A stretch of 64,000 nucleotides of DNA from Xanthobacteraceae bacterium (GTDB taxonomy: Bacteria; Pseudomonadota; Alphaproteobacteria; Rhizobiales; Xanthobacteraceae), in assembly GCA_030037885.1 (NCBI GenBank), contig JASHPU010000014.1, positions 15,986 through 79,985 of the forward strand, read 5' to 3'. The translations under genes and the position numbers were made by a program. Below the pieces are notes generated by a model. That model saw only the letters and a list, made by a program, of their open reading frames with translations. It was not told the origin of the DNA and ran no database searches. This document shows positions 1-64,000 of the stretch, piece after piece. Positions within the stretch are counted from its first letter, which is position 1. The number at the start of each line of letters is the position of its first letter.

Positions 1-357
1 TACGCACGGCTCAAGCTTGCCGGATTGGAGGAAGCGCCCTGCCATCTGGCGGTGTTTGCCGATCGCTCGACGGCGCAAGGTCACAATCTCGGCCGCCACA
101 CCATGCCGGAGATGATCGAGTACTCGGCGGTCATTGCCGTGCACACGATCTGGCTCGCTGCCCGCGCCGAGGGCATCGGCATGGGCTGGATCTCGATCCT
201 CGATCCGCGGGTGGTCGCGGCGACGCTCGAGGTGCCGGCCGACTGGAAATTCATCGGCTATTTCTGTCTCGGCTATCCGCAGTCCGACGAGCACGTTCCC
301 GAGCTGGAGCGAAGCGGATGGGAGCGGCGCCGCCTGCCGGTTGTCAGCCGCCGCTGA
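1..357 (+). CDS. Nitroreductase-fold protein, BluB-like (5,6-dimethylbenzimidazole synthase-like); 5' end cut by window edge
   Basis: The frame is open from the window start to the stop at 357. The C-terminal sequence IWLAARAEGIGMGWISILDP...FIGYFCLGYP resembles BluB/nitroreductase C-termini. Confidence 0.55.
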   Translation, partial: YARLKLAGLEEAPCHLAVFADRSTAQGHNLGRHTMPEMIEYSAVIAVHTIWLAARAEGIGMGWISILDPRVVAATLEVPADWKFIGYFCLGYPQSDEHVPELERSGWERRRLPVVSRR

Positions 358-395
358 AAGCCGTCCGAAGACTGACGCACAAATGCGAGCGCCGG

Positions 396-989
396 TCAGG
401 GGTGCGCCGCCATGTAATGCGCCAGCGCCTGCATCTCGCTGTCGCCCAGCCCATACACCACGTCCGCCATCGACGCCACGCCGGACCCGACGCGCGCCCC
501 CGACTTGAAGTCGCGCAGTGCCTTGAGGAGGACGTCCTCGCGTTGGCCGGCCAATCGCGCCGTCGGCCCGATGCCCGCATAATCCTCGCCGTGGCACGAG
601 CTGCAGCGCTGCTGCGCGGCAAGCTTGCCGCCCGTCAGCGCGAGGGCGTCGGGCGGCGCGTCGGGCGGCTTTGGCGGCGGCAGCGACGCGTAATAGGCGC
701 CAAGATTGCGTATCTGGTCGTTGTCGAGCGACTTGGCGATCGGCTCCATCACCTCGCTCTTTCTCGTGCCGCTGCGAAAATACACCAGTTGCCACTGCGT
801 GAAATCGTCCGGCTCGCCGGCCAGCGACGGCACGAGCGGGGTGCGCGAAATACCGTTCTCGCCGTGGCAGACGGCGCATCCCACAGCTTTTGCCTTGCCG
901 GCCGCCACATCGGCTGCCGCTACCGGGGCGCATTGCAGAAAGAAAGCAGCCGCGCCGCAACCGAGCAAAAGAATGACAGCGTTCGTCAT
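396..989 (-). CDS. Diheme cytochrome c (c4-like), periplasmic
   Basis: Two CxxCH haem motifs (CAVCHGENG, CSSCHGED). Signal-peptide-like N-terminus from the ATG at 989 (MTNAVILLLGCGAAAFF). Lies downstream of a PQQ-type dehydrogenase. Confidence 0.8.
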   Translation of the reverse strand: MTNAVILLLGCGAAAFFLQCAPVAAADVAAGKAKAVGCAVCHGENGISRTPLVPSLAGEPDDFTQWQLVYFRSGTRKSEVMEPIAKSLDNDQIRNLGAYYASLPPPKPPDAPPDALALTGGKLAAQQRCSSCHGEDYAGIGPTARLAGQREDVLLKALRDFKSGARVGSGVASMADVVYGLGDSEMQALAHYMAAHP

Positions 990-1095
990 GGCAGGTTCAC
1001 AACGAGCCGGGCCAAGCCAGAGTTTCCGGCTTGGCCCGGGTCGATCCATCGAGACTGCGATCCGTCCAATCAAATCGACGACCGCCCGCGGCGGA

Positions 1096-2385
1096 TCACT
1101 GGCTATAGCTGATCCGGTAGATGGCACCGTTGAAGTCGTCGGCGACCATCAGAGAACCGTCTTTCGCCACCAGGACGTCATTGGGCCGGCCGCGATACTG
1201 GTTGCCGGGTCCGATCCATCCGGACGCGAACACGACCTGCTTGGCGTGCTTGCCGTCCGGATCGACGGTGACCTGCGTGAGGTTGCCACCGTCGTATGTG
1301 AGCCGATTCCAGGAACCATGCTCGGCGATGATGATGCTGTTCTTGTAGCTCGCCGGGAACTGATTGCCGGTGTAGAACTTCATGCCGAGCGGCGCCACGT
1401 GCGGACCGAGTTTCACGATCGGCGGAGCGAATTCCGAGCATTTGTGGCCCATGGCGAATTTGGGATCCGGAATGTCGCCTTGGTGACAGTATGGATAGCC
1501 GAAATCCTCGCCGATGTGCGCGAGATGGTTGAGCTTGTCGCTCGGCTTGTCCTCGCCGAGCCAGTCGCGCGCGTTCTCGGTGAACCAGTAGTCGCCGGTG
1601 CGCGGATCGACGTCGCCGCCGACGCTCATGCGGATGCCGAGCCCGACGATTTCAGCAGTGCCGTCCGCCGGATTGATGTGCCGAAGTTGCGCCGTCGAGG
1701 TCGGCGGCAGGCAGATGTTGCACGGCGGACCGAAGTCCACATAGAGCCAGCCGTTCTTGTCGAACGTCAGATACTTCCAGCCATGCGGAATATAAGGCGG
1801 CATATCGTCATAGACGATCGTCGGCTGCGGCATGTGGTCGAGGTTGGCCTCGGCGTTGTCGTATTTGTAGATCTTGTCGACATCGGCGACATACAGCGCG
1901 CCGTCCCGGAACGCGATGCCGCTCGGCAGGTGCAGACCCTTGATGATGGTCTTGACCGTGCGCTGGCCGCCTTCGTCTACGACCGCGTGAACGGTGCCGC
2001 CGCCGGCAAACAGCGAGCCGACGAACAGCGTGCCTTTATCGCCCCATGCCATCTGTCGCGCATCGGTGACGCCGCTCGCCCATAATTCAATCTTGAAGCC
2101 GGGCGGCAGCTTGATGTCCTTCAGCTTGGCCTCGATCTGGTCTTTGCTGAACCCGGTCGGCGGCGGCATGGTTTTTAGATAATTGGTGCCCTTCAGCTCC
2201 TTGGTCTCATCGCCCATGAACCAGTCGCTCGGCGGGTGCAGCCAGAAATTTTTGTTGTTGGAATCGTAATGCTTGAGTTCCTGCGTTCTCGCGCCGGATG
2301 CAAATAGGAAGCCGGCCAACGCCACCGCAGCGGTGGCGGCGATGGCCGCCGCCGGTTTCATTTTTAGTTTCGCTACCAAACTCAT
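1096..2385 (-). CDS. PQQ-dependent sugar (sorbosone/glucose) dehydrogenase family protein
   Basis: 430-aa beta-propeller-like sequence typical of soluble PQQ sugar dehydrogenases, with a signal peptide. GGGAGG lies 6 nt upstream of the ATG at 2385 (MSLVAKLKMKP). Confidence 0.7.
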   Translation of the reverse strand: MSLVAKLKMKPAAAIAATAAVALAGFLFASGARTQELKHYDSNNKNFWLHPPSDWFMGDETKELKGTNYLKTMPPPTGFSKDQIEAKLKDIKLPPGFKIELWASGVTDARQMAWGDKGTLFVGSLFAGGGTVHAVVDEGGQRTVKTIIKGLHLPSGIAFRDGALYVADVDKIYKYDNAEANLDHMPQPTIVYDDMPPYIPHGWKYLTFDKNGWLYVDFGPPCNICLPPTSTAQLRHINPADGTAEIVGLGIRMSVGGDVDPRTGDYWFTENARDWLGEDKPSDKLNHLAHIGEDFGYPYCHQGDIPDPKFAMGHKCSEFAPPIVKLGPHVAPLGMKFYTGNQFPASYKNSIIIAEHGSWNRLTYDGGNLTQVTVDPDGKHAKQVVFASGWIGPGNQYRGRPNDVLVAKDGSLMVADDFNGAIYRISYSQ

Positions 2386-2959
2386 GTGTTTCCTCCCTTG
2401 GGCGCCACGCTCCGCCATGCCAGGCACGCGATGCCGCCGTAGGCAGCCAACGAAAGCGCAGGTGTCGGAGCGAGCAGCGTGACTTGACCGGCCGGCGGGC
2501 CTATCGGCGGCCTACGCTCTGATGATGTCGCGTCCCGTCGCCCAGCCTTAATGTACATCGGGCTGCCCATCACCCAGCCGTCCAGCCGTCCAGCGCATCG
2601 AGGGTACGTCACTTTCGCCATGTGTCAAGCAGTACGCCTGGATATCCGGCGGGCGACGGCGCACCTGCCGGCGGGACGCTGCGCAGCGGGGTCTTCGCGT
2701 ACACTTAGGATTGCGTTTTGATGTACACCAAGGCTGCCTCTTGTGGATTGCGGCGGCCGACCAGGGGGCGCATTTTCGCGACAGTACATTCGAGCCGTTC
2801 GGTGTGACAGACACTGTTTTTAAGCTCGGCGACGCTCAACAGCCCGCTCCTCGGCACTTCAGTCTTGCAAGGAGGCCGGCAAAAGCGCGAATATTCACGT
2901 CCAACTGGGCGCCGTTTGGGAAAATCGCGGCTTTCGTGGCACGAAACGGGGAGGATCTG

Positions 2960-3433
2960 GTGAGAATCAATCGCGCGACCGCGGCAGCGCTTTGGCTGGC
3001 AGTAATTGCGGCCGCGATGGTGGGGCCGAAGGTGATCGGGCTCGCGTCCGCGGCAAATCCCGCCGCTAATCCGTTGGGCACTTGGTATACGCAAGGAAAC
3101 GAGAGCCAAGTCCGCATCACCAATTGCGGCAATGCGATCTGCGGCAGCATCGTGTGGCTGAAAGAGCCGAATGACCCTAAAACCGGGAAGCCGAAGACCG
3201 ACAAGGACAACGCCGACGCCGCCAAGCGCAAGCGGCCGTTGCTCGGCGTCGAAATCGTGCTCGGCCTGAAGCCGAGCGGCACGGCCGATCAATGGAAAGG
3301 TCAGGTTTACAACCCCAAGGACGGCAACACCTACACCGGTTATTTCACTATGACCGGCGCGAATAATGCCGAGCTGAAAGGCTGCGCCTTGGGCTTCATC
3401 TGCAAGTCGCAAGCCTGGACGCGGGTGAAGTAA
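2960..3433 (+). CDS. DUF2147 domain protein, secreted
   Basis: GTWYTQ...VRITNCGNAICGSIVWLKEP...QVYNPKDGNTY matches the DUF2147 pattern. GTG start at 2960 follows GGGGAGGA, and a signal peptide follows the start. Confidence 0.7.
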   Translation: MRINRATAAALWLAVIAAAMVGPKVIGLASAANPAANPLGTWYTQGNESQVRITNCGNAICGSIVWLKEPNDPKTGKPKTDKDNADAAKRKRPLLGVEIVLGLKPSGTADQWKGQVYNPKDGNTYTGYFTMTGANNAELKGCALGFICKSQAWTRVK

Positions 3434-3821
3434 AAACCATATCCTGCGGTTGCGGGAGAAAAACGGCGAAAGGCGGCGCCGGATCGACGGCTGCTCGAGC
3501 TTTGCCTTAGCATCGTCGCGGCTTCGAAATTATTGATACAGTCAGATCGGATGTCGCCCGAAAGGCGCGACCTCCGCTCGACTCCATGCGGGCAAAAGCG
3601 CTCTCTCTTCTCCGAACTTCTTCTGTAATATTTACAAGTTCCGACGCCGTCCGATCGCGGACCTGACCCACTGCTCGACAACGGGGTCTCGATCCGTCCG
3701 CAATGATCGCTGTTTGCGGGCTCAACCAGTCTCGGCGGCGGCCGCAAAGTCGTCTATAATCGTTCCACAACCCGTTGGAGAATGGGTTCGACGGCGGTTC
3801 CTGGCGAGGAACGTGGACTCG

Positions 3822-5099
3822 ATGCCTGTCGCTTATGAGACTTGGCTTGTCCTGCTCTCGATCGTGATGGCGATCCAGGGAGCTTATGTGGGCCTGAGCT
3901 TGGCGGTGCAGATCGGCACTGCCACGGGCATGCGGCGGCGCCTGCTATTGGCCGGCGCCGCGTTGTCGCTCGCCGTCGGTATCTGGACCATGCACTTCGT
4001 CGGAATGCTGGCGGCGCGTATGCCTTTCCAGGTCGATTATCTGGTGTTTCCGACGCTGCTGTCGTTTCTCGTCTGCGTCATCGTGGTTGGCGCCGCAGTT
4101 TACGCCACGAGTTCGGGCCCGTTGACGATGTTGCGCTTGACCTTGTCGGCTTGCCTCATGGGCGGCGGCATCTTCACCATGCACTACATCGGCATGAGCG
4201 CGCTCAGCGACAGCGCCTACATGATTCATGACCGGTATTTTGTCGCCGCCAGCATGGCCGTCGCGATCGCGGCATCCGGATTGGCGCTTTGGCTTGCCGC
4301 TGGCGGCGGCGGTCGCCCGCCGCTCATCCTTTCGGCGGTCGCCTTCGGTTTTGCGGTTTCGGGAATGCACTACACGGCCATGGAAGGCGTGACGCTCCTG
4401 CCTTTCCCATCGGGCCCCGCCGGCGCACCGGCGCTGTCGACCGCTCTCTTGGCGATTGTCGTTGCTATCGTCGCGTTCTGCCTCTCCGGGATATTCCTGT
4501 TGTTCCTCGTGCCCGATCCCGACCGCGCTCTGTCGACATCCACGCGGTGGGGCGCCGCAGATGTGGCGTCCGAGCCGGTGCGGGAGGTCGCGGAAGCGCC
4601 AGAATCACCGGCGCCTCGCAACGCTGTCCACAAAGACAATGGTGTCCAACCGGAATTCGGGCGCGGAACGTACGCGCCGTTGGGCGGCATGGGTGGACCG
4701 CCGCGCCGCTTTGCGCGCCATTTGCCCATCGAGCGCCGTGGCGGCACCCAGTTTCTTCCTGTCGACGAGGTCGTCGCGATCCACGCCAATTCGCACTACA
4801 CTTTTATCTTCGACGGCACCGATAAGCTGTTTTGCCCGCTCGCTATCGGCGAGGTCGAATCGCGGCTCGACAACAGCCGGTTCGTCCGCATCCACCGCAG
4901 CCATATCGTCAATATCGAGCGGGTCATCGGCTACAAGCGCTCCGGCGACCATGAGATGGTCGAAATGGATACGGCCCACGATTACGCGGTGCCCATCAGC
5001 CGCAGCCGGGTCGGCTGGCTCAAAACACGGGTCGCCGCAGTCATGGCGGCCCAACCCAGCACCGCTCAGGGTCGACGCCATCCTCTTGCATCGCAATAA
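3822..5099 (+). CDS. coxC: MHYT-domain membrane sensor fused to a LytTR DNA-binding domain (CoxC-like regulator)
   Basis: Three MHYT-type motifs in TM helices (MHFVGM, MHYIGM, MHYTAM). C-terminal LytTR signature (LPVDEVVAIHANSHYTFIF...RIHRSHIVNI). Sits directly upstream of coxMSL, as in Oligotropha carboxidovorans. The start at 3822 is chosen at the first TM segment. Confidence 0.75.
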   Translation: MPVAYETWLVLLSIVMAIQGAYVGLSLAVQIGTATGMRRRLLLAGAALSLAVGIWTMHFVGMLAARMPFQVDYLVFPTLLSFLVCVIVVGAAVYATSSGPLTMLRLTLSACLMGGGIFTMHYIGMSALSDSAYMIHDRYFVAASMAVAIAASGLALWLAAGGGGRPPLILSAVAFGFAVSGMHYTAMEGVTLLPFPSGPAGAPALSTALLAIVVAIVAFCLSGIFLLFLVPDPDRALSTSTRWGAADVASEPVREVAEAPESPAPRNAVHKDNGVQPEFGRGTYAPLGGMGGPPRRFARHLPIERRGGTQFLPVDEVVAIHANSHYTFIFDGTDKLFCPLAIGEVESRLDNSRFVRIHRSHIVNIERVIGYKRSGDHEMVEMDTAHDYAVPISRSRVGWLKTRVAAVMAAQPSTAQGRRHPLASQ

Positions 5100-5161
5100 A
5101 CGCGGCTTAGACGTAGGCTTTGCCAGTCAATTTGCGCCTGCTGATGTGTCAGCATACCTGA

Positions 5162-5194
5162 CGCAATTCGTGCAATCGCAGCGCAATTCGTGCA
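5162..5194. promoter_or_regulatory. Perfect 13-bp direct repeat CGCAATTCGTGCA x2 with a 20-bp period; candidate LytTR operator upstream of coxM
   Basis: Copies at 5162-5174 and 5182-5194, read directly from the sequence. They lie between the LytTR regulator gene and coxM. Confidence 0.4.
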
Positions 5195-5388
5195 GCGGCC
5201 TCACTTTCCGTGAAATGCTAGTCCTTATTGGTGCAACGGTCCTTGCTTGCTGCACCACACAAAGCGGCTTAACTTCGACCATCAAGGACTAAGCGATCAA
5301 GAGAATCGCCCAACGCATATCGTCGTCGCGCCCCACCGGGTCGGGATGACGAGCCCGGTCGGGCGGCGCGGATAGAGGGAGGATGCCC

Positions 5389-6255
5389 ATGATCCCTGGG
5401 TCGTTTGAATATCATCGCCCGTCATCGGTGCAGGAAGCCTTGGGCCTTCTCGCCAAGTGGGGCGACGATGGTCGCGCCATTGCCGGCGGCCATAGTCTTA
5501 TTCCGATGATGAAGCTGCGTTTGGCGAAGCCGGCGCATTTGGTCGATCTCCGCGACATTGCCGATCTCAAAGGTATCCGCGCCGACGGCAACGACATCGT
5601 GATAGGCGCCATGACGACGCAGTACGAACTGATTGGCTCGAACTTGCTGGTATCGAAGATTCCGATCTTGCGCGAGACGTCGTTGCAGGTGGCCGATCCG
5701 CAAGTGCGCTACGTGGGCACGCTCGGCGGCAATGTGGCCAACGGCGATCCCGGCAACGACATGCCGGCGGTCATGATGTGCCTCGGCGCCACCTATCACG
5801 TCATGGGCAAGGCTGGCGAACGGCGCGTCGCCGCGCGCGAGTTCTATCAGGGCGCTTACTTCACCGCCCTGGAAGCGGGCGACCTGCTGACCGCCGTGCG
5901 CATTCCCATGCCGCCTGCAGGGCACGGCTACGCCTATGAAAAGCTCAAGCGCAAGATCGGCGACTACGCGACCGCGGCCGCCGCAGTCGTGCTGACCATG
6001 AGCGGCGGCAAGGTGGCGAGCTGCTCGATCGGGCTCACCAACGTTGCCGAAACGCCGCTCTGGGCCGAGGAGGCGGCGAAAATCCTCAACGGCTCATCAC
6101 TGGATGCCGCGACGGTCAAGCGAGCCGTCGCCGCCGCCGAGGCGATCACGGCGCCGGCCGCCGACGCGCGCGGTCCCGCGGCCTATCGGACCAAGATGGC
6201 GGGCGTCATGCTCACGCGGGCATTGGCGCGCGCCAAATCCAAAGCTCACGGCTAG
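5389..6255 (+). CDS. coxM: CO dehydrogenase medium (FAD-binding) subunit
   Basis: [11 protein letters not shown]...[17 protein letters not shown] is the FAD-binding molybdopterin dehydrogenase pattern. GAGGGAGG lies 6-7 nt upstream of the ATG at 5389. Confidence 0.9.
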
Positions 6256-6268
6256 CGGGGGACGACCA

Positions 6269-6765
6269 ATGGCCAAATCTCAAGTCGCCATGACAGTGAA
6301 CGGCACGACCGTCGAAGCGCTGGTCGAGCCGCGCACGTTGTTGATCCATTTCCTGCGCGAGGAGCTCAGGCTCACCGGTCCGCATATAGGGTGCGAAACC
6401 AGCCATTGCGGCGCCTGCACGGTCGATCTGAACGGCAAGTCGGTGAAGAGCTGCACTATGTTTGCGGTGCAGGCGAACGGCGCCGACATCCGGACCATCG
6501 AGGGCATGGCGAATCCCGACGGCACGCTGCATGCGCTGCAGGAAGGTTTTCGCGAAATGCACGGGCTGCAGTGTGGCTTCTGCACGCCGGGGATGGTCAC
6601 CCGCGCCTACCGGCTGCTTCAGGAAAACAACAATCCGAGCGAGGAAGAAATCCGCTTCGGCATTGCCGGCAACCTCTGCCGTTGCACCGGCTATCAGAAC
6701 ATCGTCAAGGCCATTCAATACGCCGCCGCGAAGCTCAACGGCGTGCCTTTCCAGGAGGCCGCAGA

Positions 6766-6769
<4 letters not shown>
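6269..6769 (+). CDS. coxS: CO dehydrogenase small ([2Fe-2S]) subunit
   Basis: Both 2Fe-2S cysteine clusters are present ([11 protein letters not shown]; CGFCTPG...CRCTGY). ATG at 6269. Confidence 0.92.
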
Positions 6770-9186
<2,417 letters not shown>

Positions 9187-9342
9187 ATCGATACGGCCGG
9201 GACACCATATGCCTGTTACCGTCACCCTGATGTGGCTGCGAAGCGGCCCGCGAAAGGCGACGGCCCGGTCCGTTCATCCTTCGAGGCGCGCTGCCCTCGC
9301 CCCTCACGATGACGGTCGCGGGCGGCGCCACGGGCCGCTCAC

Positions 9343-10218
9343 ATGAAGCGCGAAGAGATTTCCGAGAAGCTTGCCGCGGTCGGCTATATCGCCGATCGCG
9401 ACATCGCCACGGCGTTGTGGCTGATGGACTTCCTTAAACGACCGCTGCTGCTCGAAGGCGAAGCCGGTGTCGGCAAGACCGAAGTCGGCAAGGCGCTTGC
9501 CGCCGTCCACGGTACCGAACTGATCCGGCTGCAGTGTTACGAGGGCCTCGATCAGAACGCCGCGCTCTATGAGTGGAATTATCAGCGCCAGCTCCTTGCC
9601 ATAAAAACCCGCGAGGGCGCCAGCGCGAACGCCGACGCGATCGAGGAGCACATCTTCTCGGAGAAATACCTGCTGGAGCGACCGCTCTTGGCCGCCATCC
9701 GCCGCGCAACGCCGCCGGTGCTGCTGATCGATGAAGTTGACCGCGCCGACGAGGAGTTCGAGGCGTTTCTGCTCGAGCTGCTCTCCGACTTCCAGGTCAG
9801 CATTCCGGAGCTTGGCACGATCAAGGCCATCGCGGTGCCGCGCGTCGTGCTCACCTCCAACGGTACGCGCGAGCTGTCCGACGCGCTTCGCCGGCGCTGT
9901 CTCTATCACTATGTCGAGTTCCCCGATGTGGATCGCGAAGCAAAAATCATCCTGACCCGCACGCCCGGGATCGACGCCGCGCTCGCCTTGCAGATCGCGC
10001 GCATGGTGGGCGCCGTGCGCAAGGAGGACTTGCGCAAAGTGCCCGGCATTGCCGAGACCCTGGACTGGGCGGCGACGCTCGCCGGCCTCGAAGTGCACGA
10101 TCTGCGGCAGGAACCTGAAGCCGTCTACGAGACGATGGTTTGTTTGGTCAAGACGCATGAAGACCGCGCCCGCGTGACCCGTGAGGTGAGCGAGCGCCTG
10201 CTGGGGAAGGTGGCGTGA
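9343..10218 (+). CDS. coxD: MoxR-like AAA+ ATPase CoxD (CODH maturation)
   Basis: Walker A GEAGVGKT, Walker B LLIDEVDRA, MoxR-type sequence, and position after coxL. Confidence 0.88.
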   Translation: MKREEISEKLAAVGYIADRDIATALWLMDFLKRPLLLEGEAGVGKTEVGKALAAVHGTELIRLQCYEGLDQNAALYEWNYQRQLLAIKTREGASANADAIEEHIFSEKYLLERPLLAAIRRATPPVLLIDEVDRADEEFEAFLLELLSDFQVSIPELGTIKAIAVPRVVLTSNGTRELSDALRRRCLYHYVEFPDVDREAKIILTRTPGIDAALALQIARMVGAVRKEDLRKVPGIAETLDWAATLAGLEVHDLRQEPEAVYETMVCLVKTHEDRARVTREVSERLLGKVA

Positions 10219-11463
10219 ATGAACGTTGGCCGCCCCACCACCGCCCGTTCCCGCGCAAGCGGAGGCGCAGATCTGGATTCCCGCTTGCGCGGGAATGAGC
10301 GGAGTGAGCCGGCATGCCGCCGGCTCGCCGGTTTTGCCCGAACGCTCCGCGACAACGGCTTCCGGGCCGGCCTTGCCGAAACGCGCGATGCGATGCGCGT
10401 GCTCGCGTCACCGGCGGCGCTGCGCGCCACGTCGTTCAAGTCGGCCTTGCGCGCCCTGTTCTGCGCGACCCATTCCGATTGGGAACGCTTCGACGAAATT
10501 TTTGATGCGTTTTGGCAAGGCCGTGACATGCGTTCGCGTCAGGTCCTTTCCGGGACGCCGAGTGCAAGTCACGCGCCGGCGCGCCGGCTTGCCGAGGCGA
10601 ACGTGCCGGCGGAGGCGCTCGGGCTTCCGGATCGACCGGAGCGGCGCAGCGAGGGCGATGACGAAAGCTCCGCCGGCGGCCGCAGCCAACGCGAAGGAGC
10701 GTCGCGCGCCGAAAATATTGCCCGCACCGACCTGCGCCACGTCGTCGATCCTGATGAGATCGCTGCGACCCACGCGCTTGCGGCACGACTGGCGCGGACC
10801 ATGCGTGCCCGGCTCGTGCGCCGCGAGCAGGTGCGCCGCCGCGGCCGTCGCCTCGACCTGCGCCGTACCATTCATCGAAACGTCTCGCGTGGCGGCACGC
10901 TGCTCGATCTCGCTTGGCGGCGGCGCAAGATCAAACCGCTGCGCCTCGTCGTCCTGCTCGACGCCTCCGGTTCGATGAGTCCCTACACAGCCTTCTTTGT
11001 CCGCTTCCTGCACGGCGTGGTCGATGCCTTCCGCGAGGCTGAAGCCTTTGTGTTCCACACCCGCCTCGCGCACGTCTCGCCGTCGCTGCGTGACCGCGAC
11101 GTGACGCGCGCCGTGGAAAAGCTCGCCCTGATGGCGCAGGGCATCGGCGGCGGTACGCGCATCGGCGAGAGCCTGGCCACCTTCAACCGCTGGCACGCGC
11201 GGCGGGTCATCAATTCGCGCACCGCACTGATGATCGTCTCCGACGGTTATGATACCGGCGAACCGGGACAGCTTGGCGAGGAAATGCGCCGGCTGCGCCG
11301 GCGTTGCCGCAGGATTATCTGGCTCAATCCGCTCATCGGCTGGCGCGATTACTCGCCGCAGGCGCGCGGCATGCAGGTGGCACTGCCTTATGTCGATCTT
11401 TTCGCGCCGGCGCACAATCTCGAAAGCCTGGCCGCCCTCGAGCCTTATCTGGCGAGGATATGA
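10219..11463 (+). CDS. coxE: VWA-domain protein CoxE (CODH maturation)
   Basis: The ATG abuts the coxD stop. MIDAS motif LLDASGSMS and CoxE-type C-terminus. The N-terminal codons run through a REP-like hairpin, so the exact start is uncertain. Confidence 0.8.
   Translation: MNVGRPTTARSRASGGADLDSRLRGNERSEPACRRLAGFARTLRDNGFRAGLAETRDAMRVLASPAALRATSFKSALRALFCATHSDWERFDEIFDAFWQGRDMRSRQVLSGTPSASHAPARRLAEANVPAEALGLPDRPERRSEGDDESSAGGRSQREGASRAENIARTDLRHVVDPDEIAATHALAARLARTMRARLVRREQVRRRGRRLDLRRTIHRNVSRGGTLLDLAWRRRKIKPLRLVVLLDASGSMSPYTAFFVRFLHGVVDAFREAEAFVFHTRLAHVSPSLRDRDVTRAVEKLALMAQGIGGGTRIGESLATFNRWHARRVINSRTALMIVSDGYDTGEPGQLGEEMRRLRRRCRRIIWLNPLIGWRDYSPQARGMQVALPYVDLFAPAHNLESLAALEPYLARI
10277..10305. 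repeat. REP-like hairpin (ATTCCCGC-TTGC-GCGGGAAT + GAGCGGAGT), copy 1, inside the coxE 5' coding region
   Basis: 8-bp stem with a 4-nt loop. Shares the 17-nt identical core GCGGGAATGAGCGGAGT with the copy at 11541-11557. Confidence 0.8.
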
Positions 11464-11528
11464 CGTGCGTTTGCGACGGAGGGGTTTGCCGCGCCAGGCG
11501 CGGACCCGCTGCTTCGAGTCAGTCTGGA

Positions 11529-11557
11529 ATTTCCGCCTTCGCGGGAATGAGCGGAGT
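11529..11557. repeat. REP-like hairpin, copy 2, immediately upstream of the coxF start
   Basis: ATTTCCGC-CTTC-GCGGGAAT followed by GAGCGGAGT. Same 17-nt core as copy 1. Confidence 0.8.
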
Positions 11558-11559
11558 TC

Positions 11560-12405
11560 ATGAAAGAGTCTGTCATGGGCCGCGCCGACGACATCCTTGA
11601 CGACATTTCCTCGCGTAAGATCGCGGGCGAATCGTTCGCGCTCGCCACCGTCGTGCGCACCGTCGCGGCGACGGCCGCGAAGGCCGGCGCCAAGGCGGTC
11701 ATCCTGCCGGACGGCACAATTTCGCAAGGCTGGATCGGCGGCGGCTGCGCCCGTGCCGCAGTGCTCAAGGCGGCGCGCGATTGCCTTGCCGACGGCAAAT
11801 CGCGCCTCGTTTCGGTGCAGCCTGAAGAGGCGCTCGAAGGCCAAGGTCATAAGCCAGGCGACGAGCAAGGCGGTGTGCGCTTTGCCAAGAATATGTGCCC
11901 GAGCCAGGGTACCATGGACATATTCGTCGAGCCGGTCCTGCCGAGGCCGCAGGTCGTGGTTTGCGGCTCGAGTCCGGTGGCCGTCGCCGTCGCTGAACTC
12001 GCCGGCCGCTCGGGTTTTGCCGTCACGGTTTGCGCGCCGGCGCCCGAGCAAGCAGCGTTCGCGAAGGCGGATCGACGCATCGAGGGATTTGCGCTCCCGG
12101 TCGACGAAACCGCATCGCGCTATGTCGTCGTCTCCACCCAAGGGCGCGGGGACGAAGCTGCCTTGCTGGCGGTGCTCGCGGTCGATACCGACTATGTGGC
12201 TTTCGTCGGAAGTCGCAAAAAGGCAGCGGCCCTGAAGGCAGCGCTGGCGAAGCGCGGCGTTGCTGCGGAGCGCTTGGCGCGCCTCAAGGCGCCGGCCGGC
12301 CTCGATCTTGGCGCCATCACGCCCGATGAGATCGCCATCTCGATCCTCGCCGAGATTGTCGTCGTGCGCCGCGGCAAGCAAGCGCGCGACGCCGCCGAAC
12401 GGTAG
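11560..12405 (+). CDS. coxF: XdhC/CoxF-family molybdoenzyme maturation protein
   Basis: XdhC_CoxI-type N-terminal domain and Rossmann-like C-terminal domain (VVVCGSSPVAVAVAELA). Position after coxE. Confidence 0.8.
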   Translation: MKESVMGRADDILDDISSRKIAGESFALATVVRTVAATAAKAGAKAVILPDGTISQGWIGGGCARAAVLKAARDCLADGKSRLVSVQPEEALEGQGHKPGDEQGGVRFAKNMCPSQGTMDIFVEPVLPRPQVVVCGSSPVAVAVAELAGRSGFAVTVCAPAPEQAAFAKADRRIEGFALPVDETASRYVVVSTQGRGDEAALLAVLAVDTDYVAFVGSRKKAAALKAALAKRGVAAERLARLKAPAGLDLGAITPDEIAISILAEIVVVRRGKQARDAAER

Positions 12406-12693
12406 TTCGAAAAGGCGACCATCGTTGACGCCTGAACGCATCCCGAGCGGGGCTTCCGCAAAATACTTCAAACCGCTCAAAGGGCCTCAAACGCCCGCAG
12501 CTTCGCGTAAACCCTTTGAAAATATGAGCACCCGGGACTTCTGGTGCGTCCACCAAACGGCTGATTTTACTGCGTGATTCCTCACGGCTTGCGGGCGAGC
12601 TGGAAACCTGAAACTCGCTGTTTCAGGGAATGTGACGGGACCACGCGTTGTCCCCATCACAGGTCGATCTTCATGACTTTCCGTCAATGCGGC

Positions 12694-13779
12694 CTATTCG
12701 ACCAGGCCGAGATTATTCAGATCGCGCAGCGTTTTCGGCCAAACCCCCTCGCGTGCGGCCTTGATGAGAACGCGTGACCACGCGACCCACCCTTCCCAAG
12801 GAATCCGCTTGTCGCGCGGTGTCCCCCAATCGAGCAGCAGCCGCAAGCCGCGCTGCGCCTGCATCAGCGCCGCGCCAAATTCGCCACCAAGAAGCTTGAT
12901 CTGTGCAAGATACAGGTAAGCCTCGGGCAGCCACGGATTGAGCTCGACCGCTTCCAGCAGGATGTCGCCGGCTTCGGCGGCGGTCAGCGACGCCGTCTCG
13001 CCTGCGGCGACACGCCAGTAGCTGGCGGTCGCCGCAGCTTCATCTTCGGGCGTCAACAAGCCCGAACAATGGTCGAAAATCGGCGGTACTGTCCCCGCCG
13101 CTTGCGGCAAGTGCTGCGCCAAGCGGGACAGCAGGCTCATATTGGCCCCGCTGGGTTGCAATCGCCCGGGCCACAGCGCCTTTGACCAATGTTCGGCAGC
13201 TCCGCGCTGACGATCTGTGTGGGGATAGCCGCCCATCACATCGTCTTGCCAGCTAAACCACTGCTCGGCGAGATCGGCGATTGTAACGGCAAGGAAGGTG
13301 CGCACGGCACCGGGCGAGAGCTCCCATCGCCGGCCATTTTTTGGATCAGCGAGAATCATGCCCTCGCGAACCGGCGCCGAATCGCCGAGCATGCGGAGCA
13401 CGAATTCGGTGCGCGGCATCATGCAGAACGTGTAGACCAGCTCCTCCACCTCGCGGCCGACATTGTCGGAAAGCACCCCACGCTCGCTGCGCACGTCGAA
13501 AAGCGCCAGGTCAACATACTCGTTGGCGTAAACGCTGTGGAACAGTCCGCAAAAGCAGGTCGCGCCCGGCTCGCCCCAGAGCCGCAGAATGCGATATGTC
13601 CCGATCAGATGATCAAGGAACACGCCGTGCTTGTGCCAACTGATCGCTGCGTTCCGCCCGGCAAGAAGCCGGATCGCCGCGTCGAGTTGCGGACTGAGCG
13701 CGGCGTAGTCGCGCGCCAGCATAAGCCTCACTTCGGCATTGATAACCGGGGTTTCTACTCTGTCCGTCACCTGGTCCAT
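12694..13779 (-). CDS. Hypothetical protein with an HD-like N-terminal region and a TPR-like C-terminus; last gene of the FAAL/ACP operon
   Basis: His-rich helical signature HKHGVFLDHLIGTYRILRLWG...GLFHSVY. C-terminal helical repeats (EAYLYLAQIKLLGGEFGAALMQAQRGLRLL). AGGAGG lies 5 nt upstream of the ATG at 13779. No function recognised. Confidence 0.45.
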   Translation of the reverse strand: MDQVTDRVETPVINAEVRLMLARDYAALSPQLDAAIRLLAGRNAAISWHKHGVFLDHLIGTYRILRLWGEPGATCFCGLFHSVYANEYVDLALFDVRSERGVLSDNVGREVEELVYTFCMMPRTEFVLRMLGDSAPVREGMILADPKNGRRWELSPGAVRTFLAVTIADLAEQWFSWQDDVMGGYPHTDRQRGAAEHWSKALWPGRLQPSGANMSLLSRLAQHLPQAAGTVPPIFDHCSGLLTPEDEAAATASYWRVAAGETASLTAAEAGDILLEAVELNPWLPEAYLYLAQIKLLGGEFGAALMQAQRGLRLLLDWGTPRDKRIPWEGWVAWSRVLIKAAREGVWPKTLRDLNNLGLVE

Positions 13780-13813
13780 CATTTCCTCCTGCCCGTCGGA
13801 TATCGATTCGGCC

Positions 13814-14761
13814 TCACGGGTGAGCGCCCCAGAAAAACAAGATCGTAACGACGGAGAAGACGCTGAGCGCTGTGGAAAGCCACGTCATGCCCGACGTCTC
13901 AGCGACGAGCACATTGTATTGCTTGGCGACAACGAAGCAGCTGGTCGCCGGCGGCAGAGCGGAAAGCAACAGTGCAGCCGCTTTCGAGGTCGAATCGAGA
14001 TCGGTTACCCAGCGGATAACGCCCCAGGTCACCAACGGGTGAAGAATGAGCTTGATCAAGGACGGGCCGATCGCTCCCTCGACGCTCTCTCTCGCCGTTT
14101 GGCCGGCGACGAACATGCCGATCGTCATCAGCGAGCACGGAATAGCGGCGCTGCCGACCAGCTCAGTCAGCGACAGAATCGGCTTTGGCAGCGTCACGAA
14201 AGCGGAGCTGAGAACGCCAAAGACGACGCCAAGGATGAGCGGATTGCGCACCAGAGAGCGGACGGTCAGGAAAAGCGCCTTGCGCGAAGACGCCATGCCG
14301 TGGCGGGACGATTCGATAAGAGCGAAAGTCAAGCCGAAAAACACGGTGACGATGACGATCGTCGCGAGAATGGCGGGCAGCGCTTGCTCCTTGCCGAACG
14401 CAATGACAAGCAGCGGAACGCCCATAAAAGCGGTGCTGGAGCAGCTGCAGTTCATCCCACGCACGCTCGCTTCCGCGGTATTGCTGTGCCAGAGCAGCCG
14501 GCTCACCAGGAAGGCGACGCCATACATGATAGCGAGACTGAGAAACCAGGTTTCCAGAAATGTCGTCTGCCAAATCTGCGCGATCGGCGTGCGGGCAAGA
14601 AAGGAGAAAAGCAGAGCAGGGAACGACGCGTAGAAGACCAGTCGATTGAGTATGTCGACGCCTTCAGCGCCGATGAAGCCGGCGCGAACCAGCAGGTAAC
14701 CGACGATCACGCAACCGAACACCGGTACGGACGTTGCGATAACCGCACTGAACATCATCAT
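13814..14761 (-). CDS. AEC (auxin efflux carrier) family transporter
   Basis: About 10 TM segments. N-terminus MFSAVIATSVPVFGCVIVGYLLVRAGF is typical of the AEC/membrane transport family. GGAGG lies just upstream of the ATG triplet run. Confidence 0.75.
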   Translation of the reverse strand: MMMFSAVIATSVPVFGCVIVGYLLVRAGFIGAEGVDILNRLVFYASFPALLFSFLARTPIAQIWQTTFLETWFLSLAIMYGVAFLVSRLLWHSNTAEASVRGMNCSCSSTAFMGVPLLVIAFGKEQALPAILATIVIVTVFFGLTFALIESSRHGMASSRKALFLTVRSLVRNPLILGVVFGVLSSAFVTLPKPILSLTELVGSAAIPCSLMTIGMFVAGQTARESVEGAIGPSLIKLILHPLVTWGVIRWVTDLDSTSKAAALLLSALPPATSCFVVAKQYNVLVAETSGMTWLSTALSVFSVVTILFFWGAHP

Positions 14762-14982
14762 GCCTCCGCGTCTTTGGCCGAGGAACCGCCTTCGAGGCCC
14801 GCCGGCCAACCGTCACGAGTTCGCCATCCGGCGGTAAGCGGTCAATCCGTCGCACGCGGAGGGACGCAGCCCCCGTTCGCCGTCGACGACCGCCCGTGTC
14901 CCGGCAAGACGCCGCAGATCGACGGCGACCCGTCGTCTGTCGAATCGTACATCCTTGCGCCGCAAAGGTGCATTCGCGAATG

Positions 14983-15492
14983 TCATTCAAGATGCTCCTT
15001 CTGCGCCGGACGCGCGCGCGGCAGGCTCGTCACGGACGCTTGCGCCATCGCCACGAGTCTCTCGCGCCCGCGCGACACGGCTATGATTTCTGCGCGGCAG
15101 ACCGCGTTCCGCACGTTCGCGATCGTCGCGTGGCCGCGGCCAATCAACTGTTCGCCGACCGCCGGCGCGAGAAGATTGATTTTGTATTCGGCGGTCACCA
15201 CGTCACCGAGCAAGGAGGCCGCCGACCAGGCGCAAGCGCTGTCGGCGGCAAAGCCGATGACTGCGCCATGAATAAAACCATGATGCTGGCGTAGCTGCGG
15301 CGTCACCGGCACAGTGAGCTCCACCTCGCCCTTGCCATAGCGTGTGAGTTGCACACCAAGACCGACGGCAAACGCGGTGCGGGCGATGAGCGAGGCAATC
15401 TCCTCCTGGGTCAGGCCAACGGCCGCCTGTTCATCAGGACCGGAAGCTTGCTTCGTCCAACCATCAGCCGTCGATCCGATTGCTGTCGCCAC
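14983..15492 (-). CDS. PaaI-type hotdog-fold thioesterase
   Basis: HGFIHGAVIGFAADSA core typical of PaaI/YdiI thioesterases. GTG start with an upstream GGGAGG. Confidence 0.7.
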   Translation of the reverse strand: MATAIGSTADGWTKQASGPDEQAAVGLTQEEIASLIARTAFAVGLGVQLTRYGKGEVELTVPVTPQLRQHHGFIHGAVIGFAADSACAWSAASLLGDVVTAEYKINLLAPAVGEQLIGRGHATIANVRNAVCRAEIIAVSRGRERLVAMAQASVTSLPRARPAQKEHLE

Positions 15493-15523
15493 GAGTGATT
15501 TTCCTCCCGATTCGCTTTAAGTC

Positions 15524-17323
15524 CTACGGTACCGCGCGGCTTTCCGGCGCCGTCTCCGTCGTCAAGGCAAATTCCGGGCTCCGGGTCGAACACGCGTCCT
15601 GATCGAGCCGTTCCAGCGTGCCGGCGAGATAGCGATGGCACGTTTCTGCGCGACGAATCTTTCCGCTCGTCGTCTTCGGGATCGTACCAATGCGGATTGG
15701 CACCACTTCGCGGACGTGGAGATCGAATTCGGCGACGATGGCAGCGCGGATGGCGGCTGTCAACGCGGCGATGTCCACCGTCCGGCTCCAACTCCGCCCG
15801 ATCTCGGCGATGACAACGAGAGCGGCATCGACACCCTCGCCGACGCACACTGCTGCCGAACAGGTCGGGCGCACGGCCGGATGCGCACTTTCTGCGTGCC
15901 TTTCGATGTCCTGCGGATAGAAATTGCGGCCACGCAGGATCAGCATGTCCTTGCGACGGCCTGCGACGAACAACGCGCCGCCATCGAGAAAGCCGAGATC
16001 GCCGGTGCGCAGGTAATATCCGGGCGATCCGTCCGCGAGTTGTGCGCGGAAGGTCGCTGCGCTGGCTTCTGCCTTATCCCAATAGCCGCGCGCGATGTTC
16101 GGGCCAGCGACCCAGATTTCGCCGAGCTCGCGGCTCGCCCTCGGCATGCAATCGTCGGGACCGACGATCCGTATCTCCTCGCCGGTCACGGCGTGGCCGC
16201 AGGCGACGAGTTCTTGCACATCGGCGGAATTTGCCAATTCGATGCGGTCGCCCTCGAGCGCGCGTCGATCGAGCGCCAGAAAAGACGATGCGGCGCCCGG
16301 CACGCCGCCCGAGACGAAGACGGTCGCTTCGGCGAGCCCATAACACGGGTAAGTGGCGCTCGCCCGAAAGCCGTAAGGCGCAAAGGCGCTGGAAAACCGG
16401 CGGACCGTATCCGCGCGGACCGGCTCGGCCGCGTTGAATGCTATGCGCCAGCAGCTCAAATCCATACCCGAGGCCTTCTCCTCCGAAAATTGCCGAACGC
16501 ACAGGTCGTAGGCGAAATCGGGCGCTCCGGCGACGTCCGCCCGATAGTCGGAAATCACTTTGAGCCAGAGCAGCGGGCGTTGGGCGAACTGCGCCGGGCG
16601 CATGAAAACGCAAAGGCCGCCGGCATAAATGGCGTGCAGCGCTATCAGAATTAATCCCATGTCGTGAAATAACGGAATCCAACTGACGAAACGAGAGTGC
16701 GGCCCGGTGTCCCATCGATCGACAATCATCTGCAAATTGGTGCGGAGATTGCCGTGGCTTACCATGACGCCCTTAGGCGTCGAGGTGGATCCCGACGTGT
16801 ATTGAAGGAACGCGAGCTCGGCGTCATTGACCGGCGGACCGCTGCGGCAGACCGCGTCCAACTTCGCCGTCACGCCGCCGTCAATCGCCAGACAGGCGGC
16901 CTGCTCGGCTTCGGGAAATGACGATATGAGCGCATCGAACGCCTCAACCGCCACCCGGTCGGTGACGATGCAACGCGGCCGGCTGTCCTGATAAATGGAG
17001 CGCGTGGCCTCCCGCAGCTTGTTGCGCCTCGGCAGTATCACGGGGACAGCGATGCGGCCGCTGCAAAGGCACGCAAAGAAGCCGATCAGGAAGTCGAGCG
17101 GAGATTCCACGGCAATGAGAACACGGTCGCCGCGCGCGGTCTGCGTCGCCAGCTTGCCGGCAAGACCAAGCGAACGCTCGTGGAGCTGACGATAGGTGAG
17201 AGCGCCTGCTTCGGCGCCGCGATCGTCAACCAGAACGACCGCCGTTTTCTCCGGGTCACGTCCGGCCCATCCCGCGAGCACGTCGGGCAACGGGATGCCT
17301 TTTGGGTAAGGCACATCGATCAT
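15524..17323 (-). CDS. Fatty acyl-AMP ligase (FAAL)
   Basis: FLQYTSGSTSTPKGVMVSHGNL and IPKTTSGKIRR adenylation motifs with FAAL-like (FadD32-type) context. The ATG overlaps the upstream thioesterase stop (ATGA). Confidence 0.85.
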   Translation of the reverse strand: MIDVPYPKGIPLPDVLAGWAGRDPEKTAVVLVDDRGAEAGALTYRQLHERSLGLAGKLATQTARGDRVLIAVESPLDFLIGFFACLCSGRIAVPVILPRRNKLREATRSIYQDSRPRCIVTDRVAVEAFDALISSFPEAEQAACLAIDGGVTAKLDAVCRSGPPVNDAELAFLQYTSGSTSTPKGVMVSHGNLRTNLQMIVDRWDTGPHSRFVSWIPLFHDMGLILIALHAIYAGGLCVFMRPAQFAQRPLLWLKVISDYRADVAGAPDFAYDLCVRQFSEEKASGMDLSCWRIAFNAAEPVRADTVRRFSSAFAPYGFRASATYPCYGLAEATVFVSGGVPGAASSFLALDRRALEGDRIELANSADVQELVACGHAVTGEEIRIVGPDDCMPRASRELGEIWVAGPNIARGYWDKAEASAATFRAQLADGSPGYYLRTGDLGFLDGGALFVAGRRKDMLILRGRNFYPQDIERHAESAHPAVRPTCSAAVCVGEGVDAALVVIAEIGRSWSRTVDIAALTAAIRAAIVAEFDLHVREVVPIRIGTIPKTTSGKIRRAETCHRYLAGTLERLDQDACSTRSPEFALTTETAPESRAVP

Positions 17324-18120
17324 CCGTATTGCGCCTCTCGCCCTTCGCCATGATCGGAAAGATACGCCGCGGCCTTGGCGACGATTGTTTCGACCAGGCG
17401 CTGCTGCTCGGCGACGTCGAAAAAGTGACGACCCGCCAGCGGCACGAAGCAGAAGTCGCACGCGGTTTCGGATCCCCAGGCCATGACTTCTTCCGCTTTC
17501 ACCACCGGATCATCGACGCCGTGAAAGGCGACGATTGGACAATCCAGCGGCGCTTCATCGACGTAACGGTAGCGGTCGGAAACCGCGAGATCGGCCCGCA
17601 TAAGGGGAAAAACGCTATTGCGCCAGCGCGGATTATCGAAGACATCGACCATCGGCCCGCCCATCTCGCGCATGACGGCTGTCAGCGCGTCGTCAGGCAG
17701 CGACCAGAGTGGGGTGTGAGACAGCGCCAACGATGGCGCGCGCCGCCCCGAAACGCACAGTGCGATCGGCCTATGAGAGCCGGCACGTCGCATGCCGCGC
17801 GCAAGATCGAACGCCAGAATGGCGCCCAGGCTGTGACCGTAGAGGATGACCGGGTAATTGCCGAGCTGCCATAGCGCGACGAGATATCTCGGTACAAACT
17901 CCTCGGCCTGCTCGATTGGAGCAATCGCGGCGAGATTGTCGCGTCCCGGCAACTGAGCCCGCACCAACACCAGCCAATCCGGCAACCATTTCGACCAGCC
18001 ATTGAACGAAAGCACGCCGCCCCCGGCGTGCGGAAAACACACCAAGAGGCAGCGGGTCTCACTATGGGACGGCGCTCGACGTAGCCAACTTGGCGGCGAG
18101 TTGGTTGGGCCGGCGTCCAT
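17320..18120 (-). CDS. Type II thioesterase (alpha/beta hydrolase)
   Basis: CFPHAGGG and GHSLGA nucleophile-elbow motifs typical of TEII/GrsT-like enzymes. Start chosen at the ATG at 18120, 14 nt after the P450 stop. Confidence 0.8.
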   Translation of the reverse strand: MDAGPTNSPPSWLRRAPSHSETRCLLVCFPHAGGGVLSFNGWSKWLPDWLVLVRAQLPGRDNLAAIAPIEQAEEFVPRYLVALWQLGNYPVILYGHSLGAILAFDLARGMRRAGSHRPIALCVSGRRAPSLALSHTPLWSLPDDALTAVMREMGGPMVDVFDNPRWRNSVFPLMRADLAVSDRYRYVDEAPLDCPIVAFHGVDDPVVKAEEVMAWGSETACDFCFVPLAGRHFFDVAEQQRLVETIVAKAAAYLSDHGEGREAQYG

Positions 18121-18134
18121 CCGGTCGATCCACG

Positions 18135-19412
18135 CTATGCGGCTGCGCCAAACCGGATCGGCAGCTTCTCGAGGCTGCGCAGAATCCGACTTTGCGTCTG
18201 CCAACGAGGCGTTGCGCCAGCGAGCGTCACGTCGGTGCGATCGACCAGAAGGCGCTCGATGACGACCTCGGCGATCGTCGCGGCGAGCGCGCCCCCCAGG
18301 CAATTGCGCATGCCATAACCAAAGGCCAGGTGCGTGTCGCTGTTGCGCCGGCTGATGTCAAAGCGCTGCGGGTCGGCAAATTGCGCCGGATCCCGATTGG
18401 CGGCGCCGAGACAAAGCAGGATCTGCTCGCCCTTGCGAATGGTGATGCCATCAAACTTGGAATCCGCGATCGCGACGCGCTTGGTCTGCTGCAGCGGCGA
18501 TTCGTAGCGCATGACCTCGTCAACCGCTTGGCGCAGCAAACTGCGGTCCCGGCGCAAGAGCGCAAGCTGGTCCGGATGTGTGAGCAGCAGGTGGACGCCA
18601 TTGCCGATCAGGGCCTTCGTGGTCTCGGTTCCCGCCACGAAGGTCATGATCGACAACAACTGAATCTCGTTACGATCTAATCTGTCGTCGCCCCACCGGG
18701 CGCTTGCGAATTTCTCTATGAGGTTGCTGCCGCCGTGGAAGGGACAGCCGTCCACGTGCTCGTGCATGACCCTGAGCAGGTTGCTCATCGAGGCGTGCGC
18801 TCGTTCATAATCGGACCGCGTCATAAGACCCGGATCAAGGAGCTGTCGCGCATCGTTGATCCAGCGCGCGAAATCGGGATGCACATCCACATCGAGATCC
18901 AGTCGTCCGGCCATGACGCGCAACGGCACGGGTTCGGCGATCGCCCGAACGACATCGGCGGTTCCGTCCCGCGCCGCCCGGTCGATTGCGGCATCGACGA
19001 TAGCCTTGATCAGGCTTCGTTCGGCGTCGATCTGGCCCCGGGTAAAGCCGCTATTGGTCAGCCGCCGCAACCGCGCATGATCGGGATTCTCGGTGAAGAC
19101 GATCGCCTTGCGGATGAAGTACTGGATCGGATCCGGCTCAGGAATTCCAAAGTCGGGCTTGTTCTTCCATATGACGTCCTCGAACAGCCGGGAGCTGTAA
19201 GTGCGACTGGACAGCACCCTGACCACATCGGCGAAGGAGGTGAAGATCCAGCTCCCGAGCATGCGGGAACGTGGGTCCTCGCGCTGCAGCCGCTCATAGA
19301 CCGGATAGGGATCCTGGTGGAATTCCTCGCTTAGAGGATTGAAGCGGAAGGGTTTGCCTCGCGCTTCGTTCGACCGTGTCGCGCCGGCCGGCCGCGCATC
19401 GGGCTCCAGCAT
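18135..19412 (-). CDS. Cytochrome P450 monooxygenase
   Basis: I-helix AGTETT, EVMR (ExxR), and haem loop FGYGMRNCLG. ATG at 19412 is preceded by GGGGAG. Confidence 0.9.
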   Translation of the reverse strand: MLEPDARPAGATRSNEARGKPFRFNPLSEEFHQDPYPVYERLQREDPRSRMLGSWIFTSFADVVRVLSSRTYSSRLFEDVIWKNKPDFGIPEPDPIQYFIRKAIVFTENPDHARLRRLTNSGFTRGQIDAERSLIKAIVDAAIDRAARDGTADVVRAIAEPVPLRVMAGRLDLDVDVHPDFARWINDARQLLDPGLMTRSDYERAHASMSNLLRVMHEHVDGCPFHGGSNLIEKFASARWGDDRLDRNEIQLLSIMTFVAGTETTKALIGNGVHLLLTHPDQLALLRRDRSLLRQAVDEVMRYESPLQQTKRVAIADSKFDGITIRKGEQILLCLGAANRDPAQFADPQRFDISRRNSDTHLAFGYGMRNCLGGALAATIAEVVIERLLVDRTDVTLAGATPRWQTQSRILRSLEKLPIRFGAAA

Positions 19413-19443
19413 CTCTGGTACTCCCCGGTGGGCCGGACCTGCG

Positions 19444-20382
19444 CTAGGCCAGCGACATGCTGCCGTCGGTCTTGACGGGCTCGCCTGTCGCGCGCCAATC
19501 GTTGGTAATCGGCCGCAGGCAGAAACGCAGCAGATTGATCTTGCCCATGCGGAAACCAACGGAACCGAGCTTGTAGAAGCGCTCGAAACGCTGCACCTGC
19601 TCTTCGCCGGCCAGGCTGACGGCCTCCGCGCGCCGGCTGCGCAAGTTCTTCAGCCACTCGTCATAACTTCTGGCATAGTCGAAGCGATCGTTGCGCACGG
19701 CCACGACTTCGAACAGGCCGTCCACGGCGTTCACGACATCGGCAAGGTAGGGAAGATCCGATTCGGGGTAGATTTCGGTGATCATGAACTCGTTTGCTTC
19801 GTGCCGCTTCATGTTGCCGAAGGCGATCGTCTGCAGCGAGAGCCGACCTCGCGGCGACAGCCAGCGATGGCAGCGCTCGAAGAAATCACGATAGACAAGC
19901 ATCTTCTCCGCCTGGGTCTCGTCAGGCTTGGCAAAGTGCTCGAAGGCGCCAATCGAAATAATGGAGTCGAACTTCTCCTGCGGCTCGTAGCTCGCCCAGT
20001 TCTCGACCCGGACCTCCACCTTGTCGAGACCAAGTCCGTTGAGATAATCGGCTTGCGCCTGACTGAGGGTAAGGCCGACCGCCCGACGGACATTCGGCAA
20101 ACGATTGAGCCGCGTGAGGATGGTCCCCCAGCCGCAGCCGACTTCAAGCACCGAGGCGGCGTCCTGCACCTTCGCGCTGTTCAAGTGCCAATTGATCTTG
20201 CGCAACTGGGCGGTCTCGAGATCGTCATTGGGATTCGCGAATAGCGCCGCCGAATAAGTGTAGGACGGTCCGAGCATCAGCCGCCAGAATTCGTTGCCGA
20301 TATCGTAGTGATGCTTGATGCCTTCCGGCGAGCCGCCGTATTTGTGCTCTTCGCGGCGTCGCAGTGCAGTGACTTTGCTCAT
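19444..20382 (-). CDS. Cyclopropane-fatty-acyl-phospholipid/mycolic acid synthase-family SAM methyltransferase
   Basis: HYDIGNEFWRLML and the SAM motif VLEVGCGWGT. AGGAGG lies 6 nt upstream of the ATG at 20382. Confidence 0.85.
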   Translation of the reverse strand: MSKVTALRRREEHKYGGSPEGIKHHYDIGNEFWRLMLGPSYTYSAALFANPNDDLETAQLRKINWHLNSAKVQDAASVLEVGCGWGTILTRLNRLPNVRRAVGLTLSQAQADYLNGLGLDKVEVRVENWASYEPQEKFDSIISIGAFEHFAKPDETQAEKMLVYRDFFERCHRWLSPRGRLSLQTIAFGNMKRHEANEFMITEIYPESDLPYLADVVNAVDGLFEVVAVRNDRFDYARSYDEWLKNLRSRRAEAVSLAGEEQVQRFERFYKLGSVGFRMGKINLLRFCLRPITNDWRATGEPVKTDGSMSLA

Positions 20383-20405
20383 CACTTTCCTCCTATTTGC
20401 GAAAC

Positions 20406-20693
20406 TCAGGCGACGTTCGCACGCGGCTGCTCGCTGGCGCTGGCAGTGACATATCGCGCAAGCTCGTTGATCGTCGGATATTCAAAGAGCAAAGACGGCT
20501 CGAGATCGAGGCCGCTCCACTCCTCAAGGTCGAGGATGAGCGCCACCGCCATCACCGAGTCGAGACCGAGCCGATCAAAATCGGCGTCGGCATCGATTTT
20601 ACCGGGGTCGGTGTGCAGCGTTTTGGCCAAAAACAGCAGGCTGTGTTGACGAACCGAATCCACTGTCAGAACCGGCGAACGACTGGCACTCAT
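20406..20693 (-). CDS. Free-standing acyl carrier protein
   Basis: 95 aa with the phosphopantetheine attachment motif GLDSVMAV. Good RBS (GAGGAGAGGG). Confidence 0.85.
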   Translation of the reverse strand: MSASRSPVLTVDSVRQHSLLFLAKTLHTDPGKIDADADFDRLGLDSVMAVALILDLEEWSGLDLEPSLLFEYPTINELARYVTASASEQPRANVA

Positions 20694-20785
20694 GGATATC
20701 CCTCTCCTCTCAAGAAGCGATTACGCAAGTCTGGTGCTGCGGTAGTTCAGCGCCGCGTTGGCGGCGGTCGTTCACTGCATTTGCA

Positions 20786-21742
20786 TCACGCCGCGCGTTC
20801 AGCCAGGCGTTGGGCGGGAACCGTTTTGACGTCCCAAACAAGCCCCAATGCCTGAAGCAGCCGGATCAGGTAGTACCCCGGGTCGACGCGATACCAGGTG
20901 AGAGCAAATGAAGCAGAATGCGGGAAAGCATGATGGTTGTGATGCCAGCCCTCGCCCCAGGAGAACAGCGCAAGAAGCCCGCTATTGCCGCTGTGGTCGC
21001 GGCACTTGTAGGGCTTGGAGCCCCAGATGTGCAGGAACGAGTTGAGACTCCACATCGCGTTCGAGACCACAAACATGCGCACGGCGCCGCCCCACAGGAA
21101 ACCGTTGAGAGCGCCGATCCACGTCCCGGTGATAAGCGCGGCGGCGGCGGTTGGGATTACAAGCCCCAACACGATCCACGTCATGTAATGACGGCTGATC
21201 CAGAGCAACCTGTAGTCGGACATGAGTTCGGGAGTATAGTAATTCACGTTGGGATACTCATGACCCATCATCCAGGTAAAATGCGCATGGACGAAGCCGC
21301 GAAGGCGAGCCGATCGCGTTTCGCCGTGGAGATTGGGCGAATGCATATCGCCCGGCTTGTCGGAGCATTCGTGATGCCGGCGATGCATCGCAGTCCAGGA
21401 GATCAGCGAGCCCAGTCCCGCCATCGACCCGGCAATCGCCAGAGCAGCGCGGACAGCAGGATGAGCCTTGAAGCTGGCATGGGCAAAAAGACGGTGATAG
21501 CCCAAAGTCTGACCGACGCTCGTGATCGACCACATGATGAGGAAGATGGCGAAGACCGGCCAGCCGAGCGGGTACCAGAACAGCAACGCAATCGCTACTG
21601 CGGTGCCGATCGGCGGCAGGACGGTGAAGAGAAGAAAATGCCGTATCTGGATGCGGCGAAGAAAGTCGCTCTGGATCGCCTTCTTGCCTCGCCGCCCGTC
21701 GGGCGTCTCGTAGTACCGACTGTCTATCGATTCTAGGTACAT
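20786..21742 (-). CDS. Membrane-bound acyl desaturase (stearoyl-CoA/Delta9-like, three His boxes)
   Basis: His boxes HRLFAH, HRRHH and HNHHAF with intervening TM segments. Confidence 0.85.
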   Translation of the reverse strand: MYLESIDSRYYETPDGRRGKKAIQSDFLRRIQIRHFLLFTVLPPIGTAVAIALLFWYPLGWPVFAIFLIMWSITSVGQTLGYHRLFAHASFKAHPAVRAALAIAGSMAGLGSLISWTAMHRRHHECSDKPGDMHSPNLHGETRSARLRGFVHAHFTWMMGHEYPNVNYYTPELMSDYRLLWISRHYMTWIVLGLVIPTAAAALITGTWIGALNGFLWGGAVRMFVVSNAMWSLNSFLHIWGSKPYKCRDHSGNSGLLALFSWGEGWHHNHHAFPHSASFALTWYRVDPGYYLIRLLQALGLVWDVKTVPAQRLAERAA

Positions 21743-21794
21743 GGATCAGGCTCCTAAGCATCATGATCGCGTTGCGGTTGCCGGGCAGACGGCG

Positions 21795-22856
21795 TCACTC
21801 CGCCGCACGGGACACTGCCGACGCCTCCTCCGACCAACGCTTGACGAGCGCGACATGAATTGCGCGTTCTCCGGCGAAGGCGTTGCGACCATGACTGAAC
21901 AAGACGTTGTCCAGCAGCAGCACGTCGCCACGGACCCAGCGATGCGGCACGGCAAAGCGGCGGTGCAGATCGTAGAGATACAGCGCATCCTCCCGGCTGA
22001 CCTCGGTCCCATCGCCATGGAAGACGCGGTCAACGAGGTGCGGTGCCTCGGTAAGCGCGCGCTCAATCGCCTGCGCCTCAGCCACACGTCCATCGTCGCG
22101 CGCCCATTGCAGGGTACAGTGGGGCGAGAAAATGTGGACCTGGTTGAACCAGACTTCTTCGCCGGTTATGGGGTGACGCGTCGTAACCGGTCGAACCTCC
22201 TGCCAAAGCTGCACGGAATCGTCGTCGAGCCAGCTCACGCGCCACTTGCGCGCATCGGCTATGCGCTGCACTTCGGAACGCTCTTTGACGCCGAATGCCT
22301 CGGGCCACGACTTCGCCACGCCGGGTTTTTTATGCACGCTCTCCGGGCTCGGCAACGTTCGCCGCAATTGAACGCCGCCCTTGCTGATGAAACGCTCGCG
22401 CACCGCCGGATCCAACGCGCGCGTCAGGCGACGCATATCGCCCGTCGTCGTCTCGCCGCCTTGTGTCGTCGGCGCCGCGCCGAAGAAAGCGATCTTGGCC
22501 GGAAAATCGTCCGTGTAAGACATTTCCTGATGGAGCGGGATGGAAAACGTCGGCGGCAGCTCCGTCGCCGTCATGACCTTGCCGTGGACGGCCCGGCGCG
22601 GCGACGTGCCGCCGATATAATCCATCAGATCGGGCGTCATGGCCTCCATGACAACCGCGAAATCGGCAGCCGTCGCGACCTTGTTGAAGCCACGGATACA
22701 AACGCCACCGCCCTCGAGGAGGGCGCTATCGAGAAGGCGCCGATCCTTCTTCAACCAACTGACGACCTCCGCGACCGAAGCATCCTGCCCGCTCCTGGCC
22801 TGCCAGCAAACCGGTGCGCCCGCCTCGCCCGCTCTCGTCTCCTCAATCTGGATCAT
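21795..22856 (-). CDS. TauD/TfdA-family Fe(II)/2-oxoglutarate dioxygenase (CAS/SyrP-like HxE subtype)
   Basis: Facial-triad candidates LHQEMSY (H-x-E) and LFSHGRNAFAGER. The ATG overlaps the DUF962 stop (ATGA). Confidence 0.8.
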   Translation of the reverse strand: MIQIEETRAGEAGAPVCWQARSGQDASVAEVVSWLKKDRRLLDSALLEGGGVCIRGFNKVATAADFAVVMEAMTPDLMDYIGGTSPRRAVHGKVMTATELPPTFSIPLHQEMSYTDDFPAKIAFFGAAPTTQGGETTTGDMRRLTRALDPAVRERFISKGGVQLRRTLPSPESVHKKPGVAKSWPEAFGVKERSEVQRIADARKWRVSWLDDDSVQLWQEVRPVTTRHPITGEEVWFNQVHIFSPHCTLQWARDDGRVAEAQAIERALTEAPHLVDRVFHGDGTEVSREDALYLYDLHRRFAVPHRWVRGDVLLLDNVLFSHGRNAFAGERAIHVALVKRWSEEASAVSRAAE

Positions 22857-23362
22857 CGTACGCCTCCATCGTGACCTGCCTGGCTGGCGACAAGCGGGCC
22901 AACCACAGTTTGCGGTGCGACCCAGTCACCCGTGTAAAGCGCGATGAAGTAAATTGGACCAACCAAAGATTGAATGCCGTTGCGCGTGAAATTCGGAGCG
23001 TTCTTTTCCCACACCAGATGTCCGAGCAGCTGAATGATCCAGCCGGCGATGCCGGCGAGAACGACAAGCCATACGGGCGTCACCCAACTGACGGCGAGGC
23101 TAGCAATAAGGGCGACAAGGGTGATGGAGCCGAGCTTGAGATCGGTTTTGAGATACCAGATGCCGACAGCGACGAGCGCGACATCCGCCACGGTCAACAT
23201 GCCGTGCGGCAAACCGCCGACCGGGACGAGGTGCAGCCAATCGAGCATCCCTACCGCGTTAAAGAAGATCAGCGGGATTGCGATTTTGTGGGTTAGTTGA
23301 TTGATGGGATTTCGGTGGAAGGTGTCGTATTCCGCGAACAGGACTTTCAGCCTCTCGTTCAT
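22853..23362 (-). CDS. DUF962 / Mpo1-like membrane protein (putative 2-hydroxy-fatty-acid dioxygenase family); first gene of the operon
   Basis: YDTFHRNPINQLTHKIAIP and GHLVWEKNAP His motifs characteristic of DUF962, with 4 TM-like segments. Start chosen at the ATG at 23362. Confidence 0.7.
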   Translation of the reverse strand: MNERLKVLFAEYDTFHRNPINQLTHKIAIPLIFFNAVGMLDWLHLVPVGGLPHGMLTVADVALVAVGIWYLKTDLKLGSITLVALIASLAVSWVTPVWLVVLAGIAGWIIQLLGHLVWEKNAPNFTRNGIQSLVGPIYFIALYTGDWVAPQTVVGPLVASQAGHDGGVR

Positions 23363-23396
23363 GTCGATACTCCCGTTACCAGGCGTCTCGGACGCT

Positions 23397-23536
23397 ATTG
23401 GCCCGCACTTATGTGCCGAGGCGGGCGACGGTCTTGATCGGCAATATGGCCTTATCGGCAATGGCTACTGGCCCGCACTGACAGGCCGGCACGGGCGACA
23501 GTCCTGATCGGCAATATGGTATTATCAGCAATGGCT
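23397..23536. repeat. 70-bp tandem direct repeat x2 in the operon leader
   Basis: Units at 23397-23466 and 23467-23536 align without gaps at 57/70 identical positions (hand alignment). Confidence 0.9.
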
Positions 23537-23548
23537 GATAATACCATA
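23515..23548. promoter_or_regulatory. Perfect 15-bp inverted repeat TATGGTATTATCAGC-AATG-GCTGATAATACCATA (candidate operator)
   Basis: Read directly from the sequence. It lies in an A/T-rich stretch (about 37% G+C over 23521-23590 by hand count), about 150 bp upstream of the first operon gene. Confidence 0.5.
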
Positions 23549-23639
23549 CATACTACTTAATGTCACATACCACCTGTTAGCACATACCACTTGGCGTCGA
23601 GTGAGTCAATCGGCCGAAGATCGATCAGACCTGATATGC

Positions 23640-23790
23640 GGTTGCATCAGGAAGAACGCACGTCTGTTGCGAAGACGACGTTTGATTGGACAGCGGGTCA
23701 CACTCTCCAGCCGGAGTATTCCGCACTTCTATCTGACGCTTGACTGCAATATCGACCGACTGCTGGCCATTCGTGAGGGGGACCGGCCCG
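23640..23790 (+). pseudogene. Relic of a 2-oxoacid dehydrogenase E2 (dihydrolipoamide acyltransferase) catalytic domain
   Basis: The translation contains ...IRKNAR...SIPHFYLTLDCNIDRLLAIREG, matching the conserved E2 segment (R-K-x-I-A-R...Q-T-I-P-H-F-Y-L-x-x-D-x-x-x-D-x-L-L-x-L-R). There are no lipoyl or remaining catalytic regions, and the frame ends after about 79 codons. Confidence 0.6.
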
Positions 23791-23813
23791 GGCCGGGCCG
23801 CCACTACCGCGGC

Positions 23814-24281
23814 TCAGCCTTCGCTGTGACCGCGGGGTAGACTCGTACTTTCCGGCAAGGCGCCACTGGCGCGGGAGAACACCGCATTGGCGCGTACGAT
23901 CCGCTCATCCTTGACCATCAGAAAAGCGTTGGCGAATGCCAGGCGCGATCCGACTTTATGGACATCCACGCGGGCTTCGACCCAGTCGCCGACTTTTGCG
24001 GCTCCGGCAAAATCGGCGCACAGGCTTGCCGTGGTCAGCGCGGCTGGCGGCCGCTGGCTGAAGGCCGCACGGTAGCCGAGCGCGATGTCAATGAGGGTGA
24101 GGAGCAGGCCGCCGTGAGCACTACCACGCGCATTCGCGTGTTTGGGCAGCACGCGCACGCCAACCACAAAGCTGCCATCGGGCTCCTTGCGGTAGTAGAA
24201 TGGGCCGACCGTCTCCAAAAATGGGCTTGAGCGGAACAGGGGTTCGAAACCGGCAGGCGGAGCGGGGTCTTGATCAGCCAT
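23814..24281 (-). CDS. PaaI-family hotdog thioesterase
   Basis: SAHGGLLLTLIDIALG core. GGAGG upstream of the ATG at 24281. Confidence 0.7.
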   Translation of the reverse strand: MADQDPAPPAGFEPLFRSSPFLETVGPFYYRKEPDGSFVVGVRVLPKHANARGSAHGGLLLTLIDIALGYRAAFSQRPPAALTTASLCADFAGAAKVGDWVEARVDVHKVGSRLAFANAFLMVKDERIVRANAVFSRASGALPESTSLPRGHSEG

Positions 24282-24502
24282 GGCGAAGGCCTCCTTCTGG
24301 CCGCCGGTACCTTGTCGCAGGTTTGGATCTGCCACAACCGTCGGCCGCGATGGGTAGAACACCCGCCGGCATTTTCAATCGCTCAGCCGGGTTGAGACGC
24401 TGCATTCCGGCGAGGCGGTCAGCCGCTGCTTCCGAGCAGCCTAAGGGTGCGGATGTCGCCCGCCGTGACGTTCGCAGCGGACGTGCTCGGCGCCATGACG
24501 TC

Positions 24503-26941
24503 TCAGTCGCCGGCCTGCGCCGCCGTCCGGTATGGCCAGCCCCAGTTTTGAATCTCCGGCATGTCTTCGCCGTGCTGATCGATGTAGCGTTTGTGCTCGA
24601 GCAGCTTGTCGCGGAACAGCTGCCTTGCGTGCGCCGCCCGCGATACCAGTCCGGGCACACGTTCGATCACCTCGATCGCCAGGTGAAACCGATCGAGCCG
24701 GTTCAATACCACCATGTCGAATGGCGTGGTCGTGGTGCCTTCTTCGATGTAGCCGTGGACATGAATGTTGCCGTGGTTCTTGCGGTTATAAGTCAGGCGA
24801 TGGATCAGATATGGATAGCCGTGATAAGCGAAAATCACCGGTCGAGCCTCGGTGAACAGGCCGTCAAAATCGGCATCGCTGATGCCGTGCGGATGAGCGC
24901 TCTTGGATTGCAGCGTCATCAGGTCGACGACGTTGACCACCCTGATCGTCAGATCCGGCAGGTGCTGGCGCAAGAGCCCGACCGCGGCGATGGTCTCCAG
25001 GGTCGGAACGTCGCCGGCGCACGCCATCACAACGTCCGGCTCGCGACCGTCTTCGTCATTCGATGCCCAGTTCCAGATGCCGATCCCGGCGTGGCAGTGC
25101 CTCACGGCCGCGTCCATGGACAGCCATTGCGGCGCCGGTTGTTTGCCGGCAACGATCACATTGATACGGTCGTAAGTGCGCAAACAATGGTCCATGATCC
25201 ACAAAAGACAGTTGGCGTCCGGCGGCAGGTAGACCCGCACGATGTCCGCCTTCTTGTTGGTGACGAGGTCGATAAAGCCGGGATCCTGATGACTGAAGCC
25301 GTTGTGGTCCTGCCGCCACACGTGCGATGTGAGCAGATAATTCAGCGATGAAATCGGGCGCCGCCACGGCAGCGTGCGCGCCACTTTCAGCCACTTGGCG
25401 TGCTGATTAAACATCGAATCAACGATGTGGATGAACGCCTCGTAGCAAGAAAACAGGCCATGCCGTCCGGTCAGCAGATAACCTTCGAGCCAACCCTGGC
25501 AGAGATGCTCGCTCAGCACCTCCATGACGCGCCCGTCGCGTGACAGGTGGACGTCGTAGGGCTCAAGGGCCTCCATCCAGGCGCGGTCGGTGACCTCGAA
25601 GACGGCGTCCAGACGATTGGATGACGTTTCGTCGGGACCAACCAGGCGAAAATTTCCAGTTGCCTCATTGACCCGCATGACGTCGCGCAGGAACGCTCCG
25701 ACAATGCGCGTCGCCTCGGCCTGGGTTGCCCCCGGAGACGTGACCGGCACGGCAAACGCACGAAAGTCGGGAAGGCGAAGCTCGCGCCTGAGCAAGCCGC
25801 CGTTGGCGTGCGGGTTCTGCCCCATCCGGCGACTTCCGCCGGGAGCAAGTTCGGCAACGTCTCGCCTGAGCCGACCCGATTGATCGAACAATTCTTCGGG
25901 GCGGTAACTGCGCATCCATTGTTCAAGCTGCCGCAGATGCGCGGGATTTTCGCGGACCGCCGGGATCGGGACTTGATGAGCGCGCCAAAATCCCTCGACC
26001 TTCTTGCCATCCACCTCTTTCGGCCCGGTCCATCCTTTTGGGCTGCGCAGAATGATAACGGGCCAACGCGGTATGGCAGCTCCGGTCGTATTGCCGCTGC
26101 CGCTTCGCGCCTGTGCCTGAATGAGCCTGATGTCGTCGAATGCCTGTTCGAGAACTTCAGCCATGCGCCGGTGCATCGGATCGGGGTCGGATCCGGCAGC
26201 GAGCAGCGGCTCGTAACCGTAAGCGCGAAACAGTTCGACAACCTGCTCATCCGGCAATCGACCGAGGATGGTCGGATTGGCGATCTTGTAACCGTTGAGA
26301 TGGACGATCGGCAGCACCGCGCCGTCCGACGTCGGGTTCAGGAACGCATTGCAGTGCCAAGAGGCGGCGAGCGGCCCGGTCTCCGCTTCGCCGTCGCCCA
26401 CCACGCACGCTACGATCAGATCCGGATTGTCGAAGGCGGCGCCGTAGGCGTGAGCAAGCGAATAGCCGAGCTCGCCCCCTTCGTGGATGGAGCCGGGCGT
26501 CTCGGGGGCGGCGTGGCTTGGCACTCCGCCAGGAAAAGAGAACTGGCGGAACAGTCGCCGCATCCCGGGAGCGTCCTGCGTGATCTCGGGGTAGATTTCG
26601 CTGTAGGTTCCCTCCAGATAGGTGTTGGCCACCACGGCGGGCCCGCCGTGGCCGGGACCGCAAACAAAGATGACGTTGAGATCGCGGGATTTGATGATCC
26701 GGTTGAGGTGCACGTAGATGAAGTTCAGCCCGGGGCTGGTGCCCCAGTGCCCAAGCAGACGCGGCTTGATATGCTCCGGCCGCAGCGGCTCGCGCAGCAG
26801 CGGATTGTCCAAAAGATAGATTTGGCCGGCGGACAAATAGTTTGCCGCGCGCCAATAGGCGTCGACCCGACGCAACTCCTGCTCGTCGAGGATGTCCGGT
26901 CCGCGTCGCTCAGCTACGGCATCCTCAACGGCGATACTCAT
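24503..26941 (-). CDS. xfp: Xylulose-5-phosphate/fructose-6-phosphate phosphoketolase
   Basis: 812 aa. N-terminus ...[21 protein letters not shown]...[18 protein letters not shown], and the TPP motif GDGEAETGP. Confidence 0.92.
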
Positions 26942-26946
26942 CGCGC

Positions 26947-26989
26947 ACCCTTGGCCTACCCTTGGCCTACCCTTGGCCTACCCTTGCCT
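26947..26989. repeat. 11-bp tandem repeat ACCCTTGGCCT x3 plus one imperfect copy, in the xfp 5' leader
   Basis: Read directly from the sequence. On the xfp strand it reads AGGCCAAGGGT x3, ending 5 nt before the ATG. Confidence 0.9.
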
Positions 26990-27213
26990 GACCGTCACCG
27001 AAACGCGAATTCCCATTGGCCAGGTCTGAAATTCATCGGCGCCGGATTGCTCCGGCAGCTTGGTCTGCCGGTAACAAGGAACCACCGATGTGCGCCGCGG
27101 GTTCCACTATCGAGGCGGTCGGCCTTCCGCAGCCCGTAAGCCGCAGTGTGGTGGCCTCGGCCACGCGGCCATAAGTACCGATTGACGGCGCCAACGAGGG
27201 ACTTGCCGACGCC

Positions 27214-28479
27214 ATGACCATCACGGCGGCAGTATCCGACGCCATAGACCCGGCGCCTGCCAGCACGAGTCTGAGGGGCCTCGACTGGATCAATTTTTTC
27301 CTCGCGGGCATGCAGGCGGGGTTCGGCCCGTTTGTCGCCGTACTCCTGGCTGATGCGAAATGGACCCAGCAGAACATCGGATTCGTGCTGAGCGTTGGCG
27401 GCCTCGCTGGTCTGCTCAGTCAACTGCCCGGCGGTGAATTGCTCGACCTCAGCCGGTCCAAGCGGCTTCTGCTCGCGCTTGGCGCCATCATGGTCGCGGT
27501 CAGTGCGTTCATGATGGCGCTTTGGCCGATCCTTCCAGTCGTCTTTACGGCCTCGGTGGTCCAAGGCTTGACCGGCAGCGTCCTCGGACCGGCTATTGCA
27601 GCGATAAGCCTGGGCCTTGTTGGCCACGCGGCTCTTGCCGAAAGGCTAGGACGCAATCAACGCTTCGCCTCAGTGGGAGCCCTGCTTGTTACGGCATTGA
27701 TGGGCGCTATTGGCTATTTTTTCTCGTATCGGGCGATATTTTTCGTGTCGGCTGCACTGGCGTTGCCGCTGCTTGCAGCTCTGGGACGCGTCCATTCCAC
27801 TGATATCCACTTCGGCCGCGCTTGTGGGCAACCCGCTCACCACGCAGCCACGCCGCCGCCACGAGCGCGGCGCATGAGCCTTTTTAAGAACCACGGGTTG
27901 CTGACCTTTGCCGCCTGCTTGTTCTTGTTCCAATTCGCCAACGCGTCGGTATTGCCGCTCGCGGGTGAGCAATTGGCATACCGCAACGGAACACACGCTT
28001 CGTTCATCATCTCGGCGCTGATCATCCTGCCCCAGATCGTCGTCGCGCTGGGTGCTCCCTGGGTCGGGCAGGAGGCGCAGAACCGGGGTCGCCGGCCGTT
28101 GCTTTTGATCGGCTTTACTGCGTTGTCGCTTCGCGCGCTGCTGTTCGCCGCGATCACCAGTCCGCCTTTGCTGATCTGCGTTCAAGTGCTTGACGGCGTC
28201 AGCGGTAGCGTCTTGGGTGTGCTGACCGCTTTGGTCATTGCCGATCTCACGAACCAAACCGGCAGATTCAATTTGGCCCAAGGTTTTGTCGGCATGATCT
28301 CGGGCGTTGGCGCGCTGCTCAGCACCACATTCTTTGGCCTCATCGTTGGAAATTTCGGTAACGCCGTTGGATTCATCGGCATTGCCGCAGTGGCGTTCTT
28401 TGCAGCGCTTCTTGCCTGGTTGCTGATGCCGGAAACGAAACCGTCGAGCGGGAAAAAAGAGCCGTTGAGGAGCACATAA
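27214..28479 (+). CDS. MFS transporter
   Basis: 12 predicted TM helices and MFS-like loop motifs. The stop overlaps the next start (TAATG). Confidence 0.75.
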   Translation: MTITAAVSDAIDPAPASTSLRGLDWINFFLAGMQAGFGPFVAVLLADAKWTQQNIGFVLSVGGLAGLLSQLPGGELLDLSRSKRLLLALGAIMVAVSAFMMALWPILPVVFTASVVQGLTGSVLGPAIAAISLGLVGHAALAERLGRNQRFASVGALLVTALMGAIGYFFSYRAIFFVSAALALPLLAALGRVHSTDIHFGRACGQPAHHAATPPPRARRMSLFKNHGLLTFAACLFLFQFANASVLPLAGEQLAYRNGTHASFIISALIILPQIVVALGAPWVGQEAQNRGRRPLLLIGFTALSLRALLFAAITSPPLLICVQVLDGVSGSVLGVLTALVIADLTNQTGRFNLAQGFVGMISGVGALLSTTFFGLIVGNFGNAVGFIGIAAVAFFAALLAWLLMPETKPSSGKKEPLRST

Positions 28480-30662
28480 TGGTATTCAAGGTTCAAGTCG
28501 GCCCGCCCCAGATTGCCATTCATCAAGGTCAGACCGTGCTCGTCACCGACCCGGATGGGACCATCACGTGGCCGAGCGAGAAGGGCATGTACTTCCTCGA
28601 CACGCGGGTCATCAGCAACTGGGCGATCTTCGCCAACGGCGAGCCCTGGCAACTGCTCAATGGCGGTCCGATTAGTTACTACGCAGCGCGGATCTTCCTC
28701 ACCAACAGGTCGATCCTCACCGAAGATGGCTCGATCCCGCCACGCACGCTTGGCCTTACCATCAGCCGATCGCTCAGCGGCGGCATGCACGAAGATCTCG
28801 ACGTCACCAACAACAGCATGAAGCCGGTGCGTTTCCAGCTCGAGGTGGCTTTTCGAAGCGACTTTGCCGACGTCTTCGAAGTCAAATCGGGACACATCGT
28901 GCGCCGCGGCAAGATCACGACCGAGTGGTCGGAAGGGGAACAACGCCTTCGTACCGTCTATTCAAACCGGGATTTTCGCCGTGCGGTGACGGTTTCAGTG
29001 GTGCGTGCTCCGCGCAAGGCCGTTTCCGCAAACGGCCGGCTCAGTTTTGAGGTGGCGCTTAAACCGACCGAGACGTGGCACGCCTGCCTGCAATACACGC
29101 TCGAGGATGGCGAGCAGACCTTCCAACCGTCCGATGACTGCGTCGGGATCGATCGCGGCTCTCCGCATTTTGAGACGATGGCGCAATGGTTGAAGGCCGT
29201 AGCGAAAATCCAGACCAGCAACGAGGAGTTTTATCGCCTGTTTCATCAGGCGCTGGAGGACATGGCGGCGCTGCGTCTGCCTATCAGCGGCACGGATCAT
29301 ATGGTCTTCATGCCGGCGGCCGGACTGCCGTGGTTTGTCGCGCCCTTCGGCCGCGACAGCCTCATCGTTTCGCTGCAGAATCTGCTGATCTACCCGGAGT
29401 TCGCGCGCGGTTCGCTGGAGATCCTTGGGTCGCTGCAGGCCAAGGAAGACGATCCTTACCGCGATGCCGAACCGGGCAAGATTCTCCACGAGTTGCGCTG
29501 CGGCGAGCTTGCGCACTTCAAGCTCATCCCGCACACGCCATACTACGGCACGGCAGACGCGACGCCGCTCTATCTGATAACCCTGCACGCCGCCTGGCAC
29601 GCGACCGGCGATAAAGGATTACTGGAACAGCATTTGCAGACGGCGGAAGGGTGTCTCGCCTGGATCGACGAATACGGCGACCGCGATGGCGACGGATTTC
29701 AGGAATATCAGACACGGTCCCCGGTGGGCTACGAGAACATGGGCTGGAAGGATTCCGGCGATGCGGTCATGTATCCTGATGGCTCGCTGGTGAAGGGCCC
29801 CAAGGCGCTCTGCGAGCTGCAAGGTTATGTTTATCTTGCTTGGATGAACATGGCGGAAGTGTTCGAGGCGCTCGGCAAGCGCGAACGGGCCACTGCGTTA
29901 CGCGCCAAGGCCGCTGCGCTCTTCACCCGGTTCAACGAAGTTTTCTGGGACGAGGAGCTCGGGTTCTATGCCTATGCGCTCGATGGCGACAAGAAGAAGG
30001 TCCTGACCGTTGCGTCCAACGCCGGACATTGCCTGTGGTCCGGCATCGTCCCGGTCGAACGCGCCAAGAGGGTTGTCGAGCGCCTCACCGCGCCGGACAT
30101 GTGGACGGGATGGGGCATCCGCACGCTGTCCGCCCGCCACACGGCGTTCAACCCGTACAATTATCAGACCGGTTCGATCTGGCCGCACGATAACGCGATC
30201 ATCGCCATGGGCTTCAAGCGCTATGGGTTTCATATCGAGACGGCGCGGCTTGCCCACGACGTCAGCGTGGCGGCGAGTCACTTCCTTCTTAATCAGCTGC
30301 CGGAGCTCTACACCGCGTCCGAGCGCAACGAGGCGAATTTCCCGGTGCAATATATCGGCGCCAACGTGCCGCAGGCTTGGGCCGCCGGTTCGGTATTCAT
30401 GCTGACGCAGGCGCTGTTGGGATTTTTGCCGGATGCGCCCCACGACAAACTTTACGTTGATCCATACCTGCCCGCGTGGTTGTGCGACCTTACCGTGCAT
30501 GATCTTCGCATCGGCAGGCATATGCTTGACATTCGCTTTTGGCGCGAGGGCGAGCAGACGGAATTCGACGTGATCAAAGGCGACCGCAACATGGTGGAAC
30601 GCCGCGGCCTCGCCGAAAGGTTTGTCCCAGGGACGAAGGTTGGCGTCAGCGAAACGGCTTGA
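28479..30662 (+). CDS. Amylo-alpha-1,6-glucosidase / glycogen-debranching-enzyme-like (GDE_C family) protein
   Basis: 727 aa with an N-terminal GDE_N-bacterial-like region and a C-terminal (alpha/alpha)6 region (PWFVAPFGRDSLI...YGTADATPLY...GWKDSGD...GSIWPHDN). Confidence 0.75.
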   Translation: MVFKVQVGPPQIAIHQGQTVLVTDPDGTITWPSEKGMYFLDTRVISNWAIFANGEPWQLLNGGPISYYAARIFLTNRSILTEDGSIPPRTLGLTISRSLSGGMHEDLDVTNNSMKPVRFQLEVAFRSDFADVFEVKSGHIVRRGKITTEWSEGEQRLRTVYSNRDFRRAVTVSVVRAPRKAVSANGRLSFEVALKPTETWHACLQYTLEDGEQTFQPSDDCVGIDRGSPHFETMAQWLKAVAKIQTSNEEFYRLFHQALEDMAALRLPISGTDHMVFMPAAGLPWFVAPFGRDSLIVSLQNLLIYPEFARGSLEILGSLQAKEDDPYRDAEPGKILHELRCGELAHFKLIPHTPYYGTADATPLYLITLHAAWHATGDKGLLEQHLQTAEGCLAWIDEYGDRDGDGFQEYQTRSPVGYENMGWKDSGDAVMYPDGSLVKGPKALCELQGYVYLAWMNMAEVFEALGKRERATALRAKAAALFTRFNEVFWDEELGFYAYALDGDKKKVLTVASNAGHCLWSGIVPVERAKRVVERLTAPDMWTGWGIRTLSARHTAFNPYNYQTGSIWPHDNAIIAMGFKRYGFHIETARLAHDVSVAASHFLLNQLPELYTASERNEANFPVQYIGANVPQAWAAGSVFMLTQALLGFLPDAPHDKLYVDPYLPAWLCDLTVHDLRIGRHMLDIRFWREGEQTEFDVIKGDRNMVERRGLAERFVPGTKVGVSETA

Positions 30663-30785
30663 GCCGAGCTTCGGTGGAGCGGCGGGCGAAATCCGCTGAT
30701 AGGATCGAGGGCGCTATGATGATCGGCGGCGTCCCTTCGCGCGGACCGACCGGCGCGGCATCGCGCGTGGAGGCTGTTGCAGACC

Positions 30786-31544
30786 TCATCGCTTCCGTGC
30801 CGCCGTGCGACCGGGCACGTTCTTTCGTCCTGCCGCCGCTTGATCGACGAACCAAAACAACTCGCCCACCGGCCGGACGCGCGCCGCCGGCACGCGACTG
30901 TTGCCGGCGCGTATCGCGCTGAATATGGCCGCCTTTTCTTCGCCGGCCACGAGGAAGGCAACGCGCCGGCTGCTGTCGATCGCCGGATAGGTCATGGTGA
31001 TGCGGACCTCGGGCCGGCCATGCGAGACGGCGGCGACCCAGCGCTCGCGCTCATCCAGAACCGGCTCTCCGGGAAGCAGCGAGGCGGTATGTCCATCGGG
31101 ACCAAGCCCGAGCAGCGTGATGTCGAAAAGCGGCCGCTGCGGATCAAGCGTTGCGGCGCCGTAGGAGTCCCGCAACGTCCGCTCGTAGCGGCGCGCCGCG
31201 TCCGCGGGCGTGCCGTCGGTCGGGACCGGATGAATGTTCGCCGCCGGCACCGGAGCCCTGGCGAGCATGGCTTCGCGGGTCATCCGATAATTGCTGTCGG
31301 GATGCTCGTACGGAACGAAGCGCTCGTCGCCCCAGTACCAGGACACGCGCGGCCACGGGAAACGGCTTCTAAATTCGTCCGACGCGAGCAGTCCGTACAG
31401 CGTCTTCGGCGTCGAACCGCCGGACAGCGAGATGCGGAACGGCTCGGGCGCCGCCAGCGCCGCCTGCGTCATCCACTCCGCCACGTGATGCGCCAGCGTG
31501 AGCGGATCCGGCAAGATTTCAATGCGCCCGCTCGCCGTGCCCAT
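30786..31544 (-). CDS. pgl: 6-phosphogluconolactonase
   Basis: SLSGGSTPKTLY, WGDERFVP and LLGLGPDGHTASLLPG motifs. Start uncertain: the ATG at 31544 overlaps the upstream gene by 26 nt. Confidence 0.85.
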   Translation of the reverse strand: MGTASGRIEILPDPLTLAHHVAEWMTQAALAAPEPFRISLSGGSTPKTLYGLLASDEFRSRFPWPRVSWYWGDERFVPYEHPDSNYRMTREAMLARAPVPAANIHPVPTDGTPADAARRYERTLRDSYGAATLDPQRPLFDITLLGLGPDGHTASLLPGEPVLDERERWVAAVSHGRPEVRITMTYPAIDSSRRVAFLVAGEEKAAIFSAIRAGNSRVPAARVRPVGELFWFVDQAAAGRKNVPGRTAARKR

Positions 31545-32370
31545 GCGCGTATTGCCTTGCTGCATCCAGAATGAAGGCCTCCATCGCCTTGGCAAAGCCT
31601 TCATCATTGTAGGACGCGGTGACGGCTGCGGCTTGCGCCTTGACCTCGTCCGAAGCGTTGCCCATCGCGATGCTGAACCCCGAGCGCTTGAACATCACCA
31701 CGTCGTTTGGTTGATCGCCGATGGTCGCGATCTCCTGCTCCGGGACGCCGAGGTGCCGGGCGAGATATTCAACCACGGCGCCCTTGTTCGCATCCTTGTT
31801 GGTGACGTCGAGGTAATAGGGTTGCGACCGGTTGGCGGTCGCATGCCGGCCGAAGGCGGCCTGCGCCTCGGCTTCGCAGCGTCGCACCTTGTCGAGATCG
31901 TCGCTTACGCCGACGATCTTGGCGACTTGCTGCAAATGCTCGCGAATGTCGGATACGACTTTCGGTTGGAACTTGACGGTCCAGGCCTCGCGGGCGACAT
32001 GCGGGGCGACCGCCTTGGTGATCAGCCAGTCATTGCCGCTGTAGACCCAGGTATCGAGGCCGCGCGCGTGCATCAGATTGATGGCCTGGCGCGCGACGTC
32101 GGGCGGCACCGTCTTTTGTTCCAGGATGGCGAGGTGGCGATCGACAAAAAGCCCGCCGTTGAAGCCGGCGATCGGCGTTTCAATGGCGAGCGCATCGAAC
32201 AGCATGGCCATGCCGAGCGGCGGCCGGCCGCTGGTTATGGCGAACAGGATACCGGCGCGGTGCAGCGCGCGCACGGCGGCGCGCGCCCGCTCGGTCAAGA
32301 TTTTCTCCTCGGTGACGAGGGTGCCGTCTACATCGGCAAGCACCAACGAAATCTTGCGCTTCGCTGCCAT
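31519..32370 (-). CDS. Cof-type HAD-IIB phosphatase
   Basis: DVDGTL motif I, TSGR motif II, GDQPNDV motif IV. An alternative start at 32445 would overlap the gnd stop (ATGA). Confidence 0.75.
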   Translation of the reverse strand: MAAKRKISLVLADVDGTLVTEEKILTERARAAVRALHRAGILFAITSGRPPLGMAMLFDALAIETPIAGFNGGLFVDRHLAILEQKTVPPDVARQAINLMHARGLDTWVYSGNDWLITKAVAPHVAREAWTVKFQPKVVSDIREHLQQVAKIVGVSDDLDKVRRCEAEAQAAFGRHATANRSQPYYLDVTNKDANKGAVVEYLARHLGVPEQEIATIGDQPNDVVMFKRSGFSIAMGNASDEVKAQAAAVTASYNDEGFAKAMEAFILDAARQYAHGHGERAH

Positions 32371-32441
32371 CGGTCCTTCGCCCCTCACTCGATCGGCCGG
32401 CCTTTCAGCCGCGTCTGCTGCATCGGTATTCCGCTCATTTA

Positions 32442-33470
32442 TCATCCGGCACGCTGCGCCGGCGGCTTTTCGATGTGGCCGCCGAATTGGTAACGCATGG
32501 CCGAAAGCACTTTGTCGGCGAAATCGGCTTCGCCGCGCGAGCTGAACCGTTCATAGAGCGCCGACGAAAGCACGTGCGCCGGCACGCCTTCGTCGATGGC
32601 CGCCTTGATGGTCCAGCGACCTTCGCCCGAGTCGGAGACGCGGCCGGCGAATTTGCTCAGCGCGGGATCCTCGATCAGCGACGTCGCGATAAGATCAAGC
32701 AGCCAAGATGCGATGACGCTGCCGCGCCGCCAGACTTCGGCGATGTCGGGCAGGTTCAAATTGTACTGGTAATGCTCGGGGTCGCGCAGCGGCGTGGTTT
32801 CTGCATCGATCGCGCCGGTTTTGTTGCCGACATTGGCGGCCTTGAGGACGCCGAGACCTTCGGCGTAAGCCGCCATCACCCCGTATTCGATGCCGTTATG
32901 GACCATTTTGACGAAATGGCCGGCACCATGCGGTCCACAATGCAGATAACCCTGCTCGGACGTGCCATCGACCCTTTCGCGGCCCGGTGTGCGCGGAATG
33001 GTGCCGCGGCCGGGCGCAAGCGCAGCGAAGATCGGATCGAGGTGCATCACCGCGTCGCCCTCGCCGCCGATCATCATGCAATAGCCGCGATCCAATCCCC
33101 AGACGCCGCCGCTCGTGCCGACGTCCACGTAATGAATGCCCTTGGATGTCAGGTTCTTGGCCCGACGGATGTCGTCGATGTAGTAGGAATTGCCGCCGTC
33201 AACCAGAATGTCGCCGCGCTCGATATGGGGCAGCAGATCGGCGATGACATTGTCCACCACACCGGTCGGCACCATCAGCCAGATCGCCCGCGGCTTGGCG
33301 AGTTTCTTGACGAAATCCGCGACCGACGTGGCGCCGACGGCGTTCGCCTTCACCAGTTCCGCCACCGCGTTTGCGGATCCGTCGTAGACGACGCATTGAT
33401 GGCCGTTGTTCAACAGGCGGCGCACCATGTTGCCGCCCATGCGGCCAAGACCGATCATTCCGAGCTGCAT
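32442..33470 (-). CDS. gnd: 6-phosphogluconate dehydrogenase (decarboxylating), short Gnd-like form
   Basis: [15 protein letters not shown] Rossmann N-terminus and 6PGDH core motifs ([15 protein letters not shown]). Confidence 0.88.
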
Positions 33471-33614
33471 GGCCTTAGTGCTCCATGTCCATAATGGCAC
33501 GATGGTCCGGGCGGTCGCCCGACAGGGCGACGGATGAGTGGCCCGGGTCTCTCCGCTCGAACAAAGCGACAAACCACAGGCTCTGCCCGAGATCGTGCAG
33601 CGTTTTTGTCGGGT

Positions 33615-34325
33615 TCATCGCGCCGGCTCCAACTTTGATGCAGGCGTCTGCGGCGTGGGTCGCAATCGCGCCAGGTCGAACTTAAGAAGATCGCCGATGC
33701 GATCAATCGCGACGTCAGCCGGCGGCAAGGCGGCCACGGCTTGCGCAGCGCGAGCGTAGCTGCCCTGTCGCACGAAAACGGTGGTGACGCGGTCCCCCCA
33801 GAGCCGCTTGATGGCCGCCAGGATGCGCGGCTTGTCGTCGACAAGCACGTAATGTTCCGCGGGGAAACGCCGCTCGACGTCGTCGAGCGCCCGTTCCTTA
33901 TGGATATAGATGAGGACGCGTCGGTCGACCGCATCGGAAATGCCGGCGCGTTCGACCTTGCGAGGCTGAAAGACGACATCGCCATCGGACAGGATGACGG
34001 TCTGCCCCAGGCCGTTCAGCCGCTTCAAGACCTTGAGGGCGGATGGGAACAGCCGGCCGGCGAATGGGTAGTCGACCAGGTAGTCAGACATCGACAGCAG
34101 TTCGACCTCGAGAGGATGCTCGGCGCGAAACCGCTGCAAGGCTCCGAGATAGTCGCGGTAGCCGAGTTCCGCGAACAGCTGCTCCAGGATCTTCCAATAA
34201 CGATCGCGGGCGTCACGCCCGTAGGTGCGTTCGAGGTGGTCCTTCAAATCCTGCTGCACGCCGTCGTTATCGAGCAGCGTGTTATCGACATCGACCAGGA
34301 AGACAACCGGGTGAACCCGTACCAT
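33615..34325 (-). CDS. HAD-superfamily hydrolase
   Basis: FLVDVDNTLLDND (DxDxT motif I) and SDGD motif IV. Confidence 0.65.
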   Translation of the reverse strand: MVRVHPVVFLVDVDNTLLDNDGVQQDLKDHLERTYGRDARDRYWKILEQLFAELGYRDYLGALQRFRAEHPLEVELLSMSDYLVDYPFAGRLFPSALKVLKRLNGLGQTVILSDGDVVFQPRKVERAGISDAVDRRVLIYIHKERALDDVERRFPAEHYVLVDDKPRILAAIKRLWGDRVTTVFVRQGSYARAAQAVAALPPADVAIDRIGDLLKFDLARLRPTPQTPASKLEPAR

Positions 34326-34602
34326 TCAGAGCTCGGGTAATGATGGTTATGGTGCTGGACCGGCACCCTCGCGAAGGCAGTCGGCAGACCGCCAAAGAGT
34401 TCCCGCCCAAGAGGCAGTTCTCGCAGATTTGATGACCCAGGTGAAATCGGCAGGTGCCGCCAGCTTCCGCTTCCGGAGGAGTGCCGGCATGGCTGCGCCG
34501 AGCCTGATCGGCCCGACCTCAGCGTGCCACATTGGGGCCTCATTGTTTCCTCAGCGCGGGAGTTAGTTTGCCGTCCGCTTTCGGGGAATCGCGGTCGGGG
34601 GA

Positions 34603-35682
34603 ATGAAAGTCTGGCAGTTAAGCTGCGTCGTTGCGACGACGGCGGTGATCTGCGTTGCCGCGGCCTTGCGGATCGCGAGCATGCAACCGATCGCTGCGCC
34701 GCCAACTCTGATCGTCGCCCCGAGGGCGATGGTCGCGGCGCAATTCGCCGCCGTGCCGGCTAACACGACGGTGGTCGCAAAAGCCGGCACAATGTCGCCG
34801 AATGCGCTGATCGGCGCCGCATTCAGTGCACTGGAGCGGAGCGCTCTGACTTCTTTCGATGCGGCGGGCGATCCTCTCGACGCGGTGCGCGCTCCCCTCG
34901 ACGCGACGGGTGCTCCCCTCGACGCGACGGGTGCGTTTCCCAAGGAGCCTGTGCTGGCGATGACCGAAGACGATCGCTCGCCGGACGCCGGCGCCGCATT
35001 GCCGGACGGTTCGGTCGTGGCGGCAAGACGCGCACTCCCCTATCTCAAGTACTACGTTTATTCCGAGCTTCCGCCCCCGGAAAAGCCGGCGAAAATTGCC
35101 TTGCGGGCGCTCAGCGACATTCCGCTGGGGACGCCGCTGGAGGAGATCAAGCGCGCGGCCGACGCTTTCGGCGTCGACTATAATTTCATGAAAGCCGTCG
35201 CCAAGGTCGAATCCGATTTCGATCCCGAGCAACGCACCGGCTCGTATATCGGCCTGTTTCAGCTGAGCAGGGCGGAGTTCGCGCGGTATGGCTCCGGTGA
35301 TATCACCAATCCGCGCGACAATGCCGTCGCCGCTGCCTATAAATTTATCAGCGAGGCCGCAATGTTCGAAGCGGTGACGCACAAAACTCCCACTTTCAGC
35401 GATCTCTATTTGATTCACCAGCAGGGATGGCAGGGCGCCGCGGAACACGTAAGTCACCCGGAACGCATCGCCTGGAAGTCGATGTGCGCTACCGACGAGG
35501 GCATGATGAAGGGCGAGCGCTGGTGCAAGCACGCCATCTGGTGGAACACGCTGCCGGCGGTGAAGCGCCAATGGAAGTCGGTCGATCGCCTGACCTCGGG
35601 CGCGTTCGTGGCGATGTGGCGCGAGCGGATCGACGCACTGTACGCGCGCTATGCGGAGGCCGCGCGGCCGAGGGGTGAGTGA
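34603..35682 (+). CDS. Transglycosylase SLT-domain-like secreted protein
   Basis: Signal/TM segment, then MKAVAKVESDFDP...GLFQLS, which resembles the catalytic E-S region of SLT lysozyme-like domains. Confidence 0.5.
   Translation: MKVWQLSCVVATTAVICVAAALRIASMQPIAAPPTLIVAPRAMVAAQFAAVPANTTVVAKAGTMSPNALIGAAFSALERSALTSFDAAGDPLDAVRAPLDATGAPLDATGAFPKEPVLAMTEDDRSPDAGAALPDGSVVAARRALPYLKYYVYSELPPPEKPAKIALRALSDIPLGTPLEEIKRAADAFGVDYNFMKAVAKVESDFDPEQRTGSYIGLFQLSRAEFARYGSGDITNPRDNAVAAAYKFISEAAMFEAVTHKTPTFSDLYLIHQQGWQGAAEHVSHPERIAWKSMCATDEGMMKGERWCKHAIWWNTLPAVKRQWKSVDRLTSGAFVAMWRERIDALYARYAEAARPRGE
34870..34932. repeat. 21-bp in-frame tandem repeat (two perfect copies plus one degenerate) encoding (D/A)PLDA(V/T)(R/G)
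   Basis: GCTCCCCTCGACGCGACGGGT at 34891-34911 and 34912-34932. A degenerate copy lies at 34870-34890. Confidence 0.9.
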
Positions 35683-35702
35683 CCGCGCCCAAAAATGTTC
35701 GA

Positions 35703-35915
35703 TCAATCGTTTTGCGGCACGTGTTTGGCCGGACCACCGCGACGAAAACCCTTGTTCGGCGCGCCGGCAGGCTTGCGCTGCAATCCCTCAGGAATATCGT
35801 CCCCCGGAACGATGTTGTGCGCGAGGTCTTCCTTGTCCGCGCCTTTGTCGTACGCGCCCGACCGCACGTCCCTGGCGCCTGAGTGCTTGTCGTCTTTGCC
35901 GCGCAGATCGCTCAT
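35703..35915 (-). CDS. Small hydrophilic hypothetical protein
   Basis: The only ORF in this gap, with a charged, Gly/Lys/Asp-rich sequence. No family recognised. Confidence 0.3.
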   Translation of the reverse strand: MSDLRGKDDKHSGARDVRSGAYDKGADKEDLAHNIVPGDDIPEGLQRKPAGAPNKGFRRGGPAKHVPQND

Positions 35916-36425
35916 TTTCTTCCACTCCGGAAAAGTCAACCGCTTGATCCCGCCTGCCCCAGGCGATCAACGCCAAAGGCGAAGCCCGGCAGAACGAACG
36001 CGACTTTGGACGGGCGGCGGCGGCGAGGGGATCTGTGTTCGGGGCGCGACAGAGTCCCTCCTCAGAATTTAATGCGGCGCATTAAACGTCGTTCCGCCTC
36101 AGGCGACGTTTTGGCGGATACACGGCCAGGCGTCGGTCGGATCGATTGACGGCCAGCATCAGAAAATGCGGGGCGGGGCTGGTCTTGTCTCGCTGCAGCC
36201 GGCGCACATGACGGCAAGGCGCAGGCATGGCATGAGCGTGTCGCCGGCCGTGGCCCGCCCGGCTCCTTTGTAAAGAACGAATAACGGTTCGATGACAGTC
36301 CACAGTGCTTCTTGAATGCGGCTATGCGTTCGTCGCATTCGCGCGCTCATCGTCATCGGCAAGACATCAGGCTGTCATCGCGAAAAGCTTTAGATGCCTC
36401 CGCACGACAAATGACGGGGGGTTTC

Positions 36426-38090
36426 ATGAAAAAGCTGCTGCTTTCCACCGCCGCGATGTCCTTGATTGCGGTTGCCGCCATCTGCGGCGGTTCAGTTCTC
36501 GCCGATCCAGATCATGATCAAGGTCATGGCCGCGATCATCACACCGCAACGCCGATCAAGCATCTTGTGGTCATCTTCAATGAGAACCGGTCGTTCGATC
36601 ATTATTTCGCGACCTATCCGCACGCGGCAAATCCGCCCGGCGAAATCCCGTTCAAGGCCAGCAACCGGACGCCGACGGTCAACAACCTCGCCACGGCCAA
36701 TCTGCTCACCAACAACCCGAATTTGAATCCGGCAAATGGCGCCGGTGCGACAAACCCGTTCCGTCTCGATCGGACGCAGGCTAACACCGCAGATCAGAAC
36801 CACGGCTATACGGCGGAGCAACAGGCCTACGACAACGGCAAAGCCGATCTGTTTCCAAAATTTACCGGCAACGGCACCAGCGGCGGCGTTGGCGCCTTCG
36901 GCACCACCGGCCAAGTGATGGGCTATTTCGACGGCAATACCGTGATGGCGATTTGGAACTACGCTCAGTATTTCGCACTGAACGACAATGCCTACACGGA
37001 CACCTACGGCCCGTCGACGCCGGGTGCGCTCGAAGTGGTCTCCGGTCAGACCAACGGCGCAAAAGCCATCCTGGGCTCGCCTTCATTCATCCCCGACGGC
37101 CAAGGCGGCTTCACACAAATCGGCGATAGTGACCCTGCTTTCGATGCATGCTCGAGCAAAAGCACGACGGTGCAGATGACCAGCAAGAACATCGGCGATC
37201 TGCTCAATGCGGCCGACGTCAGTTGGGGCGGCTTCATGGGCGGCTTCAATCTGCAAGCGGTCAACGCCAATGGCAGCACCGGTTGTCAGCGGAGCACTTT
37301 CTCGAGCGTCATCGGCGCCAACATCAACGACTACGTTCAGCACCACATGTGGTTCCAGTACTTCGCTTCGACCGAGAACCCGACTCATGCCCGCCCGAGC
37401 TCGGTCCAGGCGATCGGCCGCACCATGGAGGTGGGCGGTACGACGCCTGACCCCGCCAATCACCAATACGATCTGCAGGACTTCTTGGCCGCGGTGAAGG
37501 CCGGCAACTTCCCGGCCGTGTCCTTCATCAAGATGGCGGCTTATCAGGACGGCCACCCGGGCAATTCCGATCCCCTCGATGAGCAGCAGGGGCTGGTCGA
37601 TCTGATCAACTTCCTCGAACTGCAGCCTGACTGGAAGGATACGGCGGTCATCATCACCTATGACGATTCCGACGGCTGGTATGACCACGCCTATGCCACC
37701 CCGACCAGCGCGTCTTACTCGACGTCCGATGCGGTCAACGGCCCGGACCAGTGCGGCGCCGGCGTTGCGAAGCAGCCGCAGCCCGATGGCCTGGCCGGCA
37801 AGCCGGTGAATGGCCGTTGCGGGCCCGGTACCCGCATTCCCTTCCTGGTGATTTCGCCTTTCGCCAAGCAGAACTTCGTGAGCCACACGCGGATCTCGCA
37901 GGCTTCCGTGGTGCGCTTCATCGAGGACAACTGGCTCAACGGCGAGCGTCTCGGTGGCGGCTCGTTCGATGCCGGCGCCGGATCGATCATGGACATGTTC
38001 GATTTCAGCCACGGCGACGCGAACTACCGGCTGTTCCTCGATCCGGAGACCGGCATCGTCACTTCCCCCGTGCCGCTCGGGCACTTCTGA
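36426..38090 (+). CDS. Phosphoesterase-family protein (AcpA-type acid phosphatase / non-haemolytic phospholipase C-like), secreted
   Basis: Signal peptide from the ATG at 36426, then IKHLVVIFNENRSFDHYF, the hallmark of the phosphoesterase family. Confidence 0.8.
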   Translation: MKKLLLSTAAMSLIAVAAICGGSVLADPDHDQGHGRDHHTATPIKHLVVIFNENRSFDHYFATYPHAANPPGEIPFKASNRTPTVNNLATANLLTNNPNLNPANGAGATNPFRLDRTQANTADQNHGYTAEQQAYDNGKADLFPKFTGNGTSGGVGAFGTTGQVMGYFDGNTVMAIWNYAQYFALNDNAYTDTYGPSTPGALEVVSGQTNGAKAILGSPSFIPDGQGGFTQIGDSDPAFDACSSKSTTVQMTSKNIGDLLNAADVSWGGFMGGFNLQAVNANGSTGCQRSTFSSVIGANINDYVQHHMWFQYFASTENPTHARPSSVQAIGRTMEVGGTTPDPANHQYDLQDFLAAVKAGNFPAVSFIKMAAYQDGHPGNSDPLDEQQGLVDLINFLELQPDWKDTAVIITYDDSDGWYDHAYATPTSASYSTSDAVNGPDQCGAGVAKQPQPDGLAGKPVNGRCGPGTRIPFLVISPFAKQNFVSHTRISQASVVRFIEDNWLNGERLGGGSFDAGAGSIMDMFDFSHGDANYRLFLDPETGIVTSPVPLGHF

Positions 38091-38107
38091 TCGCGCAACG
38101 CTACGTC

Positions 38108-39436
38108 ATGCGACCCGGCCACCTTTTGTGGCTGCTGGGCGCCGGCCTGCTCACGCTGGCCGGCGCCGGCCTTGCCGCTCAACCGCAAGGTTTGCCCGGC
38201 GAAAACCCGAATCCGATTCATCTCGTCCGCCCGCGCGTAGCGCCGTTGTCGGCAATGGCACAACTGGGCCGGCACATCTTCTACGACGCCAATCTTTCCT
38301 CTTCGGGCCGGCGATCCTGCGCCTCATGCCACAGCCCACAGCATGCCTATGGCCCGCCGAACGACGGGCCGATCATGCTGGGCGGCGCCAAGCTGTCAAG
38401 CCAGGGCGTGCGGGCGGTGCCGTCGCTTGAGTATCTCGAACGACAGCCGCCGTTCAGCATCGGCCCCGACAATCCAGAACTCGAAAATGTCAATCTCGCG
38501 CAGATGGCCGCGCTGGGCCAGACCGCGGCGCGTGCGCAAAAAATTGCGACATCCGCGCAAGCGACAGCCAATATCGTTCCGCAAGGCGGTCTGTTCTGGG
38601 ACGGCCGCGCCAATACGTTTCAGGATCAAGCCATCATGCCGTTGCTCGACGCGCGCGAAATGGACGGCGGCGATATTGCAACAGTGGTGGCGAAGTTGCG
38701 CCAGGCGTCCTATTCACAGTTCTTTGCCGAGCTATTTGGTCCGGGTGTATTCGACAATCCCAGGCTCATGATCGCGGAAGCGATGTTTGCGGTCGGGCGC
38801 TATCAGGTCGAAGAGCCGAGCTTCCACCCCTACACCAGCAAATACGATGACTGGCTCGAAGGCAAAACGCGCCTGAGCGCCGCCGAGATGCGCGGCTACA
38901 ACCTGTTCAACGATCCCAAGAAGGCCAATTGCGGCGGCTGCCATCTGGACCAGCCGAGCCGCGATGGTTTGCCGCCGCTGTTCACCGACCATCAGTATGA
39001 GGCGTTGGCCGGGCCGCGCAACGTCGCTCTCGCCGTCAATAAGGATCCGGATTATTTCGACCTCGGCATCTGCGGACCCATTCGCACCGACATGGCGACC
39101 CAGACGCAATATTGCGGCATGTTCCTGACCCCGACCTTGCGCAATGCCGCGACGCGGCGGGTGTTCTTCCACAACGGCGTATTCCAGACGCTGCAGCAGG
39201 TGCTCGACTTCTATAACTTCCGCGATACCGATCCGCAGAAGGTCTATCCGCGCGGACCAGATGGAACGGTGCGCAAGTACGATGACGTCCCGGCGCGGTT
39301 TGCGGCCAATATCGACGTGGCCGACCCGCCGTTCGATCGGCATTTCGGCGAGACGCCGGCGATGACCGCGCAGGACGAGAGTGATATCATTGCTTTCCTG
39401 CAGACGCTGACGGACGGATACAAGCCGGATCAGTAG
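38108..39436 (+). CDS. Diheme cytochrome c peroxidase / MauG-family protein
   Basis: Signal peptide, two haem motifs (CASCHSP, CGGCHLD), and CCP-like spacing. Confidence 0.8.
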   Translation: MRPGHLLWLLGAGLLTLAGAGLAAQPQGLPGENPNPIHLVRPRVAPLSAMAQLGRHIFYDANLSSSGRRSCASCHSPQHAYGPPNDGPIMLGGAKLSSQGVRAVPSLEYLERQPPFSIGPDNPELENVNLAQMAALGQTAARAQKIATSAQATANIVPQGGLFWDGRANTFQDQAIMPLLDAREMDGGDIATVVAKLRQASYSQFFAELFGPGVFDNPRLMIAEAMFAVGRYQVEEPSFHPYTSKYDDWLEGKTRLSAAEMRGYNLFNDPKKANCGGCHLDQPSRDGLPPLFTDHQYEALAGPRNVALAVNKDPDYFDLGICGPIRTDMATQTQYCGMFLTPTLRNAATRRVFFHNGVFQTLQQVLDFYNFRDTDPQKVYPRGPDGTVRKYDDVPARFAANIDVADPPFDRHFGETPAMTAQDESDIIAFLQTLTDGYKPDQ

Positions 39437-39623
39437 CGATCTCTCGGCTTGCCGCGGCCACGGCATCTTCCTTGCGCAGCAGGCTCGCGCCAATCCAGCC
39501 GACGCCGGCGCCCCCGTGGTCGTGCGGCATTTGCCTCCTCGTATCCCTTGAAACGATATTGTATGGCGAGTTCATAGACGTCGATAAGGGCGCCGGCTAC
39601 GTCCTTATCGACACCCCGGGAAC

Positions 39624-40640
39624 ATGGAAAGTTTCATGGCGAGCTTGCCGCGCATCGGCTTGATCCTTACCGGCGGGACGATCGATTCGGTCGGCACCGA
39701 CCGCCTGGATCTGGCTTGGTATAGCGAGGCCGACAAACGGCTCGGCGCCGGCGAGCTCCTCAAACAGCTTCCCGAACTCGCCAAAATCGCGGCCGTGGAG
39801 GAAATCCCGTTTCGCCGGTTGCCGAGCCAGGCGCTGGTCGATGCCGATTGGCTCGATCTGGTGCGCAAGATCCATGCGATTTTCGACCAGGATCAAGCCG
39901 ATGGGCTTGTGATCACGCACGGCACCAACACGCTGGAGGAGACCGCCTATTTCCTCAATCTGACACTGAAGACCGACAAACCGGTCGTGATCGTCGGCGC
40001 GATGCGACCCGCTTCGGCGGTGAGCGCCGACGGCTACCTCAACGTCATCAATGCGGTCCGCGTCGCGGCCGACCCGCAGTCGTGCGGCCGCGGCTGCCTG
40101 GTGGTCATGAACGACACCATTTTCAATGCGCGCGACGCGACCAAGAACGCGACCTATCGGGTGCAAGCGTTCGTATCGCGCGACCTCGGCCCGCTGGGCT
40201 ACGCCGACGCCGACGGCAAGGTGATCTACTATCACCAGACGACGAAACGGCACACCACGCAGACCGAATTCGACGTGCGCGGCCTGCAATCGCTGCCGCG
40301 CGTCGACATCGTGCTCTCCTACGCCAACGCCGACGGCATCATGATCGAAGCGGCGGCGAAAGCCGGCGCCAAAGCCATCGTCAGCGCCGCGACCGGCGCC
40401 GGCCGCCCGACGCCGGCGCAGGACGAGGCCTTCGATCGCATCTACCGCGAGCACGGCACGATCATGTGCCTGTGCAGCCGGATCGGCTCCGGCCGCGTGG
40501 TGCGCAGCCCGGGCCTGCAACGCCGCGGCTTCGTCGCCGGCGACAATCTGCCGCCCTGGAAGGCCCGCATTCTGCTGTCGCTCGCTTTGTCCAAGACCAA
40601 CAACGCCGATGACATCCAGCGGATGTTCGACACATATTAG
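39624..40640 (+). CDS. L-asparaginase (type II-like)
   Basis: LTGGTIDS and ITHGTNTLEETAYFL active-site motifs. Confidence 0.85.
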   Translation: MESFMASLPRIGLILTGGTIDSVGTDRLDLAWYSEADKRLGAGELLKQLPELAKIAAVEEIPFRRLPSQALVDADWLDLVRKIHAIFDQDQADGLVITHGTNTLEETAYFLNLTLKTDKPVVIVGAMRPASAVSADGYLNVINAVRVAADPQSCGRGCLVVMNDTIFNARDATKNATYRVQAFVSRDLGPLGYADADGKVIYYHQTTKRHTTQTEFDVRGLQSLPRVDIVLSYANADGIMIEAAAKAGAKAIVSAATGAGRPTPAQDEAFDRIYREHGTIMCLCSRIGSGRVVRSPGLQRRGFVAGDNLPPWKARILLSLALSKTNNADDIQRMFDTY

Positions 40641-40692
40641 TTTGCTGCAGCGTCGCGTGGCGGCGTCCCGTTAGCCGAAGAGGACGTGCATC

Positions 40693-42066
40693 ATGAAAGC
40701 AGATCTGGTTGTGAAGGGCGGCACGATCGTCACGCCTGACGCCACGCTCAAGGGCGGCGTCGCGATTGCCGACGGCCAAATCGTCGATATCGGTCTCGAT
40801 GACACCCTGCCGGAGGGCAAGCAGGTGATCGACGCCAGCGGGCTGCACGTGCTGCCCGGCCTGATCGATGCGCATGTGCACTTCCGCGATCCCGGCGTGA
40901 CGCACAAAGAGGATTTCTCCACCGGCTCGACCGCGGCGGTCTGCGGCGGCATCACCACCGTCATCGACATGCCGAACCAAATTCCGCCGACCGAAAATGC
41001 CGAACAGGTCGACGTCAAGCGGCGGATTGCCGAATCGAAATCGCTGTGCGACTTCGCCGTTCTGGGCGTCGTGCACCAGACCAACGCCGACGACATTCTG
41101 CCGATGGCGAAACGCGGCGTGATCGGCTACAAAATCTTCTTCGGCGAGACCATCGGCAATCTGCCGTTTCCCGACGACGGCATGTGCCAGATCGTATTCC
41201 CGAACATCACCCAATCGGGTGTTCCGCTGTGCGTTCATGCCGAGAACCGGCAGATCCAGCATTTCTGGACCAACAAGCTCAAGGCCGAGGGCAAGAACGC
41301 CCCGGTCTATTGGGAATCGTCGCGGCCGTGGCTGTGCGAGGCGGCATCGATCGCGCATGTCATGTTCATGGCCGAGACCTTCGGCACCAAGCTGCACATC
41401 GTGCATGCCTCGACCAGGCAGGCGGTGGAAATGCTGCGCGCCGCCAAGGCCCGCGGCTTGCGCTTCACCGGCGAGACGCAGCCGCACTATTTGCTGCGGG
41501 TCGACACCGACATGAAGGATGTCGGCCCGCTCCTGAAGATGAATCCACCGGTGCGTTCCAAAGAGCATCAGGACGCGCTGTGGGCCGGCCTGCTTGACGG
41601 CGCGATCGACATGATTGCCACCGACCACTCGCCGCACACGCTCGAGGAGAAAGGTTGCGACATCAACGGCAAGATGACCAAATCCGCGATCTGGGACTGC
41701 ATCTCCGGCTTCTGCGGCGTTGAAACCAACGTTCCGCTGCTGCTCACGCAGGTCAACAAGGGACGGATGAGCCTGAACCATTACGCCAAGGTGCAGAGCG
41801 AGAACGTCGCCAGGGTCTGGCAGATGTATCCGAAAAAAGGCGCCATCCGGCTCGGCTCGGACGGCGACCTGACCATCGTCGACATGAACAAGGAAGCGAC
41901 GATCGATCCCAACAAGCTGCACAGCAAGAACCATGCGACGCCGTGGGGCGGCTGGAAGGTCAGGGGCCTGCCGGTCTACACCATCGTGCGCGGCAATATC
42001 CAGATGAAAGACGGCGAGCCGGTCGGCAAGGTGATCGGGCAAATGCAATTGCCGATACCGAACTGA
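40693..42066 (+). CDS. Cyclic amidohydrolase (dihydroorotase/allantoinase/hydantoinase family)
   Basis: LPGLIDAHVHFRDPG metal-binding motif and an amidohydrolase TIM-barrel pattern (ATDHSPH). Confidence 0.8.
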   Translation: MKADLVVKGGTIVTPDATLKGGVAIADGQIVDIGLDDTLPEGKQVIDASGLHVLPGLIDAHVHFRDPGVTHKEDFSTGSTAAVCGGITTVIDMPNQIPPTENAEQVDVKRRIAESKSLCDFAVLGVVHQTNADDILPMAKRGVIGYKIFFGETIGNLPFPDDGMCQIVFPNITQSGVPLCVHAENRQIQHFWTNKLKAEGKNAPVYWESSRPWLCEAASIAHVMFMAETFGTKLHIVHASTRQAVEMLRAAKARGLRFTGETQPHYLLRVDTDMKDVGPLLKMNPPVRSKEHQDALWAGLLDGAIDMIATDHSPHTLEEKGCDINGKMTKSAIWDCISGFCGVETNVPLLLTQVNKGRMSLNHYAKVQSENVARVWQMYPKKGAIRLGSDGDLTIVDMNKEATIDPNKLHSKNHATPWGGWKVRGLPVYTIVRGNIQMKDGEPVGKVIGQMQLPIPN

Positions 42067-42127
42067 CGCGGCGCAGCGCGCAGGCCGGCTGGCCGGATGA
42101 GCAAGGCATAGCCATATTACGCTTGCC

Positions 42128-43462
42128 ATGGCCGACGCTACGTCCACGAAAAAAGCATCCGTGATCATCGTCACGGGTTTTCTCGGTGCGGGCAAAACCA
42201 CGCTGCTCAATCGCATATTGACCGCCGACCACGGCCGCCGCATCGCCGTCGTGGTCAACGAATTCGGCGCGGTCGGCATCGATCATCATCTGTTGATCTC
42301 GTCCGACCAGCAGGTCGTCCAGATGAACAACGGCTGCATCTGCTGCACCGTGCGCGGCGATCTCGTTCGCAGCTTCTTCGAGCTCGCCGGGCACCGCGGC
42401 CAGTTCGACACCGTCATCATCGAGACCACCGGTCTCGCAGAACCGGGCCCGGTGGCGCAGACGCTCTACGCCGACGAGCGCATCCGCAGCGCATTCAGGC
42501 TCGACGGCGTCATCACCGTCGTCGATGCCAAGCACATCGCGGCGCAGCTCGAAGAATCCGTCGAAGCCAGCGAGCAGATCGCCTTCGCCGATCTGGTTGT
42601 GCTCAACAAGACGGATCTGGCGACGACCGAAGAACTGGACCGCATCGAGCGGCAAATCGGCCGGCTGAACAAGATCGCCAAAATATGCCGGACAAAAAAT
42701 TCCGAGTTCGACCTCGACACCGTGTTCACGTTGCAAAGCGCCGATCTCGAGCAGCGGCTCGGCCCTGTCGTCGCTCCCGACCACGACGAGCATGATCACG
42801 ACCATGAGCATGGTCATGGCGACGGTCACGGCCATCACGCCCATCATAATCATCTGAGCGACATCATGACTGTCTGCATCGTCGAGCCCGGCGAACTCGA
42901 CGGCATGAAGCTGAGCGTCTGGTTTCGTTCGCAGATCGCCGCGTTCGGGTCGAACCTTCTGCGCATGAAAGGCATTCTCAATCTGCGCGGCGACCCCGAT
43001 CAATTTTTGTTCCAAGGCGTCCGCATGGAGTTTGAAGGTCGGCCGGGCCGGGCCTGGAGTGCCGGTGAAGACCGCCTCAACCGGCTGGTCTTCATCGGGC
43101 GCAGGCTCGATGGCGACGCGATTGCGCAAGGATTTAGGAGCTGTTTGTCGACCCGCGCAAACGGTAACGGCGCGGCCGCGACGCGGCCCGATCCGTTTGG
43201 CCGCGAACTGTTGGAAATATCGCCGCAGACGCTTGAGCAAATCCGATACTGGATGCGGCAAAATTTCGGTTATGCAAAAGAAATACCGATCGTCGTCAAG
43301 GAGGTGCCTTGCGTCAAAGCCAAATGCCCGCCGATCGAAACCGCAATCATCGCGATTCTCAAAAACGAACCGCCGCGCAACTTCAAGATTCAGCGCCCGA
43401 TCAACGAAATCACGTTCGATAACGTTTACGATCTGATCGAAAACCCGATGCCGTGCTGCTGA
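42128..43462 (+). CDS. COG0523 (CobW/YjiA-type) metallochaperone GTPase with a His-rich linker and an extra Cys-bearing C-terminal extension
   Basis: Walker A GFLGAGKTT, CxCC motif (GCICCT), His tract HDEHDHDHEHGHGDGHGHHAHHNH, a CobW_C-like region, then about 110 further residues ending ...VPCVKAKCPP...NPMPCC. Confidence 0.85.
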   Translation: MADATSTKKASVIIVTGFLGAGKTTLLNRILTADHGRRIAVVVNEFGAVGIDHHLLISSDQQVVQMNNGCICCTVRGDLVRSFFELAGHRGQFDTVIIETTGLAEPGPVAQTLYADERIRSAFRLDGVITVVDAKHIAAQLEESVEASEQIAFADLVVLNKTDLATTEELDRIERQIGRLNKIAKICRTKNSEFDLDTVFTLQSADLEQRLGPVVAPDHDEHDHDHEHGHGDGHGHHAHHNHLSDIMTVCIVEPGELDGMKLSVWFRSQIAAFGSNLLRMKGILNLRGDPDQFLFQGVRMEFEGRPGRAWSAGEDRLNRLVFIGRRLDGDAIAQGFRSCLSTRANGNGAAATRPDPFGRELLEISPQTLEQIRYWMRQNFGYAKEIPIVVKEVPCVKAKCPPIETAIIAILKNEPPRNFKIQRPINEITFDNVYDLIENPMPCC

Positions 43463-43577
43463 GCTTCATCGGGTCCGGGATGACAATTGCGCCAGGGCCG
43501 GTCTCAACAAGATTCGCGATCGGCTGAAATGAAATCGAGCGCGGCAGTAACGCGCGGACTGGCGCACCCGCCGGCGT

Positions 43578-45230
43578 TCAGGACGTGCCCGACCGGGAGC
43601 TTGGCAACAGCGTCCCGCTTGCCGCAGCGCCGAGCGCCAGCGCGGCGGCGAGCGCCATGATGTCCTCGATACTCTGAGCGAGCGACGTGGTAACGATGCG
43701 GTGCGCTTGCACCTGATCGCCGCCATAGTCCGCGCTGCCGATTGACGCCGCCGCGAATTTGCCGCGCGCGGCAGTGACGGCCTGCGTGAGCGCTGCCGAG
43801 CCCGAAGAACTCTGCGCCAGCGCCCGGTCCAGCGCTCGATCATAGAGTCCCAGCGCCACCGCGCCGAAGATGGCGACGGCGAGCAGGCTGGCCAGCGCCG
43901 CCACGGCATTATTGACGCCGGACGCAACGCCGGTCTTGTCGGCAGGTACCGCGTTGATCACGGTCGTCGTCAGCGGCGCGACACTGACGGCCATGCCGAG
44001 GCCGAGCACGGCGAGCGACACGAGAAAAGTCCAATACGCACCGTTACGCACGATGATAGCCAACAGACCGAAGCCGAGCGCCGTGATGGCCGGTCCGACG
44101 ACCAGAGGCAGCCGGGCGCCGAGCCGATCGACCAAGCCGCCCGACCAGCGCGACAATAACGCCATGATGATGGTGAACGGCAGAAACGCGGTACCCGCCA
44201 GCAGCGCCGCATAGCCGTGAACCTGGACGAGCGCGAACGGCAGAAAGAAGAACGCGGCGGCGAGCGCGGCGTAGAGCAGCAGCGTCAGCAGATTGACCGC
44301 CGAAAAGGTGCGTGAGCGGAACAGACCGAGCGGCAGCATCGGCGCCGCGTTGCGGCGTTCTACCCAAAGAAAAACGCCAAGCAACACGACGCCGCACACG
44401 AGCGGCACCAGCGCCCGAGTGTCGGTCCAACCAAAATCCGGCGCCGCGATCAGGCCGAAACAAACGCCGGCCAATCCGCTCAACGCCAAAAGACCGCCGC
44501 GCCAGTCCAATCGACCTGTCGCAAGAGGGTCGACGCTTTCCGGGACGTGTGCGGCGGCGATCCAAATGGTCGGCAGCGCGAGCAGCGGGTTAATCAGAAA
44601 AATCCAGCGCCAGCCGAAATGATCGACGATGAAGCCGCCCAGGATCGGCCCGACCGCAGCGGCAATGGCGGAAAAGCCGGCCCAGGTGCCGATCGCCCGG
44701 CCGCGTTCGGCTTCGTCGAACGCGGCGCCGATCAGCGCCAGCGCGCACGGAATGAGCAGCGCCGCGCCGAAACCCTGAATGGCGCGCGCCAGGATCAGGA
44801 TGGCGACGTTCGGCGCCAGCCCGCAGGCGAGCGATGCCACCGCAAAGATGCTGACGCCGGTGATGAACATTTTGCGGCGGCCGAAGCGGTCGGCAGCGGC
44901 GCCGCCGATCAAGAGCAGCGCCGCAAGGCAAAGCGTGTAGGCATTGACCAGCCATTGCACGACGGCCGCAGCAGCAGCCAGATCTCTTTCGATCGCCGGC
45001 AGCGCGATGTTGACGACGGACTCATCCACATAGGCGATGGTCGAAGCCAGGATCGTGGCAACGAGCACCCACGATTTCGTGCTGACGGCGCACGGCGCCG
45101 CGGCGATCGACCTGATTGCGCCTTCATCGCAAGGCGCGGCTTTGGGATTGATCACCAGCCGCCTCCCGGTCGCCTTGTAGAGTGGGCTGAGCGCAGCGAA
45201 GCCCACGCGGTCGACGATTCTTGCCGTCAA
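43578..45230 (-). CDS. MFS transporter, DHA2 (EmrB/QacA-like, 14-TM) family
   Basis: 14 predicted TM segments and a DHA2-type motif (LPAIERDL...GAAADRFGRRKMF). The start may be further downstream. Confidence 0.8.
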   Translation of the reverse strand: MTARIVDRVGFAALSPLYKATGRRLVINPKAAPCDEGAIRSIAAAPCAVSTKSWVLVATILASTIAYVDESVVNIALPAIERDLAAAAAVVQWLVNAYTLCLAALLLIGGAAADRFGRRKMFITGVSIFAVASLACGLAPNVAILILARAIQGFGAALLIPCALALIGAAFDEAERGRAIGTWAGFSAIAAAVGPILGGFIVDHFGWRWIFLINPLLALPTIWIAAAHVPESVDPLATGRLDWRGGLLALSGLAGVCFGLIAAPDFGWTDTRALVPLVCGVVLLGVFLWVERRNAAPMLPLGLFRSRTFSAVNLLTLLLYAALAAAFFFLPFALVQVHGYAALLAGTAFLPFTIIMALLSRWSGGLVDRLGARLPLVVGPAITALGFGLLAIIVRNGAYWTFLVSLAVLGLGMAVSVAPLTTTVINAVPADKTGVASGVNNAVAALASLLAVAIFGAVALGLYDRALDRALAQSSSGSAALTQAVTAARGKFAAASIGSADYGGDQVQAHRIVTTSLAQSIEDIMALAAALALGAAASGTLLPSSRSGTS

Positions 45231-45278
45231 CGGTGGGCACGGCGCTGCGCGCCTTTGCCCACCCCACGGTTAACTGGC

Positions 45279-45701
45279 TCACACCAGCTTGGCGTCGAGC
45301 GTGATTTCGGCCTTAAGCACCTTGGAAACCGGGCAATTCTTTTCGGCGCCGCCGGCGAGTTCGGCGAACTTGGCCTGATCCAGATTGGGCACGCTCCCCC
45401 GCAGCGTCAGCGCCGAGCGGCTGATGCGGAAGCCTTGACCTTCGGGTTCGAGCGTCACCGCCGCCTCGGTGCTCAGTTCGGTCGGCGTGTAACCGGCGGC
45501 TTGCAGCCCGAAGGCGAGCGCCATGGTAAAGCAGCCGGCATGCGCCGCCGCGATCAATTCCTCCGGGTTGGTGCCTTTTTCGTTCTCGAAACGCGTCTTG
45601 AAGGAATAAGGCGTGTCGGCCAGCACGCCGGAATCGGTGGAGAGATGGCCGTTACCGGCCCGGCCGGTGCCGCGCCACACTGCCTTTGCCTTGCGTATCA
45701 T
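45279..45701 (-). CDS. osmC: OsmC-family peroxiredoxin
   Basis: 140 aa with the conserved Cys pair (AHAGCFTMA ... KNCPVSK). Confidence 0.85.
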
Positions 45702-45975
45702 GATGACCTCCTTTGTACTGACTGATGTGAACGTATTTTACCTCGCCTGAGCGTCGCAGCGACGACAACCTTTCTGCTCGCTTCACGACCTTCAATGCCC
45801 TGACGCCCGGGATGTTCGACCAAGACAGCCGGCCCCGTTTCGCTTTGCCTCCGTAGCGCTCGCTCGCCGCTTAAGACCTGCCCGAAAAATAGGCGGACGG
45901 CTGCTGAAAAATCAGCCGGTATTGGCGTGGATTAACATTCGTGATGCGAGTCAGTGCCTTAGACGCCAGGGAAAC

Positions 45976-45991
45976 TGGCACGCGCTTTGCG
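45976..45991 (+). promoter_or_regulatory. Sigma-54 (-24/-12) promoter TGGCAC-GCGCT-TTGCGA upstream of urtA
   Basis: Exact GG-N10-GC spacing and a near-consensus TGGCAC-N5-TTGC. Lies 55 nt upstream of the urtA ATG. Confidence 0.7.
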
Positions 45992-46045
45992 ACCCGACCG
46001 GCAGGGAGGGCGCCTTTGCGCTCTCCGACAGACGGAGGCTTATCC

Positions 46046-47362
46046 ATGTCCCACACTCCTCTATCAAAGATTCAGCTCAATCGGCGCCGGTTGCTCGCTT
46101 CCGCGACCGGGCTTGCCGCCGGGCTCATGGCGCCTCGGCTGGCCGTGGCGGCCGATACGATCAAGGTCGGCATTCTGCACTCTCTCTCCGGCACGATGGC
46201 GATCAGCGAGACCACGCTCAAGGACGTCATGCTGATGCTGATTGCCGAGCAGAACAAGCAGGGTGGCTTGCTCGGCAAGAAGCTCGAGCCTGTCGTGGTC
46301 GACCCGGCCTCGAACTGGCCGCTGTTCGCCGAGAAGGCACGCGAGCTGATCAGCCAGGATAAGGTCGCCGCGGTGTTCGGCTGCTGGACCTCGGTGTCGC
46401 GCAAATCGGTGCTGCCGGTGTTCAAGGAGCTCGACAATATCCTGTTCTATCCGGTGCAATACGAAGGCGAGGAGAGCCAGCGCAACGTGTTCTACACCGG
46501 CGCCGCGCCGAACCAGCAGGCGATACCGGCGGTCGATTATCTGGCCAGCAAGGACGGCGGCTCGGTCAAGCGCTGGGTGCTGGAAGGCACCGACTACGTC
46601 TATCCGCGCACCACCAACAAGATTCTCGAAGCGTACCTGAAGAACGAGCTCAAGGTGGCGCCCGAAGACATTTTGATCAACTACACGCCGTTCGGCTTCT
46701 CCGACTGGCAGACCGAAGTGTCGCGCATCAAGGCGTTCGGCTCGGCCGGCAAGAAGACCGCGGTGGTCTCGACCATCAACGGCGACGCCAACGTGCCGTT
46801 CTACAAGGAGCTCGGCAACCAGGGCATCAAGGCGACCGACATTCCGGTCGTGGCATTCTCGGTCGGCGAAGAAGAGTTGGCCGGCCTCGACACCAAGCCG
46901 CTGGTCGGGCATTTGGCCGCCTGGAACTATTTCGAGTCGATCAAGACGCCCGCCAACCTCGCCTTCATCAAGAAGTGGCACGCGTTCATCGGCAATCCGA
47001 AGCGCACGACGAACGATCCGATGGAGGCGCACTACATCGGCTTCCACATGTGGGTGAAGGCGGTGGAGAAGGTCGGCTCGACCGATGCCGACAAGGTCAT
47101 TGCCGCGTTGCCCGGGACGCAGACGCCGAACCTGACCGGCGGCACGGCGACCATGCTGGCGAACCATCACATCACCAAGCCGGTCTATATCGGCGAGATC
47201 AGGCCGGACGGCCAGTTCGACGTGGTGTGGAAGACCAAGGAGCTGGTGCCGGGCGCGGCGTGGTCGCCTTACCTGCCCGGGTCGAAGGATCTGGTCGCCG
47301 ACTGGGTGAAGCTCAACTGCGGCAACTACAACACCGTCACCAAGACCTGCGGCGGTTCGTAA
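46046..47362 (+). CDS. urtA: Urea ABC transporter substrate-binding protein
   Basis: Tat/Sec-like signal (RRRLLASATGLAAG), then TIKVGILHSLSGTMAISE, typical of UrtA. GGAGG RBS upstream. Confidence 0.9.
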   Translation: MSHTPLSKIQLNRRRLLASATGLAAGLMAPRLAVAADTIKVGILHSLSGTMAISETTLKDVMLMLIAEQNKQGGLLGKKLEPVVVDPASNWPLFAEKARELISQDKVAAVFGCWTSVSRKSVLPVFKELDNILFYPVQYEGEESQRNVFYTGAAPNQQAIPAVDYLASKDGGSVKRWVLEGTDYVYPRTTNKILEAYLKNELKVAPEDILINYTPFGFSDWQTEVSRIKAFGSAGKKTAVVSTINGDANVPFYKELGNQGIKATDIPVVAFSVGEEELAGLDTKPLVGHLAAWNYFESIKTPANLAFIKKWHAFIGNPKRTTNDPMEAHYIGFHMWVKAVEKVGSTDADKVIAALPGTQTPNLTGGTATMLANHHITKPVYIGEIRPDGQFDVVWKTKELVPGAAWSPYLPGSKDLVADWVKLNCGNYNTVTKTCGGS

Positions 47363-47406
47363 GCGCCGTCGCCAAGCCGAACTATACAAGCCGAACGACA
47401 AGAGTG

Positions 47407-47432
47407 CGGGAAGGCGCGCGTTCGCCTTCCCG
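47407..47432 (+). other. Intercistronic stem-loop (10-bp perfect stem CGGGAAGGCG / CGCCTTCCCG, 6-nt loop) between urtA and urtB
   Basis: Read directly from the sequence. It is followed 13 nt later by a T5 run. It could be an attenuator or an mRNA-stabilising hairpin. Confidence 0.5.
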
Positions 47433-47435
47433 GGA

Positions 47436-49076
47436 ATGCCGGGAATTTTTGAGATGGCTGTGGCCCGAGCTTTGCTCGTTGCGCTGACTTTTGCCTGTGC
47501 CGTGGTGTGCGGCTTGGTCTTCGATCAGGCCGCCGCCGATGCGGCGCCGCTCGACCAGGCCATTGCGCATTTCACGGCGGATGACTTCGACGAGACCCTT
47601 GCCGGGGTGAACGAGGTGGCGGCCAGCGGCAGCGCGCGGGCCGAGATCATCATCACCGCCTTGCAGAACGGCAAGTTGATGTTCAGCGCCGAGAAGAAGG
47701 CCGTCTACATCCAGGACGATGCCGGCAATTTGACCCAGGCGGCAACCGGTCAGACGGTCGGCGGCGCGCCGCCGGACGATCTCGACAACGTCAAGATCAA
47801 CAATCGCCTGCGCGGCATCATTGCGGCGGCGCTCGGCCAGCTCACATTGTTGTCGCGCGATCCGCAAAAGCGCTACGACGCCGCGCAGGCGGTGTTCAAA
47901 TCGCGCGCGGCGAGCGCACTGCCTGCCGTTGAAGCCGCGCTCGCCAAAGAAACCGACGGCCGCATCAAGCGCGCGCTCGAAGAGGCGCGTGCCGCCATCG
48001 CGCTCAACAGATCGGGCACCTCGGACCCCGACAAGCTCGCCGCCATCAAGATCGTCGCCAGGCGCGGCGATCAGGACGCGCTGGCGCTGCTCGCCGATAT
48101 TCCGGCCCATGAATCGCCGGCGGTGGCGCGCGCCGCCAGCGCCGCCATCGGCGGCATCCAGACCAGGCTGAGCGTGTGGGAGGCCGTGCAAAACGCCTGG
48201 TACGGGATTTCGCTCGGCTCGGTGCTGCTCCTTGCCGCGATCGGGCTCGCCATCACCTTCGGCGTCATGGGCGTGATCAACATGGCGCACGGCGAGATGG
48301 TCATGCTCGGCGCCTACGTCACATTCGTCGTGCAGGAGGCGATACGCCGTTACGACCCTGCCCTGTTCGATTATTCGCTAGCCGCCGCCATCCCGCTGGC
48401 GTTCCTGTTCGCCGGCGCCGTCGGCATCCTGATCGAGCGCACCATCATTCGTTTCCTGTACGGCCGGCCGTTGGAGACGCTGCTCGCAACCTGGGGCCTG
48501 TCGCTGATCCTGCAGCAGGCGGTGCGCACCGCGTTCGGCCCCACCAACAAGGAGGTCGGCAATCCCTCCTTCATGAGCGGCGCCTTCGATCTCGGCGGCA
48601 TGGTCATCACCTATAACCGGCTGTGGATCGTCTGCTTCGCGCTCGCCGCGTTCGTGGCGCTGATCGCGCTCTTACGCTGGTCGCGCTTCGGGCTGGAAAT
48701 GCGCGCCGTGACCCAGAATCGCGCCATGGCGGCGTCGATGGGCATCCGCACCAGCCGGATCGACGCGCTGACCTTCGGGCTCGGCTCCGGCATCGCCGGC
48801 ATGGCCGGCGTGGCGCTGTCGCAGATCGACAACGTCAGTCCCAATCTCGGCCAAGGCTACATCATAGACAGCTTCATGGTCGTCGTGTTCGGCGGCGTCG
48901 GCAATCTGTGGGGGACGTTCGTCGGCTCGTTCCTGCTCGGCATCGCCAACAAGTTTCTCGAGCCTTATGCCGGCGCGGTGCTCGGCAAGATCGCAATTCT
49001 CGTCCTCATCATCCTATTCATCCAGAAGCGGCCGCGCGGCCTGTTCGCGTTGCGCGGCCGGGCGGTCGAGGCGTGA
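47436..49076 (+). CDS. urtB: Urea ABC transporter permease with a long periplasmic N-terminal domain
   Basis: The C-terminal half is a branched-chain-type permease (GVINMAHGE...). An N-terminal extension of about 240 aa precedes it. Alternative ATG at 47454. Confidence 0.85.
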   Translation: MPGIFEMAVARALLVALTFACAVVCGLVFDQAAADAAPLDQAIAHFTADDFDETLAGVNEVAASGSARAEIIITALQNGKLMFSAEKKAVYIQDDAGNLTQAATGQTVGGAPPDDLDNVKINNRLRGIIAAALGQLTLLSRDPQKRYDAAQAVFKSRAASALPAVEAALAKETDGRIKRALEEARAAIALNRSGTSDPDKLAAIKIVARRGDQDALALLADIPAHESPAVARAASAAIGGIQTRLSVWEAVQNAWYGISLGSVLLLAAIGLAITFGVMGVINMAHGEMVMLGAYVTFVVQEAIRRYDPALFDYSLAAAIPLAFLFAGAVGILIERTIIRFLYGRPLETLLATWGLSLILQQAVRTAFGPTNKEVGNPSFMSGAFDLGGMVITYNRLWIVCFALAAFVALIALLRWSRFGLEMRAVTQNRAMAASMGIRTSRIDALTFGLGSGIAGMAGVALSQIDNVSPNLGQGYIIDSFMVVVFGGVGNLWGTFVGSFLLGIANKFLEPYAGAVLGKIAILVLIILFIQKRPRGLFALRGRAVEA

Positions 49077-50233
49077 TGCGCGCGGGCTCGCACATCCTGA
49101 TCCGGTCGCTCGATCGCGGCGCGGCCGTCTTTCTGATCGCGGTCGGCGCCATCGCGATCGTCGTGCCGCTGCTCAATCTCGCGCTACCGAATTCCTCGTT
49201 CATCCACGTCTCGACTTATCTCGTGACGCTGCTCGGCAAATACGCCTGCTATGCCATTCTGGCGCTGTCGATCGACCTGATCTGGGGTTATTGCGGCATC
49301 CTGTCGCTCGGTCACGGCGCGTTCTTCGCGCTCGGCGGTTACGCCATGGGCATGTATCTGATGCGCCAGATCGGCAGCCGCGGCGTCTATGCCGATCCGA
49401 TCCTGCCCGATTTCATGGTGTTCCTGAACTGGAAGGAGCTGCCGGTCTATTGGTACGGCTTTCAGCATTTCCCCTATGCGGCTCTGATGATCGTCGCGGT
49501 TCCGGGCGTGCTGGCTTTCGTGTTCGGCTGGTTTGCGTTTCGCAGCCGGGTCAGCGGCGTTTATCTCTCGATCATCACGCAGGCGCTCACTTACGCGCTG
49601 ATGCTCGGCTTCTTCCGCAACAATTTCGGCTTCGGCGGCAACAACGGCTTGACGGATTTCAAGGACATTCTCGGCTTCGACGTGCGGTCGGAGGCAACGC
49701 GCGACGCGCTGTTCGTCGTGTCCTGCCTCGCCTTGATGCTCGGCTTTCTGGTCTGCCGGGTGATCGTCGGCTCCAAGCTCGGCAAGGTGCTGGTCGCCAT
49801 TCGTGACGCCGAGGCGCGCACCCGCTTTCTCGGCTACCGGGTCGAATCCTACAAGCTGTTCGTCTTCACGCTGTCCGCCTGCATGGCCGGCATCGCCGGC
49901 GCGCTCTACGTGCCGCAGGTCGGCATCATCAATCCGAGCGAGTTCGCGCCCGGCAATTCCATCGAAGCCGTCATCTGGGTGGCGGTCGGCGGCCGCGGCA
50001 CGCTCGCCGGCGCCGCGCTTGGCGCGGTTCTGGTCAATTACGCCAAGACCACTTTCACCTCCGGGATGCTGGCGCCGTATTGGCTGTTCATGCTCGGCGG
50101 CCTGTTCATCGGCGTCACGCTGTTGTTGCCGCGCGGCATCGTCGGCACCCTGCAGCATTGGACTGCGGGCAAGCGCAACAGAGCTTCCGCTGCCGCCGAA
50201 GAAGGCGTCAGCGAGCTGGCGGCGGCGGAATGA
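49076..50233 (+). CDS. urtC: Urea ABC transporter permease
   Basis: The ATG overlaps the urtB stop (TGATG). LivM-like permease sequence. Confidence 0.88.
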   Translation: MRAGSHILIRSLDRGAAVFLIAVGAIAIVVPLLNLALPNSSFIHVSTYLVTLLGKYACYAILALSIDLIWGYCGILSLGHGAFFALGGYAMGMYLMRQIGSRGVYADPILPDFMVFLNWKELPVYWYGFQHFPYAALMIVAVPGVLAFVFGWFAFRSRVSGVYLSIITQALTYALMLGFFRNNFGFGGNNGLTDFKDILGFDVRSEATRDALFVVSCLALMLGFLVCRVIVGSKLGKVLVAIRDAEARTRFLGYRVESYKLFVFTLSACMAGIAGALYVPQVGIINPSEFAPGNSIEAVIWVAVGGRGTLAGAALGAVLVNYAKTTFTSGMLAPYWLFMLGGLFIGVTLLLPRGIVGTLQHWTAGKRNRASAAAEEGVSELAAAE

Positions 50234-50243
50234 GGCCCGCGCC

Positions 50244-50993
50244 ATGAATTCTCCGACCAGCACGCTGCTTTATCTCGACGGCGTCACCGTCTCGTTCGAC
50301 GGCTTTCGCGCGCTCAACAGTCTGTCGCTCTTGATCGAGCCCGGCGAAATGCGCGCCATCATCGGTCCGAACGGCGCCGGCAAGACGACCATGATGGACG
50401 TCGTCACCGGCAAGACCCGTCCCGAGAGCGGCGACGTGGTGTTCGACAATGCCCATGACCTGACGCGGCTCGACGAGACCGAAATCGCGGCGCTTGGCAT
50501 CGGCCGCAAATTTCAGAAACCGACCGTGTTCGACAGCCACACCGTGTTCGATAACCTCGGACTCGCCTTGAAAAGCGACCGGCGGGCGCGCGCCGCGCTT
50601 TGGCACCGGCAAACCGCCGAGGAGCGGCACTGCATCGACGACATCCTGCGGACGGTGCGCCTGTCTGCCGTGCGCGACCGGCTTGCCGGCAGCCTGTCGC
50701 ATGGCCAGAAGCAATGGCTCGAGATCGGCATGCTGTTGGCGCAAGACCCGAAACTTCTGCTGATCGACGAGCCGGCCGCCGGCATGACCGACGCCGAGAC
50801 GCGGCAAACCGCCGAGCTTCTGAAAGAGATTCAGCGCGAGCACACCGTCGTCGTGGTCGAGCACGACATGAGCTTCGTGCGCGATCTCAACGTCAAGGTG
50901 ACCTGCCTGCACGAGGGCGCGGTGCTGGCCGAAGGCACGATCGACCAGGTCTCCGCCAACGAGCGCGTCGTGGAAGTCTATCTGGGTCGCTGA
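50244..50993 (+). CDS. urtD: Urea ABC transporter ATP-binding protein
   Basis: Walker A GPNGAGKTT, signature LSHGQKQWLE, Walker B LLLIDEP. Confidence 0.9.
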   Translation: MNSPTSTLLYLDGVTVSFDGFRALNSLSLLIEPGEMRAIIGPNGAGKTTMMDVVTGKTRPESGDVVFDNAHDLTRLDETEIAALGIGRKFQKPTVFDSHTVFDNLGLALKSDRRARAALWHRQTAEERHCIDDILRTVRLSAVRDRLAGSLSHGQKQWLEIGMLLAQDPKLLLIDEPAAGMTDAETRQTAELLKEIQREHTVVVVEHDMSFVRDLNVKVTCLHEGAVLAEGTIDQVSANERVVEVYLGR

Positions 50994-50996
50994 AAA

Positions 50997-51692
50997 ATGC
51001 TGCAAGCCGATTCCATCGATCTGCATTACGGCGCCGCGCGGGCGTTGCGCGGCGTGTCGCTCCGCGCCGAGCCCGGCCAAGTCACCTGCGTGCTCGGCCG
51101 CAACGGCGTCGGCAAGACGAGTCTGCTTGCCGCGCTCGCCGGCCAGCACCCGGTGAGCCGCGGCACGATCCGCTGGGAAGGGGCCGACATCACCGCGCTG
51201 CGGCCGCCGGAGCGCGCCCGCCGCGGCATCGCCTACGTGCCGCAGGGCCGCGAGATATTTCCGCTGCTGACGGTGGAGGAAAATCTCAGGACCGGGTTCG
51301 CGCCGCTGCCGCACAACGAGCGCAGCATTCCGGACGACGTTTTTTCGCTGTTCCCGGTCCTGCAAGGCATGCTGCACCGGCGCGGCGGCGACCTGTCCGG
51401 CGGCCAGCAGCAGCAATTGGCGATCGGCCGCGCGCTGGTGATGCGGCCGCGACTGTTGCTGCTCGACGAGCCGACCGAAGGCATTCAACCGTCGATCATC
51501 AAGGATATCGGCCGCGCCATCGCCTATCTGCGGTCGCTCGGCAAGATCGCCATCGTGCTGGTGGAACAGTATCTCGACTTTGCCCGCGAACTCGGCGATC
51601 ATTTCGCCGTGATGGATCGGGGCGCGATCGTTTATTCCGCGGGCCGCGACGATCTCGATGAGACGGCCCTACGCCGCGCCATGGCGATTTGA
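50997..51692 (+). CDS. urtE: Urea ABC transporter ATP-binding protein
   Basis: Walker A GRNGVGKTS, signature LSGGQQQQLA, Walker B LLLLDEP. Confidence 0.9.
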   Translation: MLQADSIDLHYGAARALRGVSLRAEPGQVTCVLGRNGVGKTSLLAALAGQHPVSRGTIRWEGADITALRPPERARRGIAYVPQGREIFPLLTVEENLRTGFAPLPHNERSIPDDVFSLFPVLQGMLHRRGGDLSGGQQQQLAIGRALVMRPRLLLLDEPTEGIQPSIIKDIGRAIAYLRSLGKIAIVLVEQYLDFARELGDHFAVMDRGAIVYSAGRDDLDETALRRAMAI

Positions 51693-51716
51693 CGAAGCAC
51701 TTACCGGATTTCCCGA

Positions 51717-52550
51717 ATGGTCATGACGAACGCGGCAGTGGATGAAGTCTTTGCCGCGAATCGCGCGGTGGGTCGGATCGCGCTGTCGGTCCGGCATGTT
51801 TCGGGCGCAACCCGGCCCGAGCGCGTGCACGAAGCGGGCATGCTGCGCGTGCGCTTTCCCAATGGCGCGCGGCGCGACGCGCTCGACGCGGTCATTGTCA
51901 ACACCGCCGGCGGGCTTGCCGGCGGCGACCGCGCCGAGATCGTGATGACGGCGGCCGCTCAGGCGCAGCTGAGCGTCACCACGACCGCTGCGGAGAAGAT
52001 TTACCGGTCGCTTGGATCCGAGACGCAGATCACGGTGAAGCTCAAAGCTGGCGCCGGCGCCGCGATCGCCTGGCTGCCGCAGGAGACGATCCTGTTCGAC
52101 CGCATGCGGCTCTATCGGACGATCGACGTCGCGCTTGCCCGCGACGCCAGTCTTTTGATGCTGGAGGCCGTCGTGTTCGGCCGCTCCGCCATGGGCGAGA
52201 GCGTGACGTCGGGGTCTTTTCTCGATCGCTGGCGGGTACGCGTCGACGGCGCGCTGGTGTTTGCCGATGCGATCCGCCTGGACGGCGAGATCGCGCAACT
52301 TTTGGCGCAACGCGCCGTGGCCGCCGAAGGCATTGCTATTGCGACTGTGTTGAAGATTCCCGCCGCCGACGACACCGTCCAAGCAGTGCGCGCCATGGAG
52401 TCGTCTTGTTGCGGCGAAATCGGCGTGTCGGCTTGGAACGGACTGATGGTCGGCAGGCTGGTGGCGCCGACCGATGCGGCGCTGCGCGGCGACCTCTTTC
52501 GTATCCTGACCGCGCTCGGCACTGCGCCGCCGCGGCTGTGGCTGAACTGA
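51717..52550 (+). CDS. ureD: Urease accessory protein UreD
   Basis: UreD-like sequence ([12 protein letters not shown]...) and position directly before ureABC. Confidence 0.85.
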
Positions 52551-52554
52551 CGCC

Positions 52555-52857
52555 ATGCAGCTGACCCCGCGCGAGAAGGACAAGCTGTTGATCGCCATGG
52601 CGGCTATGGTGGCGCGGCGCCGCCTCGAGCGCGGCGTCAAGCTCAATCATCCCGAAGCGGTGGCGCTGATTTCCGATTTCATTCTGGAAGGCGCCCGCGA
52701 CGGCAAGAGCGTCGCCGAGCTGATGGAACAGGGCGCCCACGTGCTCACCCGCGAGCAGGTGATGGACGGCATCGCCGAGATGATCCACGACGTCCAGGTC
52801 GAGGCGACGGTCCCGGACGGCACCAAGCTCGTCACCGTGCACCGGCCGATCCGATGA
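52555..52857 (+). CDS. ureA: Urease gamma subunit
   Basis: [35 protein letters not shown] is a canonical UreA sequence. Confidence 0.95.
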
Positions 52858-52864
52858 GGGCGCG

Positions 52865-53170
52865 ATGATCCCGGGCGAAATGTTCATCCGCGAAGGCACG
52901 ATCGAGCTCAACAAAGGCCGCAAAACCGTGACGCTCGCGGTCGCCAATAGCGGCGACCGGCCGATCCAGGTCGGATCGCATTACCATTTCTTCGAGACCA
53001 ACCCGGCGCTGCAATTCGACCGCAAGAAGGCGCGCGGCATGCGGCTCGACATCGCCGCCGGCACCGCGGTGCGCTTCGAGCCCGGCCAGACGCGCGACGT
53101 CACGCTGGTGCCGATCGCGGGCAAACGCACGATCTACGGCTTCCGCCAAGCTGTGATGGGCAAGCTCTGA
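52865..53170 (+). CDS. ureB: Urease beta subunit
   Basis: MIPGEMFI...[17 protein letters not shown] is a canonical UreB sequence. Confidence 0.95.
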
Positions 53171-53180
53171 GGACAAAAAC

Positions 53181-54893
<1,713 letters not shown>

Positions 54894-54908
54894 GCAAGGC
54901 CGGCTGCC

Positions 54909-55367
54909 ATGCTGCGCGCGACCGCGATGAAGCCGGCTGCGGCATGGACGGGCGCCGCGGCCGATCGCGTCGTGCTCGATCACGGCGATCGGCATTGCCG
55001 GCGCGTCACGCTGACCGGCGCCAACGGGCTGGCTTTCGTCCTCGATCTGCCGACGGCGACGCGGCTCCATGGCGGCGACGCGCTGGTGCTGGAGGATGGC
55101 CGCCTCGTCGAAGTCGTCGCCGCGCCCGAAGCTTTGTTCGAAATCCGCTGCGCCGATCCGCAGCATCTCGCCCGCGTCGCCTGGCATTTCGGCAATCGTC
55201 ATGTGCCGGTCGAGGTGCGCGGCGACGCCTTGCGCATCCGGCGCGATCATGTCCTTGCCGACCTCGCAGCAAAACTCGGCGCGCGCGTCGTCCCGCTCGA
55301 AGCGCCGTTCGAGCCCGAAGGCGGCGCCTATGACGATGCCCACCATTATGGCGACGCGCATCACTAG
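54909..55367 (+). CDS. ureE: Urease accessory protein UreE
   Basis: UreE-like core ([11 protein letters not shown]) with a short His-containing tail ([11 protein letters not shown]). Confidence 0.85.
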
Positions 55368-55480
55368 ACGGCAAAACCGCGCGCTGCTGCGCTCGCCGCC
55401 GCGCAAGCGCGGCCCGGCGTTGCGGCCCAAAAAAGATTCTCACGAGATTGAATCGATTCGAACGCCGCAAGCTCAGCGCA

Positions 55481-55603
55481 CTCCCTCCCCCTTGCGGGGA
55501 GGGTTGGGGTGGGGGTCGGGAGGTGAGGCGCAAGCGTCGACGGAAGCGAGTCGCCTCGCGACCCCCACCCCCCCTAGCCCCTCCCCGCAAGGGGGATGGG
55601 AAC
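55481..55603. repeat. Composite REP-like palindromic element between ureE and ureF
   Basis: Two inverted copies of a unit of about 40 nt, CCCTCCCCCTTGCGGGGAGGG(T/G)...GGGGTGGGGGTCG, flank a central GAGGCG...CGCCTC inverted repeat. Each unit also forms its own CCCC-TTGC-GGGG hairpin. Confidence 0.85.
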
Positions 55604-55629
55604 TAGACCAAGCGGCGCTGCTTCGCCTG

Positions 55630-56283
55630 ATGACATGGCTGTCGCCGGCCTATCCGGTCGGCGCATTTTCCTATTCGAGCGGCATCGAGTGGGCGGTCGA
55701 GGCGGGCGACATTGCGGACGCGGCAAGTCTGCGGGATTGGCTCGCGATCATGCTGACCGACGGCACCGGCCGTAACGACGCCCTGTTTTTCAGCAAGACC
55801 CATCGCGCGGTGGCGTGCGGCGAGGATGCCGCGCTGGTCGACGCGGCTGAGCTCGCGGCGGCGCTGACACCGAGCCGCGAACGCCATCTCGAGACGACCA
55901 CATTGGGACGCGCTTTCGTCGAAGTGACTCAAGCGGCATGGCCGTGCGACGCCCTGAACAGGCTCAAGCTGCTGTGGCCCGGGCCGATCGCGTATCCGGT
56001 CGCCGTCGGCGCGGCTTGCGCGGGCCATGCCATCCCACTTGCTCCCGCATTGCACGCCTTTCTCACGGCGCTCGTCTCCAACTGGATTTCCGCCGGCATG
56101 CGTTTGATCCCGCTCGGCCACACCGACGGCCAGCGCCTGATCGGCGCGCTCGCGCCGGCCGTGACGGCGACCGCGGCATCGGCCCTTGCGGCGACGCTCG
56201 ACGACCTCGGCAGTGCCGCTTTCCGCGCCGATCTCGCCGGCATCAAGCACGAAACCCAGTACACGCGTTTGTTCCGCAGCTAG
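55630..56283 (+). CDS. ureF: Urease accessory protein UreF
   Basis: [26 protein letters not shown] is a UreF signature. The frame stays open upstream through the REP element, and an in-frame TTG lies at 55504, so the start is uncertain. Confidence 0.8.
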
Positions 56284-56325
56284 GACTTATGATTTTAGAT
56301 CGACTCGAGGCTGATACATTTTTTA

Positions 56326-56346
56326 CCTCTCCCCTCCGGGGAGAGG
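56326..56346. repeat. Small REP-like hairpin CCTCTCCCC-TCC-GGGGAGAGG between ureF and ureG
   Basis: Read directly from the sequence. Related in composition to the 55481-55603 element. Confidence 0.8.
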
Positions 56347-56363
56347 GAGCTTAAGGAGCACGC

Positions 56364-56981
56364 ATGCGCAATCCCAATGGTCCGCTGCGCGTCGGCATCG
56401 GGGGGCCGGTCGGCTCGGGAAAAACCGCGCTGATGGATGCGCTGTGCAAAGCGATGCGCGAGCGCTATCAGATCGCCGCCATCACCAACGACATCTACAC
56501 CAAATGGGACGCCGAATTTCTGCTGCGCTCGGGTGCGCTCGCTGCCGAGCGCATCATGGGGGTCGAGACCGGCGGCTGCCCGCACACCGCGATCCGCGAG
56601 GACGCCTCGATGAATCTTGCCGCGGTGGCGCAGATGCGCGCCAGATTTCCCGATCTCGACCTGGTGCTGATCGAATCCGGCGGCGACAACCTGGCGGCGA
56701 CGTTTTCTCCCGAGCTGGCCGACCTGACGATCTACGTCATCGACGTCGCCGCCGGCGACAAGATTCCGTCCAAGGGCGGCCCCGGCATCACGCGCTCCGA
56801 CCTTCTGGTCATCAACAAGGTCGACCTCGCGCCCCATGTCGGCGCGTCGTTGGCGAAGATGCAGGCCGACGCCAAGACGATGCGCGGCGAGCGGCCGTTC
56901 GTGCTGACCAATCTGCGGCGCGGCGAAGGTTTGCCAGGCATCGTCGACTTCATCGAGCGCAAAGGCGGGCTGGGCTCCTGA
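56364..56981 (+). CDS. ureG: Urease accessory GTPase UreG
   Basis: [11 protein letters not shown]-loop, ESGGDNL, NKVDLAP. AAGGAG RBS upstream. Confidence 0.95.
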
Positions 56982-57003
56982 GACCATGACTCTCAATAGT
57001 TAA

Positions 57004-57108
57004 CCTCATCCTGAGGTACTCGCGCGCAGCGCGAGCCTCGAAGGACGAGGCCGAGGCGCCGCGGCCTACATCCTTCGAGGCTCGCTTCGCTCGCACCTCA
57101 GGATGAGG
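57004..57108. repeat. 105-bp palindromic REP-like element between convergent ureG and dehydrogenase genes (possible bidirectional terminator)
   Basis: Outer arms CCTCATCCTGAGGT / ACCTCAGGATGAGG. Inner arms GCGAGCCTCGAAGGA / TCCTTCGAGGCTCGC. Both pairs are perfect. Confidence 0.85.
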
Positions 57109-57146
57109 GCAATGCTACGCGTTATCGTCAAACGTCGCTCTGACGC

Positions 57147-58235
57147 CTACGCCGCCAGCGCACGCGCCAGATTTCCGATCACTTCCGCAATATCCTTCAG
57201 CCCGTTGAACCGCGGCGAGCCGGCCATGTGCGGTGTCAGGATGACATTGTCGAACTTAAGCAGCTCGTCATCGGCGCGGCCGGGCTCCTCGTATTGGACG
57301 TCGAGCGCCAAGCCGCCCAGGCGGCCCGATCGCAGCGCCTCGAGCAGCGCCTCGCGGTCGATGAGGTCTGCGCGCGCCACGTTGACGATGCAGGCGCCGG
57401 GTTTCATGAGCGCCAAGCGCTCGCGATTCAAGAAATGCAATGTCGAGGCATCGAGCGGCAGCTGCGGGATCACCCAGTCGCTGTCGGCGAGCAGCGCTTC
57501 GAGCGGCCGATAGGTCGCCTTGAGGCCTGCTTCGTCCGCAGCCGAGAGTCTGGTCCGCTGGAAATAAAGAACCGTCATGCCGAACGCGGCGGCGCGCAGC
57601 GCGATTTCCCGGCCGATCTCGCCAAGCCCGATGATGCCGATGGTGCTGCCGTTGAGCGCGCGCGTGCCGGAGAAGCGTCCCCAATTGGCGCCGGGCGCGT
57701 GGCGCCGGTCGAACGCCTTATAGTCGCGTCCAAGGCCGGCAAGCTGCGCGACGCTGATCAGCCCGGCGAGCTTGTGCACCTGCCGCGACAGCATGAGCAT
57801 CAGCGCGAAGGCGTGCTCGGCGCACGACATATTGGCGCGGCGGCGGATGCCCAAAACCTTGACGCCGCGGGCGGCGCAGGCGGCGACGTCGATATTGCGA
57901 AGCACCCAGCCGTATTTGTGAACGGCTTTCAGATGCGGCGCCAGCGCCAGCTCCTCGGCGCCGATCGTCAGCGTCTCGGTGACGACGGCCCCGGCTTTGG
58001 CGAGGTTGTCGCGCAATTGCACGGCGGAAGAGACCAGCCTCACCTCGCTCGGGAACAACGGCCCCGCAGCCTCTCGGACTTCGTCGCACCAGCCGCGAAA
58101 ATCCGGCAGATCGGGCGACATGAAATCCGCAACCGCCGCCCTTCGTTCTTCCGACGTCGCCGGGTCCAGCACCACGCCGATCAGGCGCGCCCAAACGTCG
58201 TCTTCGACGACGAGGACTGGCTGAGTTGCGCGCAT
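57147..58235 (-). CDS. D-isomer-specific 2-hydroxyacid dehydrogenase family protein
   Basis: NAD-binding GIIGLGEIGREIA and a C-terminal catalytic region (LDVQYEEP...ILTPHMAG). Confidence 0.8.
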   Translation of the reverse strand: MRATQPVLVVEDDVWARLIGVVLDPATSEERRAAVADFMSPDLPDFRGWCDEVREAAGPLFPSEVRLVSSAVQLRDNLAKAGAVVTETLTIGAEELALAPHLKAVHKYGWVLRNIDVAACAARGVKVLGIRRRANMSCAEHAFALMLMLSRQVHKLAGLISVAQLAGLGRDYKAFDRRHAPGANWGRFSGTRALNGSTIGIIGLGEIGREIALRAAAFGMTVLYFQRTRLSAADEAGLKATYRPLEALLADSDWVIPQLPLDASTLHFLNRERLALMKPGACIVNVARADLIDREALLEALRSGRLGGLALDVQYEEPGRADDELLKFDNVILTPHMAGSPRFNGLKDIAEVIGNLARALAA

Positions 58236-58357
58236 TGCCGGGCTCTCGATCGCTTCTCAGCGGCAGCGGCAGCCAGTTTGCATCTGCGCGCCAAAACGGC
58301 AAGCTATATCGGCCGGCGTCCATAGGTGGGCCGAGGCGTTGAAGGAGAGCAGTCTGC

Positions 58358-59209
58358 ATGCCGACCATCATCGACATCCATCCGCACATCGTTTCGCCGG
58401 ACACCAAGCGTTATCCGCTCAATCCGCTCGGCGGTACGCAATCGGCCTGGTCGAGCGAGCGGCCGACCACATACGAAGAGCTGTTGAAGGCCATGGATGA
58501 GGCCGGTGTCGACAAGGCCGCCATCGTGCATTCCTCGACTGCCTACGGCTACGATAACAGCTATGCGGCGGATGCGGTTGCCGCGGTGCCGTCGCGTTTC
58601 ACCGGAGTCTATTCGATCGACGTGATGGCGCCCGACGCGGTGAAGACGTTCGATTATTGGCGCTCGCGCGGCGGCACCGGCATGCGGCTGTTCACCTCAG
58701 GCTCGACGTTGCCGGATCAGGCGACGTGGTTTGTCGATCCCAAGACCTATCCGTTCTGGGAGCACGCGGCGGCGAACAACATTCCGGTGTGCATGCAGAT
58801 GAAGCAGGAGGGCCTGCCGCTGTTACGTCAGATCATGGACCGATTCCCCAAGGTGACGATCATCCTCGATCATCTGGCGCGTGCGCCGTTCGAGGACGGG
58901 CCACCCTACACGGCAGCCGCCGCGCTTTTCGAGCTGGCCAAATACGACCAGGTTCATCTCAAGATCACGCCGGTCAACTGGCAGCCGAAAAGCTGGGGCA
59001 AAGGCGCATCGGACAGCTTCTTCGGCAAGGTCGTCGACAGCTTCGGCGCTTCCCGCATCGCCTGGGGCTCGAACTTTCCGAATTCGCTCGGCACGCTGTC
59101 CGAGATCCTGGCGGCCGCCCGGAGAGCCTTCTCGTTCGCCAAACCATCCGATCAGGATTGGATTTTCGGCAAGACCGCGCTGATGCTGTATCCTGTGTTG
59201 GCGAAGTGA
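58358..59209 (+). CDS. Amidohydrolase_2 (metal-dependent hydrolase/decarboxylase/lactonase) family protein
   Basis: N-terminal IIDIHPHIV motif and the overall pattern of the amidohydrolase_2 family. GAAGGAG RBS upstream. Confidence 0.7.
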   Translation: MPTIIDIHPHIVSPDTKRYPLNPLGGTQSAWSSERPTTYEELLKAMDEAGVDKAAIVHSSTAYGYDNSYAADAVAAVPSRFTGVYSIDVMAPDAVKTFDYWRSRGGTGMRLFTSGSTLPDQATWFVDPKTYPFWEHAAANNIPVCMQMKQEGLPLLRQIMDRFPKVTIILDHLARAPFEDGPPYTAAAALFELAKYDQVHLKITPVNWQPKSWGKGASDSFFGKVVDSFGASRIAWGSNFPNSLGTLSEILAAARRAFSFAKPSDQDWIFGKTALMLYPVLAK

Positions 59210-59219
59210 CAAGGAAAAC

Positions 59220-60128
59220 GTGGCCATGCCGACTACGACAAAACTCAGCCTGCACACCATGCTGGGCAATTATCCGAACACCAAGCCGCTCAAGGACAGC
59301 GCGATAAAATCCGAACTGGTCGATTTCAACTTCGTCGAGGTCAAGGTCGCCAACAGCCTGTTCAAGTCGGTGGTGCGCGACGCCCGATACGACGTCGCCG
59401 AGCTTGCCATTGCGACCTATGTGCAGGCGAAATCCTTCAACAAGCCGTATGTGCTCATTCCCGCCGTCATCGTCAGCCGCGGCCAGCATCACACCATTGC
59501 GTATAACGGCGAGCGCGGCCCGCTCGCGCCCTCTGCGCTGAACGGCAAGCGCGTCGGCGTGCGCGCCTATACGGTGACGACCGGCACCTGGGTGCGTGGC
59601 ATTCTGGCGGGCGATTACGGCGTCGATATCGACAGCATCGAATGGATCACGTTCGAGGATCCGCACGTCGCCGAATATCACGATCCGGCCGTCGTCAAGC
59701 GCGCGCCGCGGGGCAAGGACATGGTGCAAATGCTGCTGGACGGCGAGATCGACGCGGCGATCGTCGGTGACAAGCTGCCCGATCCGCGGCTCGCGCACCT
59801 CATTGCCGATCACGAAGCGGCGGCGAAGCGCTGGGCCGAACGCCATGGCGGCGTGCCGATCAACCACATGGTCGTGGTGCGCGAGAGCCTGTCGCGTTCG
59901 CGCCCCGACGTGGTGCGCGAGGTGTTCCGGCAACTGCACGAGAGCAAGCGCGCCGCCGGCCTGCCGGACGGCGATCCGCTCGATCCATACCGCTTCGGCG
60001 TCGAAGCCTGCCGGCCGATTCTCGAGATTATCATCGACTTCTGTCATCGGCAGAAGCTCATCGAGCGGCGCATCGCGGTCGACGAGTTGTTCGATGACAC
60101 GACCCGCGCGCTGAAGATCGGAGCTTGA
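59220..60128 (+). CDS. Periplasmic-binding-fold (NMT1/THI5-like) protein, 4,5-dihydroxyphthalate decarboxylase-like
   Basis: Resembles PhtD-type proteins (…YDVAELAIATYVQAK…). The GTG at 59220 or the ATG at 59226 could be the start. Confidence 0.45.
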   Translation: MAMPTTTKLSLHTMLGNYPNTKPLKDSAIKSELVDFNFVEVKVANSLFKSVVRDARYDVAELAIATYVQAKSFNKPYVLIPAVIVSRGQHHTIAYNGERGPLAPSALNGKRVGVRAYTVTTGTWVRGILAGDYGVDIDSIEWITFEDPHVAEYHDPAVVKRAPRGKDMVQMLLDGEIDAAIVGDKLPDPRLAHLIADHEAAAKRWAERHGGVPINHMVVVRESLSRSRPDVVREVFRQLHESKRAAGLPDGDPLDPYRFGVEACRPILEIIIDFCHRQKLIERRIAVDELFDDTTRALKIGA

Positions 60129-60170
60129 AATCGCCTTGATGTTGCGTTGCCCGAGAAGGATCGTTGCCCC

Positions 60171-60395
60171 ATGATCGATGAGCTGGATCTCGTGGTGCTG
60201 AAGCGCGATTTGCCCGATGTGCGGCTTGCGGTCGGTGACGTTGGCACCGTCGTGCTGGTGCATCAGCAGGGTGCGGGCTACGAGGTCGAGTTCACGACGC
60301 TGTCGGGCGACACCGTTGCCGTCGTAACCCTTGATGCGTCCGATGTGCGGCCGGTCGAGGCGCGCGAGATCGTTCACGCGCGCGCAGTCAACTGA
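60171..60395 (+). CDS. DUF4926 domain protein
   Basis: MIDELDLVVLKRDLPD...GDVGTVVLVH...GYEVEF matches the small SH3-like DUF4926 pattern. Confidence 0.6.
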   Translation: MIDELDLVVLKRDLPDVRLAVGDVGTVVLVHQQGAGYEVEFTTLSGDTVAVVTLDASDVRPVEAREIVHARAVN

Positions 60396-60892
60396 CGGCC
60401 GTTTCGCTTCGATAACCCGCTCAGCCAGCCGCACCGAGCCGTTGCTTCCGGTCGAACTCGGCGCCGGCGGGTGTGGGAGCGCCGGCTTGGCGGATGTCCG
60501 CTGCCGTTTTCGGCGATCAAAGTCCCTGGCCGCTGCCGGTTCCCGGCGCCGCCGTGATGATGGAAGCCTGGGTTTATGCGCCGTGACCGATCCTAAAAGA
60601 CGAACTGTCCGGCGGCCGTTGCCAGCTGCTGCCGTTTGCGTCGTGGAAGTGCGGCGCCGCTGCCGGTTCCCGGCGCCATGATGATGAACGCGTATTCATC
60701 CAACATCTGTTCAGCATAAAAATTGCGGCACGCGCGACTTTTACTTTCCTTCGGCTGTCAGCGTGCTAGCCTGTGCAGAGCCGGAATCGGCTTTACGGCT
60801 GGGAGGCGACAATTTCGCCGAGCCTGAGCAGGGATTGGTCCCACATTTCCACACGTGCCCTCGGTGCGCCCGCGGCTGTTCAGATATGCCGC

Positions 60893-63151
60893 GTGTGGCG
60901 CGCACGAATTTGTTTGCTCTTGTTTGTTTGGCTGTTCGCTTCGGCCGGGGTCTTGCTCGGCGCCGCCGACGCGTGCGCTCACGCGAAGCACCCGCAGCAG
61001 CCGCGGCATCACCACATTGCCAAAGCCGGCCACCCCAAGCACGGTCCGCGCGAAGCAAAAAAAGAAAATAAAACAAAAAAAACAAAGAAGGCAAAAGAGG
61101 ACAACAAGGCGAAAAAAACCGCGGCGGATGCGTTTCCACTGCCGGTCGAGCGGCCGGCGGCGGCTGACCTGCCGCCGAGCCTTGCGGCGGTGCGAAACGC
61201 GCTCGACCTGATCGGCCGCGACAAGTTCGCCGACGCGACGGCGCTCGAGAACTCGATTGCCGATCCGGTCGCCCAAAAGCTGGTCGAGTGGGCGCTCTTG
61301 CGCCGCGCCGACACCGAAGTCGGCTTCGAGCGCTATGACAATTTCATCGCCGCCAATCCGGATTGGCCGAGCCTACCGCTGTTCCGCCACCGCGCCGAAG
61401 CCGCGCTGTGGCGCGGGCATCCCGACGCTGCCACGGTGCAGCGTTTCCTCGCGCGTGAACCGGCGCGCCAACCGGAGAGCGCTCTCGGCCGGCTTGCGCT
61501 TGCCCGCGCGTTGCTGAGCGAAGGCGACCGCGAACAAGCCGCGCGCGAAGTGCGCGCGGTGTGGCGGTTGGCGCCGTTGTCGGACGAAACCGAAGCCGCC
61601 GTGCTCGACGCGTTTCCCGACGTGGTGACCCGCGCCGACAACGTGGCGCGCATGGACCGGCGCATCGGCGCCAAGGAGTTCGGCGCCGCGCTGCGTGCGG
61701 CCAAACGTTTGGGCGACGATCAAGTTGCCATCGTCAAGGCCTGCGCCGCCGCCGAGGCGAAAGCCGGCAATGGCGGCAAGCTGCTCGATGACGTGCCGGC
61801 GTCGGCGCGCGACGATCTGGGCTACGCCCTATGCCGCATCCATTGGCTCCTCCGCAACGAGTCGCCGGGCTCGAACATTCATGGCCGCATCGTCACGCCG
61901 AAAGCGGATGTAGCGCTGGCGGCGAAGCTCGCGCTCGGCGGATCGCCGGACGATCTGCAGCGGCAGGACACCGACGAATGGTGGCGCGAGCGCCGCGCGC
62001 TCGCGCGCAAGCTGCTCGACCTCGGCGACGCCGCCACCGCGTATCAGGTCGTGGCCAAGGCGGCGCTGCCGGCCAATCCCTACTATCGCGCCGAAGCGCA
62101 TTTCATGGCCGGCTGGATCGCGCTGCGCTTTCTCGAAGATGCCAAGACGGCGGCCGGGCATTTTGCGCACATCGATGACGGCCAGACCGATCCGCGCATT
62201 CTGGCGCGCGCCGCCTATTGGCGCGGCCGCGCCGCCGAAGTTTTGGGCCAGGTCGGCGAGATGCGCGCCCAGTACGAGGCCGCCAGCCATTACTCCACCG
62301 CCTATTACGGCCAGTTGGCGCGCGCCCGGCTCGGCCTCGACACCATGACGCTGCACGCGCTGCCATCAGTATCGGCTTCGAGCGGAGGCGACGTCGTCGA
62401 CGCCGCCGCGATGCTTTACAGAATCGGCGAGCACGACTGGGCGCTGCGGTTCATTTCCGACTTGGCCAAGGACAGCAGCGATCCCGGCGCCCTCGCTTCC
62501 GTCGGCAAGCTCACCGCGCAATATCATGACGCGCCGGCAATGTTGATCATCGGCAAGACCGCACTGGATCGCGGCATGCCGCTCGATCAGCTTGCGTTCC
62601 CCGATTTCGGCGTGCCGTCCTACAGCGCCGTCGGGCCGGCGCTGGATCGCTCGATCGTTTATTCGGTGGTGCGCACCGAAAGCGCCTTCGATCAGCACGA
62701 CAAATCGTCGGCCAATGCGGTCGGGCTCATGCAGGTGACGCCGGAAGCCGGCCGCGACACCGCCAAGCGCTTCGGCGTGCGTTACGATTGGCATCGCATG
62801 GTGACTGACGCGGTCTACAACACCCAGATGGGCGCTGCCGAGCTCGCCGCGCTGCTCAAGGAGTATCGCGGCTGCTACGTGCTCGTGTTTGCCGCCTACA
62901 ATGCCGGCCGCGGCCGCGTCGCGCAATGGCTGGCGCTGCACGGCGACCCACGCGATCCCAAGGTCGACGCAATCGACTGGATCGAGCGCATCCCGTTCGC
63001 CGAGACGCGCAATTACGTCGAGCGCGTGCTCGAAAACCTGCAGGTCTACCGCGCCCGCTTCGATGCCAAGCTGGCAAAAGCCGCGCCCGACGGCAATCAC
63101 GCGCCCGACGCCGGCCGCGCCTCCGGCTACGTCGAAGCGCTCCCGCATTGA
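60893..63151 (+). CDS. slt: Soluble lytic murein transglycosylase (Slt70-like) with a Lys-rich low-complexity N-terminal linker
   Basis: C-terminal SLT domain (VRTESAFDQ...GLMQV...AYNAG) and a superhelical N-terminal region. The GTG at 60893 precedes a signal-peptide-like segment, but the start is uncertain. Confidence 0.8.
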   Translation: MWRARICLLLFVWLFASAGVLLGAADACAHAKHPQQPRHHHIAKAGHPKHGPREAKKENKTKKTKKAKEDNKAKKTAADAFPLPVERPAAADLPPSLAAVRNALDLIGRDKFADATALENSIADPVAQKLVEWALLRRADTEVGFERYDNFIAANPDWPSLPLFRHRAEAALWRGHPDAATVQRFLAREPARQPESALGRLALARALLSEGDREQAAREVRAVWRLAPLSDETEAAVLDAFPDVVTRADNVARMDRRIGAKEFGAALRAAKRLGDDQVAIVKACAAAEAKAGNGGKLLDDVPASARDDLGYALCRIHWLLRNESPGSNIHGRIVTPKADVALAAKLALGGSPDDLQRQDTDEWWRERRALARKLLDLGDAATAYQVVAKAALPANPYYRAEAHFMAGWIALRFLEDAKTAAGHFAHIDDGQTDPRILARAAYWRGRAAEVLGQVGEMRAQYEAASHYSTAYYGQLARARLGLDTMTLHALPSVSASSGGDVVDAAAMLYRIGEHDWALRFISDLAKDSSDPGALASVGKLTAQYHDAPAMLIIGKTALDRGMPLDQLAFPDFGVPSYSAVGPALDRSIVYSVVRTESAFDQHDKSSANAVGLMQVTPEAGRDTAKRFGVRYDWHRMVTDAVYNTQMGAAELAALLKEYRGCYVLVFAAYNAGRGRVAQWLALHGDPRDPKVDAIDWIERIPFAETRNYVERVLENLQVYRARFDAKLAKAAPDGNHAPDAGRASGYVEALPH

Positions 63152-63211
63152 CGCTTGGTCTCCGCCCGTGCGGAAGAGTGTCGGCTAAGGGTCGCGGCGC
63201 TTGCCTCAACT

Positions 63212-63631
63212 TTATCTTCGCCACGCGTAAGTGATCGGAACGGTGAATGTGATATTGGCGCCGGCAGGTGGCGCCGGCAGCGGCGAGGCGCGTCTGAACA
63301 TTTCAAGCGCGGCGGCATCAAGCGCAGCCGACGTGGAACTCTTGACGATCCGGCTGCTCAGCACATTGCCCTGCCGATCGATGGTGACTCTCACGGTGGC
63401 AACACCGCTGACGCCGCGCGCCTGCGGTGGGTAGAACTTGAAGCGACTGAGCTGGATCGCGACCGCCGTTGCCCACGCGGCGAGCTCTTGCGACGGCGAC
63501 GCAATCGGCGGCGTCGACGGCGCCGGCACGGCCGACCGCGGTTGAGGTATCTGCTGCGCGCTGGCCGCAGCGGTCGACATAACCAAGAGCGCTGCCGTTG
63601 CCAACGCGGCGAGCTCGCTGCTGCCCCGCAT
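63212..63631 (-). CDS. TonB C-terminal-domain protein
   Basis: Signal/anchor, a Pro-rich linker, then YPPQARGVSGVATVRVTIDRQGNV...LDAAALEMFRR...PLPAPP, typical of TonB_C. Confidence 0.7.
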   Translation of the reverse strand: MRGSSELAALATAALLVMSTAAASAQQIPQPRSAVPAPSTPPIASPSQELAAWATAVAIQLSRFKFYPPQARGVSGVATVRVTIDRQGNVLSSRIVKSSTSAALDAAALEMFRRASPLPAPPAGANITFTVPITYAWRR

Positions 63632-63720
63632 TTTCAAGTTGCCGCCGGTTTGTCTCGTCACCATGGCGACCCCGTCAGATCTCTGCGAGAACAAGTAGCC
63701 GCGGCGCGGAAAGCTGAAAC

Positions 63721-64000
63721 TCAGCGGTCTCGTATCTTGTCCATCAGCGGCTTGTCCTGGCCGCCGTCGATCTCGATCATCGTGCCGTTGATGAAGTGGG
63801 CGAGATCGGAGGCGAGGAACGTCACCAGGTTGGCCACTTCCTCGCTTTCGGCGATGCGGCCGAGCGGAATGCTGGCCGGCGCCAGCTTGTCGGCCTCGTC
63901 GAAGCTGATGTTCATGTCGCGCGCCATCGCCTTGACCAGGCCGGTCCAGCGCTCGGTGCGCACCGGCCCCGGATTGACGCAGACGAAACTGATATTGTCC
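63721..64000 (-). CDS. Short-chain dehydrogenase/reductase (SDR), C-terminal part; 5' end beyond the window
   Basis: The frame is open to the window edge. The C-terminus ...PLGRIAESEEVANLVTFLASD...NGTMIEIDGG is typical of classical SDRs. Confidence 0.7.
   Translation of the reverse strand, partial: DNISFVCVNPGPVRTERWTGLVKAMARDMNISFDEADKLAPASIPLGRIAESEEVANLVTFLASDLAHFINGTMIEIDGGQDKPLMDKIRDR

Follow-up and report, generated by a model that had tools for sequence, protein, structure and literature searches.

Eleven intact genes, all on the minus strand at positions 12694-23362 of the window (the whole 64,000-nucleotide stretch of Xanthobacteraceae DNA that was analyzed), belong to a family of two-module gene clusters that is conserved and has been dispersed horizontally. 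The operon probably loads, desaturates, methylates or cyclopropanates, and oxygenates a fatty acid, and then, once the acid has been released, handles it in 2-hydroxy form. We hold with modest confidence that a carrier-protein tailoring module (A) is here joined to a 2-hydroxy-acid processing module (B), with export of the product. Module A would comprise a desaturase, an acyl carrier protein (ACP), a CMAS-family methyltransferase, a cytochrome P450, a type II thioesterase and a fatty acyl-AMP ligase (FAAL). Module B would comprise a TauD-family dioxygenase, a DUF6817 protein and an AEC carrier, accompanied here by an Mpo1-like protein and ancestrally by LarA with larB, larC and larE. What we observed is the gene content, domain families, conserved synteny, a deletion and purifying selection.

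Operon layout and the lost lar genes

The open reading frames, and the gene starts called in the identical public contig (L001), agree with the original prediction of an 11-gene block with two ATGA overlaps and otherwise short gaps. Measured from the L001 starts, the junctions in order are -4, 52, 92, 23, 31, 14, -4, 31, 173 or 221, and 31 nt. Those of -4 are ATGA at 22853-22856 (Mpo1-like/TauD) and 17320-17323 (thioesterase/FAAL); the 173- or 221-nt gap is set by the choice of AEC start, TTG 14809 or ATG 14761. All 11 predicted domain families were matched in Pfam and NCBIfam and, as predicted, these searches placed no KS, PKS or NRPS gene in the 12694-23362 block. Nor does the block hold a PPTase gene or a redox partner gene for the P450 or desaturase, which counts against the two-module reading.

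A putative promoter/leader precedes the operon (23394..23566, minus strand), with a sigma-70-like site at 23566-23538 followed by two 70-nt tandem repeats (23394-23533) that end 31 nt ahead of the first start codon. Each repeat copy contains a GC-rich inverted repeat. The putative leader motif occurred twice against zero expected and is also kept in L047, a relative 92-94% identical; an Rfam search of 23394..23566 gave no match. A twelfth co-directional gene, encoding a hotdog protein, lies at 23814-24362 and is conserved with the cluster only in close relatives.

The block is flanked by CoxE and XdhC/CoxI genes on one side and a phosphoketolase gene on the other, the cox and central carbon setting that had been described for it. 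The gene relic and repeats noted at its borders are also real, the former being a larA 5' remnant and the latter the tandem repeat. An accessory insertion, which had been suggested as well, is not shown: GC is 0.60-0.63 in the block and 0.60-0.67 in the rest of the window, and L047 keeps the same flanks.

The larA relic (12616..12674, minus strand) was identified by tblastn with residues 1-20 of the L047 LarA; it retains ~20 codons from the start of the gene, of which codon 6 is a stop. In close relatives (L047, L048, L049) larA-larC-larE-larB follow the DUF6817 gene. The blastn alignment of the window with L047 stops at the relic, and nothing in the window corresponds to L047 11170-15136; here a 143-nt scar (12473..12615) stands for about 3,967 nt of larA, larC, larE and larB. 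No lar genes were found elsewhere in the window. The window copy is a derivative from which roughly 4 kb of lar genes were deleted, and the ancestral unit was not one of 11 genes; relatives carry 15, with larA, larC, larE and larB. The LarA superfamily racemizes 2-hydroxy acids (PMC7583248, PMC11770544), and the deletion would have removed a Ni-pincer 2-hydroxy-acid racemase module.

Despite this loss, purifying selection still acts on all 11 genes: dN/dS between the window and L047 is 0.03-0.28. This selection, the two 4-nt start/stop overlaps and the predominance of gaps of 52 nt or less make it scarcely credible that unrelated genes came to lie here in one direction by chance, forming no functional unit, and the conservation of synteny across phyla already contradicts that idea.

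The cluster family and its probable tailoring module

The original prediction treated the block as an orphan and proposed a synteny search. That search found instead a widespread family, a coherent conserved FAAL/ACP-centred unit recurring in more than 20 loci of several phyla. The recurring core, desaturase-ACP-CMAS-(P450)-thioesterase-FAAL with an orthologous TauD, is spread at 40-88% identity over Alpha- and Betaproteobacteria, Eremiobacterota and Myxococcus. The longer set desaturase-ACP-CMAS-P450-thioesterase-FAAL-hotdog plus TauD is found, at 38-88% identity, in Stappia, Thalassospira, Burkholderia ubonensis, Bordetella, Variovorax, Eremiobacterota and Stellaceae; Paraburkholderia (L017) has this set without the thioesterase. 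The CMAS query retrieved variants in B. singularis and Myxococcus fulvus with desaturase-ACP-CMAS-thioesterase, FAAL and, at 45% identity, a TauD orthologue. The same core is joined to an NRPS module and PPTase in Stappia and Thalassospira, and to PKS genes in Gloeobacter.

In module A, the FAAL (15524..17323, 599 aa; AMP-binding) would adenylate a free fatty acid and load it onto the dedicated ACP. Its best NCBIfam matches are FAAL models (PRK05850 at 2e-126, FadD32, FadD21, FadD28) and its top PDB matches are all FAALs (7r7f at 2.7e-131, 3kxw, FadD32, FadD23, 3pbk), with acyl-CoA ligases at 1e-26 or worse. The free-standing ACP (20406..20693, 95 aa; Pfam PP-binding 4e-17) has GLDS as its phosphopantetheine site, and in related loci its gene always lies directly between those for the desaturase and the CMAS enzyme. 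The SCD-type (stearoyl-CoA desaturase) membrane fatty-acyl desaturase (20786..21742, 318 aa; Pfam FA_desaturase 4.6e-16) would act on the ACP thioester to form a cis double bond; its translation has three His boxes (HRLFAH, HRRHH, HHNHH), its closest structures are SCD1 4ymk (6.6e-26) and 4zyo, and its dN/dS against L047 is 0.03.

The CFAS/CMAS-family SAM-dependent methyltransferase (19444..20382, 312 aa; Pfam CMAS 8e-53) would then move a SAM-derived carbon onto the cis double bond, giving a cyclopropane or a methyl-, methylene- or vinyl-branched product. It is single-domain like the mycolic-acid enzymes, without the additional N-terminal domain that phospholipid CFA synthases have, and its closest structures are CmaA1, PcaA and MmaA2 (about 1e-31). 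By sequence it falls in a distinct clade in which Gln replaces the canonical His at the position aligned with CmaA1 His167 (121 of 121 members), so cyclopropanation should not simply be assumed. A natural ACP-CMAS fusion (P0273) adjoins a FAAL, which, like the single-domain architecture, supports action on ACP-bound chains.

Oxygenation of the chain would fall to the P450 (18135..19412, 425 aa; Pfam p450 3.8e-28), of the CYP107/EryF-like bacterial class. Its top PDB match is EryF (1e-54), and its translation has the heme Cys motif FGYGMRNCLG and I-helix motif AGTETT. The type II (alpha/beta-hydrolase) thioesterase (17320..18120, 266 aa; PF00975 Thioesterase 1.3e-27), with a GHSLG motif and RifR (7e-37) and RedJ (2e-35) as closest structures, would release the free acid.

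Membrane lipids are classically modified by desaturases, by relatives of CFA synthase and by 2-hydroxylation. These enzyme types, the housekeeping-type neighbors and the unremarkable GC would also suit an operon that furnishes a membrane lipid with an unusual acyl chain, for instance a branched, cyclopropanated or hydroxylated one, and makes no secreted product. We rate such envelope remodeling as improbable, since FAAL, dedicated ACP and RifR/RedJ-type thioesterase together are a signature of specialized-metabolite lipid loading and release, the cluster has no acyltransferase for placing the chain on a lipid backbone, its distribution across phyla is patchy, and variants include NRPS module and PPTase or PKS genes.

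Genes for proposed 2-hydroxy-acid processing

The TauD/TfdA-family Fe(II)/2-oxoglutarate dioxygenase (21795..22856, 353 aa; Pfam TauD 6.5e-28) is a candidate for hydroxylating the carbon adjacent to the carboxylate, the step that would open module B. H109-x-E111...H322 and R331 do not vary among 30 homologues. We infer alpha-hydroxylation and one-carbon cleavage because the companions of TauD across variants are 2-hydroxy-acid enzymes: Mpo1-like, DUF6817, LarA or MR_MLE racemases (MR_MLE in the B. ubonensis variant), GlcD(EF) (GlcD(EF)-like oxidases in L049 and L020) or 2-hydroxyacid dehydrogenases, and aminotransferase (2-Hacid_dh and aminotransferase adjoin TauD in B. singularis). The substrate, step order, regiochemistry and transport direction are also inferred. 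The TauD subfamily has no characterized member, the closest solved structure, At3g21360 (7.5e-25; Foldseek TM 0.75-0.81), is of a protein with no assigned function, and homologues of 40-50% identity also occur in non-lipid contexts; these points count against the two-module reading.

Cleavage of C1-C2, leaving a product one carbon shorter, would be oxidative and carried out by the iron-dependent DUF6817 protein, the Mpo1-like dioxygenase, or both. The former (12694..13782, 362 aa; PF20680 1e-23) has an HD-superfamily-like N-terminal and a TPR-like C-terminal part, with H50, H58, H82, N87 and D170 invariant in 31 homologues. Foldseek with its AlphaFold model (pLDDT 91) returned TPR matches and the HD-domain hydrolase 7qoe (prob 0.98, TMt 0.50), none at E<=0.001, so that the modeled fold hints only weakly at an HD-like assignment. 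This weakness and the HS that stands where the canonical HD dyad is expected count against the two-module reading, as does the placing of TauD and DUF6817 at opposite ends of the window operon. At least 10 loci have the two side by side, and DUF6817 is fused to 2OG-oxygenase domains in P0195-P0197. We propose DUF6817 as a candidate iron-dependent cleavage enzyme for an alpha-hydroxy acid.

The Mpo1-like (DUF962) membrane protein (22853..23362, 169 aa; PF06127 1.3e-13, above cut-off) is encoded by the first gene of the operon, whose stop overlaps the TauD start (ATGA). Its gene was found only in window-type clusters (L003, L013, L016, L047), with dN/dS of 0.18 against L047. Mpo1 is a yeast 2-hydroxy fatty acid dioxygenase (the Pfam name; PMC10398889). 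Under the two-module reading one of Mpo1 and DUF6817 seems superfluous, a further point against it.

Export would be the role of the AEC-family (Mem_trans) membrane carrier (13814..14761, about 315 aa, or 331 aa from TTG 14809; Pfam Mem_trans 1.8e-30). It adjoins TauD and/or DUF6817 in L010, L012, L014, L015, L018-L020, L022, L023, L028, L040, L047 and L049. Its direction of transport cannot be read from sequence because AEC-family carriers include importers.

This bears on an unlikely but more serious alternative, that the modules are independent neighbors: A would tailor a fatty acid, and AEC-TauD-DUF6817 (with Mpo1, LarA or GlcD) would be an uptake and catabolic or precursor-supply unit for another alpha-substituted acid, like PhnY/PhnZ, TmpA/TmpB or SqoD nutrient scavenging, and may supply or remove a molecule other than the ACP-bound one. 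Ramlibacter (L020) has GlcD-AEC-TauD-DUF6817 behind a LysR regulator without module A, so module B could act on a different, small acid. The closest solved TauD relatives are At3g21360 and SqoD, a catabolic sulfoquinovose dioxygenase, and the non-lipid contexts (L008, L025) include a homologue beside aromatic amino acid lyase and aminotransferase genes (L025). Yet an orthologous TauD accompanies desaturase-ACP-CMAS-thioesterase-FAAL in all variants that the TauD query retrieved, as well as in B. singularis and Myxococcus, and is kept although other accessory genes and gene orders vary. The window's TauD gene, translationally coupled to the Mpo1 gene, lies immediately upstream of the desaturase gene in the same tight operon. 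These points speak against independent neighbors.

The PaaI-like hotdog-fold protein (14983..15492, 169 aa; Pfam 4HBT 2.8e-4; TIGR00369 2.5e-9, score above cut-off; PDB 3e1e at 2e-15) is presumably an acyl-thioester hydrolase. It is 50-58% identical in related clusters, and GlcDEF-like genes take its place in L049. The two-module reading gives it no definite part, which counts against that reading.

Comparison with known systems

FAAL, ACP, hotdog and TauD-family proteins also co-occur in the isonitrile-lipopeptide systems ScoB-E/Rv0097-0100, where the hotdog protein adds an amine to enoyl-ACP and the TauD enzyme performs oxidative decarboxylation. FAAL-hotdog-TauD are neighbors in most variants, mirroring Rv0097-Rv0099 (in several with AEC between hotdog and TauD), ScoE and Rv0097 rank high in the fold search behind At3g21360 (E about 1e-12, TM about 0.6), and Stappia and Thalassospira add an NRPS module. 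We nonetheless consider a pathway of this kind very unlikely. ScoE and Rv0097 are absent from the TauD sequence search at E<=0.01, share only 12-14% identity and do not outscore TauD, PvcB, AtsK or TfdA-like enzymes; the hotdog protein matches PaaI-type 4HBT, with Rv0098/FcoT not among its matches; the window has no NRPS; and LarA, GlcD, Mpo1 and MR_MLE make no sense as companions for isonitrile chemistry.

For module B, SmaO (Fe/2OG) hydroxylates next to the acid and SmaX, an HD-like Fe enzyme to which DUF6817 has an HHpred match, then cleaves the alpha-hydroxy acid, chemistry like that of PhnY/PhnZ and TmpA/TmpB (PMC12186529). The load-tailor-release-export logic of the original prediction stands as the best reading for FAAL, ACP, desaturase, CMAS, P450 and type II thioesterase. 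The "two or three oxygenations while tethered" also proposed are probably not the work of DUF962/Mpo1, TauD and the HD-like protein, which belong to the separable module, found alone in Ramlibacter.

The prediction's view that the combination matches no characterized pathway held in part. A full-text literature search found no paper describing the whole gene set, but the FAAL-ACP-desaturase-CMAS-P450 sub-cassette is shared with the fischerazole fsh cluster (2026), where the CMAS/CFAS-family enzyme FshF modifies FAAL-loaded, ACP-tethered cis-unsaturated acids in vitro and a desaturase and P450 are also encoded (PMC13548996). The characterized FshA/FshE/FshF system supports loading and tailoring while tethered in module A. 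The tailoring cassette has a characterized precedent, and the whole operon is widely shared but uncharacterized: a good lead to a new secreted lipid, though not a new kind of system.

Block layout, leader and the lost lar genes

The block (12694-23362) comprises 11 intact ORFs, all on the minus strand. An Mpo1-like/DUF962 gene is transcribed first, followed by genes for a TauD-like protein, an FA_desaturase, a PP-binding ACP, a CFA/cyclopropane-synthase-family SAM methyltransferase (CMAS), a P450, a PF00975 thioesterase, a fatty acyl-AMP ligase (FAAL), a 4HBT/PaaI-like hotdog protein, a Mem_trans (AEC) carrier and, last, a DUF6817 protein. The same genes with the same gene calls were found in an identical public MAG contig (L001, GCA_030047375.1) and in a Logan assembly (L002). 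Measured from the L001 starts, the gene junctions are -4, 52, 92, 23, 31, 14, -4, 31, 173 or 221, and 31 nt. Two ATGA overlaps, at 22853-22856 and 17320-17323, lie exactly where the original prediction had put them, and all of its domain assignments were borne out by Pfam and NCBIfam. Its claim that KS, PKS and NRPS are lacking also held, with KS, AT, C and A domains absent from the 11 genes and the immediate flanking genes examined, where no halogenases were found either. Redox partners and a PPTase are absent from the block.

The unusual repeats reported at the block's border proved to be two tandem 70-nt repeats, 81% identical, in the minus-strand leader (23394-23620), where they occupy the stretch separating a sigma-70-like site (23566-23538) from the first start codon. 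Each repeat carries CCATTGCYGATAA..CCATATTGCCGATCA and a GC-rich inverted repeat, and three or four copies of a GTATG(T)G motif occur just upstream. This arrangement, possibly an operator or attenuator, is kept in L047, a relative of the window. An Rfam scan of the operon and leader gave no match at E<=1, and promoter and terminator scans returned counts at the shuffled expectation, uninformative on operon structure. A second 4HBT hotdog thioesterase gene (23814-24362) sits ~450 nt ahead of the operon, likewise on the minus strand. We rejected it as a twelfth member: it had no counterpart in L003 and L016, the more distant relatives whose upstream flank is covered, and its counterparts are confined to the identical or near-identical contigs L002 and L047.

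On one side the block is flanked by CoxE, XdhC/CoxI and a molybdo-flavoprotein dehydrogenase, and on the other by a phosphoketolase. The adjoining gene set on the opposite strand (3714-12405) is of the CO-dehydrogenase/xanthine-dehydrogenase type, encoding a flavoprotein, a molybdopterin large subunit, an AAA protein, CoxE and XdhC/CoxI; ahead of it lies a gene for an MHYT-LytTR regulator.

By blastn, the window and L047 are collinear at 92-94% identity apart from one segment. There, ~3,967 nt of L047 (11170-15136), holding larA, larC, larE and larB, are replaced in the window by 143 nt (12473-12615). This ~4-kb segment, with nickel-pincer cofactor genes and a 2-hydroxy-acid racemase, is also present in L048, another close relative at the same 92-94% identity. 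The gene relic noted earlier beside the block is what remains of larA: window 12674-12616 still encodes its first ~20 codons, with a stop at codon 6, and no lar genes occur elsewhere in the 64-kb window. The window copy is a deletion derivative of a lar-carrying cluster. Its 11 genes should not be taken for the whole pathway; in relatives the natural unit comprises 15.

Predicted lipid-tailoring enzymes and their distribution

Six of the products, the desaturase, ACP, CMAS enzyme, P450, type II thioesterase and FAAL, are termed module A here. The best solved relatives of the FAAL are all FAALs (7r7f at 2.7e-131, 3kxw, FadD32, FadD23, 3pbk), acyl-CoA ligases match it ~100 orders of magnitude worse than the FAAL structures do, and FAAL models are its best NCBIfam matches. 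The ACP is free-standing (PP-binding, 4e-17) and has a GLDS motif. The desaturase belongs with the stearoyl-CoA desaturases (4ymk, 6.6e-26), which take thioester substrates. RifR and RedJ are closest to the type II thioesterase, and the P450 is a CYP107/EryF-like monooxygenase with its Cys ligand and acid-alcohol pair intact.

The CMAS enzyme (19444-20382, minus strand) consists of one domain, as do the mycolic-acid enzymes CmaA1, PcaA and MmaA2 (~1e-31). It has the CMAS fold (Pfam CMAS, 8e-53) and the SAM-binding motif, and 267 residues align to CmaA1. The canonical bicarbonate-binding set we take to be Cys35, Glu140, His167 and Tyr232 in CmaA1 numbering, with His167 as bicarbonate ligand; this set is incomplete in the window enzyme. 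Residue Q184 aligns with His167, and Gln occupies this position in 121 of 121 clade members (the window enzyme and 120 retrieved proteins, P0198-P0317). At the Cys35 position the window enzyme has Ala and the clade as a whole Ala, Cys or Ser; the Glu and Tyr of the set are conserved. In the alignment, Gln at the His167 position separates the clade from canonical cyclopropane synthases, and with the Cys35 position variable as well, cyclopropanation should not be assumed as its outcome. One clade member, P0273, is a natural ACP-CMAS fusion encoded directly upstream of a FAAL gene. Together with the precedent of FshF, a CMAS/CFAS-family methyltransferase of the fischerazole (fsh) cluster, this fusion links the CMAS enzyme, indirectly, to ACP-bound substrates.

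Relatives were collected by aligning TauD-like homologues and scanning one genome per species, which gave 37 loci; these were mapped by tblastn with the 11 window proteins, and contig gene calls were also used. The genes for module A and the hotdog protein, in the order desaturase-ACP-CMAS-P450-thioesterase-FAAL-hotdog, lie beside the TauD gene in ~20 of the 37 loci, at 38-88% identity (tblastn). This arrangement was seen in Stellaceae MAGs, six Stappia genomes, Burkholderia ubonensis, Paraburkholderia sediminicola, Variovorax paradoxus, Bordetella genomosp. 13, a betaproteobacterial MAG and five Eremiobacterota/Vulcanimicrobiota MAGs. For B. ubonensis, Stappia and Thalassospira marina, gene calls on the contigs bore this out. 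Desaturase-ACP-CMAS adjacency is kept in all related loci. Querying with the CMAS protein showed its clade to be much larger and added variants in Burkholderia singularis and Myxococcus fulvus; these have no P450 but retain desaturase-ACP-CMAS-thioesterase, a FAAL and a TauD orthologue at 45% identity. A chance juxtaposition of these genes is contradicted by the synteny data, and we give it almost no credence. Between the window and L047, dN/dS is 0.03-0.28 for all 11 genes, indicating that they are real and maintained by selection.

NRPS or PKS genes accompany the cluster only in the Stappia, Thalassospira and Gloeobacter variants. In Gloeobacter violaceus (L046; BA000045.2, 2049670-2070560), desaturase-ACP-CMAS-P450-thioesterase genes sit amid KS-containing PKS genes. 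That the cluster remodels the cell's own membrane lipids seems improbable to us, as no acyltransferase is present and there are these variants coupled to NRPS or PKS genes. The Gloeobacter locus also has a second desaturase and a CMAS-methyltransferase fusion. The marine loci L041-L043 (Stappia; T. marina, CP024200) have an eight-gene core, then a class II aldolase-family gene, a gene for a 308-aa protein and an A-PCP-C NRPS module, followed in Stappia by a PPTase gene; the layout suggests a lipo-amino-acid product. The 308-aa protein has no Pfam match, and the idea that it is a diverged DUF6817 was dropped (hhalign probability 0.1%). A TauD-Aldolase_II fusion was seen in Mucilaginibacter (P0118).

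The block had also been described as an accessory insertion. This stands unproven: composition offers no evidence for horizontal insertion, with no clear GC deviation, and the same cox-side flank in L047 and L048 indicates a stable position among close relatives; on the other side, the cluster's patchy spread across phyla implies that it was transferred horizontally long ago.

A proposed 2-hydroxy-acid module and route

Module B comprises the TauD, DUF6817 and AEC carrier genes, here with the Mpo1-like gene and ancestrally with larA and its companions larB, larC and larE. In the TauD protein the HxE...H triad (H109, E111, H322) and the 2OG arginine R331 are invariant, and the predicted model (pLDDT 92) has the TauD fold. 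Its nearest solved structures are the plant orphan At3g21360 (PDB 1y0z) and then the sulfoquinovose dioxygenase SqoD. Fold neighbours TauD, TfdA/AAD, AtsK and SqoD, family members with known substrates, typically hydroxylate the carbon next to an acidic group.

The DUF6817 protein (Pfam, 1e-23) has invariant H50, H58, H82, N87 and D170. Where an HD dyad is expected it has H82-S83 (HS), the Asp missing, and an AlphaFold model of good confidence (pLDDT 91) shows a TPR-like C-terminal half. The HD fold was matched by Foldseek in 7qoe alone, weakly (prob 0.98, E 0.26). SmaX, an atypical mono-iron HD-like enzyme, also lacks the Asp of the HD dyad and matches DUF6817, a link that rests on HHpred (PMC12186529). 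SmaX works with the Fe/2OG enzyme SmaO: a position beside a carboxylate is hydroxylated and the alpha-hydroxy acid so formed is cleaved, analogous to PhnY/PhnZ and TmpA/TmpB (PMC12186529). An independent link of DUF6817 to Fe/2OG hydroxylases comes from Rosetta-stone fusions to 2OG-oxygenase domains (P0195-P0197; PF05118 Asp/Arg hydroxylase, PF13640). Flowering plants (Salvia, Erythranthe, Phalaenopsis, Perilla) and a diatom have full-length DUF6817-TPR homologues at 33-38% identity (P0175-P0194); with TauD closest to plant At3g21360, both halves of the pair have eukaryotic counterparts.

In the window the TauD and DUF6817 genes lie at opposite operon ends, nine genes apart, whereas in most relatives they are adjacent. 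DUF6817 directly follows TauD in 11 loci (L010, L012, L014, L015, L017-L020, L023, L028, L040), where the AEC carrier gene usually precedes the pair. In the window and in relatives, translational coupling joins TauD to the Mpo1-like protein (PF06127, 1.3e-13; 51.3 bits, cut-off 24); yeast Mpo1 is a one-step 2-hydroxy fatty acid dioxygenase of alpha-oxidation (PMC10398889). In L047, L048 and L049 (the last from a Stellaceae MAG), larA, larC, a PP-loop larE-like gene and larB come next after DUF6817; enzymes of the LarA superfamily are racemases or epimerases of 2-hydroxy acids (PMC7583248, PMC11770544). GlcDEF-like 2-hydroxy-acid oxidase genes take the place of the hotdog gene in L049, the B. 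ubonensis cluster adds a mandelate-racemase-family gene, and B. singularis has TauD-2-Hacid_dh-aminotransferase in a row. Each variable TauD companion is an enzyme of 2-hydroxy or 2-oxo acids. From these companions and the family's habit of hydroxylating beside an acidic group we infer, through guilt by association and not proof, that the window TauD makes a 2-hydroxy acid; by the same kind of association, again short of proof, DUF6817 and/or Mpo1 may oxidatively remove C1. Two tandem TauD paralogues were noted in the Stellaceae MAG contig DASPSJ010000109.1 (L003/L049; L003 10001-10999 and 11160-12179). In L025 (9968-13678), from a low-GC gammaproteobacterial MAG, genes for an aromatic amino acid lyase/aminomutase-family protein and an aminotransferase come after a TauD homologue of 41% identity, which places this TauD clade in a non-lipid setting as well.

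Module B may instead act on a different small acid and be merely co-located with module A. Its stand-alone occurrence is known, as in Ramlibacter, where LysR-GlcD-AEC-TauD-DUF6817 is found with module A absent; however, the association with TauD is constant across otherwise different clusters, and we regard separate action as rather unlikely. Our best explanation, which we hold to be probable on balance, is ACP-bound tailoring followed by release, alpha-hydroxylation, one-carbon shortening and export. The FAAL would put a fatty acid on the ACP, and the bound chain would be desaturated, receive one carbon from the CMAS-clade enzyme and be oxygenated by the P450 before the type II thioesterase frees it. 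TauD would then alpha-hydroxylate the free acid, DUF6817 and/or Mpo1 would take one carbon off, and the AEC carrier would export the product. Precedent supports the tailoring half well; the alpha-oxidation half, the step order and the transport direction we infer. Mpo1 and DUF6817 are apparently redundant under this explanation.

A more specific version can be put forward only tentatively: an undescribed bacterial alpha-oxidation route joined to thiotemplated lipid tailoring. The substrate would bear a one-carbon branch or ring from the His-to-Gln CMAS clade, TauD would act as 2-hydroxylase, the mono-iron HD-like DUF6817 and the Mpo1-like protein would each cut C1, and an ancestral LarA racemase would match stereochemistry between them, giving a secreted odd-chain signalling or antimicrobial lipid. 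If the proposed pathway is right, fatty acids would be branched or cyclopropanated, oxygenated and shortened by a route that needs neither PKS nor NRPS, and this route would occur in Burkholderia, Bordetella, Variovorax, marine Stappia and Thalassospira, and uncultured Eremiobacterota. It would give first functions to the At3g21360-like TauD clade, DUF6817, bacterial Mpo1/DUF962 and the altered-active-site CMAS clade, a first lipid substrate to the LarA-type nickel-pincer racemase, and new biocatalysts for functionalising remote alkyl positions. Given the full-length plant and diatom homologues of the DUF6817 protein and TauD-like protein, the same two-enzyme chemistry might explain orphan plant proteins.

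Comparison with known systems

A full-text literature search found no description of this gene set. The nearest precedent for its tailoring half is the fsh cluster of Fischerella sp. PCC 9431 (PMC13548996), which shares a FAAL (FshA), a free-standing ACP (FshE), a membrane desaturase (FshD), a P450 (FshL) and the methyltransferase FshF, this last likeness being at the level of the family. FshA loads FshE, and FshF acts on the tethered cis-unsaturated acyl chain to give both vinyl-branched and cyclopropanated products; many uncharacterised homologues are reported from other phyla (PMC13548996, July 2026). The logic of loading, desaturating, transferring one carbon and hydroxylating would be the same in both clusters. 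The fsh cluster, however, continues into PKS/NRPS modules and has three halogenases, whereas the window cluster has neither and would use its type II thioesterase for release; TauD, DUF6817, Mpo1 and the AEC carrier (and LarA in relatives) are all missing from fsh.

The JamABC/TtuABC alkyne cassette and the polyyne clusters (cay, pgn, ccn, col; PMC8406139) resemble the block in combining a FAAL and a dedicated ACP with a membrane desaturase of the SCD type that works on the ACP thioester. Polyyne clusters are PKS/NRPS-free like the window and, with a thioesterase and sometimes a P450, yield a free modified fatty acid. Unlike the window, they have no CMAS enzyme and no TauD/HD-like module, and in the window the FAAL gene is not beside those for the desaturase and ACP. 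The polyyne seven-gene core consists of a FAAL, an ACP, three desaturases, a thioesterase and a rubredoxin (PMC8406139); with one desaturase and no rubredoxin, the block was rejected as a polyyne or alkyne cluster.

Isonitrile-lipopeptide-like chemistry (ScoA-E/Rv0096-0101) would fit the protein types present, but the TauD is not ScoE-like and the hotdog protein not ScoD-like, and we judge it very unlikely. ScoE/Rv0097 was not retrieved with the TauD query (phmmer, E<=0.01), both being generic TauD-fold matches at 12-14% identity; all matches of the hotdog protein are of the PaaI/4HBT type, with none to ScoD/Rv0098 (FcoT-type); and the window has no NRPS, as opposed to the C-A-T-R NRPS of isonitrile clusters. 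Because Stappia relatives carry the cluster, the cyclopropane medium-chain fatty acids of Labrenzia were considered as a product and rejected, the cluster proposed for those acids (PMC6213206) having two CFAS genes, an aminotransferase and a chorismate mutase and no FAAL, ACP or P450.

For module B the parallels are to smaller systems. In PhnY/PhnZ, TmpA/TmpB and SmaO/SmaX (PMC12186529), an Fe/2OG enzyme, TauD-type or otherwise, works alongside an iron enzyme of the HD superfamily; TauD and the putatively HD-like DUF6817 protein would form a comparable pair in the window. The proposed substrate here is a lipid carboxylic acid, as against a phosphonate or peptidyl aspartate in those cascades, and the window DUF6817 protein has an extra TPR-like C-terminal domain. 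Yeast Mpo1 shares the Mpo1-like Pfam domain in a small membrane protein, and the same job is proposed, 2-hydroxy fatty acid to Cn-1 acid; the window protein is bacterial (169 aa), its tie to yeast Mpo1 is through the family profile only, and the literature yielded no characterised bacterial member. The LarA/LarBCE nickel-pincer systems are matched by the lar genes of L047, L048 and L049, whereas the window keeps only the relic; the LarA survey makes no mention of LarA acting on fatty 2-hydroxy acids. Already known, then, are tailoring steps as in fsh; added here are the proposed 2-hydroxy-acid module and the absence of PKS/NRPS genes and halogenases. The cluster is not categorically new, and it is a solid genome-mining lead that places several orphan enzyme families in a testable arrangement.

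Follow-up and report, generated by a model that had tools for sequence, protein, structure and literature searches.

The first two genes of the operon described here encode a DUF962/Mpo1-like membrane protein and a TauD/TfdA-family enzyme (hereafter the window TauD), and together they are a conserved, co-inherited and translationally coupled pair. They head an 11-gene operon on the minus strand of the window, i.e., the whole 64-kb stretch of DNA that was analysed. Our best explanation, to which we assign a probability of roughly one half, is that both genes form a genuine coupled module within a horizontally acquired FAAL/ACP lipid-tailoring operon, in which TauD 2-hydroxylates an acid and the Mpo1-like protein removes C1. 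In the first step, TauD would act as an Fe(II)/2-oxoglutarate (2OG) hydroxylase on the carbon beside a free carboxylate, yielding a 2-hydroxy acid. Its substrate is probably a fatty acid entering the line of desaturase, ACP, methyltransferase and P450, or a modified one leaving it. In the second step, the membrane-bound Mpo1-like protein would oxidatively decarboxylate the 2-hydroxy acid to a Cn-1 acid and CO2, as yeast Mpo1 does, at an iron centre presumably held by three histidines with an invariant glutamate nearby. The anatomy of the operon, the conservation and ligand residues of its proteins and the pattern of co-occurrence across loci are shown directly; regiochemistry, substrate and the timing of the module with respect to the ACP steps are inferred from gene context.

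Anatomy of the operon and coupling of its first two genes

The pair is followed by genes for a desaturase, an ACP, a CFA-synthase-like methyltransferase, a P450, a thioesterase, a FAAL, a hotdog protein, an AEC transporter and a DUF6817 protein (Table 1). Promoter-like sites such as the one listed 5' of the first gene are not more numerous in the region than in shuffled sequence. None of the DUF962, TauD and DUF6817 proteins of the window has a model in NCBIfam.

Table 1. Features of the operon and its upstream region, in the direction of transcription.
Feature	Position	Strand	Remarks
Promoter-like site GTGACA-17-TATTAT with TG	23538..23566	-	about 175 nt 5' of operon gene 1; consensus match only
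DUF962/Mpo1-like membrane protein, 169 aa, operon gene 1	22853..23362	-	PF06127, 51.3 bits
ATGA overlap of DUF962 stop and TauD start	22853..22856	-	sequence reading
TauD/TfdA-family Fe(II)/2-oxoglutarate dioxygenase, 353 aa, At3g21360/SqoD-like	21795..22856	-	PF02668, 98.8 bits
Membrane fatty-acid desaturase	20786..21742	-	PF00487
Acyl carrier protein (ACP)	20406..20693	-	PF00550, 62.7 bits
CFA/mycolic-acid cyclopropane synthase family SAM methyltransferase	19444..20385	-	PF02353, 180 bits
Cytochrome P450, CYP107-like, start codon not fixed	18135..19418	-	PF00067; best PDB matches EryF, PikC, BioI
Type II thioesterase, start codon not fixed	17320..18120	-	PF00975
Fatty acyl-AMP ligase (FAAL)	15524..17323	-	PF00501 and PF23024; NCBIfam FAAL subfamilies
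Hotdog (PaaI-type) thioesterase-fold protein	14983..15492	-	PF03061; best solved relative 3e1e
AEC-family membrane transporter	13814..14809	-	PF03547, 106 bits
DUF6817 protein, 362 aa, HD-like N-terminal domain and C-terminal TPR	12694..13782	-	PF20680, 83.7 bits

The DUF962 reading frame starts with an ATG that has GGGAG 7 nt upstream and ends with a TGA at 22855..22853, while the ATG of TauD occupies 22856..22854. The sequence-only reading had already pointed out the resulting ATGA overlap, which is borne out by the coordinates and is kept in the window plus seven other loci (L011, L023, L026, L073, L076, L114 and L125). A GGAGG (22867..22863) lies 6 nt 5' of the TauD ATG, within the DUF962 coding sequence. 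The motifs quoted in that reading (FHRNPINQLTHK, GHLVWEKNAP, LHQEMSY and LFSHGR) are likewise all present in the translations.

Two other interpretations of the operon were rejected. One takes the P450 for a CYP152 alpha-hydroxylase that supplies the Mpo1-like protein; the enzyme is CYP107-like, with EryF, PikC and BioI as top matches. The other is an isonitrile-lipopeptide pathway, with FAAL, ACP, hotdog protein and TauD as equivalents of ScoB-E or Rv0097-0100. Neither ScoE nor Rv0098 occurs among the PDB matches of TauD and the hotdog protein, and for the latter neither Rv0098 nor ScoD is among the matches listed. The triad of ScoE is H-x-D, that of the window TauD H-x-E.

Conserved residues and closest relatives of the two proteins

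The DUF962 protein matches the Pfam Mpo1-like profile over residues 6-141 (cut-off 24 bits). H16, H25, H115 and E119 are invariant across 66 diverse family members with 24-90% identity, and the three histidines are the putative Fe ligands of the family. We take them to be the counterparts of the essential histidines of yeast Mpo1, in which three conserved histidines were reportedly found to be essential by Mori et al. in 2020 (J Lipid Res). An AlphaFold2 (AF2) model of the protein is helical (pLDDT 93.7), and Foldseek returned nothing from the PDB at E<=1e-3. Many bacteria have members of the Mpo1/DUF962 family, but to our knowledge a function has been assigned to the yeast enzyme alone. A literature search, with most subscription journals outside its coverage, found no bacterial member with a characterised function. 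Yeast Mpo1 itself converts a 2-hydroxy acid to the Cn-1 acid in one step (PMC10398889).

The window TauD lies well above the PF02668 cut-off of 27 bits. H109, E111, H322 and a GGTSPR loop are invariant in 25 orthologues. In the alignment, the three residues correspond to the facial triad His115/Glu117/His308 known from the solved structure of SqoD (PMC12951627), and likewise to that of At3g21360, while the loop aligns with the anion-binding 84-93 loop of SqoD. R87 aligns with SqoD Arg92, which coordinates 2OG (PMC12951627), and R324 in H322-G-R324 is invariant; R87 and R324 are accordingly placed as the predicted arginines for the 2-oxoglutarate carboxylate. A phmmer search of all PDB chains gave 1y0z (E 7.5e-25) and 9yut (E 4.7e-22). 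At E<=1e-3 the search turned up no solved relatives other than At3g21360, SqoD and the weakly matching TauD/TfdA chain 7tcl (E 8.8e-4), all of them free-substrate or uncharacterised enzymes, and no solved carrier-dependent TauD-family hydroxylase was matched at this threshold. Of the earlier assignment, the H-Q-E...H facial triad stands, but the CAS/SyrP/AsnO-like subtype was not recovered by this search: the H-x-E form is common to CAS/SyrP/AsnO-type enzymes but is found in SqoD too. Nothing points to the carrier-protein-tethered kind of substrate that had been mentioned along with this subtype. TfdA and AtsK hydroxylate the carbon adjoining an anionic group. The same holds for SqoD and TauD itself (PMC12951627).

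Recurrence of the pair and alternative partners of TauD

The outcome that the sequence-only reading had named as speaking against it, a lack of conserved pairing in other genomes, was not what we found: the pair recurs in at least eight non-redundant MAG or metagenome loci, in most cases with the 4-nt overlap. DUF962 lies directly 5' of the TauD orthologue in L011/13/77, L012, L023, L026, L073-L076, L078, L080, L114 and L125, with 42-71% (TauD) and 49-74% (DUF962) identity to the window, so the pair loci are not near-clonal. The window and L011 group together in both the DUF962 and the TauD tree, and so do L073 and L075. In the close DUF962 clade (>=50% identity; P0121-P0132), all five members checked sit beside TauD (P0124, P0125, P0128, P0129 and P0131; the setting of P0124 was taken from its contig, which equals those of P0009 and P0144 in length). 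Several further members of the clade lie on contigs of the same length as TauD hits. No TauD accompanies the nearest DUF962 genes that stand alone, which are 41-49% identical. It is very improbable, then, that the adjacency is fortuitous and the genes functionally unrelated. DUF962 is a common stand-alone gene in bacteria (666 representatives found, free-standing cases seen), yet several lineages keep the neighbourhood and the 4-nt overlap even where both proteins are only about 42-50% identical, and the DUF962 clade concerned is seen in this context only.

Nonetheless, most cassettes with the TauD orthologue lack DUF962 and contain DUF6817 or an aldolase-like gene in its stead; those genomes have a DUF962 gene elsewhere, at 29-34% identity, or none. 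DUF962 is therefore dispensable for the core product. In the TauD tree, the DUF962-bearing cassettes fall into a single region of poor resolution, with two to three changes needed, and their co-occurrence may for that reason reflect few independent events. Most loci were gathered with TauD as bait. With the desaturase as bait, TauD was found in eight out of nine desaturase-positive genomes among 121 Stappiaceae and in two out of five among 251 Burkholderiaceae, and reduced cassettes without TauD exist. The statement that TauD occurs in every cassette was dropped as circular, since the loci had been fetched by TauD and the desaturase bait gave TauD-less cassettes. The hydroxylase and its partner attach to a desaturase-ACP-(methyltransferase)-FAAL core, and DUF962 is a lineage-specific add-on, one of several interchangeable partners of the hydroxylase.

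These other partners are diverse. DUF6817 is the direct neighbour of the TauD orthologue in at least 10 loci and is its partner in Burkholderia, Variovorax, Bordetella and Eremiobacterota, and a class II aldolase-like gene takes this place in Stappia and Thalassospira. A D-isomer 2-hydroxyacid dehydrogenase lies beside TauD together with an aminotransferase and a GNAT protein in L141, and a GlcD-like FAD oxidase does so in L031, L041, L088 and L095, accompanied by an aminotransferase in L031. GlcDEF-like genes also flank five cassettes of the DUF962 type, on either side. In L088, L095 and L041, the TauD orthologue adjoins 2-hydroxy-acid enzymes without the desaturase, CMAS or FAAL of the cassette. 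With the exception of the aldolase-like gene, all partner families act on 2-hydroxy acids, which supports TauD making a 2-hydroxy acid and the Mpo1-like enzyme removing C1; gene context over many unrelated loci points to a 2-hydroxy acid as the product of TauD. This acid would be taken onward by DUF962, by the DUF6817 HD-like oxygenase, by a 2-hydroxyacid dehydrogenase or oxidase with an aminotransferase, or possibly by the aldolase-like protein, DUF962 being an alternative or additional enzyme. The window has both DUF962 and DUF6817. Tentatively, and with less confidence than for the module itself, the TauD clade may be a general bacterial carboxylic acid 2-hydroxylase that has repeatedly been combined with non-homologous enzymes consuming 2-hydroxy acids, to give a Cn-1 acid or a 2-oxo/2-amino acid.

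DUF6817 deserves separate attention because of a published precedent: the Fe/2OG enzyme SmaO hydroxylates beside a carboxylate, after which SmaX cleaves the C-C bond of the alpha-hydroxycarboxylate, and the HHpred relatives of SmaX are DUF6817 and HD_4 only (PMC12186529). In the AF2 model of the window protein (pLDDT 92.2), residues 21-254 resemble the HD domains of Rel/SAH/Mesh1 with Z 9.6-10.4 over 154-173 residues (rmsd 3.5-5.2), which is below the safe level for helical folds. This HD-like match stems from the wide structure search (VIA) only; Foldseek picked up the C-terminal TPR alone. H50, H58, H82, S83, N87 and D170 are invariant, and H82-S83 occupies the position of the HD dyad. TauD and DUF6817 share one operon in the window and in L073, and DUF6817 is fused to 2OG oxygenase domains in P0211-P0213. 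DUF6817 orthologues (44% identity) also occur in Acetobacteraceae without any TauD gene. An apparent 715-aa TauD-DUF6817 fusion in L025 proved to be an ORF-extension artefact of two separate genes (9896-10933 and 10976-12043).

Competing readings and known systems

The chemistry of SmaO/SmaX and the DUF6817 gene at the operon tail leave two candidates for the second step in the window, and C1 removal may be the role of DUF6817, with DUF962 doing another job. In the corresponding scenario, TauD and DUF6817 are the working cascade of SmaO/SmaX-type hydroxylation and oxidative decarboxylation, while DUF962 acts elsewhere, e.g., on another hydroxy intermediate from the P450 or methyltransferase, or by clearing membrane 2-hydroxy by-products. 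Besides the precedent and the fusions to 2OG oxygenase domains, it draws on the direct neighbourhood of both genes in Burkholderiales and Eremiobacterota (with a 25-nt gap in L010 and an AEC transporter often before) and on the fact that the window retains DUF6817 and a transporter at its operon tail. We nevertheless consider it unlikely, as the window TauD is coupled to DUF962 with DUF6817 8 kb downstream, and DUF6817 orthologues occur without TauD. Moreover, the Stellaceae relative (L011/L013) and L074 have DUF962 but no DUF6817 in the region seen, so the TauD product must go elsewhere there. Regarding the proposal of hydroxylation followed by C1 removal by the pair, gene context agrees with both steps, but DUF962 is not a general partner and shares the candidacy for the second step with DUF6817.

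The remaining alternatives concern the state of the substrate and the order of events. The TauD substrate could be ACP-bound: TauD would then hydroxylate an ACP-tethered chain, SyrP/AsnO-style or at a remote carbon, with DUF962 unrelated by substrate and coupling a matter of co-expression only. The ACP, FAAL and thioesterase genes of the same operon fit this, as does the general knowledge that some TauD-family members act on carrier-bound amino acids. A CFAS-family enzyme also works on ACP-bound chains in the FAAL/desaturase/ACP cluster of the fischerazoles (PMC13548996). We regard such tethering as quite unlikely given the phmmer result described above, the conserved SqoD anion-binding loop in the alignment and the loci L088, L095 and L041, where TauD stands outside the cassette; the downstream partners (Mpo1, SmaX-type enzymes and dehydrogenases) need a free carboxylate. 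Alternatively, the same chemistry may run in another order, with the module as a feeder in which TauD and DUF962 trim a common even-chain fatty acid by one carbon before FAAL loading, giving an odd-chain starter. The pair comes first in the operon, and each of its two enzymes should require a free acid, which from general knowledge of the families FAAL takes too. Gene order, however, is no evidence of reaction order, and in the other cassette type TauD comes behind the hotdog and transporter genes, at the far end. We regard the feeder role as quite unlikely.

If the more tentative reading of the TauD clade as a general 2-hydroxylase with varying partners is true, the Mpo1-like protein of this operon would be the first of its family in bacteria to have a reaction assigned to it, and the operon would represent an undescribed alpha-oxidation module in a likewise undescribed family of lipid gene clusters with FAAL and ACP. 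With TauD encoded by an overlapping gene, the TauD product is a candidate source of substrate for a bacterial DUF962 member, and partner swapping provides a functional handle on three poorly understood families, namely DUF962, DUF6817 and the At3g21360-like branch of TauD. The pattern also suggests a portable enzymatic means of trimming fatty acids by one carbon or of converting them to 2-oxo/2-amino acids, which is relevant to lipid natural-product biosynthesis and biocatalysis. The cassette is present in culturable Burkholderia, Variovorax, Stappia and Thalassospira, with B. ubonensis, V. paradoxus, S. indica and T. marina among the carriers, apparently without a described product. Plant homologues of both the TauD branch (At3g21360) and DUF6817 hint at the same two-step chemistry in plants.

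Our literature search, again with most subscription journals outside its coverage and hence weak as evidence of novelty, found no description of the DUF962-TauD pair or of the gene combination of the cassette. This agrees with the earlier remark that no description of the pairing in a bacterial biosynthetic operon had been seen, but the logic of the pairing has a bacterial precedent in SmaO/SmaX. As there, a 2OG hydroxylase gene is linked in the window operon to a DUF6817/HD-like gene; the DUF6817 family is related to SmaX, and the window protein may have a fold similar to HD_4-type domains, with H-S at the position of the dyad. Instead of a phosphonate or a peptide Asp, the module of the window presumably acts on a lipid-like acid. 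Its hydroxylase belongs to the At3g21360/SqoD branch of the TauD family, and the gene coupled to it is Mpo1-like, with a fold different from HD.

At the level of the family profile, the DUF962 protein is likened to yeast Mpo1 (YGL010W), an Fe2+-dependent 2-hydroxy fatty acid dioxygenase: both belong to PF06127 and are small helical membrane proteins with three invariant histidines and a glutamate. Yeast Mpo1, however, serves sphingoid-base catabolism, acting on 2-hydroxy acids from another route, and has neither a 2OG hydroxylase partner nor a FAAL/ACP operon. Like its nearest solved relatives, Arabidopsis At3g21360 and the sulfoquinovose dioxygenase SqoD, the window TauD has an H-x-E...H triad and a GG(A/T)(A/S)PR loop, and it agrees with them in overall length, at roughly 25-30% identity as judged by eye from the alignments. 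Substrate and genomic setting differ: SqoD acts on a sulfosugar, and its sulfonate-binding Gln120 is an invariant Tyr in the window TauD orthologues.

In peroxisomal alpha-oxidation, the 2OG hydroxylase PhyH is followed by the 2-hydroxyacyl-CoA lyases HACL1/2 (PMC10398889). The proposed module resembles this pathway in its 2OG-dependent 2-hydroxylation and subsequent C1 loss, but the peroxisomal route uses CoA esters, a ThDP lyase that yields formyl-CoA and an aldehyde, and unrelated protein families. For the rest of the operon, the same core is found in the FAAL-desaturase-ACP cassettes JamABC/TtuABC and FshA/D/E/F of the fischerazoles. The desaturase-ACP-CFAS-like order of the window is that of FshD-FshE-FshF, where the substrate of FshF is an unsaturated acyl chain tethered to an ACP (PMC13548996). 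The JamABC/TtuABC and fischerazole clusters lack a TauD/Mpo1-like/DUF6817 module and feed PKS/NRPS lines, whereas the operon of the window ends in a free-standing thioesterase and a transporter.

Operon structure and setting

Re-reading the ORFs on the minus strand confirmed the coordinates that the sequence-only reading had assigned to the DUF962 and TauD genes, and its four quoted motifs all occur in the translations. As claimed, the TGA stop of DUF962 (22855..22853) and the ATG start of TauD (22856..22854) share the letters of an ATGA overlap. GGAGG lies 6 nt before the TauD start, within the DUF962 gene, and GGGAG 7 nt before the DUF962 start. The pair heads an operon of eleven co-directional genes, in the order DUF962, TauD, membrane desaturase, ACP, a methyltransferase of the CFA/mycolic-acid cyclopropane synthase family, CYP107-like P450, type II thioesterase, fatty acyl-AMP ligase (FAAL), PaaI-type hotdog protein, AEC-family transporter and DUF6817 protein.

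Features of the window and of compared loci (L-numbers)
Feature	Locus	Coordinates	Strand	Remarks
DUF962 ORF	window	23362..22853	-	169 codons; PF06127 (Mpo1-like), 51.3 bits, Pfam cut-off 24
TauD ORF	window	22856..21795	-	353 codons; PF02668 (TauD), 98.8 bits, Pfam cut-off 27
ACP	window	20693..20406	-	fourth operon gene
DUF6817 protein	window	13782..12694	-	eleventh operon gene
Sigma-70-like site	window	~175 nt upstream of DUF962 gene		consensus match only
Short ORF	window	23601-23840	+	start of 2-oxoacid dehydrogenase E2 catalytic domain; PF00198, 22.8 bits, just below cut-off 23
Second hotdog (4HBT) gene	window	23814-24362	-	upstream of promoter-like site
DUF962 and tandem TauD genes	L011	10001-12221		also L013, L077; Stellaceae MAG
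TauD-containing string	L141	13448-17254		G379:C39; Burkholderiaceae
NRPS and TauD set	L031	22-15249		Blastocatellia MAG
TauD and GlcD-like set	L041	5556-15222		Micromonospora phytophila
GlcDEF-like genes	L073	5439-9329
GlcDEF-like genes	L075	1528-5364
GlcDEF-like genes	L076	3272-7186
GlcDEF-like genes	L011	19048-21062
GlcDEF-like gene(s)	L074	9863-11232
Aldolase_II neighbour	L040	9208
Aldolase_II neighbour	L014	382
Aldolase_II neighbour	L132	8844-9605

The short plus-strand ORF would fit a gene remnant at the edge of the operon. No related cassette locus has an equivalent of the second hotdog gene, which probably lies outside the operon. No TauD orthologue was found at E ≤ 1e-40 in 24 same-genus and 16 same-order genomes, so that the operon is an accessory trait, which was probably acquired; its closest relative resides in a Stellaceae/Allostellaceae MAG.

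Conservation of the pair and alternative partners

Close DUF962 homologues are few (only 16 in a word-indexed search). In readable contigs with a DUF962 protein of at least 50% identity, its gene opens the same cassette and is immediately followed by a TauD orthologue. The sequence-only reading had staked its proposal on conserved co-occurrence of both families, and this is indeed present, since DUF962 directly precedes TauD in many loci (L011/L013/L077, L012, L023, L026, L073, L074, L075, L076, L078, L080, L114 and L125). The 4-nt overlap is kept in the window, L011, L023, L026, L073, L076, L114 and L125, where identity to the window is 42–71% for TauD and 49–74% for DUF962. The next-closest DUF962 genes (41–49% identity) stand alone. 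The pair is thus conserved within one lineage. DUF962-bearing loci form three groups within one poorly resolved region of the TauD tree (2–3 changes), and therefore few independent events lie behind the association; the groups (window, L011) and (L073, L075) are common to the TauD and DUF962 trees. In L011, the closest relative, DUF962 is followed by two tandem 353-aa TauD paralogues, and no hotdog, transporter or DUF6817 gene occurs within the region seen of this cassette (also L013, L077).

DUF962 is not the exclusive partner that had been supposed, as the same TauD orthologue (45–53% identity) occurs in DUF962-free cassettes with DUF6817 or an aldolase-like gene. It is located between the AEC transporter and DUF6817 in Burkholderia ubonensis, Paraburkholderia sediminicola, Variovorax paradoxus, Bordetella genomosp. 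13, one betaproteobacterial MAG and four Eremiobacterota MAGs. In seven Stappia genomes and in Thalassospira marina, the genes after TauD encode a class II aldolase-like protein and an unknown protein of 303 aa. For five genomes with DUF962-free cassettes, DUF962 elsewhere is just 29–34% identical, or none was found. Mixed cassettes combine DUF962 with DUF6817 (window, L073) or with the aldolase-like gene (L078).

Because TauD had served as bait for most loci, the census was repeated with the desaturase. The cassette desaturase is present in nine out of 121 Stappiaceae genomes, eight of which carry a TauD orthologue at a distance of about 6.7 kb; the ninth has a reduced cassette that lacks both thioesterase and TauD. 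TauD without desaturase occurs in none of the 121. Among 251 Burkholderiaceae genomes, five have the desaturase at ≥50% identity and only two of these TauD, the remainder comprising desaturase-ACP-methyltransferase-FAAL or desaturase-ACP-FAAL only. These reduced cassettes show that the hydroxylase and its partner are a module added onto a desaturase-ACP-(methyltransferase)-FAAL core. Reduced desaturase-ACP-(CMAS)-(P450)-FAAL cassettes without TauD (L136, L137, L138, L140) constitute a wider family in Stappiaceae and Burkholderiaceae.

Enzyme families and the chemistry of the neighbours

At E ≤ 1e-3, the TauD protein has only three solved relatives, namely Arabidopsis At3g21360 (7.5e-25), the sulfoquinovose dioxygenase SqoD (9yut; 4.7e-22; PMC12951627) and, weakly, the TauD/TfdA chain 7tcl (8.8e-4). 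The SqoD triad His115/Glu117/His308 corresponds in the alignment to H109, E111 and H322, which do not vary among 25 orthologues; the same holds for R324 and the loop G82-G83-T-S85-P86-R87. The SqoD counterpart of this loop (84–93) binds the sulfonate together with the backbone of the residue that follows the Glu, and 2-oxoglutarate is held by Arg92 (PMC12951627). Clavaminate synthase, AsnO, VioC and other carrier- or amino-acid-type hydroxylases are absent from these solved relatives. Hence, the CAS/SyrP/AsnO-like subtype proposed earlier is unsupported beyond the common H-x-E triad form, and the suggested carrier tethering of the substrate needs correcting.

The DUF962 protein has a confident, all-helical AlphaFold2 model (pLDDT 93.7), for which no solved look-alike was found. 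Searching the full set of 1.84 billion representatives with HMMER yielded 666 family members, the best just 44% identical; across 66 aligned members, H16, H25, H115, E119, P123 and P136 do not vary. Mori et al. reportedly showed in 2020 that three conserved His are required for yeast Mpo1 activity. Mpo1 is a one-step 2-hydroxy fatty acid dioxygenase (PMC10398889). Our literature search, of incomplete coverage, returned no published function for any bacterial DUF962, the pair or the cassette; missing descriptions are therefore weak evidence of novelty.

Partner identities are the most informative result on the chemistry. In L141, genes for a GNAT, a D-isomer-specific 2-hydroxyacid dehydrogenase and a class I/II aminotransferase lie around TauD in the same orientation, a set that looks suited to turning a fatty acid into an N-acylated 2-amino fatty acid. 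This string splits a desaturase/ACP/CMAS/TE/FAAL cluster into two halves. Outside lipid cassettes, TauD orthologues (40–48% identity) adjoin a GlcD-like FAD-linked oxidase, joined by an aromatic amino acid lyase in L031, L041 and L095; further companions are an aminotransferase and NRPS (L031), an HpaB hydroxylase (L095) and a chorismatase (L088). GlcD/GlcE/GlcF-like (glycolate or 2-hydroxy-acid oxidase) genes also flank five DUF962-type cassettes, upstream in three and downstream in two; none were found in the window itself. DUF6817 belongs here as well, being one of only two families that the HHpred search of the SmaX authors linked to SmaX, an atypical HD-domain iron enzyme which cleaves the alpha-hydroxycarboxylate produced by the Fe/2OG enzyme SmaO (PMC12186529). 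Mpo1, SmaX-type enzymes, D-2-hydroxyacid dehydrogenases and GlcD-type oxidases all use 2-hydroxy acids, and TauD, TfdA, AtsK and SqoD hydroxylate the carbon adjoining an anionic group. On these grounds, the simplest reading is that the TauD clade would 2-hydroxylate free carboxylic acids.

In L031, a 3302-aa NRPS gene is directly followed by the TauD orthologue, aromatic amino acid lyase, aminotransferase and FAD-linked oxidase, which may together supply a 2-oxo or 2-hydroxy aromatic or beta-amino acid as a building block. L041 adds a FemAB-like protein and an adjoining MetRS-like/Lys N-monooxygenase/DAO trio, which we take to resemble hydrazinoacetate-forming cassettes. A Mucilaginibacter protein (P0118, 614 aa) fuses a class II aldolase-like domain to a TauD domain. 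Separate Aldolase_II genes are found beside TauD orthologues in Verticiella and Nostoc; in Siccirubricoccus, one adjoins a DUF6817 gene that stands alone.

A putative two-step route and its known counterparts

The TauD protein, with Fe(II), 2-oxoglutarate and O2, would convert R-CH2-COOH to R-CH(OH)-COOH, after which the membrane Mpo1-like protein, judged by its family, would use Fe(II) and O2 to yield R-COOH and CO2. We assign these combined steps a probability of about 0.5. A rival reading, in which DUF6817 is the true second enzyme and DUF962 has some other job, we consider unlikely. The candidate acid could be either a precursor then loaded by FAAL or a finished chain released by the thioesterase. 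The core idea of a hydroxylation and C1-removal module is retained and strengthened by independent gene context, while its original subfamily, tethering and exclusivity claims are not.

The window DUF6817 model is confident (pLDDT 92.2) with a C-terminal TPR; residues 21–254 resemble the HD domains of Rel, SAH and Mesh1 (Z 9.6–10.4), although for a helical fold scores of this size only hint at a relationship. The HD dyad position holds an invariant H82-S83, and DUF6817 is fused to 2OG oxygenase domains (Asp/Asn beta-hydroxylase or 2OG-FeII_Oxy_3) in P0211–P0213. Beside DUF962 in the window, DUF6817 could be redundant, perform a second shortening round or act on a different substrate. Full-length DUF6817 homologues (33–41% identity; P0191–P0210) occur in plants (Salvia, Erythranthe, Phalaenopsis) and a diatom; the closest solved relative of TauD is likewise from a plant.

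The two-step route resembles peroxisomal alpha-oxidation (PhyH and HACL) and SmaO/SmaX in its logic of 2OG-dependent 2-hydroxylation followed by C1 loss, with PhnY/PhnZ and TmpA/TmpB as C-P analogues. Unlike in PhyH/HACL and SmaO/SmaX, the hydroxylase stems from the At3g21360/SqoD-like TauD branch, the predicted second step falls to a translationally coupled Mpo1-family enzyme, the pair sits in a FAAL/ACP lipid operon, and non-homologous second enzymes are apparently interchangeable. The desaturase-ACP-(methyltransferase)-FAAL core itself is similar to the fischerazole FshA/D/E/F set, whose CFAS-like member works on an unsaturated chain bound to ACP (PMC13548996).
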